Assembly (NCBI RefSeq): GCF_001598795.1
Contig: NZ_BCZP01000018.1
Location: 1-32,000, forward strand
From: Delftia acidovorans NBRC 14950
Lineage (GTDB): Bacteria > Pseudomonadota > Gammaproteobacteria > Burkholderiales > Burkholderiaceae_C
Reading direction: 5' to 3'
Length of the DNA stretch: 32,000 nucleotides
Below are positions 1 to 32,000 of the stretch, in pieces. Below the pieces are notes generated by a model. It was not told where the DNA came from, did no database searches, and was given only the letters and a program-made list of their open reading frames with translations. Position 1 is the first letter of the stretch. The number at the start of each line of letters is the position of its first letter. Made by a program: the position numbers and the translations under genes.

Positions 1-264
1 GTCATTGGGAATGCCGTGGCAGACCACATGGTTGACCGAGGTGCACAGGTGTCCGGGGTAGGGAGGGTAGCCGGGCGGCTGGTAGCCGATGGTGGCGGAG
101 ACCGTGCCCTGCTGCGCCATGCATTCGGCGCCCAGGCGGTCGATCTCGGCCGTGGTGATGCCGGGCTTGATGTGGGGGGTGATGTAGTCCAGCACTTCCG
201 AAGCCAGGCGGCAGGCCACGCGCATGGCTGCGATGTCTTCAGCGCTCTTAATGGTGATGCTCAT
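1..264 (-). CDS. map: Methionine aminopeptidase type I, N-terminal 88 codons (gene runs off the left edge)
   Basis: Reverse-strand translation from ATG (262-264) reads MSITIKSAEDIAAMRVACRLASEVLDYITPHIKPGITTAEIDRL...TSVNHVVCHGIPND. This is collinear with the E. coli Map N-terminus (recalled as MAISIKTPEDIEKMRVAGRLAAEVL...NEVVCHGIP). It is absent from the ORF track because it is open at the window edge. Confidence 0.92.
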   Translation of the reverse strand, partial: MSITIKSAEDIAAMRVACRLASEVLDYITPHIKPGITTAEIDRLGAECMAQQGTVSATIGYQPPGYPPYPGHLCTSVNHVVCHGIPND

Positions 265-441
265 GCCCGCAATTATCCCATTGCGCCTTCGGGCGTGCAG
301 GGGTAAGGGGCGGCTGTCGCCATCGGGACGGCTCAGCCCGGTAAAATAGCGGCCTCACCGATTCAGCGCCTTGCAGCCAGCCCCCGGAGGGCGGGGCCGC
401 AGGGCGCTTTTCACAAGCCTCCTCACCCAACAGGCCGCCAC

Positions 442-3400
442 GTGACCTTGCATCTGACACAGTTGGAGGGTGGAAACGCTCTCAGCTCGTTCCGCGCCCA
501 GCAGCTCCTGACCGAACTGGTCTCCATCCATCCCAAAATCACCGGCATTGCCGCGCGCTTCGTGCACCTGGTGGCCACGGACGCCGCACCCACGCCCGCA
601 TTGCAAGAGCGCCTCCAGGCGCTCTTGACCTATGGAGACCCCTATGAAGGCCCGGCCGACGGTGCCGCCCTGGTGGTCACGCCGCGCCTGGGAACGATCT
701 CCCCCTGGGCCTCCAAGGCCACGGACATTGCCCGCAACTGCGGCCTGGGCGTGTTCCGCGTGGAGCGCATCACCGAATACCGCATCGCCTTCAAGACCGG
801 GCTGCTGAGCAATGTGCTGGGCAGCGCGCCTGAGCTTTCGGCCGAGCAGACTGCACGGATCGCCGCCTTGCTGCACGACCGCATGACCGAGTCGGTCTTC
901 GCCACGCGCGCCGAGGCCGAGCAACTGTTCTCCGCCCTGGACGCCGCTCCCATGGAGTTCGTCGATGTGCTGGGCGGCGGCCGCGCCGCGCTGGAGACTG
1001 CCAACCGCCAATGGGGCCTGGCCCTGGCCGACGACGAGATCGACTACCTGGTCGATGCCTTCAAGGGCCTCAAGCGCAATCCCACGGACGTGGAGCTGAT
1101 GATGTTCGCGCAGGCCAACAGCGAGCACTGCCGCCACAAGATCTTCAACGCCCAGTTCACCATCGACGGCGTGGCCCAGGACAAGAGCCTGTTCGGCATG
1201 ATCCGCAACACGCACCAGGTCTCGCCCCAGCACACGGTGGTGGCTTATTCGGACAACGCCTCCATCATGGAAGGCCATGAGGTCGAGCGCTTCGTCGCCA
1301 CCTTCGAGGCGGCCCTGGACAAGATCAAGGCGCCCAGCTACCAGAAGAAGCAGGCCGTCAACCACGTGCTGATGAAGGTGGAGACGCACAACCACCCCAC
1401 GGCCATCTCCCCTTTCCCCGGCGCATCGACCGGCGCGGGCGGCGAGATCCGCGACGAAGGCGCCACGGGCCGCGGCTCCAAGCCCAAGGCCGGCCTGTCG
1501 GGCTTCACGGTCTCCAAGCTGTGGGGCAGCGAAGTGGGCAAGCCCGAGCACATCGCCAGCCCGCTGCAGATCATGATCGAGGGCCCGCTCGGTGGCGCGG
1601 CCTTCAACAACGAATTCGGCCGTCCCAACCTGACCGGCTATTTCCGCGAGTACGAGCAGCAGGTCGGCGTGGGTGCCGATGCCGTGATGCGCGGCTACCA
1701 CAAGCCCATCATGATCGCGGGCGGCCTGGGCGTGATCGACTCCGAGCTGACTCAGAAGATCGAATTCCCCGCCGGCACCCTGCTGATCCAGCTGGGTGGC
1801 CCCGGCATGCGCATCGGCATGGGCGGCGGCGCTGCCAGCTCCATGGCCAGCGGCACGAACGCGGCCGAGCTGGACTTCGACTCCGTGCAGCGCGGCAATC
1901 CCGAGATCGAGCGCCGCGCCCAGGAAGTCATCAACCACTGCTGGGCCCAGGGCGACAAGAACCCCATCCTGGCCATCCACGACGTGGGTGCCGGCGGCCT
2001 GTCCAATGCCTTCCCTGAGCTGACCAACGATGCGGGCCGTGGCGCGCGCTTTGACCTGCGCGCCGTCAACCTGGAGGAATCCGGCCTGGCGCCCAAGGAA
2101 ATCTGGTCCAACGAAAGCCAGGAACGCTATGTGATGGCCATCGCTCCCGAATCGCTGGCCGAGTTCAAGGCCTTTTGCGAGCGTGAGCGCTGCCCGTTTG
2201 CCGTGATCGGCACGGCCACGGAAGAACGCCAGCTGGTGCTGGAGGACACGGCGGTGGCCTCGGGCGACCAGAAGTTCCCCGTGGACATGCCCATGAACGT
2301 GCTGCTGGGCAAGCCGCCCAAGATGCACCGCGACGTGGCCACCGTGCAGCGCGAGTTGCCGCCCATGGACCTGACCGGCGTGCCTCTGGAAAAGGCCGTG
2401 ATCGACGTGCTGGCCCACCCCACCGTGGCCTCCAAGCGTTTCCTGATCACCATTGGCGACCGCGCCGTGGGCGGTCTCACGCACCGCGACCAGATGGTCG
2501 GCCCCTGGCAGGTGCCCGTGGCCGACGTGGCCGTGACCCTGGCCGACTACCGTGGCTTCAAGGGCGAGGCCATGGCCATGGGCGAGCGCACGCCGCTGGC
2601 CTCCATCAACGCCCCGGCGTCGGGACGCATGGCCGTGGCCGAGGCCATCACCAACATGCTGGCCGCGCCCATCGAGCTGTCCAAGGTCAAGATGTCGGCC
2701 AACTGGATGGCGGCTTGCGGCGAGCCCGGCGAAGACGCGGCGCTCTACGCCACCGTCAAGGCCGTGGGCATGGAGCTGTGCCCGCAGCTGGACATCTCTA
2801 TCCCCGTGGGCAAGGACAGCCTGTCCATGCGCACCCAGTGGAACGAGGGCGGCCAGGTCAAGAAGGTGACCTCGCCCGTCAGCCTGATCATCACGGGCTT
2901 CGCCTCCATCGACGATGTGCGCGGCACGCTCACGCCCCAGCTGGACGCCACGGAAGACGACAGCACCCTGGTCCTGGTGGACCTGGGCCACGGCAAGATG
3001 CGCATGGGCGGCTCCATCCTGGGCCAGGTGCTGGGCCAGTCCGGCAATGAAACGCCTGACCTCGATGACGCCAAGGACCTGATCGCCCTGGTCGATGCCG
3101 TCAACGACCTGCGCGCCAAGGGCCAGATCCTGGCCTACCACGACAAGGGCGACGGCGGCCTGCTGGCCACCGTGGCCGAGATGGCCTTTGCCGGCCATGT
3201 GGGCGTGGCCATCAACGTGGACATGCTGGTCACCGAAGGTGACGGCATCAGCGACAGCCGCATGGACTCGGGCGAAGGCAAGAACTGGGCCTCCCAGATC
3301 AGCGGCCGCCGCGACGACATGACGCTGCGCGCACTGTTCAACGAAGAGCTGGGCGCCGTGCTGCAGATCCGCACGGCAGACCGCGCCGCCGTGCTGCAGA

Positions 3401-4476
3401 CCCTGCGCGAGCATGGCCTGTCCACCTGCAGCCACATCATCGGCAAGACGCGCCCCGTCTCGTCCAAGGTCGATGCGGGCAAGGGCGAACTGCAGGTCTG
3501 GCGCGATGCCAAGTCCGTCTTCGGCGCCTCGCTCAGCGACCTGCACCAGGTCTGGGATGCCGTCAGCTGGAAGATTGCCCAGCAGCGCGACAACCCGGCC
3601 TGCGCCGACAGCGAGCACGCCGCAGCCGGCGAGCCTGCCGACCCCGGCATGCACCTGCACCTGACGTTCGACCCGGCCGAGAACCCCGCCGCACCCTTCC
3701 TGAACCTGGGCGCGCGCCCCCGCGTGGCCGTGCTGCGCGAGCAGGGCGTGAACTCCCATGTGGAAATGGCCTACGCCTTCACCGAAGCCGGCTTCGACGC
3801 GGTGGACGTGCACATGACCGACCTGCAAAGCGGCCGTGCGCAGCTGCAGGACTTCGCCGGCGTGGTGGCCTGCGGCGGCTTCAGCTACGGCGACACGCTG
3901 GGCGCCGGCATCGGCTGGGCGCGCTCCATCACCTTCAACGACAGCCTGTCCGCGCAGTTCCAGCAGTTCTTCGGCCGCAGCGACACCTTCGGCCTGGGCG
4001 TGTGCAACGGCTGCCAGATGTTTGCCGAGCTGGCCGACATCATTCCCGGTGCCCAGGACTGGCCGCGTTTCACGCAGAACCAGAGCAACCGCTTCGAGGC
4101 GCGCCTGTCCATGGTGGAAGTGCTGGAGTCGCCCAGCCTGTTCCTGCAGGGCATGGCCGGCAGCCGCCTGCCCATCGCCGTGGCCCACGGCGAAGGCTTT
4201 GCCAACTTCCGCTTCCGCGGCAATGCGGACAAGGCCATCGCCTCCATGCGCTATGTGGACAACCACGGCAAGGCCACCGAGCAGTACCCGTTCAACCCCA
4301 ACGGATCGGCCGGCGGCCTGACGGCAGTGACCACGGCCGATGGCCGCTTCACGGCCATGATGCCCCACCCCGAGCGCGTGTTCCGCAACGTGCAGATGAG
4401 CTGGACCAACGGCGACAAGTCGGAATTCAGCCCCTGGATGCGCGTGTGGCGCAACGCCCGCAAGTGGCTGGGTTGA
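442..4476 (+). CDS. purL: Phosphoribosylformylglycinamidine (FGAM) synthase, single-chain large form
   Basis: 1344-aa ORF with a GTG start. The N-terminus [16 protein letters not shown] matches the PurL pattern. PurM-like motifs are present ([41 protein letters not shown]), as is a C-terminal glutamine amidotransferase ([16 protein letters not shown]). Confidence 0.98.
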
Positions 4477-4503
4477 TGCACTGAGCGACGCTGCAAAGCA
4501 GAC

Positions 4504-4531
4504 AAAGGCCCTTCGGGGCCTTTTCTTTTTT
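4504..4531 (+). terminator. Rho-independent terminator after purL
   Basis: AAAGGCCC-TTCG-GGGCCTTT hairpin (8-bp stem, tetraloop) followed by a T-rich run (TCTTTTTTCTGTTTCTTTTT). It lies between convergent purL and the TIGR03915-like gene. Confidence 0.85.
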
Positions 4532-4554
4532 CTGTTTCTTTTTGGCGGCTGCCG

Positions 4555-5394
4555 TTACGGCGCCAGCATCTGCGCCGTGCGCGCGCGGGCCTGCTGGACC
4601 AGGGTGGAGATCAGCACCGTCTCGGGCAGGTTGTGCCAGTAGCGGCGCGGCATCTCGCGCAGCATGGCCTGCTCCTTCAGGCGCGCCGGGTTGAAGGTGC
4701 TGGCGTAGTAGGTCAGCCACAGGGCCTCGCCCGCGTCGGCTGGCGGGGCATCGCTGCGGCGCGCGCCGGGCGCCAGGCGCAGCGCATGGCCGTCCCAGTG
4801 CGCGCTGCACTGCGGCGTGAGGATGGCCCAGTGCATGTTGGCAAAGCGCTTGCAGAAGAAGGGCGCTGCCGCGCGCACGATGTGGTGCTCGGGCTCGAAC
4901 CAGGCGATGTGCAGCTCGGGCAGGTTCTGCCGCTGTGTCGTCCGAAAGCGCACGAAGGCGTGCATCTTGTGGATCTCGCGCGAGACGGGGCGGGCCAGGG
5001 CCTCGATGGCGCGCCAGTCCGCATCCAGCGCATCCAGCCGCAGTTCGGGCCGGGCCTGCATGCGCGCCAGCCAGCGGTGGCATAGCTCGAAGCGGCCCGC
5101 CGCGTGGTGCATGCAGGCATGGCGCAGCGCGGACATCTGGGTGTCAGACAGGGACAGCCCTGCCTCGCCGGGGCCGGCCAGCCCGGCGAGTGCCGAGGCG
5201 GGCATGGCCTGTTCCGGCGCGCTGGAAAACAGGTCCACGCCCGCGCCGAGTTGCTGCGCACCCCGCGTGTCGGGCCACCGCCAGCGCACCACAGCGGGGT
5301 CGGCGCCATGGGCCAGCAGCGCCCGGCAGGCTGCGCGAAAGCCGGGCCAGTCGTCGGGGCTGTCGAGTTCGATGGTGAGAGCCTGTGCTTGCAT
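4555..5394 (-). CDS. TIGR03915/DUF4130-family probable DNA metabolism protein (partner of the radical SAM protein), not fused to a UDG-like domain
   Basis: 279-aa ORF 15 nt downstream of the radical SAM gene, with GGAG 7 nt before the ATG. The C-terminal half (HKMHAFVRFR...WFEPEHHIV...FFCKRFANMHWAILTP...STFNPARLK...M..EMPRRYW.NLPE) matches my recollection of the family that always pairs with TIGR03916. Confidence 0.82.
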   Translation of the reverse strand: MQAQALTIELDSPDDWPGFRAACRALLAHGADPAVVRWRWPDTRGAQQLGAGVDLFSSAPEQAMPASALAGLAGPGEAGLSLSDTQMSALRHACMHHAAGRFELCHRWLARMQARPELRLDALDADWRAIEALARPVSREIHKMHAFVRFRTTQRQNLPELHIAWFEPEHHIVRAAAPFFCKRFANMHWAILTPQCSAHWDGHALRLAPGARRSDAPPADAGEALWLTYYASTFNPARLKEQAMLREMPRRYWHNLPETVLISTLVQQARARTAQMLAP

Positions 5395-5409
5395 GGCGTG
5401 CTCCAGGCT

Positions 5410-6729
5410 TTAGAACAGGCTGGCCTGCAGCGCGCTTTGCACGCGCATGCCGCTGTGCCGTGCCTGGGCCTGGCTGGCCTGCGACTGCGCGATCAGCCGG
5501 GTGCGCAGCGCGGCCGAGTCGGTCTCGCCCAGCAGGGGCCGGTGGCCGTCGATCAGCACGAAGGGCAGGGCCTTTTGCACGGGGGCGCGCAGCCGCAGCA
5601 GATCGTCCAGCCGCAGCCTGCGCACGCGGCGCGCCGCCAGCAGGCGGTCCACCGTCTGCGTGCCCAGGCCCGGCACGCGCAGCAGCAGGCTGCGCGGCGC
5701 ACGGTTGAGGTCCACGGGGAACTGCTGTCGGTTGGCCAGTGCCCAGGCCAGCTTGGGGTCGATCTCCAGGTCCAGCATGCCGTGGCGGCTGGCCGCCGCG
5801 ATCTCGCCCGCCCCGTAGTCGTAAAAGCGCATCAGCCAGTCGGCCTGGTAGAGCCGGTGCTCGCGCATGAGGGGCGGCGCCTGCGGCGGCAGATCGCGCG
5901 AGGCATCGGGAATGGGGCTGAAGGCCGAGTAGTACACGCGGCGCAGGCCGTAGCCCGCATACAGCGTGTGGCTGGATTCGAGGATGTCGGCATCGGTTGC
6001 GCGGTCGGCGCCCACGATCATCTGCGTGCTCTGCCCGCCCGGCGCAAAGCGCGGCACGGCGGCGCGCTGCGCGGGCGCGCCGGGCAGGGACTGCGCCTGG
6101 CGCTGCTCGCGCGTGGCCGCGCGCCAAGCCTGCACATGCCGGTCCACGCCCTGCATGGCCTGGCGTATGCGCTGTCCATCCTTTTCAGGCGCGAACTGCG
6201 CCAGGCCGCTGGCCGTGGGCAGTTCCACATTGATGCTCAGGCGGTCGGCATGGCGGCCTGCCTGGGCCAGCAATTCGGGGGCGGCATCCGGGATGGTCTT
6301 CAGATGGATGTAGCCGCGAAAGTCATGCTCCTCGCGCAGGCGGCGCGCCACTTCCACCAGTTGCTCCATGGTGTAGTCGCTGGAGCGGATGATGCCGCTG
6401 GACAGGAACAATCCCTCGATGCAGTTGCGCCGGTAGAAGTCCAGCGTCAGCTGCACCACCTCGGTCACCGTGAAGCGGGCGCGCTGCACGTTGGAGCTCT
6501 TGCGGTTGATGCAGTAGCGGCAGTCGAAGATGCAGACATTGGTCAGCAGGATCTTGAGCAGCGAGATGCAGCGCCCGTCGGGCGCATAGCTGTGGCAGAT
6601 GCCCATGCCGGTGACCGAGCCCATGCCCTTGCCGTCCAGCGAGTCGCGCCCCTGCGATCCGCTGGAGGCGCAGCTGGCGTCGTACTTGGCGGCGTCGGCG
6701 AGGATGAAAAGTTTGCGTTGCAGCTCCAT
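5410..6729 (-). CDS. Putative DNA modification/repair radical SAM protein (TIGR03916-like)
   Basis: Start chosen at MELQRKLFILADAAKYDASCASSG (ATG 6727-6729); the 91-codon upstream extension in the track crosses the promoter/LexA box. It carries the radical SAM CxxxCxxC motif (NVCIFDCRYC) and a C-terminal helix-hairpin-helix-like LLRVPGLGTQTVDRLL. Confidence 0.9.
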   Translation of the reverse strand: MELQRKLFILADAAKYDASCASSGSQGRDSLDGKGMGSVTGMGICHSYAPDGRCISLLKILLTNVCIFDCRYCINRKSSNVQRARFTVTEVVQLTLDFYRRNCIEGLFLSSGIIRSSDYTMEQLVEVARRLREEHDFRGYIHLKTIPDAAPELLAQAGRHADRLSINVELPTASGLAQFAPEKDGQRIRQAMQGVDRHVQAWRAATREQRQAQSLPGAPAQRAAVPRFAPGGQSTQMIVGADRATDADILESSHTLYAGYGLRRVYYSAFSPIPDASRDLPPQAPPLMREHRLYQADWLMRFYDYGAGEIAAASRHGMLDLEIDPKLAWALANRQQFPVDLNRAPRSLLLRVPGLGTQTVDRLLAARRVRRLRLDDLLRLRAPVQKALPFVLIDGHRPLLGETDSAALRTRLIAQSQASQAQARHSGMRVQSALQASLF

Positions 6730-6731
6730 TG

Positions 6732-6747
6732 CTGTATAAATATACAG
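6732..6747. promoter_or_regulatory. LexA (SOS) box CTGT-N8-ACAG
   Basis: The + strand reads CTGTATAAATATACAG. On the gene strand it reads ATACTGTATATTTATACAGCaATG, close to the E. coli consensus TACTGTATATATATACAGTA. It ends 2 nt before the radical SAM start codon. Confidence 0.8.
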
Positions 6748-7206
6748 TATATTTGCATGGCACGTCCGGTTTTCTGAGAGCCCATCCCCCAGCCAGGGTC
6801 TGGTCCGGCCTTGCCTGGCTGCGGGTCGAGCGCACTGTCGGGCTATCGCAATGGCCAGCGGATTGCAATGGTTGCCAGTGCAATGGAATGAAACCGTTTT
6901 CAGTGCGGAATGAGTGCTTGCTTTCAATCGGTGGCGATGTGCATCGCAGGAAATGGTGAATGCGTGTCTCCTGCGTCTTTCACAATGCCAGAAGGCTGGC
7001 ATGGCTTGGTGCCATCAATGCATGCGCTGATATAGCGCAGCTGGCTGCGCGCCATGGGGTTCCCCATTCATGGGAGAGAGGCTGGGTGTTGTTGTGAATT
7101 GTTTCAAATTGCCGATAACTATTGCTGATAGGCTTTCAGGTTTGCCGGGCAGTGCCGTTTCATTCAATGCGCCCGGCGATGACAAACACTTGGAGAGGGA
7201 GCTTCG

Positions 7207-8652
7207 GTGTCGCGTGTATTAGGAACAGAGAGCGAAGTGCTGGCGCTGTCGCCGGACGCCTCATCCAGCAAGGCCGCCAAGGGCCTGCAATCGCCCGCCA
7301 AATGGCCCGCCATGGGCGCCAATGATGTGGCGGTCTGGGGTGAATGCCAGGGCAGCGGCAGCAAGCCCTACCAGACCCAGGTGGACCTGTCGGGGCCTTC
7401 CTTCAAATGCTCTTGCCCCAGCCGCAAATTCCCCTGCAAGCACGGGCTGGCGCTGATGCTGATGCGTGCCGGCGGGCAAGTCCCCGAAGGCGTTGATCCG
7501 CCCGCCTGGGTGCAGACCTGGCTGGACAGCCGCCAGGAAAAGGCCGAGAAGAAAGAGGCCAAGGCTGCCGCCGCAGCGGCCGAGCCGCCACCCGATCCCG
7601 AGGTCGCGGCCAAACAGCAGGCCAGGCGCGAAGACAAGCGCTGGGACAAGGTCGAAGCCGGCCTGCAGGAACTGTCGCTGTGGATGCAGGACATGGTGCG
7701 TGCGGGCCTGGCCAACCAGGCCAGCGACACGCAGATGCGCCAGCGCTGGAACAACATGGCCGCGCGCATGGTCGATGCGCAGGCCACGGGCATGGCGGCG
7801 CGCATCAAGGATTGCCGGGATCTGGTGGACAGCCACCGAGACTGGCCGCGCGACATGCTGGTGCAGCTGGGCCACTGGCAGTTGATCATCGACGCCGTGC
7901 GCCGCCGCGAATCGCTCAGCCCCGAGGTCAAGGCCGACGTGATGGCCGCGCTGGGCTGGCCCATGGACAAGGCCGAGGTGCAGGCCAGGGGCCAACTGGT
8001 CGAGGACGAATGGCTGGTGGCCGGCCTGCGCATGATCGAGCGCGAAGGCCGGCTCATGGAGCGGCGCGTCTGGCTGCAGGGCCAGCGCACGGGGCGCATG
8101 GCCCTGGTGCTGGACTATGCGCAGGGCGGCCGCGGCTTTGAATCGGCCTGGGTGCCGGGCCATCGCTACGGCTGCGCGCTGAATTTCTATCCGGGCCATG
8201 CGCCGCTGCGCGCCATTGCGGCCAATGGCAACGGGCCTGCGCTGCCTGCCGATGGCGCCAGCCCGCTGGCCACCTCGGCCGTGGGCGACGTCCTGCAACG
8301 GCTGGGCCAGCGCATTGCCGCCAACCCGCTGCAGGCCACGCAGCCGCTGTGCCAGGACCGGCTGCGGCTGGTGCCCGCCCAGGGCCAGTGGTTCGCGGCC
8401 TGGCCCCAAGCGCTGGATGCATCGCCGGTCACCCCTGGCACGGCGGCGCCAGTGCAGCCCGTTCCCGTGGCGATTGACGATGCCGAGGCCTGGCGCCTGC
8501 TGGCGCTCAGCGGCGGTGCGCCCATGCAGCTGTTTGGCGAATGGGAGCCCGGCCCGGCCGTGGGCCGCTGGCGGCTGCTGAGCGCCTGGCAGGCCCGCGA
8601 GGGTGAAACCGCCCAGCAATGTATCTGGCAGAACCAGGGTGATCCGGTATGA
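7207..8652 (+). CDS. SWIM zinc-finger family protein (first gene of the five-gene cluster)
   Basis: 481 aa with a GTG start preceded by GGAGAGGGAG (7192-7201). SWIM CxCxnCxH motif FKCSCPSRKFPCKH (nt 7408-7443), followed by a K/E/A-rich charged linker. The stop overlaps the next start (ATGA at 8649-8652). Confidence 0.85.
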   Translation: MSRVLGTESEVLALSPDASSSKAAKGLQSPAKWPAMGANDVAVWGECQGSGSKPYQTQVDLSGPSFKCSCPSRKFPCKHGLALMLMRAGGQVPEGVDPPAWVQTWLDSRQEKAEKKEAKAAAAAAEPPPDPEVAAKQQARREDKRWDKVEAGLQELSLWMQDMVRAGLANQASDTQMRQRWNNMAARMVDAQATGMAARIKDCRDLVDSHRDWPRDMLVQLGHWQLIIDAVRRRESLSPEVKADVMAALGWPMDKAEVQARGQLVEDEWLVAGLRMIEREGRLMERRVWLQGQRTGRMALVLDYAQGGRGFESAWVPGHRYGCALNFYPGHAPLRAIAANGNGPALPADGASPLATSAVGDVLQRLGQRIAANPLQATQPLCQDRLRLVPAQGQWFAAWPQALDASPVTPGTAAPVQPVPVAIDDAEAWRLLALSGGAPMQLFGEWEPGPAVGRWRLLSAWQAREGETAQQCIWQNQGDPV

Positions 8653-10463
8653 GCAACGCACAACTTTGGGCTGCGCTGCAGCAATCGGCCATGGTCGGCT
8701 CGGACCGGCTGGCCGTGCCGCCTGCGCTGGCTTCGGGCGTGGACCCGTCCGCAAGCGGGTCGCAGCAGGCCGTGCAGGCCGCGCTGCTGCCCCGCGCTGA
8801 TGTGGCCGGTGACTCGCCCGCCCAGCAACTGCTGCGCGCCAGCGCCGTGGCGGCCGTGTTCGAGCGGGCCGGCTGGCAGCCTGGCGCGCAGGTGCGCCTG
8901 ACGGCACCGCTGGCCGTGCCGGCCGCCGCGCCTGCGGAGTCGCGCACCGCGCCTGCCGATGCGCGCCTGCACACCCTGATGGGCGACGTGCTCAAGGACG
9001 GCCCGTTCGAGCTGCAGGCCTCCATGCTGCGCACCCTGGACCAGGCCGGCCAGCGCCTGCCCCACGATCTGCTGGTGCCTGCGCTGGAGCAGGGCCGCCA
9101 GTCCGTGGAACTGCGCCAGTGGCTGGCCCCCGTGCTGGGCGAGCGCGGACGCTGGCTGGGCACGCTCAACCCGCAATGGGGCTATGCCAGCGGCGTGGAG
9201 GAAACCGCCGACCCCGAACTGGTCTGGCAGGAGGGCTCGGTGGAGCAGCGCGTGGCCCTGCTGCGCAGCGAGCGCGCAACCGATGCCGCCAAGGCCCGCA
9301 CGCGGCTGGAAGGCAGCCTGAAGGAGCTGGGCGCCAAGGAGCGCCTGCCCCTGGTCCAGGCCCTGGCCGTCGGGCTGGGCATGGACGATGAGCCGCTGCT
9401 CGAAAAACTGCTGTCCGACCGCAGCAAGGAGATCCGCGAGAACGCCGCGCAAATGCTCTCGTGCCTGCCGGACAGCGCGCACAGCCAGCGCGTCATGGGC
9501 TGGATGCAGTCCATGCTGCAGCAGGACGACAAGGGCCAGTGGATCGTGGAGCCTCCCGAAGAAGGCCTCAAGGAATGGGAGCGCGACGGCATCACGCTCA
9601 AGCCCGACGCCTACCACCGTGGCGGCAAGAAGGCCTGGCTGCTCGAGCAGATGGTGCAGCTCACGCCTGTGTCCTTCTGGACCCGCGCCCTGGGCCTGAC
9701 GCCCTTGGAAGTGATGGAGTGGAGCCGGCGCAGCGACTGGAAGTCCTCGCTGCGCCAGGGCTGGGTGCGGGCCCTGCAGTACCAGTTGGACGTGGAATGG
9801 ATCGATGCCGCCCAGACCATGGGCCGCGACATGCGCCACGACGCGCTCCTGCCCGCCCTCATGGCCCGGTTGTCCCGCGAGGAACGCGAGTCCCGCTGGA
9901 TTGCCCAGTTCGAGCGCGACAGGCACAAGCTCATCGATGCCATCGAAGGCATGTCCCAGTCGCTGGGCGGCGCCGAACTGCTCTCGCCCGCGCTGTCGGC
10001 GCGGCTGACCGAGGCACTGCACGTGGCCGTGGGCGGCAAGCAGATCACGGGCAACTGGCACAGCTACCGCGCCGACCAGGCCCTGCTGTCCTGTGCGCGC
10101 ATGCTGGACGTGACCGCGCTGGAGCGCTTTGCCGACCTTTGGCGCAAGCCCTCGGTGTTGGATGCGCAACCCGAGCCTGAGCCCGAGCCGCAGACCGAAC
10201 CTGCGGCAGATGCCGGCGCGGCATCTGCATCGGCATCGGTATCCGTAGCAGCTGCAGCAGCAGTCACGGCCACCGCTGCCGCCACAGCCGCTGCAGTTGC
10301 CGCACCTGCAAGCATTCCCCTCACGCCCCAGCAGCAGGCGCGCCTCGAACGCAGCCGCGTGCGGCCCTGGGATGAAGAGCGCATGCGCGGCCATCTGGAG
10401 CGCATCGTCGATCTGCGCCTGGGCCTGCACCAGGCCTTTGTTGCCCTGCGCGGCCCGGCCTGA
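8649..10463 (+). CDS. DUF5691-like protein with HEAT-like repeats and a C-terminal low-complexity PE/Ala-rich tract
   Basis: 604-aa ORF translationally coupled to the SWIM gene. HEAT-like segment LLSDRSKEIRENAAQMLSCLPDS. The family name rests on recalled co-occurrence with SWIM/AAA/DUF5682/VWA genes and was not verified by search. Confidence 0.7.
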   Translation: MSNAQLWAALQQSAMVGSDRLAVPPALASGVDPSASGSQQAVQAALLPRADVAGDSPAQQLLRASAVAAVFERAGWQPGAQVRLTAPLAVPAAAPAESRTAPADARLHTLMGDVLKDGPFELQASMLRTLDQAGQRLPHDLLVPALEQGRQSVELRQWLAPVLGERGRWLGTLNPQWGYASGVEETADPELVWQEGSVEQRVALLRSERATDAAKARTRLEGSLKELGAKERLPLVQALAVGLGMDDEPLLEKLLSDRSKEIRENAAQMLSCLPDSAHSQRVMGWMQSMLQQDDKGQWIVEPPEEGLKEWERDGITLKPDAYHRGGKKAWLLEQMVQLTPVSFWTRALGLTPLEVMEWSRRSDWKSSLRQGWVRALQYQLDVEWIDAAQTMGRDMRHDALLPALMARLSREERESRWIAQFERDRHKLIDAIEGMSQSLGGAELLSPALSARLTEALHVAVGGKQITGNWHSYRADQALLSCARMLDVTALERFADLWRKPSVLDAQPEPEPEPQTEPAADAGAASASASVSVAAAAAVTATAAATAAAVAAPASIPLTPQQQARLERSRVRPWDEERMRGHLERIVDLRLGLHQAFVALRGPA

Positions 10464-10533
10464 GCCGCGCCCGTCCTGCCGCATACCCCGAACCGAACCG
10501 AATCCAACCCTTACCCCTTCCCGGAAGCACACC

Positions 10534-11616
10534 ATGAGCCAAGTCCTGCGCCAGCATGCCGAACAGCAATTCGCCGAAGAACTCGAAGCCCTGCGCAAGG
10601 TGGACGACCGTCCGCGTCCGCCCAACTGGAAGCTCTCGCCCTGGGCCGTGCTCCAGTACCTGATGGGCGGCAAGCTCGGCAACGGCTTTGAAGTCAGCCC
10701 CAAGTACATCGGCAATCCGCGCCTGATGGAAATCGCCGTCTCCACCCTGGCCACAGACCGCGCCCTGCTGCTATACGGCGTGCCGGGCACGGCCAAGTCC
10801 TGGGTGTCCGAGCACCTGTCGGCCGCCGTCAGCGGCGACTCCACCATGCTGGTGCAGGGCACGGCCGGCACCAGCGAGGAGCAACTGCGCTACGGCTGGA
10901 ACTATGCCCAGCTGCTGGCCCACGGCCCGTCCGAGAAGGCGCTGATCCCCAGCCCCCTGGTCAATGCCATGAAGCTGGGCAAGATCGCCCGCATCGAAGA
11001 GCTGACCCGCATCCCGGCCGACGTGCAGGACACGCTGATCACCGTGCTGTCCGAAAAGACCCTGCCCGTGCCCGAGCTGGGCAGCGAAGTGCAGGCCGTG
11101 CAGGGCTTCTCGGTCATCGCCACGGCCAACAACCGCGACAAGGGCGTGAACGAGTTGTCCAGCGCGCTCAAGCGCCGCTTCAACACCGTCATCCTGCCCG
11201 TGCCGGCATCGCAGGACGAAGAGGTGCAGATCGTCACCAAGCGCGTGGCCGAGCAGGGCCGCGCCCTGGCCCTGCCCGCCGAGCCGCCGGCCCTGCAGGA
11301 AGTGCGCCGCGTGGTGCAGATCTTCCGCGAGCTGCGCAACGGCCAGACCGAAGACGGCAAGACCGTGCGCGTCAAGTCGCCCAGCAGCACGCTGTCCACG
11401 GCCGAGGCCATCTCGGTCATCAACAGCGGCATGGCGCTGGCCGGGCATTTCGGCGACGGCGTGCTGCGCGCGGGCGATGTGGCCTCGGGCCTGCTGGGCG
11501 CCGTGATCAAGGACCCGGTGCAGGACAGCGTGGTCTGGAAGGAATACCTGGAGACCGTGGTCAAGGAGCGCAGCGACTGGAAGGATCTGTACCGCGCCTG
11601 CCGCGAGCAGCTCTGA
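10534..11616 (+). CDS. MoxR-like AAA+ ATPase (AAA_5 type, YehL-like)
   Basis: Start chosen at MSQVLRQHAEQQF (ATG 10534), giving 360 aa. Walker A GVPGTAKS (10777-10800), Walker B-like IARIEEL (10984-11004), and the downstream AAA_5 pattern VIATANN...LSSALKRRF. Confidence 0.9.
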   Translation: MSQVLRQHAEQQFAEELEALRKVDDRPRPPNWKLSPWAVLQYLMGGKLGNGFEVSPKYIGNPRLMEIAVSTLATDRALLLYGVPGTAKSWVSEHLSAAVSGDSTMLVQGTAGTSEEQLRYGWNYAQLLAHGPSEKALIPSPLVNAMKLGKIARIEELTRIPADVQDTLITVLSEKTLPVPELGSEVQAVQGFSVIATANNRDKGVNELSSALKRRFNTVILPVPASQDEEVQIVTKRVAEQGRALALPAEPPALQEVRRVVQIFRELRNGQTEDGKTVRVKSPSSTLSTAEAISVINSGMALAGHFGDGVLRAGDVASGLLGAVIKDPVQDSVVWKEYLETVVKERSDWKDLYRACREQL

Positions 11617-11667
11617 AGCCCCCAGTCCCGCACCGCTGACCGACCGCACCCTCTGCGCATCCCCTGT

Positions 11668-14325
11668 ATGGCCACCTCTGCCAATCCGCTTCATTTCTTC
11701 GGCATCCGCCACCATGGCCCGGGCTGCGCGCGCAGCCTGCTGCAGGCCCTGGAGCAGCTGCAGCCCGACTGCCTGCTGGTGGAGGGCCCGCCCGAGGGCG
11801 AGTCCCTGCTGCCCATGCTGCAGCATGCCGACCTGCAGCCGCCCGTGGCCATGCTGGTCTATGTGCAGGACAGCCCGGCCCATGCCGCCTTCTATCCCTA
11901 TGCCGAGTTCTCGCCCGAATGGCAGGCCCTGCAATGGGCGGCGCGCCAGGGCGTGGCCACGCGTTTCATCGACCTGCCCCAGACCCACCGCATGGCGCTG
12001 GACATGGCCGAGCAGGAGCGGCGCCGGGCCGAGGCGGCGGCAGCAGATGCAGCTGATGCAGGCGCGGATGCGGCCGATGGAGGCCAGGATGCAGATGCCG
12101 ACACCGGCTCCGATTCCGACTCCGACTCCGACTCCGACTCCGACTCCGACTCCGACTTCGACTCCGACTTCGACTCCGACTCCGACTCCGACTCGGTCGC
12201 CGCTGCGGCAGACGGCAGCCAGCTCCAGAGCAATGCCGCCGAGGCCCTGGACCGCGACGACACCACGCAGTCCGTGCCGGCTGCCGACCTGGCCGTCGAT
12301 CCCTCGGCACCGTCCCCGCAGGACTGGCACGATCCGCTGGACCTGCTGGCCGAGGCCGCTGGCTACCCCGACGGCGAAAGCTGGTGGAACCGCATGGTCG
12401 AGGAACGCGGCGACGGCGCCACCCTGTTCGAGGGCATTGCCGAAGCCATGACCGTGGTGCGCGCCGAGCTGCCCAACGAAGTGCGCGGAGAACGCCACGC
12501 CCAGCGCGAGGCATTGCGCGAAGCCTGGATGCGCCAGTGCATGCGCGAGGCCGTCAAGGCCGGCCACCAGCGCATTGCCGTGGTCTGCGGCGCATGGCAT
12601 GTGCCGGCCCTGCAGGCCCAGGTCACCGCCAAGGCCGATGCCGCCACGCTCAAGGGCCTGCCCAAGGCCAAGGTCCAGGCCACCTGGGCACCCTGGACCT
12701 ACCGCAACCTGTGCTCGTCCAGCGGCTATGGCGCGGGCGTGGATTCGCCGGGCTGGTATGAACATCTGTGGCGCTGCTCCGAGCCTGTGCCCGAGTCCAT
12801 GTCTCAGTCCGCACCTGCTGCCGACCCGGCACGCGCCAGCACCCAGCGCACCGTCGGCTGGCTGGCGCGCGTGGCCCATCTGCTGCGCTCCAAGGACCTG
12901 GACTGCTCCAGCGCCCACATCATCGAGGCCACGCGCCTGGCCGAAAGCCTGGCGGCCCTGCGCGGCCACGCCAGCCCCGGCCTGCCCGAGCTGGACGAGG
13001 CCATCGTCACCGTCATCAGCATGGGCGAGCGCACGCCGCTGCGCCTGATCGAGCGCGAACTCAGCGTGGGCGACCGCATCGGCGGCGTGCCCGCCGACGT
13101 GCCCCAGGTGCCGCTGCAGCGCGACATCGAGCAGCAGCAAAAAAGCCTGCGCCTCAAGCCAGAGGCGGCCGCCAAGGTCCTGGCCCTGGACCTGCGCAAG
13201 GACACGGACCGCGAACGCAGCCACTTCCTGCACCGCCTGCGCCTGCTGGGCATAGAGTGGGGCAGCGTCACCACCGACCAGCAGCGCAACCGCGGCACCT
13301 TCCGCGAAAGCTGGCAGCTGCAGTGGGAGCCCGAGCTGGCCGTGCGCATCATCGAGGCCAGCCGCTACGGCGGCACCCTGGTGCAGGCCGCCGCCGCCAA
13401 GGTGCGCCAGGCGCTGACGCCCGAGACCCCGCTGCCCGAGCTGGCCAAGACCATCGACGACGCCCTGCTGGCCGACCTGCCGCACCTGGTCGATGCCCTC
13501 ATGCACGACCTGGCTGACCGCTCGGCCAGCACCGGCGATGTTTCCCAGCTCATGCAGGCGCTGCCGCCGCTGGCCAATGTGCTGCGCTACGGCAGCGTGC
13601 GCCAGACCGACACCCAGGCCCTGGCCACGGTGATCGACAGCATGGCGCTGCGCGCCGCCATCGGCCTGCCCCTGGCCTGCATGGCGCTGGATGAAGACGC
13701 TGCAAGACACATGCAGGCCACGGTGCTGCAGGCCCACGAGGCCCTGCGCCTGCGCGATGCCGAGGAGCCGCGCGAAGCCTGGTTCGGCGCCCTGCGCAGC
13801 ATTGCCATGGGCGACGCGGGCGCCGCCTTGCTGCGCGGCGCGGCCTGCCGCCTGCTGCTCGATGCCCACCGCCTGGACAGCGAGGCCGTGGCCACGCAAC
13901 TGGGCCGCAATCTCTCGCTGGGCGTGCCGCCGCTGGACGCTGCCGCCTGGCTGAACGGTTTTCTCAACCGCCAGGCCCTGGTGCTGCTGCACGACGACGC
14001 CATCTGGGGCGCCGTCGATGCCTGGCTGGCGCAGCTGGGCGAGACCCAGTTCACCCAGATCCTGCCCCTGGTGCGCCGCAGCTTCTCGGCCTTCTCCAAC
14101 CATGACCGCCAGAGCCTGGGCGAAAAGGCCCGGCGCGGCCAGGGCAGTGCGGCCGTGGCGGCTGCATCCGCAGGTGCCGCGGGTGCCGCAGGTGCGGCAG
14201 GCGATGGGAACGACGGCGCCTGGAACGAGGCGCGTGCCATTCTCGCCATTCCCGTACTCGATCAACTGCTGGGCCTGAACATGCCCGCGCAACCGCTGAC
14301 CCGCCTGCAGGAGGCCCAGCCATGA
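11668..14325 (+). CDS. DUF5682-like large protein (YehM-like) with an acidic Asp/Ser repeat insert
   Basis: 885-aa ORF. N-terminus HFFGIRHHGPGCARSLLQALEQLQPDCLLVEGPPE, and a long alpha-helical remainder. The stop overlaps the VWA start (ATGA at 14322-14325). The family name comes from memory of this gene neighbourhood. Confidence 0.75.
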   Translation: MATSANPLHFFGIRHHGPGCARSLLQALEQLQPDCLLVEGPPEGESLLPMLQHADLQPPVAMLVYVQDSPAHAAFYPYAEFSPEWQALQWAARQGVATRFIDLPQTHRMALDMAEQERRRAEAAAADAADAGADAADGGQDADADTGSDSDSDSDSDSDSDSDFDSDFDSDSDSDSVAAAADGSQLQSNAAEALDRDDTTQSVPAADLAVDPSAPSPQDWHDPLDLLAEAAGYPDGESWWNRMVEERGDGATLFEGIAEAMTVVRAELPNEVRGERHAQREALREAWMRQCMREAVKAGHQRIAVVCGAWHVPALQAQVTAKADAATLKGLPKAKVQATWAPWTYRNLCSSSGYGAGVDSPGWYEHLWRCSEPVPESMSQSAPAADPARASTQRTVGWLARVAHLLRSKDLDCSSAHIIEATRLAESLAALRGHASPGLPELDEAIVTVISMGERTPLRLIERELSVGDRIGGVPADVPQVPLQRDIEQQQKSLRLKPEAAAKVLALDLRKDTDRERSHFLHRLRLLGIEWGSVTTDQQRNRGTFRESWQLQWEPELAVRIIEASRYGGTLVQAAAAKVRQALTPETPLPELAKTIDDALLADLPHLVDALMHDLADRSASTGDVSQLMQALPPLANVLRYGSVRQTDTQALATVIDSMALRAAIGLPLACMALDEDAARHMQATVLQAHEALRLRDAEEPREAWFGALRSIAMGDAGAALLRGAACRLLLDAHRLDSEAVATQLGRNLSLGVPPLDAAAWLNGFLNRQALVLLHDDAIWGAVDAWLAQLGETQFTQILPLVRRSFSAFSNHDRQSLGEKARRGQGSAAVAAASAGAAGAAGAAGDGNDGAWNEARAILAIPVLDQLLGLNMPAQPLTRLQEAQP
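12109..12192 (+). repeat. In-frame hexanucleotide microsatellite (TCCGAC)n, about 14 units, encoding (SD)n
   Basis: Read directly: tccgat tccgac, then 12 more units, two of them the variant ttcgac. Translation is GSDSDSDSDSDSDSDSDFDSDFDSDSDSDS inside the DUF5682-like CDS. Confidence 0.95.
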
Positions 14326-15554
14326 ACACCGCTGCCACCGTGAACGATGCACCCCTTGCCGGCGCCGACCCGCAGGAGACCGCCCCCCAGCCCACCACCC
14401 GCCTGCAACGCTGGCGCCTGGTGCTGGGCCAGCCGTCCGAGGCCAGCTGCGGCGGGCTGGGCCCAAAGGGCAGCTCCATCGACGAGATGGACAAGGCCCT
14501 GGCCGCGCTCTACGAAGAGGACAACAAGGACGGCGGCCTCTCGCGCCGCGGCGGGCGGGGCAACTCCTCGCCCAGCGTGGCGCGCTGGCTGGGCGACATC
14601 CGCAAGTACTTTCCCAGCCAGGTCGTGCAGGTCATGCAGCGCGACGCCATGGAGCGCCTGAACCTGCGCGAACTCATGCTCCAGCCCGAAATGCTGGAGC
14701 ATGTGCAGCCCGACGTGCACATGGTGGCCGACCTCATCTCCCTGGGCTCCGTCATCCCGCAGAACACCAAGGAGACCGCGCGCATCGTCGTGCGCAAGGT
14801 GGTGGACGACCTCATGCGCCGCCTGGAAGAGCCCATGCGCAGCGCCGTCTCGGGCGCGCTGGACCGCAGCCAGCGCAACCGCCGTCCGCGCCACTCCGAG
14901 ATCGACTGGAACCGCACCATCCGCGCCAACCTGCGCCACTGGCAGCCCGACTACCGCACCATCGTGCCCGAGACCCTGGTCGGCTACGGCCGCAAGGTCC
15001 GCCGCCCGCAGCGCGAAGTCATCCTGTGCATAGACCAGAGCGGCTCCATGGCCAACTCCGTCGTCTACTCCAGCATCTTCGGTGCCGTCATGGCCAGCCT
15101 GCCGGCCGTCGCTACCCGTCTGGTGGTCTTCGACACGGCGGTGGTGGACCTGACCGACAAGCTCTCCGACCCGGTGGATGTGCTGTTCGGCGTGCAGTTG
15201 GGCGGCGGCACCGACATCAACCGTGCCGTGGGCTACTGCCAGGGCCTGATCAGCGAGCCGCGCAACGCCATCGTCGTGCTCATCTCCGACCTCTATGAAG
15301 GCGGCGTGGAAAGCGGCCTGCTGCGCCGCGCCTCCGAACTGGTGGAGTCGGGCGTGCAGTTCATCACGCTGCTGGCGCTCAGCGACGAAGGCGCGCCTGC
15401 CTACGATGCACAATTGGCCGCCAAGCTGGCCGCGCTGGGCGTGCCGTCGTTTGCCTGCACGCCGGACGCCTTTCCGCAGCTCATGGCCGCCGCCATCCGC
15501 CGCGACGACGTGGCTGCCTGGGCGGCAGGGCAGGGCTTCAAGACCAGCAAGTGA
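14322..15554 (+). CDS. VWA domain protein, CoxE-like (YehP-like), with an intact MIDAS motif
   Basis: 410 aa. MIDAS DxSxS = DQSGS (15033-15047), later GGGTD, and the N-terminal RWRLVLG motif typical of CoxE-type VWA partners of MoxR ATPases. Confidence 0.9.
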   Translation: MNTAATVNDAPLAGADPQETAPQPTTRLQRWRLVLGQPSEASCGGLGPKGSSIDEMDKALAALYEEDNKDGGLSRRGGRGNSSPSVARWLGDIRKYFPSQVVQVMQRDAMERLNLRELMLQPEMLEHVQPDVHMVADLISLGSVIPQNTKETARIVVRKVVDDLMRRLEEPMRSAVSGALDRSQRNRRPRHSEIDWNRTIRANLRHWQPDYRTIVPETLVGYGRKVRRPQREVILCIDQSGSMANSVVYSSIFGAVMASLPAVATRLVVFDTAVVDLTDKLSDPVDVLFGVQLGGGTDINRAVGYCQGLISEPRNAIVVLISDLYEGGVESGLLRRASELVESGVQFITLLALSDEGAPAYDAQLAAKLAALGVPSFACTPDAFPQLMAAAIRRDDVAAWAAGQGFKTSK

Positions 15555-15682
15555 CGGACGGCCGGTCGGCCCCGTGACCGGGCTGGCCGCCGGGCATCTC
15601 CTACATGGGCAGGACATGCCCAGGCCCCATGATGGCGCCCAGGCAAAAAGAAGTTCCCCGAACAATTCACTGGAGTAATGCG

Positions 15683-16660
15683 ATGGCTGGTGCTGGTTTG
15701 CTGATGCTGCTGGACGATATTGCAGCGATCCTGGACGACGTGGCCCTCATGACCAAGGTCGCGGCCCGCAAGAGCGTGGCCATGGCCGACGATGTGTCCG
15801 TCATGACCAAGGTGGCTGCACAGAAGACGGCTGGCGTGCTGGGCGATGACCTGGCCCTGAACGCCCAGCAGGTCACGGGCGTGCGGGCCGAGCGCGAGAT
15901 TCCCGTGGTCTGGGCCGTGGCCAAGGGCTCGCTGATCAACAAGGCCATCCTGGTGCCGGCGGCGCTGCTCATCAGCGCCTTCATTCCCTGGGCTGTCACG
16001 CCGCTGCTCATGGTCGGCGGCGCCTTTCTGTGCTTTGAGGGTTGCGAGAAGCTGGCCCACAAATTCCTGCATTCGCCCGAGGAAGATGCCGTGGAGCGCG
16101 AGCGCCTGACCCAGGCCAATGCCGATGCGGGCGTCGATCTCGTCGCCATGGAAAAGGACAAGATCAAGGGCGCCGTGCGCACCGACTTCATCCTCTCGGC
16201 CGAAATCATCGCCATTACCCTGGGCACCGTGGCCTCGGCGCCGTTCGGGCAGCAGGTCGCCGTGCTGGCGGGCATTGCCCTCATCATGACCGTGGGCGTC
16301 TATGGCCTGGTGGCCGGCATCGTCAAGCTCGATGACCTGGGACTGTGGCTGGGCCAGCGTGCCAGCGCTGCGGCCCGCGCGCTGGGCCGGGGCATCGTCG
16401 CCGCCGCGCCCTGGCTGATGAAGGGGCTGTCCGTTGCGGGCACGGCCGCCATGTTCCTGGTGGGTGGCGGCATCCTCGTGCACGGCGTGCCTGCGCTGCA
16501 CCACGCCGTGGAGGGCCTGGGCGAGGCCGTGGCCCAGGGCGCGCTGGGCGGCCTGTGGCGCGTGCTGGCGGTGAATGTGCTCAACGCGGTGGCAGGCATC
16601 GTGGCCGGTGCCATCGTGCTGGCGGCTGTCGAAGGCATCAAGCGCCTGCGCCGCCGCTGA
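15683..16660 (+). CDS. yedI: DUF808 family inner-membrane protein (YedI-like)
   Basis: Start at [20 protein letters not shown] (ATG 15683, GGAG 8 nt upstream). Collinear with E. coli YedI as I recall it (MAGSSLLTLLDDIATLLDD...[16 protein letters not shown]...APWLMK...FLVGGGI). Confidence 0.88.
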
Positions 16661-16707
16661 GTCGCGGCAAACATCGCCCGCCGGCCCTGGAGCCGGCAAG
16701 GCACGCC

Positions 16708-16732
16708 ACGGGGGCCGTACGGCCCCCGTTTG
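16708..16732 (+). terminator. Probable terminator hairpin after the DUF808 gene
   Basis: ACGGGGGCC-GTAC-GGCCCCCGT (9-bp stem) followed by TTTGCATGGAATTTTCG. The U-tract is weak and interrupted. Confidence 0.55.
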
Positions 16733-16967
16733 CATGGAATTTTCGCTTCGGCGCATCGCATTTGACTGTGGGCGCAAGCACATGCATTTCCCCTGGAACT
16801 CCGCAAGGCCAGGCGTCCTCCTGTCCCTTGGCGGCGGCGCAATGCGTTTGCGCCTGCCGGCCGCCGAGGCTCCGGGAGCGGCCCATTGCCGCAGCGGAGC
16901 CGTTGTCGGGACCGGGCGGCTGAATTCGCACCCGCACCGGTCCCTGGGTGTTCATCAGGGGGACTCC

Positions 16968-17576
16968 ATGATTTCCAACCTCACCAAGGCCAGCGTGCTG
17001 CGGTCCGTCATCGCCGGCTGCACGCTCGCGCAAGCGGGCAGGGCCGAGAAACTCAGCACCGAGCGCGCGCGCACGGCGCTCAACCGCATCTGCGAGCTGC
17101 TGCATCTGCCCAACGACCTGGCCGCCATCCAAGCGGAGCCGCAGCTGTACCTCGAATCCCTGGCCCACTTCGAGAGCCTGCCCCAGTTCGAGCTGCGCAC
17201 GCCGCTGGTGGCCAAGCTCAAGCAGGTGCTGGGCCTGCGCTCATCCAGGCAACTGACGCCGGCCGTGCTCGCGCAGGTCAGCGCGTCACAGCTCATCAAC
17301 CAGGGCCTCTCCATCATCGCCCTGGCCGATCTGCAGGAGTGGCTGCTCAAGCATGACCTGTCGCTGAGGCATAGCCCGCCCATCACGGATATCGACTTCA
17401 GGGAGGCCCGAAAAGCCATTGCCTTGCTCGACGCCTTCGACTTCGACACCGAATCGCTGGAATGGCAAATGAATCACCTGGCCCGCAAGCGCGGCCGGGC
17501 CAGGAGCCGGCCTGCCCCGGCTGCCTGCGCAGTGGAATCCCTGCCTGCCGTCAGCACCACAGGGGCTGCGCCCTAA
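16968..17576 (+). CDS. Hypothetical protein (202 aa), no recognisable family
   Basis: ATG at 16968 preceded by AGGGGGA and in frame with track ORF 16575..17576. The upstream extension overlaps the yedI end and its terminator. High GC3 codon pattern and an Arg/Pro/Ala-rich tail. Confidence 0.55.
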   Translation: MISNLTKASVLRSVIAGCTLAQAGRAEKLSTERARTALNRICELLHLPNDLAAIQAEPQLYLESLAHFESLPQFELRTPLVAKLKQVLGLRSSRQLTPAVLAQVSASQLINQGLSIIALADLQEWLLKHDLSLRHSPPITDIDFREARKAIALLDAFDFDTESLEWQMNHLARKRGRARSRPAPAACAVESLPAVSTTGAAP

Positions 17577-17608
17577 TATCGGGGCTTCCCAACAAGGCCC
17601 GATACACC

Positions 17609-18415
17609 ATGAAGTTCTCCTTGCTCGCTGCCGCGGCTGTGGCATTGCAACTGCTGGCGCCGGCGGCTGCCCTGGCGGCCGACGACATCGTGTTCAAGGA
17701 CAGCGCCGGCCGCGTGCTCAGGCGCAGCGACCTGGACAAGGCCGATGGCCGCTTCAGCTGGGAGCTGCCCTCCGCCACACCCGTCAGCCAGGCCGCGCGC
17801 GATGCCCATGCCTTGGGCCGCGTTGCAGGGCAGAACGGCGATTACCGCGCCGCCCTGGCACATTTCGAGACTGCCTCGAAGCTGGCGCCCCGCTGGCCCT
17901 ATCCCGTCTACGACGCTGCATTCACCTACCTGCTGCAAAAGGACTTTGACGCGGCCTATCGGCATTACCGGCGCGTGGATGCACTGGGGCCCAGGGGCTT
18001 CTTCACCGCCAAGACGGCCTTGCACAGCCTGCGCATGGAGCGTGATGGCAAGCTTCCCCAAGGCACCTACCTGCGCTACCTTGCCCTGGAGTGGGAAACC
18101 GACCGCGACAAGACGCGCCAGGCGGCCTTGGCCATGACCCGCGAGACGCCCGGCTTCGCTCCCGCCTGGAAGACGGCCGCCCACCTGGAGGACGACCCGG
18201 ACAAGCGCCTGGCCCTGCTGGACAGCGGCCTGAAGGCCGACCCCGATGCCGAGACCCGCGGCTTTCTGCTCCTGAACAAGGCCATGGTGCTGCGCGAACG
18301 CAACCAGATCCCAGAGGCCATGGTGATGCTGGGAGAGCTTGCGGTAGACCCGCAGTCTCCGCTGGATGTCGAGGCCCTGGCGCGGCACACGCTGGCGCAG
18401 TGGGCGCGGCCCTGA
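17609..18415 (+). CDS. Secreted TPR-like repeat protein (268 aa)
   Basis: Start at MKFSLLAAAAVALQLLAPAAALA|ADD, a Sec signal peptide with an AxA site. TPR-like helices (GDYRAALAHFETASKLAP, KDFDAAYRHYRRVDAL). Confidence 0.7.
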   Translation: MKFSLLAAAAVALQLLAPAAALAADDIVFKDSAGRVLRRSDLDKADGRFSWELPSATPVSQAARDAHALGRVAGQNGDYRAALAHFETASKLAPRWPYPVYDAAFTYLLQKDFDAAYRHYRRVDALGPRGFFTAKTALHSLRMERDGKLPQGTYLRYLALEWETDRDKTRQAALAMTRETPGFAPAWKTAAHLEDDPDKRLALLDSGLKADPDAETRGFLLLNKAMVLRERNQIPEAMVMLGELAVDPQSPLDVEALARHTLAQWARP

Positions 18416-18452
18416 GGCTGGCACCTGCACCTTCACCCGCCCTGCAGCCCGC

Positions 18453-18707
18453 TCAGCGCAGGGCGAGCTCCACGGCTTCCGCAGACAGCCCGTAGGCCTC
18501 CACGAAGACCTCGATGCGGTCCTGCGTCTGCGCGTTCACAAACGTCTCCATGCCCACGCTGTCCATCTCCCCTGACAGCATCTGGCCCGTATTCACGGGG
18601 CGGGTATCGAGCTGCTGCGCCAGCACGCAGCAGTCCTCTCCCTCCGGCTGCAGGCCGATGAGCCCCGTCTGGTTGTTGATGGCAATCACCCTGGCTTGTC
18701 TTTGCAT
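18453..18707 (-). CDS. Small hypothetical protein (84 aa)
   Basis: ATG at 18705-18707 preceded by GGTGGAG. Only this C-terminal part of the 277-aa track ORF has coding-like GC3. The sequence upstream is lower in GC and looks non-coding. Confidence 0.5.
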   Translation of the reverse strand: MQRQARVIAINNQTGLIGLQPEGEDCCVLAQQLDTRPVNTGQMLSGEMDSVGMETFVNAQTQDRIEVFVEAYGLSAEAVELALR

Positions 18708-18999
18708 GCTCCACCCTGTCGTCTGAATCCGTCGTTTCTGGAATGGCGAAAAGGCGCCGCCTTGTGCAACGCCCTTGCCTGTCCTGGCGACTGTAGGCAA
18801 GGCTTGGGGACGGCGGTAGAGGCCCGGGGCTTGGTGGACTGCCAAGGGAAATTTACGAATGGCTTTCGGAGATGCTGGATTTTCTGTTGAATGTGGCGGA
18901 TGTGCCGAGGCGGTTGCAAGGCGCTTTGACCCGGCGACCTGGAGTGGATGCACTCGACGCGGCATCTGCTGTGCGATGGCCATGCATGGCGAGGAATGC

Positions 19000-19374
19000 A
19001 TGAAACCTTCCGAAGCGCTGGCTTTGAACCGTACCGGGATTGGCCATGTGGTCGAGTCCCACCGTGCGACCCTGATGGATGAGGCCGCCATCCAGGAGGA
19101 ACTGCAGCGCCTGCTGGGCGTGTCGGTCAATGGGCTGACGCCCAGTGCCTTGCCGGAGGCCTTCCGCAGCCAGGTGCTGGCCGAGGCGCTGCCGATGTGG
19201 GCAAGGCATTGCGCGCCAACGTTCCTTCCTGATGAATCGGCAAGTGGACGGCATCTGCCGCAAACCTGCGATAGATACCTGACCAAGCACCTTCATTGCG
19301 GGTATCGCGGGCAGCCTTCCTCTCTCAGCTCCCCAGCGCCCCGCGCACGGCAGCGCGCTCTCCCATGCGCTTGA
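19000..19374 (+). CDS. Questionable ORF or gene remnant (124 aa)
   Basis: ATG 19000 preceded by GAGGAA. The first 70 or so codons have a coding-like GC3 bias, which then decays. The 3' end overlaps the GST gene by 50 nt. Confidence 0.25.
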   Translation: MKPSEALALNRTGIGHVVESHRATLMDEAAIQEELQRLLGVSVNGLTPSALPEAFRSQVLAEALPMWARHCAPTFLPDESASGRHLPQTCDRYLTKHLHCGYRGQPSSLSSPAPRARQRALPCA

Positions 19375-19945
19375 AATGCGCCTGCACCTTGGGGAAACCG
19401 GCGATGTCCACGCCGTCGCCTTCCAGCCAGCCGGCAATGGTGAACAGATAGGCGTCGGCCACGGAATAGTCCGAGCCCAGCACCCAGGGGGCATCGCCCA
19501 GGTAATGGCGCTCGATCACGCCAAAGCATTCGGCCATGTTGGCTGCCACCTTGCGCTGCATGGAGGCAATGGCCGCTTCGTCATCGGCCCAGCGGCCTGC
19601 GCGGCGCCCGTGGGCGTGGGCCACGTGCACGGTGGAGGACAGGTAGCTGTGGAAATCCTGCATGTGGGCAAAGGCATACGCATCGTCGAGCGGGGCGAGC
19701 CGGGCCTCGGGGAAGCGGCGCGCAACGTAGGCCAGCAGGGCCGGCGTTTCGGTGAGCACGCCGCGCTCGGTCACCAGGGCGGGCACGCGGCCCTTGGGAT
19801 TGATGGCCAGGTATTCGGGGCTGCGCTGCTCGCCCTTGGGGAAGTCGAGCTTGATGACTTCGTGCGGCGCATTGGCTTCGATCAGGGCGATGCGGGTGGC
19901 CAGGGCGCAGGTGCCGGGCGCGTAGTAGAGCTTGAGGGTGGTCAT
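19325..19945 (-). CDS. Glutathione S-transferase (beta-class-like)
   Basis: 206 aa. MTTLKLYYAPGTCALATRIALIEA...EYLAINPKGRVPAL... has the typical GstA-like thioredoxin-fold N-domain and helical C-domain. Confidence 0.9.
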   Translation of the reverse strand: MTTLKLYYAPGTCALATRIALIEANAPHEVIKLDFPKGEQRSPEYLAINPKGRVPALVTERGVLTETPALLAYVARRFPEARLAPLDDAYAFAHMQDFHSYLSSTVHVAHAHGRRAGRWADDEAAIASMQRKVAANMAECFGVIERHYLGDAPWVLGSDYSVADAYLFTIAGWLEGDGVDIAGFPKVQAHFKRMGERAAVRGALGS

Positions 19946-20118
19946 GAAAGAGACGGGTAGGGGTGGGATACGGGCAGATTCTGCCGTCGGCGCCGATGGC
20001 CGGACCGGCCCTCCAACTTAGTGCGTATTGCAGGGGCGTGCAAGCGGCATCTGCGTCTTTGCTTATGCCGGTCCGGGGTGTTACAGCGCCCGGCTTCCTG
20101 TCCTGTCGAAAGGAGCCG

Positions 20119-20376
20119 TCAATCGCCGGCCGGGTCACTGCCCTGACCGATCACCTTCATGCGCTTCTCCACATCCTTGATCAATGCAGACGGCGTGATG
20201 TCCAGGGCATCGCAAAGCTGAAACAGCATGCGGATGCTTGGGCTGTTGCGGCCCAACTCTATCAACGACACATAGGAACGGTCCATGTCTGCGCGCAGAG
20301 CCAAGTCTGTCTGCGACCAATTGCGCTTTGTTCTCAGGCTGCGCAGCGCCTGTCCGAATGCCTGATCTGGTTCCAC
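20119..20376 (-). CDS. XRE (Cro/C1-type) helix-turn-helix transcriptional regulator, 85 aa
   Basis: FGQALRSLRTKRNWSQTDLALRADMDRSYVSLIELGRNSPSIRMLFQLCDAL is a canonical HTH_XRE pattern. GTG start. Local GC is lower than in the flanks. Confidence 0.88.
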   Translation of the reverse strand: MEPDQAFGQALRSLRTKRNWSQTDLALRADMDRSYVSLIELGRNSPSIRMLFQLCDALDITPSALIKDVEKRMKVIGQGSDPAGD

Positions 20377-20381
20377 GTTGC

Positions 20382-20401
20382 TTGCTCAAAATATTCAGCA
20401 A
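20382..20401. promoter_or_regulatory. Operator-like imperfect palindrome, site 1
   Basis: TTGCTCAAAATATTCAGCAA (TTGCT-N10-AGCAA), 5 nt upstream of the XRE start codon. 17/20 identical to site 2. Confidence 0.6.
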
Positions 20402-20425
20402 GGTTCGCTCTAGGCAATTGGTGAT

Positions 20426-20445
20426 TTGTTGAATATATTCAGCAA
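20426..20445. promoter_or_regulatory. Operator-like palindrome, site 2
   Basis: TTGTTGAATATATTCAGCAA with a perfectly palindromic core TGAATATATTCA. Its centre lies 44 bp from the centre of site 1, in the XRE / Cys-rich-ORF divergent region. Confidence 0.6.
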
Positions 20446-20539
20446 AATCATTGGCTTCGATAGATTGAGCCAAATATGTTGGCGCGCGCCAAAAAAGCCT
20501 TGGCAAGAGTTCACGCAAATCAGGGGGAGGACGTAGTCA

Positions 20540-20950
20540 ATGCACCAATGCAACTGCGACGGCGCAATGCCATGCGATTGCGAAGAGCAGGTCAACGATG
20601 CGCTGTGCCAGATGGGCGCTGCACTGAGCGTGCTGGAGATGCATGCCGAGCGCGTGCAAAGCCCGGAAATCTCTGCTATCCGTGATCTGCTGCACCGCTA
20701 CCACGAAGAGGCCCACCATGCGGCGGGCCTGGTGCACATGGCCGCGCCGGTGGTCTGCCTGCTGAACGATCTGTCTCTGAACCTGCGGCGGATCATCGCC
20801 CTGGTCGGGCGGCTCCATGGCGACGACAACGACGATCCCATCCTCTACGCGGTGAGCTATCTGTTGCTGTCCGCCAGGCGTTTTGCCGAGGGCGGGGCCT
20901 GCACGGAGGCCCTCCTGGCCGGCAGCAATGGCCGCGCCGAGAACCAGTAA
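20540..20950 (+). CDS. Hypothetical Cys/His-rich protein (136 aa)
   Basis: ATG 20540 preceded by GGGGGAGG. N-terminal CxCx5CxC (MHQCNCDGAMPCDCE), a His-rich helical middle (HRYHEEAHHAAGLVHM), and no family recognised. Confidence 0.65.
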   Translation: MHQCNCDGAMPCDCEEQVNDALCQMGAALSVLEMHAERVQSPEISAIRDLLHRYHEEAHHAAGLVHMAAPVVCLLNDLSLNLRRIIALVGRLHGDDNDDPILYAVSYLLLSARRFAEGGACTEALLAGSNGRAENQ

Positions 20951-21001
20951 GCCGCAGCCACGGCCTCGCACCTAGAACCCGGCATCACACATCGGTGGCC
21001 G

Positions 21002-21047
21002 CTGGCCTGCCGCGCAATGCGTTGCATGCATCCAACGCCATCCGATC
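21002..21047 (+). repeat. 46-nt repeat, copy 1 (contains the hairpin GCGTTG-CATGCATC-CAACGC)
   Basis: ctggcctgccgcgcaatgcgttgcatgcatccaacgccatccgatcc is 42/46 identical, in direct orientation, to 25403-25448. Confidence 0.85.
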
Positions 21048-21216
21048 CAGACGAGCAGGTCCGCGATGCGCTGTGCCGGATGGAAGCCGCACCGAGCGTG
21101 CTGCAGATGCATGCCGAGTGGGCTGTCTGTTGCTGTCCGCCAGGCGTTGTTCCAAGAGCGGGGCCTGCATTGCTCCCGCTCTGGCGGGCAGCAATGGAGG
21201 CACTCAGAACCGATAG
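21017..21216 (+). pseudogene. Truncated, internally deleted paralogue of the 20540-20950 gene
   Basis: 21053-21118 aligns to 20585-20650 (58/66 nt; EQVRDALCRMEAAPSVLQMHAE vs EQVNDALCQMGAALSVLEMHAE). It then jumps about 208 nt and changes frame to align with 20859-20950 (LLLSARR...GAC...LAGSNG..QN). Confidence 0.65.
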
Positions 21217-23675
21217 GCCGCAGCCACACGCACCTCACGCCCGAAGCCCAGCGCGCAAAATTGCGCGCCGCCACGGAAGGTGTTGCATTGCGTGCGGTAC
21301 TGGCTGTCGGTGAGGTTGCTGAGGTTGACCGAGAAGCGCCACGGGCCGGTGGTGTAGGCGGCCATGGCGTCCCACAGCGTGTAGGCGTCGTTCATGGGGG
21401 TCTTCACGCCGTCCATGGGCAGCTCGCCAGGCGTGGCGCTGATGTGGCGCAGGCCCAGGCCCAGCTCCAGGGCGCCGCGCTGGTACTTGCCCCACAGCGA
21501 TGCGGCATGGCGCGGCGTGGCGCCGGGGCGCGCGCCGATCTCGATGGCGTTGTTGCTGCGCGTGACCCTGGAGTCGAGGTAGGTATAGGCCGCAATGGCC
21601 GAGAAGCCGCCGCCGATCTCGCCCTGGGCCTGCAGCTCCAGCCCCCGGTTGCGCACTTCGCCGGTCTGCACGTCGAAGCGAGGGTTGAGTGTGGATGGCG
21701 TGCGCACATTGCGCTTGCGCAGGTCGAACACGGCGGCGCTGAGCGTGTAGCCGGCCGATGGAGGCGCGTAGCGCAGGCCGGCCTCGAACTGGCGCGCGGT
21801 CTCGGGCTCGTAGGGCCTGCCGTTGGCGTCGGTGGCCGTGACCGTGGTCAGCGGCGGCTGGAAGGAGTTGTTGAAGGACACATAGGGAGCCAGGCCGCTG
21901 GGCGCCAGGTAGATCAGGCCCAGCCGCCCGGTGACGGCGCTGTCGGTGCGGCGCACGGTGGTGATGGCGAAGGGCGCGTTGGCTGCGGCGCGCGCGTCGT
22001 AGTCGGTGTCTATGCGTGCGCTGTCGCGGCGCAGGCCGGCGCTGAGCACCCAGCGCTCGCCGAACTTGATCTGGTCCTGCACGTACAGACCCGCCTGGTG
22101 CGTGCGGGCCAGCGCGCGGTCGCTGAGGTAGTTGTCATTCCAGTTCGGCGCGATGTGGATGGGGTTGACCAGGTCCAGCGGCGCCACGGCGCCGTTGAGC
22201 GAGTAGATGCGCCAGTCGAGCCTGGAGCGGTAGTAGTCGAAGCCCACGGCCCACTGGTGCGAGACGGCACCCGTCCGGTGGCGGCCTTCGATCTGCGTGT
22301 CCATGACCCAGGTCTGTTCGGCGTCGGGCCGCACCATGGCCAGGCGTGCCATGCCGCGCTGGTCGGCCGTCAGGCCCCGGTTGCGCATCTCGCGCCGGTC
22401 GTTGCGGCCGTCCAGGTAGCGCAGGTTGTTGCGCAGCGTGAGCTGGTCGTTCAGGCGGTGCTCCAGCAGCCAGCCCACGCTGGCATTGCGCTTGTGGTGG
22501 CCAGATCCCGGTCCGCTGACGTTGATGTCCGTGGCCGACCAGCCCGCAGGCGTCTGGCGGTAGTAGGGGATGACGAAGCCGGTTTCGTCCTCCTGATACT
22601 GCGCCAGCAGGGTGAGGCTGGTGCGCTCGCCCAACAGTGTGAAGGAGGGGGCGATGTAGCTGCGATCGGCGCGCAGGCCATTCCACTGCGTGCCCGATTC
22701 GCGCTTGAGCACGGTCAGCCGGGCCAGTGCCGTGCCCTGTTCATTGATGGCGCCACCGATGTCGGCCGTGAGCTGGCGCCGGTCGTGGCTGCCGAATTCC
22801 ACGCCCACTTCGCGCTGCATGCCGGCGCGCGGGCGCTTGGTGACGGCATTGATCAGGCCACCGGGCGCGGACTGGCCGTACAGCACCGAGGCCGGGCCGT
22901 GCACGACTTCCAGCCGCTCCAGCCCATATGGCTCCAGGTTGGTCATGAAGCCGTTGTGGACCATGCGCATGCCGTCGCGGTACAGGCCCGTGCCGGTCAG
23001 ATAGAAACCGCGCACGGCCACGTCGTCATCGGTGACGCCGTAGTCCATGGGACGCACGCCCGCGCTGTAGCGCACGGCCTCGGCCACGCTGGAGATGGCC
23101 TGGTCGCGGATCTGGGCCTCGCCGATGATGCTGACCTGCTGCGGCGTCTCCAGCAGCGGCACATCCATCTTCATGGCCGAGGCGCTGCGGCGCGGCGCGT
23201 AGCCGGGCACGGCGCCCCAGGCGCTTTCATGCTCGGCATCGGCCAGCACGTTCACGGTAGGCAGTGCATGCTCGGCCGCGGCCCCGGGCCGCGCACGGTG
23301 CACGGCCCAGCCGCCTTCGGCCGTGCGCGTGGCCTGCAGCTGGTGCGGGGCGAGCAGGGCGGCAAGCCCTTCTTGCAAGCCGCGCGTACCGCTCAGCGCC
23401 GCCGACTGTCGGCCCTGGACCAGGGCTGGATCGAACGAGAGGGTGATGCCTGCCTGGCGCGCAAGGCTGTGCAGGCTGGTCTCCAGATCACCGGCCGGCA
23501 GGTCGAACCGGATGGACCTGGCATCCGGGGCGGAGCTCGGGCTCTGGGCCAGAGCGGTCGCTGGCAGGCCCAGCGTGATCAACAGGCCCAGCGCCAAGGC
23601 CTGCGTGGCCAGGGCCGTGGGGCGTGTGCAGGAGGGCGGATGGGCAGCGTGGCGGGTACTGGGCAGGCTGGGCAT
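21204..23675 (-). CDS. TonB-dependent siderophore receptor with N-terminal signalling (STN) domain (FecA/FpvA-type transducer)
   Basis: 823 aa. Signal peptide, STN-like segment IRFDLPAGDLETSLHSLARQAGITLSFDPALV, TonB box LPTVNV, plug and barrel motifs, and a terminal ...RVAAAYRF. Confidence 0.95.
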   Translation of the reverse strand: MPSLPSTRHAAHPPSCTRPTALATQALALGLLITLGLPATALAQSPSSAPDARSIRFDLPAGDLETSLHSLARQAGITLSFDPALVQGRQSAALSGTRGLQEGLAALLAPHQLQATRTAEGGWAVHRARPGAAAEHALPTVNVLADAEHESAWGAVPGYAPRRSASAMKMDVPLLETPQQVSIIGEAQIRDQAISSVAEAVRYSAGVRPMDYGVTDDDVAVRGFYLTGTGLYRDGMRMVHNGFMTNLEPYGLERLEVVHGPASVLYGQSAPGGLINAVTKRPRAGMQREVGVEFGSHDRRQLTADIGGAINEQGTALARLTVLKRESGTQWNGLRADRSYIAPSFTLLGERTSLTLLAQYQEDETGFVIPYYRQTPAGWSATDINVSGPGSGHHKRNASVGWLLEHRLNDQLTLRNNLRYLDGRNDRREMRNRGLTADQRGMARLAMVRPDAEQTWVMDTQIEGRHRTGAVSHQWAVGFDYYRSRLDWRIYSLNGAVAPLDLVNPIHIAPNWNDNYLSDRALARTHQAGLYVQDQIKFGERWVLSAGLRRDSARIDTDYDARAAANAPFAITTVRRTDSAVTGRLGLIYLAPSGLAPYVSFNNSFQPPLTTVTATDANGRPYEPETARQFEAGLRYAPPSAGYTLSAAVFDLRKRNVRTPSTLNPRFDVQTGEVRNRGLELQAQGEIGGGFSAIAAYTYLDSRVTRSNNAIEIGARPGATPRHAASLWGKYQRGALELGLGLRHISATPGELPMDGVKTPMNDAYTLWDAMAAYTTGPWRFSVNLSNLTDSQYRTQCNTFRGGAQFCALGFGREVRVAAAYRF

Positions 23676-23777
23676 GGAGGCAGTCCTTGAGAAACGGCAA
23701 AGGAAAAAGCGATGTCTTTGCTCCTATGCCGAACGGGCGGTGTGAAACCCGTAATGACTGCCTGAAAAAATTCCGGA

Positions 23778-24815
23778 TCAGGCTTTGACCAGGCGCATGG
23801 CGCTGTGGGCACCGCTGGCTGCTCCTTGTCCGCGCTCCACACGCACAGGCAGCGTGCGGGCAATGGCGGCCAGCGCACGACCCGCCGGATCCGGCCCGTC
23901 CAGCTGGAATACGCCTGAAACATGCAGGGCAGCCACGTCGTCGGCGCATTCCATGGGAATGCCGGTCTGGCGTGACAGCTCGGTCACGAAGGCGTCCAGG
24001 CGCATGCGGCGGGCGACCAGTACGCCGTCGGTCCATGCGTCGGGCACCAGGCCTTCGTCGGGCAGGCGCACAGGGCGGTGCTGGCCGGCGTGCAGCACAT
24101 GGGTTTCGCCGGAGGTGGCGACGATGGCGTCCAGGGGGCCTGGCGCAGTGCCGTCCAGCGCCCTGACATGGATGGCCACGCGGCCCTCGGTGACGTACAG
24201 GCGCGTGGCCGTGTCCGGGTGTTTTTCGTGGCGCACGCCGAAGCTGGTGCCCAGGGCCTCGAAGCGGGCCAGCGGCGTTTCCACCCAGAAGGAGCGTCGG
24301 CCCGCGAGGGAGCGCGGGTCGCTGCCGGTGTCGATGAAGATCTCGCCGCGTGCCAGGCGGACCACGCGGCGCAGCAAGGTGAAATCCACCTGCACCAGCG
24401 TGTCCGGTGCCAGGTGCAGGCGGCTGCCGTCGGCCAGCAGGGTGCTGCGGCGCTCACCGATGGCCGTGTCCAGCGCGATCTGCTCGCGCGGTGCAGCCCA
24501 ACGCCATGCCATGGATCCCAGCAGCAGGGCCGCGGGGCCCAGGAACAGCAGCCGCTGCAGGCTTGCGCGCCGGCCTCGCGCCGGACCTGGACCAGCGGAC
24601 CGCAGGACGCCGTGGGCCAGTCCCGCCTGGCCGGCGGGCAGGGCGAACTGGGCCTCCACCGCCTGGACCTGTTGCCAGGCCTGTTCGTGCGCGGCGTGGC
24701 TGCTGCGCCATGCCTGGCAGGCGGCGCGGTCGGCATCGGTGGCCGTGCCGGAGGCCAGCCGCACGGCCCAGGCAATGGCCTGTTCCAGCGCCTGGGGGGC
24801 CTGGTCCGTGCTCAC
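23778..24815 (-). CDS. fecR: FecR-family anti-sigma factor / signal transducer
   Basis: Start chosen at the GTG (track residue V26), which overlaps the fecI stop (GTGA). The N-terminus ALEQAIAWAVRLASGTATDADRAACQAWRSSHAAHEQAWQQVQAV matches the FecR pattern, with a single TM segment and a periplasmic domain. Confidence 0.88.
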   Translation of the reverse strand: MSTDQAPQALEQAIAWAVRLASGTATDADRAACQAWRSSHAAHEQAWQQVQAVEAQFALPAGQAGLAHGVLRSAGPGPARGRRASLQRLLFLGPAALLLGSMAWRWAAPREQIALDTAIGERRSTLLADGSRLHLAPDTLVQVDFTLLRRVVRLARGEIFIDTGSDPRSLAGRRSFWVETPLARFEALGTSFGVRHEKHPDTATRLYVTEGRVAIHVRALDGTAPGPLDAIVATSGETHVLHAGQHRPVRLPDEGLVPDAWTDGVLVARRMRLDAFVTELSRQTGIPMECADDVAALHVSGVFQLDGPDPAGRALAAIARTLPVRVERGQGAASGAHSAMRLVKA

Positions 24816-25327
24816 GCCGTCAGTTCCTTGCGCAGGGCAAGGCAGTGGCGTATGGCGGTGGCCATGTATTTCTCGACGGAGCTCAGGCACACGCCCAGCT
24901 GCAGGGCGATTTCCGGGTAGCTCAGGCCTTCCAGGCGAGAGAGCAGAAAGGCGCTGCGGGCCTTGGGCGGCAGGCCGGCCAGCAGGTTGTCCATGCGCAC
25001 CAGGGATTCGATCAGCAGATGGCGCTCCTCGGCCGAGGGCGCCAGCGGCTCGGGCAGGCTGGCGATGGCGTCCAGGCAGGCGCGCTCCAGCGCGGCGCGG
25101 CGGGTGTGGTCCACGACCAGGCCGTGGGCGATGGTGGTGAGCCAGGCGCGCGGCTCGCGCACGCCATGCAGGGACTGGGGCTTGCCCAGCACGCGAACGA
25201 AGGTGTCCTGGGCCAGGTCGGTCGCATCGCAGGGATTGCCCAGCCTGCGCCTGAGCCAGCCCACCAGCCAGCCGTGGTGGTCGCTGTAGAGCAGGGCGAT
25301 GTCGGGGTGCGAAGGCGCGGCGGCCAT
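24812..25327 (-). CDS. fecI: ECF sigma factor, FecI-type (iron-starvation group)
   Basis: Start at MAAAPSHPDIALLYSDHHGWLVGWLRRRL (ATG 25325-25327). Collinear with E. coli FecI (..LYGTHHGWLKSWLTRKL.. DIAQDTFLRV ... LSYSEIA..LGVS.SSVKKY). Confidence 0.92.
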   Translation of the reverse strand: MAAAPSHPDIALLYSDHHGWLVGWLRRRLGNPCDATDLAQDTFVRVLGKPQSLHGVREPRAWLTTIAHGLVVDHTRRAALERACLDAIASLPEPLAPSAEERHLLIESLVRMDNLLAGLPPKARSAFLLSRLEGLSYPEIALQLGVCLSSVEKYMATAIRHCLALRKELTA

Positions 25328-25354
25328 GGGGCGGGTTCCTGGGAATGCGGATTT

Positions 25355-25373
25355 GATAATGATTCGCATTCTA
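25355..25373. promoter_or_regulatory. Candidate Fur box upstream of fecI
   Basis: GATAATGATTCGCATTCTA matches GATAATGATAATCATTATC at 14/19 positions, with the first 9 nt perfect. It lies 28 nt upstream of the fecI ATG in an AT-rich divergent region. Confidence 0.55.
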
Positions 25374-25402
25374 TTTGAGCAATGGCTGCAGCCTGCCCGC
25401 AA

Positions 25403-25448
25403 CTGGCCCGCCGCGCAATGCGTTGCATGCATCCAACGCGATCCGGCC
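25403..25448 (+). repeat. 46-nt repeat, copy 2
   Basis: ctggcccgccgcgcaatgcgttgcatgcatccaacgcgatccggcc; see copy 1. It lies upstream of fecI, so the two copies bracket the fec-type module. Confidence 0.85.
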
Positions 25449-25557
25449 ATGCGGGGCTGCGCACCTTCGGGTTTGAGCTAGGACAAGATCGGCCACGTCC
25501 GCCCCTGATGCAATACAGCTACGGGATTTGCCCCGGGCTACTCCAAGACTCTCCATC

Positions 25558-26172
25558 ATGAAAAGAACTCTGCTCGCCGTTGCTGCCGTTTGCGCCCTGT
25601 CGTCGGGTGCCGCGTTTGCGCAGCAGGCCGAAGGCCCCTGGATGGTGCGCGTGCGCGCCGTGAATCTGGACAGCGCCAACAAGGACAGCACGGGTCTGGG
25701 TCTGTCGATCAACAACAAGTGGATGCCCGAACTGGACGTGTCCTACTTCTTCACGCCCAACATCGCTGCCGAGCTGGTGCTGACCTACCCGCAAAAGCAC
25801 GACCTGCGTGCCAACGGCCTGGGCCAGATCGGCAGCCTCAAGCACCTGCCGCCCACGCTGCTGGCGCAATACCACTTCACCAATTTCGGCGCCTTCAAGC
25901 CCTACGTCGGCGCCGGTGTGAACTACACCCGCTTTTCGAGCGTGAGCTTCAACCCTGCCGTGCAGGCCGCGCTGAACCCCTCGATCAAGAAGAACAGTTT
26001 CGGCGGCGCGCTGCAGATCGGTTTCGACTACGCGCTGGACAAGAACTGGTCGCTGAATTTCGACGTGAAGAAGGTCTTCATTGAAACGGACGTGAGCTCC
26101 GCCGGCACCAAGGTGGGCACCTTCAAGGTGAACCCGGTGCTGGTCGGTGTGGGACTGGGCTATCGCTTCTGA
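25558..26172 (+). CDS. ompW: OmpW family outer-membrane protein
   Basis: Start at MKRTLLAVAAVCALSSGAAFA (signal peptide). It shows WMVRVRA..., KPYVGAGVNYTRF, and a terminal GVGLGYRF typical of 8-stranded OmpW barrels. Confidence 0.92.
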   Translation: MKRTLLAVAAVCALSSGAAFAQQAEGPWMVRVRAVNLDSANKDSTGLGLSINNKWMPELDVSYFFTPNIAAELVLTYPQKHDLRANGLGQIGSLKHLPPTLLAQYHFTNFGAFKPYVGAGVNYTRFSSVSFNPAVQAALNPSIKKNSFGGALQIGFDYALDKNWSLNFDVKKVFIETDVSSAGTKVGTFKVNPVLVGVGLGYRF

Positions 26173-26243
26173 TCTCCGGATCATGAGTGAGGCACGCGCT
26201 GCTTCATCCGGCAGCGCGTAGTGAGGCAAGGATGGGTACTTGG

Positions 26244-26278
26244 TCCGGTATGCCGTTCGCGGCATACCGGATTTTTTT
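26244..26278 (+). terminator. Rho-independent terminator after ompW
   Basis: TCCGGTATGCCG-TTCG-CGGCATACCGGA (perfect 12-bp stem) followed by TTTTTTT. Confidence 0.92.
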
Positions 26279-26560
26279 CGTCCGAACCGGCGCTTTCGCC
26301 TGCTGCGGACATGCTGCGGCGCACCACCGGACAGGTCACGAAAAAATCACGCGCGGTGGAAACTGTCCTACCCGCATGCCATGGGCAGGCGCCTAGGCTG
26401 GTGCCTCGGCCTGCCGGTGCGAGTCTTGCGAGGCTCGCTTGCCGTTTGCAGGCGTCAGTCACCATTGGCTGTCCGCCCCTTGGCGACCGCGCCCTGCTGC
26501 AAGCCGGGATGCGGCATTCACCATGCTGCGGCGGGCGGCGCACAACGCGAGGCCCCCACC

Positions 26561-27619
26561 ATGCTGTCTGCCCACGACTCGACCGTGTCTTCCTCTGCCC
26601 TGGCATCGCGCGCCCAGCGCGTGCCGCTGCCTTTGCCTTCGGCGCCGCGTGCGCCCGCCCAGGGCGGCAGGCGCGAGGCGGCCCTGGAATGGGCGGACCA
26701 CGCACTGCGCGCGACCCGCGCCGAACTGCAGCACGGGCTGATGCAGCCCCAGGCCCAGGTCTCTCCCAAATACCTCTACGACGCGCGCGGCTGCGACCTG
26801 TTCGAGCAGATCACGCGGCTGCCCGAGTACTACCCCACGCGCACCGAGGCCGCCATCCTGGCCGACTCTGGCGCCGCCATGGCCGAGGCCCTGCGCGGCA
26901 GCGAGGTGCTGATCGAGCTGGGCGCCGGCAATTGCGAGAAGGTGCGCGGCCTGTGCCGCAGCCTGCGGCCACGGCATTTCGTGGGCGTGGACATTGCGGG
27001 CGCATTCCTGCGCCAGTCCGTGCGGCGGCTGGCCGAGGAATTTCCGCAACTGCAGACCCATGCCGTCACGGCCGACATCACCGAGCCGCTGACCCTGCCG
27101 CCCCATATCCCGCAGGCCGGGCGGCTGCTGTTCTATCCGGGCTCGTCCATCGGCAATTTCGACCCGGTACAGGCCCAGCGCATGCTGGGCCAGATGCGTG
27201 CCATGGTCAACGACGACGGCGGCCTGCTGATCGGCATAGACCTGCCCAAGTCCACGCAATGGCTGGAGCCCGCCTATGACGATGCACAGGGCGTGACGGC
27301 GCGCTTCAACCTGAACCTGCTCAGCCACGTCAACAGCCTGCTGGGCAGCGACTTCAACCCGGACGACTGGGAGCATGTGGCCTTCTTCAACGCCGAGCAT
27401 TCGCGCATCGAGATGCACCTGCGCGCGCGCCGCCCGCTGATCGTGGGCTGGCCGCAGGGGCTGCGGCATTTCTCGGCCGGCGAGACCATCCACACCGAAA
27501 ACAGCTACAAGTACCCGCTGCCCGAATTCCTGGGCATGCTGGCCTGCGCGGGCTTCGGGTCCTGCCAGGTCTGGACGGATGAGCGCCAGTGGTTTGCCGT
27601 GATCCATGCCCATGCGTGA
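26561..27619 (+). CDS. egtD: L-histidine N-alpha-methyltransferase (ergothioneine biosynthesis EgtD)
   Basis: Start at the first ATG after the ompW terminator (26561). VSPKYLYDARGCDLFEQITRLPEYYPTRTEAAIL, LIELGAGNCEKV, YPGSSIGNF and AYDDAQGVTARFNLNLL are collinear with mycobacterial EgtD. The true start could be somewhat downstream. Confidence 0.9.
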   Translation: MLSAHDSTVSSSALASRAQRVPLPLPSAPRAPAQGGRREAALEWADHALRATRAELQHGLMQPQAQVSPKYLYDARGCDLFEQITRLPEYYPTRTEAAILADSGAAMAEALRGSEVLIELGAGNCEKVRGLCRSLRPRHFVGVDIAGAFLRQSVRRLAEEFPQLQTHAVTADITEPLTLPPHIPQAGRLLFYPGSSIGNFDPVQAQRMLGQMRAMVNDDGGLLIGIDLPKSTQWLEPAYDDAQGVTARFNLNLLSHVNSLLGSDFNPDDWEHVAFFNAEHSRIEMHLRARRPLIVGWPQGLRHFSAGETIHTENSYKYPLPEFLGMLACAGFGSCQVWTDERQWFAVIHAHA

Positions 27620-28904
27620 AATGCCCGCCGTCTTCCGCTGGGTGCAGCGCTACGAGGCCGTGCGCCAGAGCACCGTGCTGCTGGCCGCGCCCCTGTCGGC
27701 CGAGGATGCCTGCGTGCAGTCCATGCCAGACGCCAGCCCGGCCAAATGGCATCTGGCGCATACCACCTGGTTCTTCGAGACCTTCGTGCTGGCCGAGCAC
27801 GCGCCCGGCGTGCCGCCCTTCGATGCCGACTTCCGCGTGCTGTTCAACTCCTACTACCAGCAGGTGGGCGAACGGCATCCGCGTGCGCAGCGCGGGCTGC
27901 TGACGCGCCCCTCGCTGGCGCGGGTGCTGGCCTACCGCGAAGCCGTGGACCAGCGCATGCTGCAGATGTTCGAGGACTGGGGCACGCAGCCGCCTGCACG
28001 GCTGGCCGCGCTGCTGGAGCTGGGCCTGCAGCATGAGCAGCAGCACCAGGAACTGCTGCTGACCGACATCAAGCACCTGCTGTCCTGCCACCCGCTGTGG
28101 CCTGCGTACCGGGCGCAGGAAGAGGGCGTGCCTGCGCCGCAAGAGCCCGATGGATTGCCCCCGCCGCTGCAGTGGCTGACCGTGCCGCGCGGCATGCATG
28201 CCGTGGGCCATGCGGGCGAGGGCTTTGCCTTCGACAACGAGCGCCCGCGCCACGAGGTGTTCCTGCAGGGCTGCGAGATGGCGCAGCGGCCCGTGAGCAA
28301 TGCCGAGTTCCTGCGCTTCGTCAAGGATGGCGGCTATGCCCAGCCGCAGTGGTGGCTGGCCGAAGGCTGGGACTGGCGCTGCGCGCAGCAGCTGGAGCAC
28401 CCGTGGTACTGGCGGCGCCAGGCCGGTGGCGTGATGGACGGCATGTGGCAGGAATTCAGCCTGCATGGCGCGCTGGCGCTGGACGGGCGCAGGCCCGTCT
28501 GCCACCTCTCTTACTTCGAGGCCGATGCCTATGCGCGCTGGGCCGGCGCGCGCCTGCCCACCGAGGCGGAATGGGAGGCGGCCCTTGCCGCGCAGATGGC
28601 GCAGCGCCCGCAGCACGGCGAGCCGCCCGGCCCCGTGCACCCGTGCGCCATGCAGCCCGGCAGCCATGCGCTGGGCGAGGTCTGGGAGTGGACCCAGTCG
28701 GCCTACACCGCCTACCCGGGCTTTGTGGTGGCCGAGGGCGCGGTGGGCGAATACAACGGCAAGTTCATGGTCAACCAGTACGTGCTGCGTGGCGGCTCCT
28801 GCCTCACGCCGCCCGGCCATGCGCGCGCCAGCTACCGCAATTTCTTCCCCACCCAGGCGCGCTGGCAGATGACCGGCCTTCGGCTGGCAAGGGATCTGGC
28901 CTGA
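27606..28904 (+). CDS. egtB: Ergothioneine biosynthesis protein EgtB (hercynine sulfoxide synthase; DinB_2 + FGE-sulfatase domains)
   Basis: 432 aa, overlapping the egtD end by 14 nt. DinB-type His ligands (KWHLAHTTWFFE; LQHEQQHQEL) and a C-terminal RGGSCLTPPGHARASYRNFFPTQARWQMTGLRLARD. Confidence 0.92.
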   Translation: MPMREMPAVFRWVQRYEAVRQSTVLLAAPLSAEDACVQSMPDASPAKWHLAHTTWFFETFVLAEHAPGVPPFDADFRVLFNSYYQQVGERHPRAQRGLLTRPSLARVLAYREAVDQRMLQMFEDWGTQPPARLAALLELGLQHEQQHQELLLTDIKHLLSCHPLWPAYRAQEEGVPAPQEPDGLPPPLQWLTVPRGMHAVGHAGEGFAFDNERPRHEVFLQGCEMAQRPVSNAEFLRFVKDGGYAQPQWWLAEGWDWRCAQQLEHPWYWRRQAGGVMDGMWQEFSLHGALALDGRRPVCHLSYFEADAYARWAGARLPTEAEWEAALAAQMAQRPQHGEPPGPVHPCAMQPGSHALGEVWEWTQSAYTAYPGFVVAEGAVGEYNGKFMVNQYVLRGGSCLTPPGHARASYRNFFPTQARWQMTGLRLARDLA

Positions 28905-28990
28905 GCCTGCCCGTGCCGCGTTGCCTGGCATTGCATCGCGCGTCGGCGCATGCAGTAGCATCGTCGGCCTCAATGATCCGAGGGAGTTCC

Positions 28991-30043
28991 ATGTTGTTGC
29001 GTTCGCTTGTTCTTGCCATGCCGCTGTCCCTGGTCCTTGCCGGCTGCGCCACTGCGCCGCCCCAGGCACCGGCGCCCAGCCAGCCACAGGACCAGCCCCG
29101 GCCCGAGGTGCCCGCCAAGGCCCCGGCCGATGCGCCGCACGCCGAACCCGAGGTGGCCAACCTCACGCCCCTGCCCAGCCTGCTGCTGATCGGCGAAGAC
29201 GCTGCCGGCCGCTACTACTCCATGGTGGCCAAGGCCACGTTCACCATCGAGGCCGATGGCCGCCTGAGCCTGGCCGACCAGGGAGGCGGCCACGGCGGCG
29301 AGCCCATGGCACCCCAGGCCGACATGCAGGACCAGAGCATGTCCACCGAATGCAAGCCCTATGGCGCCGTCGCCAACCAGCGCACCACCTGGTTCCCGTA
29401 CACGGGCGTGTTCGTGCGGGGCGGCACGCTGGTTGGCGCCAGGGCCGACGGTGCGGACGTGGCCGCCAAGGCGCTCACCGAGCATGAAGGTGCCCAGATG
29501 CTCTACACCGGCAAGGATGCTGATGCCACCGAGTACTACTACGCGCCCTGCGTGGGTGCGCAGCGTGTATCCACGGGCTGGCGGCTGGACCGCTACCTGC
29601 CCGACGGCGGGCAGCTGCGCGTGCGCGCCGATGCGCGCGGCGGCAAGGGCCAGACACTGGAGCTGAAGATTCCCAAGCCCTTTGCGCCCTTCGTGCTGGT
29701 GCGCTACCAGTCGGGCGCCATGATTCCCGTGCCCATGCGCGCCGTGCTGGCCACGGTAGACCTGGCCGAGCGCCGCGTGGTGATGCAGTACCAGGGCACC
29801 TATGCCGTGGAGCCTGCCATCCGCAAGATGGAGCTGCGCCTCATCGTGCCCGGCAGCCGCCCGTCCGAAGGCGAGACCGCCGCGCGCCACGCCGAACGCA
29901 CCCAGGCCCAGTTGCGCGACCTGGCCCGCTGCGCCCCGCCCAAGGGCCATGCCATCGAGCCCTGCGCCAACCCGCAACGCACGCCCGATCCGCTGATCTT
30001 CTACTCCTCGCAGCAAGTGCGGGAGCGCGCCAAGCGGCGCTGA
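28991..30043 (+). CDS. Putative lipoprotein (350 aa), unknown function
   Basis: ATG 28991 preceded by GAGGGAG. Signal peptide with lipobox LVLAGC (Cys19), followed by a Pro/Ala/Gln-rich linker. The long upstream extension in the track overlaps egtB in another frame. Confidence 0.7.
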   Translation: MLLRSLVLAMPLSLVLAGCATAPPQAPAPSQPQDQPRPEVPAKAPADAPHAEPEVANLTPLPSLLLIGEDAAGRYYSMVAKATFTIEADGRLSLADQGGGHGGEPMAPQADMQDQSMSTECKPYGAVANQRTTWFPYTGVFVRGGTLVGARADGADVAAKALTEHEGAQMLYTGKDADATEYYYAPCVGAQRVSTGWRLDRYLPDGGQLRVRADARGGKGQTLELKIPKPFAPFVLVRYQSGAMIPVPMRAVLATVDLAERRVVMQYQGTYAVEPAIRKMELRLIVPGSRPSEGETAARHAERTQAQLRDLARCAPPKGHAIEPCANPQRTPDPLIFYSSQQVRERAKRR

Positions 30044-30107
30044 CAGGCCAGGGGCCTGCCTGCAAGGGCCGGGCCGCCGCGCAGTCCGGCCAGCCCTTGC
30101 GCGGGAA

Positions 30108-31397
30108 TCAGACCTTGGCCAGCGCCTGCTCCAGGTCGGCCAGCAGGTCGCTGATGTGCTCGATGCCCACGGACAGGCGCACCATGCCTTCGGTCACGCC
30201 GGCCTTGGCAAGCTCCTCCGCGTCCAGTTGGCGGTGCGTGGTCGATGCCGGGTGCGTGGCCAGGGACTTGGCGTCGCCGATGTTGACCAGGCGCGTGAAC
30301 AGCTGCAGCGCATCCAGGAAGCGCGCACCGGCGGCGCGCGTGTCGCTGTCGCCGCTGCCGTTCTTGAGGCTGAAGGAGAGGATGCCCGAGGCGCGGCCGC
30401 CCAGCTGCTTCTTCACCAGGGCGTGGTCGGGATGGTCCTGCAGGCCAGCGTAGCGCACCCATTCGATCTTGGGATGCTTTTGCAGCGTCTCGGCGATCTT
30501 CTGGGTGTTCTCGCAGATGCGGTCCATGCGCAGGGCCAGCGTCTCTATGCCCTGCAGGATGAGGAAGGCGTTGTGCGGCGACAGCGCGGCGCCGGTATTG
30601 CGCAGCGGCACCACGCGCACGCGGCCGATGTAGGCGGCCTCGCCCAGGGCCTCGGTGTAGACCACGCCGTGGTAGCTGACATCGGGCTCGTTCAGGCGCT
30701 TGAAGCGTGTCTTGTGCTCGGCCCAGGGGAACTTGCCGCTGTCCACGACGGCGCCGCCCACGCTGTTGCCGTGGCCGCCGAGGTACTTGGTCAGCGAGTG
30801 CACGACGATGTCGGCGCCGTGCTCGATGGGGCGCAGCAGATAGGGGCTGGGCACCGTGTTGTCCACGATCAGCGGCACGCCATGGGCGTGGGCCACGTCG
30901 GCCAGCGCGCGGATGTCGGTGACATTGCCCAGCGGGTTGCCGATGGACTCGATGAAGATGGCCTTGGTCTTTTCATCGATGTGCTGGGCAAAGCTGGCCG
31001 GGTCGCGCGGATCGGCAAAGCGCACCGTGATGCCCTGCTGCGGAAAGGTGTGGGCGAACAGGTTGTAGGTGCCGCCGTAGAGCGTGCTGGCCGAGACGAT
31101 GTTGTCGCCGGCCTCGGCAATCGCCTGGATGGCATAGGTGATGGCGGCCATGCCCGAGGCCACGGCCACGGCGGCAATGCCGCCTTCCAGCGCCGCGACG
31201 CGCTTTTCGAGCACGTCGGTGGTGGGGTTCATGATGCGCGTGTAGATGTTGCCGGCCACCTTGAGGTCGAACAGGTCGGCGCCATGCTGGGCACTGTCGA
31301 AGGCGTAGGCCACGGTCTGGTAGATGGGCACGGCGGCCGACTTGGTGGTGGGGTCGGGCGAGTAGCCGGCGTGGACGGCCAGGGTTTCGATGCGCAT
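30108..31397 (-). CDS. metY: O-acetylhomoserine sulfhydrylase (aminocarboxypropyltransferase), PLP-dependent
   Basis: Start at [28 protein letters not shown] (ATG 31395-31397). PLP-lysine region [11 protein letters not shown], with full-length similarity to MetY/Cys-Met metabolism enzymes. Confidence 0.93.
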
Positions 31398-31712
31398 GGA
31401 AGATTGCCTTTCTGGTGACGGCTTACGCAAGAAGGGTACGGGCGGGCCATTTGCCATGGGGAGCGGCGCGTTCCCGCATCCTGTTTGCGTAAGTCCTGAG
31501 GTTTTACTAGCGGAGGACGGTTGGCATTGTGGCGTGCCGGCCTCCGGTGCCCAACGATGCGTTGGTTACGAACATATACGCCGCAGCCCGGTTGCTCCTC
31601 TGCCACGGGCAGATATGCCCAGCCTGACATTCCCAGGACCGTGAGTGAATGTGTATTTTTGTTAACGATGTGTTGTAACGTGACCTGATCGCTAGACTCC
31701 ATCAGGGAGTTG

Positions 31713-32000
31713 ATGGTGACGTTGACAGCAAGACATCTTCTGGCGCTGGCGGTGCCCCTGTGCACCTTGCTGCTGGCCGGCTGTTTCTATGTCTGCTGGC
31801 GGCATCTGCGTGCCCGGCGCGAGTTGCGCAGCATGTCCTTCGCCTTCACCGGCTTCAGCCTGGCGCTGCTGCTGCAGATCCTGGAGCGGCCTGCGGCCGT
31901 TCCCGTCAATGCATTGACGACGGCCGCGCTGCAACTGTGCGCGGCCTGGTTCATCACCGAGGCCATGGCCATACGCCAGGGCGTGCGCCCCGATGCACCG
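31713..32000 (+). CDS. Partial integral membrane protein (N-terminal 96 codons, open at the right edge)
   Basis: ATG 31713 preceded by GGGAG. It reads MVTLTARHLLALAVPLCTLLLAGCFYVCWRHL...FAFTGFSLALLLQIL..., with at least three hydrophobic segments and high GC3. The function cannot be determined. Confidence 0.5.
   Translation, partial: MVTLTARHLLALAVPLCTLLLAGCFYVCWRHLRARRELRSMSFAFTGFSLALLLQILERPAAVPVNALTTAALQLCAAWFITEAMAIRQGVRPDAP

What the first reader, a model, noticed from the sequence alone, without database searches (positions are those of the whole stretch)
7207..15554. Five-gene SWIM / DUF5691 / MoxR-AAA+ / DUF5682 / VWA operon with no assigned function
The five genes are co-directional, with two ATGA stop/start overlaps (8649-8652, 14322-14325) and gaps of only 70 and 51 nt, which indicates a single operon. 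Its contents are:
- a SWIM Zn finger protein (CxCx6CxH)
- a HEAT-like repeat protein
- an AAA_5/MoxR ATPase with Walker A GVPGTAKS
- an 885-aa protein with a TraB-like N-terminus
- a CoxE-type VWA protein with an intact MIDAS (DQSGS)

MoxR-VWA pairs elsewhere act as ATP-driven maturases or remodellers of one specific client (RavA-ViaA, CbbQ-CbbO, NorQ-NorD, CoxD-CoxE, BchI-BchD). The three extra large proteins would then be candidate client, adaptor or effector subunits. As I recall, the same set of families makes up the uncharacterised E. coli yehL-yehM-yehP-yehQ locus (the YehL subfamily of MoxR). No phenotype or biochemistry is known to me for any member. The SWIM finger (nucleic-acid or protein binding) combined with a possible hydrolase domain also fits an NTP-dependent conflict or defence-type machine. 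The cluster sits divergently next to an SOS-regulated DNA-repair pair.
Basis: partly seen in the sequence, partly recalled or inferred. Interest (0 to 1): 0.85.

Follow-up and report, generated by a model that had tools for sequence, protein, structure and literature searches.

The report
DNA-damage-linked five-gene MoxR–VWA operon
This is a widely conserved five-gene operon for an ATP-driven protein-remodelling machine, the same operon that Deinococcus workers named ddrTUVWX because radiation switches it on; what it does is still unknown, but its regulation in two distant bacterial groups links it to the DNA-damage response.

Summary
Five co-directional genes (7207-15554) encode SWIM, DUF5691, a MoxR/AAA_5 ATPase, DUF5682 and a CoxE-type VWA protein, and every junction and motif is as described.

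The set is a real unit. 63 of 80 loci from about ten phyla carry all five families, and most of the others are cut by contig ends. No flanking gene family is shared across phyla.

The motor is extremely conserved: MoxR is 70-84% and VWA 57-74% identical across phyla. SWIM and DUF5691 diverge to 23-46%.

E. coli yehLMPQ is only a distant paralogous type. YehL is 39% identical, there is no DUF5691, and YehQ matches only at the SWIM finger.

The operon is not unnamed. In Deinococcus deserti it is ddrTUVWX, radiation-induced through IrrE/DdrO, function unknown (PMC5552922).

New here: all 24 Streptomyces-type loci carry two back-to-back PafBC-type DNA-damage promoters between the diverging halves.

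There is no defence-island, mobile-element or PADLOC signal, and E. coli carries its version as a core locus.

Best reading: a DNA-damage-response MoxR–VWA remodeller, made of a SWIM/DUF5691 targeting module and a MoxR/DUF5682/VWA motor module. Its client is unknown.

It is a new member of a known, uncharacterised kind. Interest is moderate to high.

The parts
7207..8652 (+). Gene 1 (ddrT-like): SWIM zinc-finger protein, 481 aa. N-terminal SWIM fold, long helical region (about residues 100-260), two beta-rich C-terminal domains.
   Evidence: Pfam SWIM above cut-off. AF2 model with pLDDT 88.8. Conserved in 66 loci. GTG start preceded by GGAGAGGGAG.
7408..7443 (+). SWIM finger codons CSCPSRKFPCKH (CxCx6CxH).
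   Evidence: Translation. C68, C70, C77 and H79 are at least 93% conserved across phyla.
8649..10463 (+). Gene 2 (ddrU-like): DUF5691 protein, 604 aa, probably a helical-repeat partner of the SWIM protein. Its start overlaps the gene 1 stop (ATGA).
   Evidence: Pfam DUF5691 E 2e-113, and only a sub-threshold HEAT hit. Always next to the SWIM gene, including in the divergent Streptomyces layout. In-frame SWIM-DUF5691 fusion in L010.
10534..11616 (+). Gene 3 (ddrV-like): MoxR-type AAA+ ATPase (AAA_5, YehL subfamily), 360 aa.
   Evidence: Pfam AAA_5 E 3e-37. 39% identical to E. coli YehL. 70-84% identical to orthologues in other phyla. Best solved relatives are Midasin AAA domains (5e-15) and NorQ (1e-5).
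10777..10800 (+). Walker A GVPGTAKS. The Walker B equivalent, IARIEE (residues 151-156), has E-E instead of D-E.
   Evidence: Translation. R153, E155 and E156 are at least 93% conserved.
11668..14325 (+). Gene 4 (ddrW-like): DUF5682 protein, 885 aa. N-terminal alpha/beta domain with invariant R14-H15-H16, E39, R284-E285, G308 and H311, then a long helical C-terminal region.
   Evidence: Pfam DUF5682 E 1e-255. Invariant columns shared with E. coli YehM. AF2 model of residues 1-470: seven-stranded alpha/beta core, pLDDT above 90 in the core.
11980..12330 (+). Disordered, net-acidic insert in DUF5682 (residues 105-221). It contains a hexanucleotide repeat at 12098-12194 that encodes (Asp-Ser)n.
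   Evidence: pLDDT below 50. Net acidic in 75 of 79 homologues, median length 62 aa. Tandem repeat with 16.2 copies. Length differs among Delftia relatives.
14322..15554 (+). Gene 5 (ddrX-like): CoxE-type VWA protein, 410 aa. Its start overlaps the gene 4 stop (ATGA).
   Evidence: Pfam VWA_CoxE E 4e-53. 36% identical to YehP. 57-74% identical across phyla.
15033..15047 (+). MIDAS motif DQSGS, completed by T297 (GGGTD) and D323 (ISDLYEGG).
   Evidence: Translation. All five residues are at least 93% conserved.
6748..7206 (.). Upstream intergenic region. The operon's promoter was not identified.
   Evidence: No sigma-70-like site found. No motif shared with other proteobacterial loci. The LexA box at 6732-6747 lies at its far end, next to the divergent radical-SAM gene.

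Best explanation
The cluster is the Delftia orthologue of the ddrTUVWX operon. It encodes a five-subunit MoxR(AAA+)-VWA remodelling machine that works in the response to genotoxic stress.

Shown:
- The five genes form one conserved, self-contained module across about ten phyla.
- The module splits into two sub-modules that stay intact when the operon is split: SWIM+DUF5691, and MoxR+DUF5682+VWA.
- In Deinococcus deserti the operon is strongly radiation-induced through the IrrE/DdrO switch (literature).
- In Streptomyces-type actinobacteria both halves sit behind PafBC-type promoter motifs.

Inferred mechanism, by analogy with NorQ/NorD, CbbQ/CbbO and Rea1:
- A MoxR hexamer is coupled to its target by the VWA protein, whose intact MIDAS site grips an acidic residue.
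- DUF5682 is encoded between MoxR and VWA and its stop overlaps the VWA start, so I take it to be the motor's fixed partner or immediate substrate. Its conserved His/Glu/Arg pocket may be a metal-dependent hydrolase site, and its acidic disordered loop is a candidate MIDAS ligand.
- The SWIM/DUF5691 pair supplies targeting, to nucleic acid or to a specific protein.
- ATP hydrolysis then remodels, extracts or processes a protein or nucleoprotein complex that builds up after DNA damage. The client is not identified.
For: Unit and sub-modules:
- 63 of 80 loci carry all five families: 41 collinear and 22 with SWIM-DUF5691 divergent from MoxR-DUF5682-VWA.
- ATGA coupling joins gene 1 to gene 2 and gene 4 to gene 5.
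- L010 carries an in-frame SWIM-DUF5691 fusion.
- No flanking gene family is conserved across phyla.

Motor integrity:
- Walker A, sensor and arginine residues and the MIDAS residues are at least 93% conserved.
- MoxR is 70-84% and VWA 57-74% identical across phyla, against 23-55% for the other three proteins. This points to constraint, not recent transfer.

DNA-damage link:
1. D. deserti Deide_18730 to Deide_18690, described as a 'five-gene operon of unknown function', is induced more than 10-fold (first gene) and more than 5-fold after irradiation. Induction depends on IrrE, and an RDRM lies upstream in four species. It was named ddrTUVWX (PMC5552922; PMC4007540; PMC6300522).
2. The D. taeanensis locus has the same five families. 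TTGACA-17-TACAAT is overlapped by TTACGCCAGAAACATAA just before the SWIM gene, which resembles published RDRMs. Its proteins are 70/53/43/33% identical to the window's MoxR, VWA, DUF5682 and SWIM proteins.
3. All 24 divergent actinobacterial loci carry two TGTCAG-N10-(T/C)ANNNT promoters, one facing each way. These fit the PafBC ChIP consensus tGTCgg(N10)tA(N3)T (PMC8635444). 43 of 47 strict motif hits in 540 kb fall in these intergenic regions. Nocardia has a near-match.
Against: - No damage-response motif was found upstream of the operon in proteobacterial, Bacteroidota, Verrucomicrobia, Planctomycetes or Chloroflexi loci.
- In the window itself, the LexA box lies 460 nt from the SWIM start and directly abuts the other gene.
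- Neighbours are not repair genes.
- The operon is absent from D. radiodurans and D. geothermalis, so it is not needed for extreme radioresistance.
- No nuclease, helicase, ligase or other recognisable DNA-processing domain is present.
- SWIM fingers can bind protein as well as DNA.
- Damage regulons also contain restriction and metabolic genes, so induction does not prove a repair role.
- The PafBC assignment in Streptomyces is by motif only. One study reported that the mycobacterial motif is not obviously conserved in S. venezuelae (PMC9380542).
- The hydrolase idea for DUF5682 has no statistical support.
Confidence: 0.5

Rival explanations
1. The operon is a dedicated maturase or cofactor-insertion chaperone for one metalloenzyme, as CoxD/CoxE, NorQ/NorD, CbbQ/CbbO or the chelatases are. 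DUF5682 would act as a metal-binding chaperone or as the client itself.
For: The VWA protein belongs to the CoxE family and the ATPase to MoxR/AAA_5. NorQ is among the nearest solved relatives. DUF5682 has an invariant His-His/Glu/His cluster that could bind a metal.
Against: No candidate client enzyme is conserved next to the module in any two phyla. Regulation by DdrO and by PafBC-type promoters is not what a constitutive enzyme-maturation factor would need. The SWIM and DUF5691 proteins have no counterpart in known maturase systems.
Confidence: 0.15
2. The operon is an NTP-dependent anti-phage or conflict system. It would be induced by DNA damage because damage wakes prophages.
For: Distribution among species is patchy: at least 578 of 185,579 species representatives. 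vWA-MoxR modules occur in known conflict systems (PMC10910872). The D. deserti damage regulon also contains a restriction enzyme. Regulators of the WYL family, to which PafBC belongs, are involved in phage defence in some bacteria (abstract of PMC10693628).
Against: - No PADLOC family matches four of the proteins, and the ATPase gives only E-values of 2e-3 to 7e-3 to IetA.
- The bpMoxR profile scores below its cut-off.
- No effector domain was found, and the neighbourhood has no island, integrase or toxin signature.
- Position is stable within Streptomyces and Comamonas.
- The E. coli version is present in 5353 of 5426 complete genomes.
- It occurs on only 44 of 72,556 plasmids, mostly large and non-mobilizable, and in 1 of 50,697 phage records.
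- MoxR is 70-84% identical across phyla, the opposite of arms-race divergence.
Confidence: 0.12
3. The operon is a regulated protease or hydrolase unrelated to DNA. DUF5682 would be a TraB/TIKI-like metal hydrolase, and the MoxR-VWA pair would switch its activity or deliver its substrate during general stress.
For: Four motifs in DUF5682 are colinear with E. coli YbaP (TraB family): G-x-x-H after strand 1, hhhhE after strand 2, R-E-x-x-M, and hhhhG-x-x-H. All are invariant, including in YehM. Two HSP90 genes are among the neighbours.
Against: There is no Pfam TraB hit even at E 10. hhalign gives a probability below 1%, although that test was shown to be underpowered. Foldseek found no solved-structure match at E <= 1e-3. 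This reading does not explain the damage-specific regulators.
Confidence: 0.1
4. The five genes are merely adjacent and do not work together.
For: None beyond the absence of direct transcript data for this organism.
Against: All five co-occur in 63 of 80 loci across about ten phyla. Two junctions are translationally coupled. No + strand terminator-like site lies in the gaps between the genes. The literature describes the locus as a five-gene, radiation-induced operon in D. deserti.
Confidence: 0.02

Closest known systems
Deinococcus ddrTUVWX operon (Deide_18730 to Deide_18690; Blanchard et al. 2017, PMC5552922)
   Same: Five genes running from a SWIM protein to a CoxE-like VWA protein. The D. 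taeanensis copy has the same five Pfam/RefSeq families in the same order, and its proteins are 70/53/43/33% identical to the window's MoxR/VWA/DUF5682/SWIM. Function is unknown in both.
   Different: In Deinococcus the operon is controlled by an RDRM operator and the IrrE/DdrO switch. The window has no such motif and its regulation is unknown. D. taeanensis has an extra 78-aa ORF between the ATPase and DUF5682 genes.
E. coli yehL-yehM-yehP-yehQ (YehL subfamily of MoxR)
   Same: MoxR/AAA_5, DUF5682 and VWA_CoxE in the same internal order, plus a SWIM protein. The catalytic-looking residues of DUF5682 are invariant in YehM.
   Different: There is no DUF5691 gene. YehQ (614 aa, two fingers) resembles the window's SWIM protein only at the finger. 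The SWIM gene comes last, not first. Identities are only 39/28/36%, against 70-84% for MoxR among true orthologues. The E. coli neighbours are WGR and DUF4132 genes.
Characterised MoxR-VWA pairs: NorQ/NorD, CbbQ/CbbO, CoxD/CoxE, RavA/ViaA
   Same: An AAA+ MoxR ATPase is encoded with a VWA protein that has an intact MIDAS site. The VWA protein is of the CoxE type.
   Different: Those systems have a known client enzyme encoded nearby and no SWIM, DUF5691 or DUF5682 partners. The sequence relationship is remote (NorQ E 1e-5). Walker B here is E-E, not D-E.
Midasin/Rea1 (eukaryotic ribosome-biogenesis AAA+ with a MIDAS domain)
   Same: It is the best solved-structure sequence match of the ATPase (E 5e-15). 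The logic is the same: an AAA_5 ring plus a MIDAS domain that pulls on a ligand. An acidic low-complexity stretch sits near the MIDAS partner.
   Different: Midasin is a single 4,700-4,900-residue chain with six fused AAA modules, whereas here the subunits are separate. No link to ribosomes was seen.
vWA-MoxR-VMAP ternary conflict systems (named in PMC10910872)
   Same: A MoxR ATPase plus a vWA protein plus further dedicated components.
   Different: The bpMoxR profile scores 20 bits against a cut-off of 27. There is no VMAP, beta-propeller or effector domain, and no island context.

Membership tests
MoxR AAA+ ATPase (Pfam AAA_5; YehL subfamily) | AAA_5 domain above the curated cut-off | tested here: met
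   128 bits against a cut-off of 22.
MoxR AAA+ ATPase (Pfam AAA_5; YehL subfamily) | Walker A GxxGxGK[ST] | tested here: met
   GVPGTAKS at 10777-10800; conserved at 93% or more.
MoxR AAA+ ATPase (Pfam AAA_5; YehL subfamily) | Walker B hhhhDE | tested here: inconclusive
   The sequence is IARIEE, with Glu-Glu in place of Asp-Glu. This is conserved across phyla and in YehL (RFEE). It is probably functional, but this was not tested.
MoxR AAA+ ATPase (Pfam AAA_5; YehL subfamily) | Closest to YehL, and encoded with a VWA protein | tested here: met
   39% identity and E 9e-79 to YehL over the full length. A VWA gene lies two genes downstream.
VWA_CoxE with a functional MIDAS | VWA_CoxE domain, and DxSxS...T...D | tested here: met
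   181 bits against a cut-off of 26.4. D238, S240, S242, T297 and D323 are present and conserved.
SWIM zinc finger | Pfam SWIM above cut-off, and CxCxnCxH ligands | tested here: met
   26 bits against a cut-off of 19.6. CSCPSRKFPCKH. The AF2 model shows three strands followed by a helix at residues 35-88.
ddrTUVWX operon (Deinococcus) | Five-gene order SWIM ... VWA_CoxE, with orthologous proteins | tested here: met
   Same families and order in D. taeanensis. Identities are 70/53/43/33%. The product names in the paper match for the first and last genes.
ddrTUVWX operon (Deinococcus) | RDRM operator upstream and IrrE/DdrO-dependent radiation induction | tested here: not met
   No RDRM-like or other damage-response motif lies directly upstream of the window's SWIM gene. 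IrrE/DdrO is a Deinococcus system. Induction in Delftia cannot be tested here. The window locus is therefore an orthologue of the genes, not a member of that regulon.
E. coli yehLMPQ type | Same component set | tested here: not met
   DUF5691 is absent from the E. coli locus. YehQ is similar only at the finger. hhalign found no hidden relationship but was underpowered.
TraB/PrgY/GumN (TIKI superfamily) for the DUF5682 N-domain | Profile or fold match to the family | tested here: inconclusive
Known anti-phage defence systems (PADLOC-DB v2) | Match to any defence-system protein model | tested here: not met
   Four proteins have no hit. The ATPase gives only E 2e-3 and 7e-3 to IetA.
PafBC (RecA-NDp) regulon, for the actinobacterial orthologues | -26 element and -10 element with the published spacing, tGTCgg(N10)tA(N3)T | tested here: met
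   Two sites per intergenic region in 24 of 24 divergent loci: 48 hits per 19 kb against 38 per 487 kb elsewhere. Consensus from PMC8635444.
PafBC (RecA-NDp) regulon, for the actinobacterial orthologues | PafBC binding and damage-induced transcription in vivo | not testable with these tools
   The S. venezuelae mitomycin RNA-seq table could not be mapped to the cluster because its annotations are old.

The most novel reading that the evidence does not exclude
The module is a widespread bacterial 'segregase-plus-hydrolase' for damaged chromosomes. After DNA damage, the SWIM/DUF5691 pair would recognise a protein stuck on DNA, such as a DNA-protein crosslink or a trapped topoisomerase, polymerase or RecA complex. 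The VWA MIDAS would grip it and the MoxR ring would pull. The His/Glu pocket of DUF5682 would cleave it. That would make it a functional analogue of eukaryotic Cdc48/p97 with SPRTN/Wss1, and a mechanistic cousin of Midasin. E. coli yehLMPQ would be a diverged version.
Probability: 0.15. Interest if true: 0.85.

Novelty: new member of a known kind. Interest (0 to 1): 0.6.

Why it matters
MoxR-VWA machines are common, but only a handful have a known client. The YehL-type branch, present in E. coli K-12 itself, has none.

Three bodies of knowledge do not appear together in any paper I found:
- the Pfam DUF5682/DUF5691/YehL family, with 4380 representatives at 50% clustering
- the Deinococcus radiation-induced ddrTUVWX operon
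- the actinobacterial PafBC regulon

Tying them together turns an anonymous operon into a testable hypothesis. Two unrelated, LexA-independent damage-response regulators have each recruited the same five genes, and the motor is as conserved as core housekeeping proteins.

This tells experimenters which stresses to apply: radiation, crosslinkers and quinolones. It also points to tractable organisms (Streptomyces, D. deserti, E. coli, Delftia) and to residues worth mutating: Walker B E155/E156, MIDAS D238, and DUF5682 H15/H16/E39/H311.

Tried and rejected
1. TraB/TIKI-likeness of DUF5682. Pfam on the spliced N-domain at E <= 10 gave only DUF5682. hhalign against YbaP alone and against a 13-sequence YbaP alignment gave probabilities below 1%. 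The same set-up also scored the genuine SWIM finger of YehQ at 0.4%, so these negatives are uninformative.
3. Sequence search of the PDB with DUF5682 and VWA found nothing.
4. Hidden homology of DUF5691 to YehQ, YehI/DUF4132 or DUF5682: none found.
5. Partner genes conserved across phyla in the flanks: none. Conservation is only within genera.
6. LexA-type boxes (five lineage-specific patterns) and shared k-mers upstream of the SWIM gene outside Actinobacteria and Deinococcus. Only one hit, probably chance, in Odoribacter.
7. Near-LexA boxes in the E. coli yeh region occur at chance frequency.
8. Rfam and tRNA scans of the window and four Streptomyces loci found nothing.
9. Mapping the cluster onto the S. 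venezuelae mitomycin RNA-seq table failed because products are listed as 'hypothetical protein'.
10. One literature search on the raw motif string returned only noise.


Full report
**1. What is in the sequence**

The window has about 68% G+C. By its closest protein matches it comes from Delftia: DUF5682 is 91-96% identical to the Delftia acidovorans protein.

Five + strand ORFs lie at 7207-8652, 8649-10463, 10534-11616, 11668-14325 and 14322-15554. Their GC3 of 85-92% matches the neighbouring genes.

Pfam assigns SWIM, DUF5691, AAA_5, DUF5682 and VWA_CoxE, all above the curated cut-offs. The SWIM ligands (CSCPSRKFPCKH), Walker A (GVPGTAKS) and the MIDAS residues (DQSGS, T297, D323) are present. 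The position equivalent to Walker B reads IARIEE, Glu-Glu rather than Asp-Glu. This is conserved in the whole family and in E. coli YehL.

No + strand terminator-like site lies in the gaps between the genes.

**2. Surroundings in the window**

| Coordinates | Strand | Gene |
|---|---|---|
| 442-4476 | + | purL |
| 4555-5394 | - | DUF4130 protein |
| 5410-6723 | - | radical-SAM protein |
| 7207-15554 | + | the five-gene cluster |
| 15605-16660 | + | DUF808 membrane protein |
| 17462-18415 | + | TPR protein |
| 19325-19945 | - | GST |
| 21204-25450 | - | TonB receptor, FecR, ECF sigma factor |
| 25528-26172 | + | OmpW |
| 26240-28904 | + | EgtD/EgtB-like pair |
| 30108-31457 | - | Cys/Met-metabolism PLP enzyme (Cys_Met_Meta_PP) |

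There are no tRNAs, Rfam families or mobile-element genes. This is ordinary chromosome.

A perfect LexA box, CTGTATAAATATACAG, lies at 6732-6747, 9-24 nt upstream of the likely radical-SAM start. In Comamonas the cluster sits between purL and DUF808 without that pair, so the adjacency is specific to this lineage.

**3. The five genes are one conserved module**

I searched the 80 best loci with the five window proteins.

- 63 loci contain all five families. Most of the remainder are cut by contig ends.
- 41 are collinear, like the window. These include Beta- and Gammaproteobacteria, Desulfovibrionaceae, Verrucomicrobia, Planctomycetes, Chloroflexi, Bacteroidota and some Actinobacteria.
- 22 have SWIM-DUF5691 transcribed divergently from MoxR-DUF5682-VWA. 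These are Streptomyces and close relatives.

This defines two sub-modules. They match the two translationally coupled pairs in the window and an in-frame SWIM-DUF5691 fusion in a Hydrogenophaga MAG.

No flanking gene family is shared between phyla. Flanks are conserved only within Streptomyces or within Comamonas. A Pfam census of 113 immediate neighbours from 31 diverse loci gave transporters, HSP90 (twice), catalase and metabolic enzymes. It gave no integrases, toxins, restriction genes or repair genes.

The family is almost absent from phage records (1 of 50,697). It occurs on 44 of 72,556 plasmid records, mostly large replicons, 32 of them non-mobilizable.

Three Chitinophagaceae loci add a HEAT+DUF4132 gene like E. 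coli yehI.

**4. Unequal conservation**

Identity of the window proteins to orthologues in other phyla:

| Protein | Identity to other phyla |
|---|---|
| MoxR | 70-84% |
| VWA | 57-74% |
| DUF5682 | 42-55% |
| SWIM | 35-46% |
| DUF5691 | 23-34% |

Identity falls smoothly with taxonomic distance. Because the five proteins diverge so unequally, the high values reflect constraint on the motor and not recent transfer. About half of all MoxR and VWA positions are at least 93% conserved. That level is typical of core housekeeping machines. It is not what one expects of an arms-race system.

**5. Relation to E. coli yehLMPQ**

In K-12 the order is yehL (AAA_5), yehM (DUF5682), yehP (VWA_CoxE), yehQ (SWIM), preceded by yehF (WGR), yehH/yehI (DUF4132) and yehK.

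YehL and YehP are 39% and 36% identical to the window proteins. YehM aligns over its whole length (28% overall, 45% at the N-terminus). YehQ shares only the finger, and nothing in the E. coli locus matches DUF5691.

yehLMPQ is therefore a diverged paralogous type, not the same system. It is chromosomal, single-copy and present in 5353 of 5426 complete E. coli genomes.

**6. Protein anatomy**

- **ATPase.** The nearest solved sequences are Midasin AAA modules (5e-15) and NorQ (1e-5). Neither DUF5682 nor the VWA protein has a solved relative detectable by sequence.
- **SWIM protein.** The AF2 model (pLDDT 88.8) shows the finger fold, a long helical region and two beta-rich C-terminal domains. 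Foldseek against the PDB gave nothing significant, only faint OB-fold/SSB/HIN and ZSWIM8 matches.
- **DUF5682, residues 1-470.** The AF2 model (pLDDT 74.7, core above 90) shows a seven-stranded alpha/beta domain interrupted by a disordered insert. The insert is net acidic in 75 of 79 homologues. In the window it contains a 16-copy hexanucleotide repeat encoding (Asp-Ser)n, whose length differs among Delftia relatives.
- **Conserved pocket in DUF5682.** The residues invariant across the family, including YehM, are G12, R14-H15-H16, E39-G40-P41, R284-E285-x-x-M288, and C307-G308-x-W310-H311. These are colinear with the GxxH / E / RNxxW / GxxH motifs of the TraB-family protein YbaP.

No profile or fold test supported the TraB relationship. 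My hhalign control showed the test was underpowered. I treat 'TraB/TIKI-like hydrolase' as a plausible lead and not as a finding.

**7. Regulation: the decisive evidence**

*(a) Literature on Deinococcus.*

[quoted passage not shown] - Deide_18720, Deide_18710 and Deide_18690 are induced more than 5-fold.
- Induction depends on the IrrE protease and the DdrO repressor.
- An RDRM operator lies upstream in D. deserti, D. gobiensis, D. maricopensis and D. peraridilitoris.

The authors named the genes ddrTUVWX (PMC5552922). An earlier transcription-start map placed the start at -30 of Deide_18730 (PMC4007540). [quoted passage not shown] The operon is absent from D. radiodurans and D. geothermalis.

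*(b) My check on D. taeanensis.*

A D. taeanensis megaplasmid carries SWIM, DUF5691, AAA, a small ORF, DUF5682 and VWA. A TTGACA-17-TACAAT promoter there is overlapped by TTACGCCAGAAACATAA, 20 nt before the SWIM start. That sequence closely resembles published RDRMs such as recD ATTACGCTGATGACATAAT (PMC8533742). Its proteins are 70/53/43/33% identical to the window's MoxR, VWA, DUF5682 and SWIM proteins. That is the same pattern as in other phyla, so the window cluster is an orthologue.

*(c) New here: PafBC-type promoters in Streptomyces-type loci.*

In the 24 actinobacterial loci with the divergent layout, the short shared intergenic region always carries two copies of TGTCAG-N10-(T/C)ANNNT, one facing each operon.

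- On the SWIM side, TTGTCAGTGG...TACCTT is followed after about 7 nt by ATG, implying a leaderless transcript.
- On the MoxR side, TTGTCAGTGGCGTGGTGCACGGT is followed by a GGAGGGGG ribosome-binding site and ATG.

This is the spacing and sequence of the PafBC ChIP consensus tGTCgg(N10)tA(N3)T, a -26 element plus a -10 element (PMC8635444). [quoted passage not shown]

The enrichment is strong. 43 of the 47 strict TTGTCRGTG hits in 540 kb fall in these regions. For the relaxed motif there are 48 hits per 19 kb inside against 38 per 487 kb outside.

A collinear Sphaerisporangium locus has one copy at -35 of the SWIM gene. Nocardia farcinica has a near-match, CTGTCGGTG-8-TAGAAA.

PafBC is the ssDNA-activated master activator of the LexA-independent damage response in mycobacteria.

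Caveat: this is a motif prediction. One Streptomyces study reported that the mycobacterial motif was not obviously conserved in S. venezuelae, and I could not map the cluster onto its RNA-seq table.

*(d) Other phyla.*

Outside these two lineages I found no damage-response motif upstream of the operon.

**8. Interpretation**

Two unrelated, LexA-independent damage regulators control, or are predicted to control, the same five genes in two distant phyla. DdrO/IrrE is a repressor system and PafBC an activator. In the window, the operon shares a divergent intergenic region with an SOS-boxed repair-like pair.

Add an intact AAA+/MIDAS motor, a zinc finger of a class that binds nucleic acid or protein, and a large partner with an enzyme-like conserved pocket. 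The best-supported reading is then a damage-response remodelling machine. SWIM/DUF5691 would target it. MoxR and VWA would grip and pull, as in NorQ/NorD, CbbQ/CbbO and Rea1. DUF5682 would be the fixed partner, substrate or hydrolytic subunit.

The module structure, its orthology to ddrTUVWX, the radiation induction in D. deserti and the promoter motifs are shown. The mechanism and the client are inferred. I put 0.5 on the damage-response remodeller reading, 0.15 on a metallo-enzyme maturase, 0.12 on a conflict system and 0.1 on a stress protease unrelated to DNA.

**9. Novelty and score**

The gene set is catalogued in Pfam, belongs to the YehL subfamily of MoxR, and is named in Deinococcus. 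The window locus is therefore a new member of a known but uncharacterised kind.

Three things appear to be new. No held paper mentions DUF5682 or DUF5691.

- The link between ddrTUVWX, the DUF5682/YehL family at large and PafBC-type promoters.
- The two-module architecture.
- The exceptional conservation of the motor.

Interest: 0.6.

Noticed in passing
window 6732-6747: Perfect palindromic LexA box CTGTATAAATATACAG, 9-24 nt upstream of the likely start (ATG at 6723, - strand) of the radical-SAM gene that pairs with a DUF4130 gene. The long ORF listed as 5410-7002 probably overcalls the N-terminus.
   Followed up: partly
window 12098-12194: Hexanucleotide tandem repeat with 16.2 copies, encoding (Asp-Ser)n inside the disordered acidic loop of DUF5682. 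Close Delftia relatives have about 5 copies or none, so it behaves like a strain-variable microsatellite within a coding region.
   Followed up: partly
window 10984-11001 (MoxR residues 151-156): The Walker B position reads IARIEE (Glu-Glu instead of Asp-Glu). This is conserved at 93% or more across phyla and in E. coli YehL (RFEE). It is an unusual feature of this MoxR branch.
   Followed up: partly
window 26240-28904: An EgtD-like methyltransferase and an EgtB-like (DinB_2 + FGE-sulfatase) gene pair, i.e. an ergothioneine-type pathway in a betaproteobacterium. In mycobacteria the ergothioneine cluster is reported to be in the PafBC regulon (PMC8223512).
   Followed up: no
L010 5434-8778: In a Hydrogenophaga MAG the SWIM and DUF5691 reading frames are fused into one 1115-codon open frame with no stop between them. 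This hints at a Rosetta-stone physical association, unless it is an assembly error.
   Followed up: partly
L038 13614-16580, L043 13423-16422, L044 12412-15417; L001 5280-8912: Three Chitinophagaceae loci carry a gene of about 1000 aa with HEAT_2 and DUF4132 domains, placed directly after or inside the five-gene cluster. The same family (YehI) sits beside E. coli yehLMPQ, next to a WGR-domain gene (yehF). It may be an optional sixth component.
   Followed up: partly
L084 8986-11278: On a Hymenobacter radiodurans plasmid DUF5682 is annotated in three fragments and no VWA gene follows; a PDDEXK nuclease gene and a recombinase gene come next. It looks like a decaying copy.
   Followed up: no
L083 8762-8998: Deinococcus taeanensis has an extra 78-codon ORF between the ATPase and DUF5682 genes. 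H. radiodurans also has a small ORF in that position. The window has only a 51-nt gap there.
   Followed up: no
L046-L081 (Streptomyces loci), SWIM/MoxR intergenic regions: PafBC-type promoter motifs are clearly present in Streptomyces at this locus, although a published note says the mycobacterial motif is not obviously conserved in S. venezuelae (PMC9380542). The SWIM-side transcript is predicted to be leaderless. Streptomyces MoxR has a variable N-terminal extension.
   Followed up: yes
L001 1450-1465: A one-mismatch LexA-like box, CTGGATAAAATTACAG, lies 10 nt upstream of E. coli yehF (WGR domain). Such near-matches occur at chance frequency in this locus (10 found, 8.6 expected).
   Followed up: no
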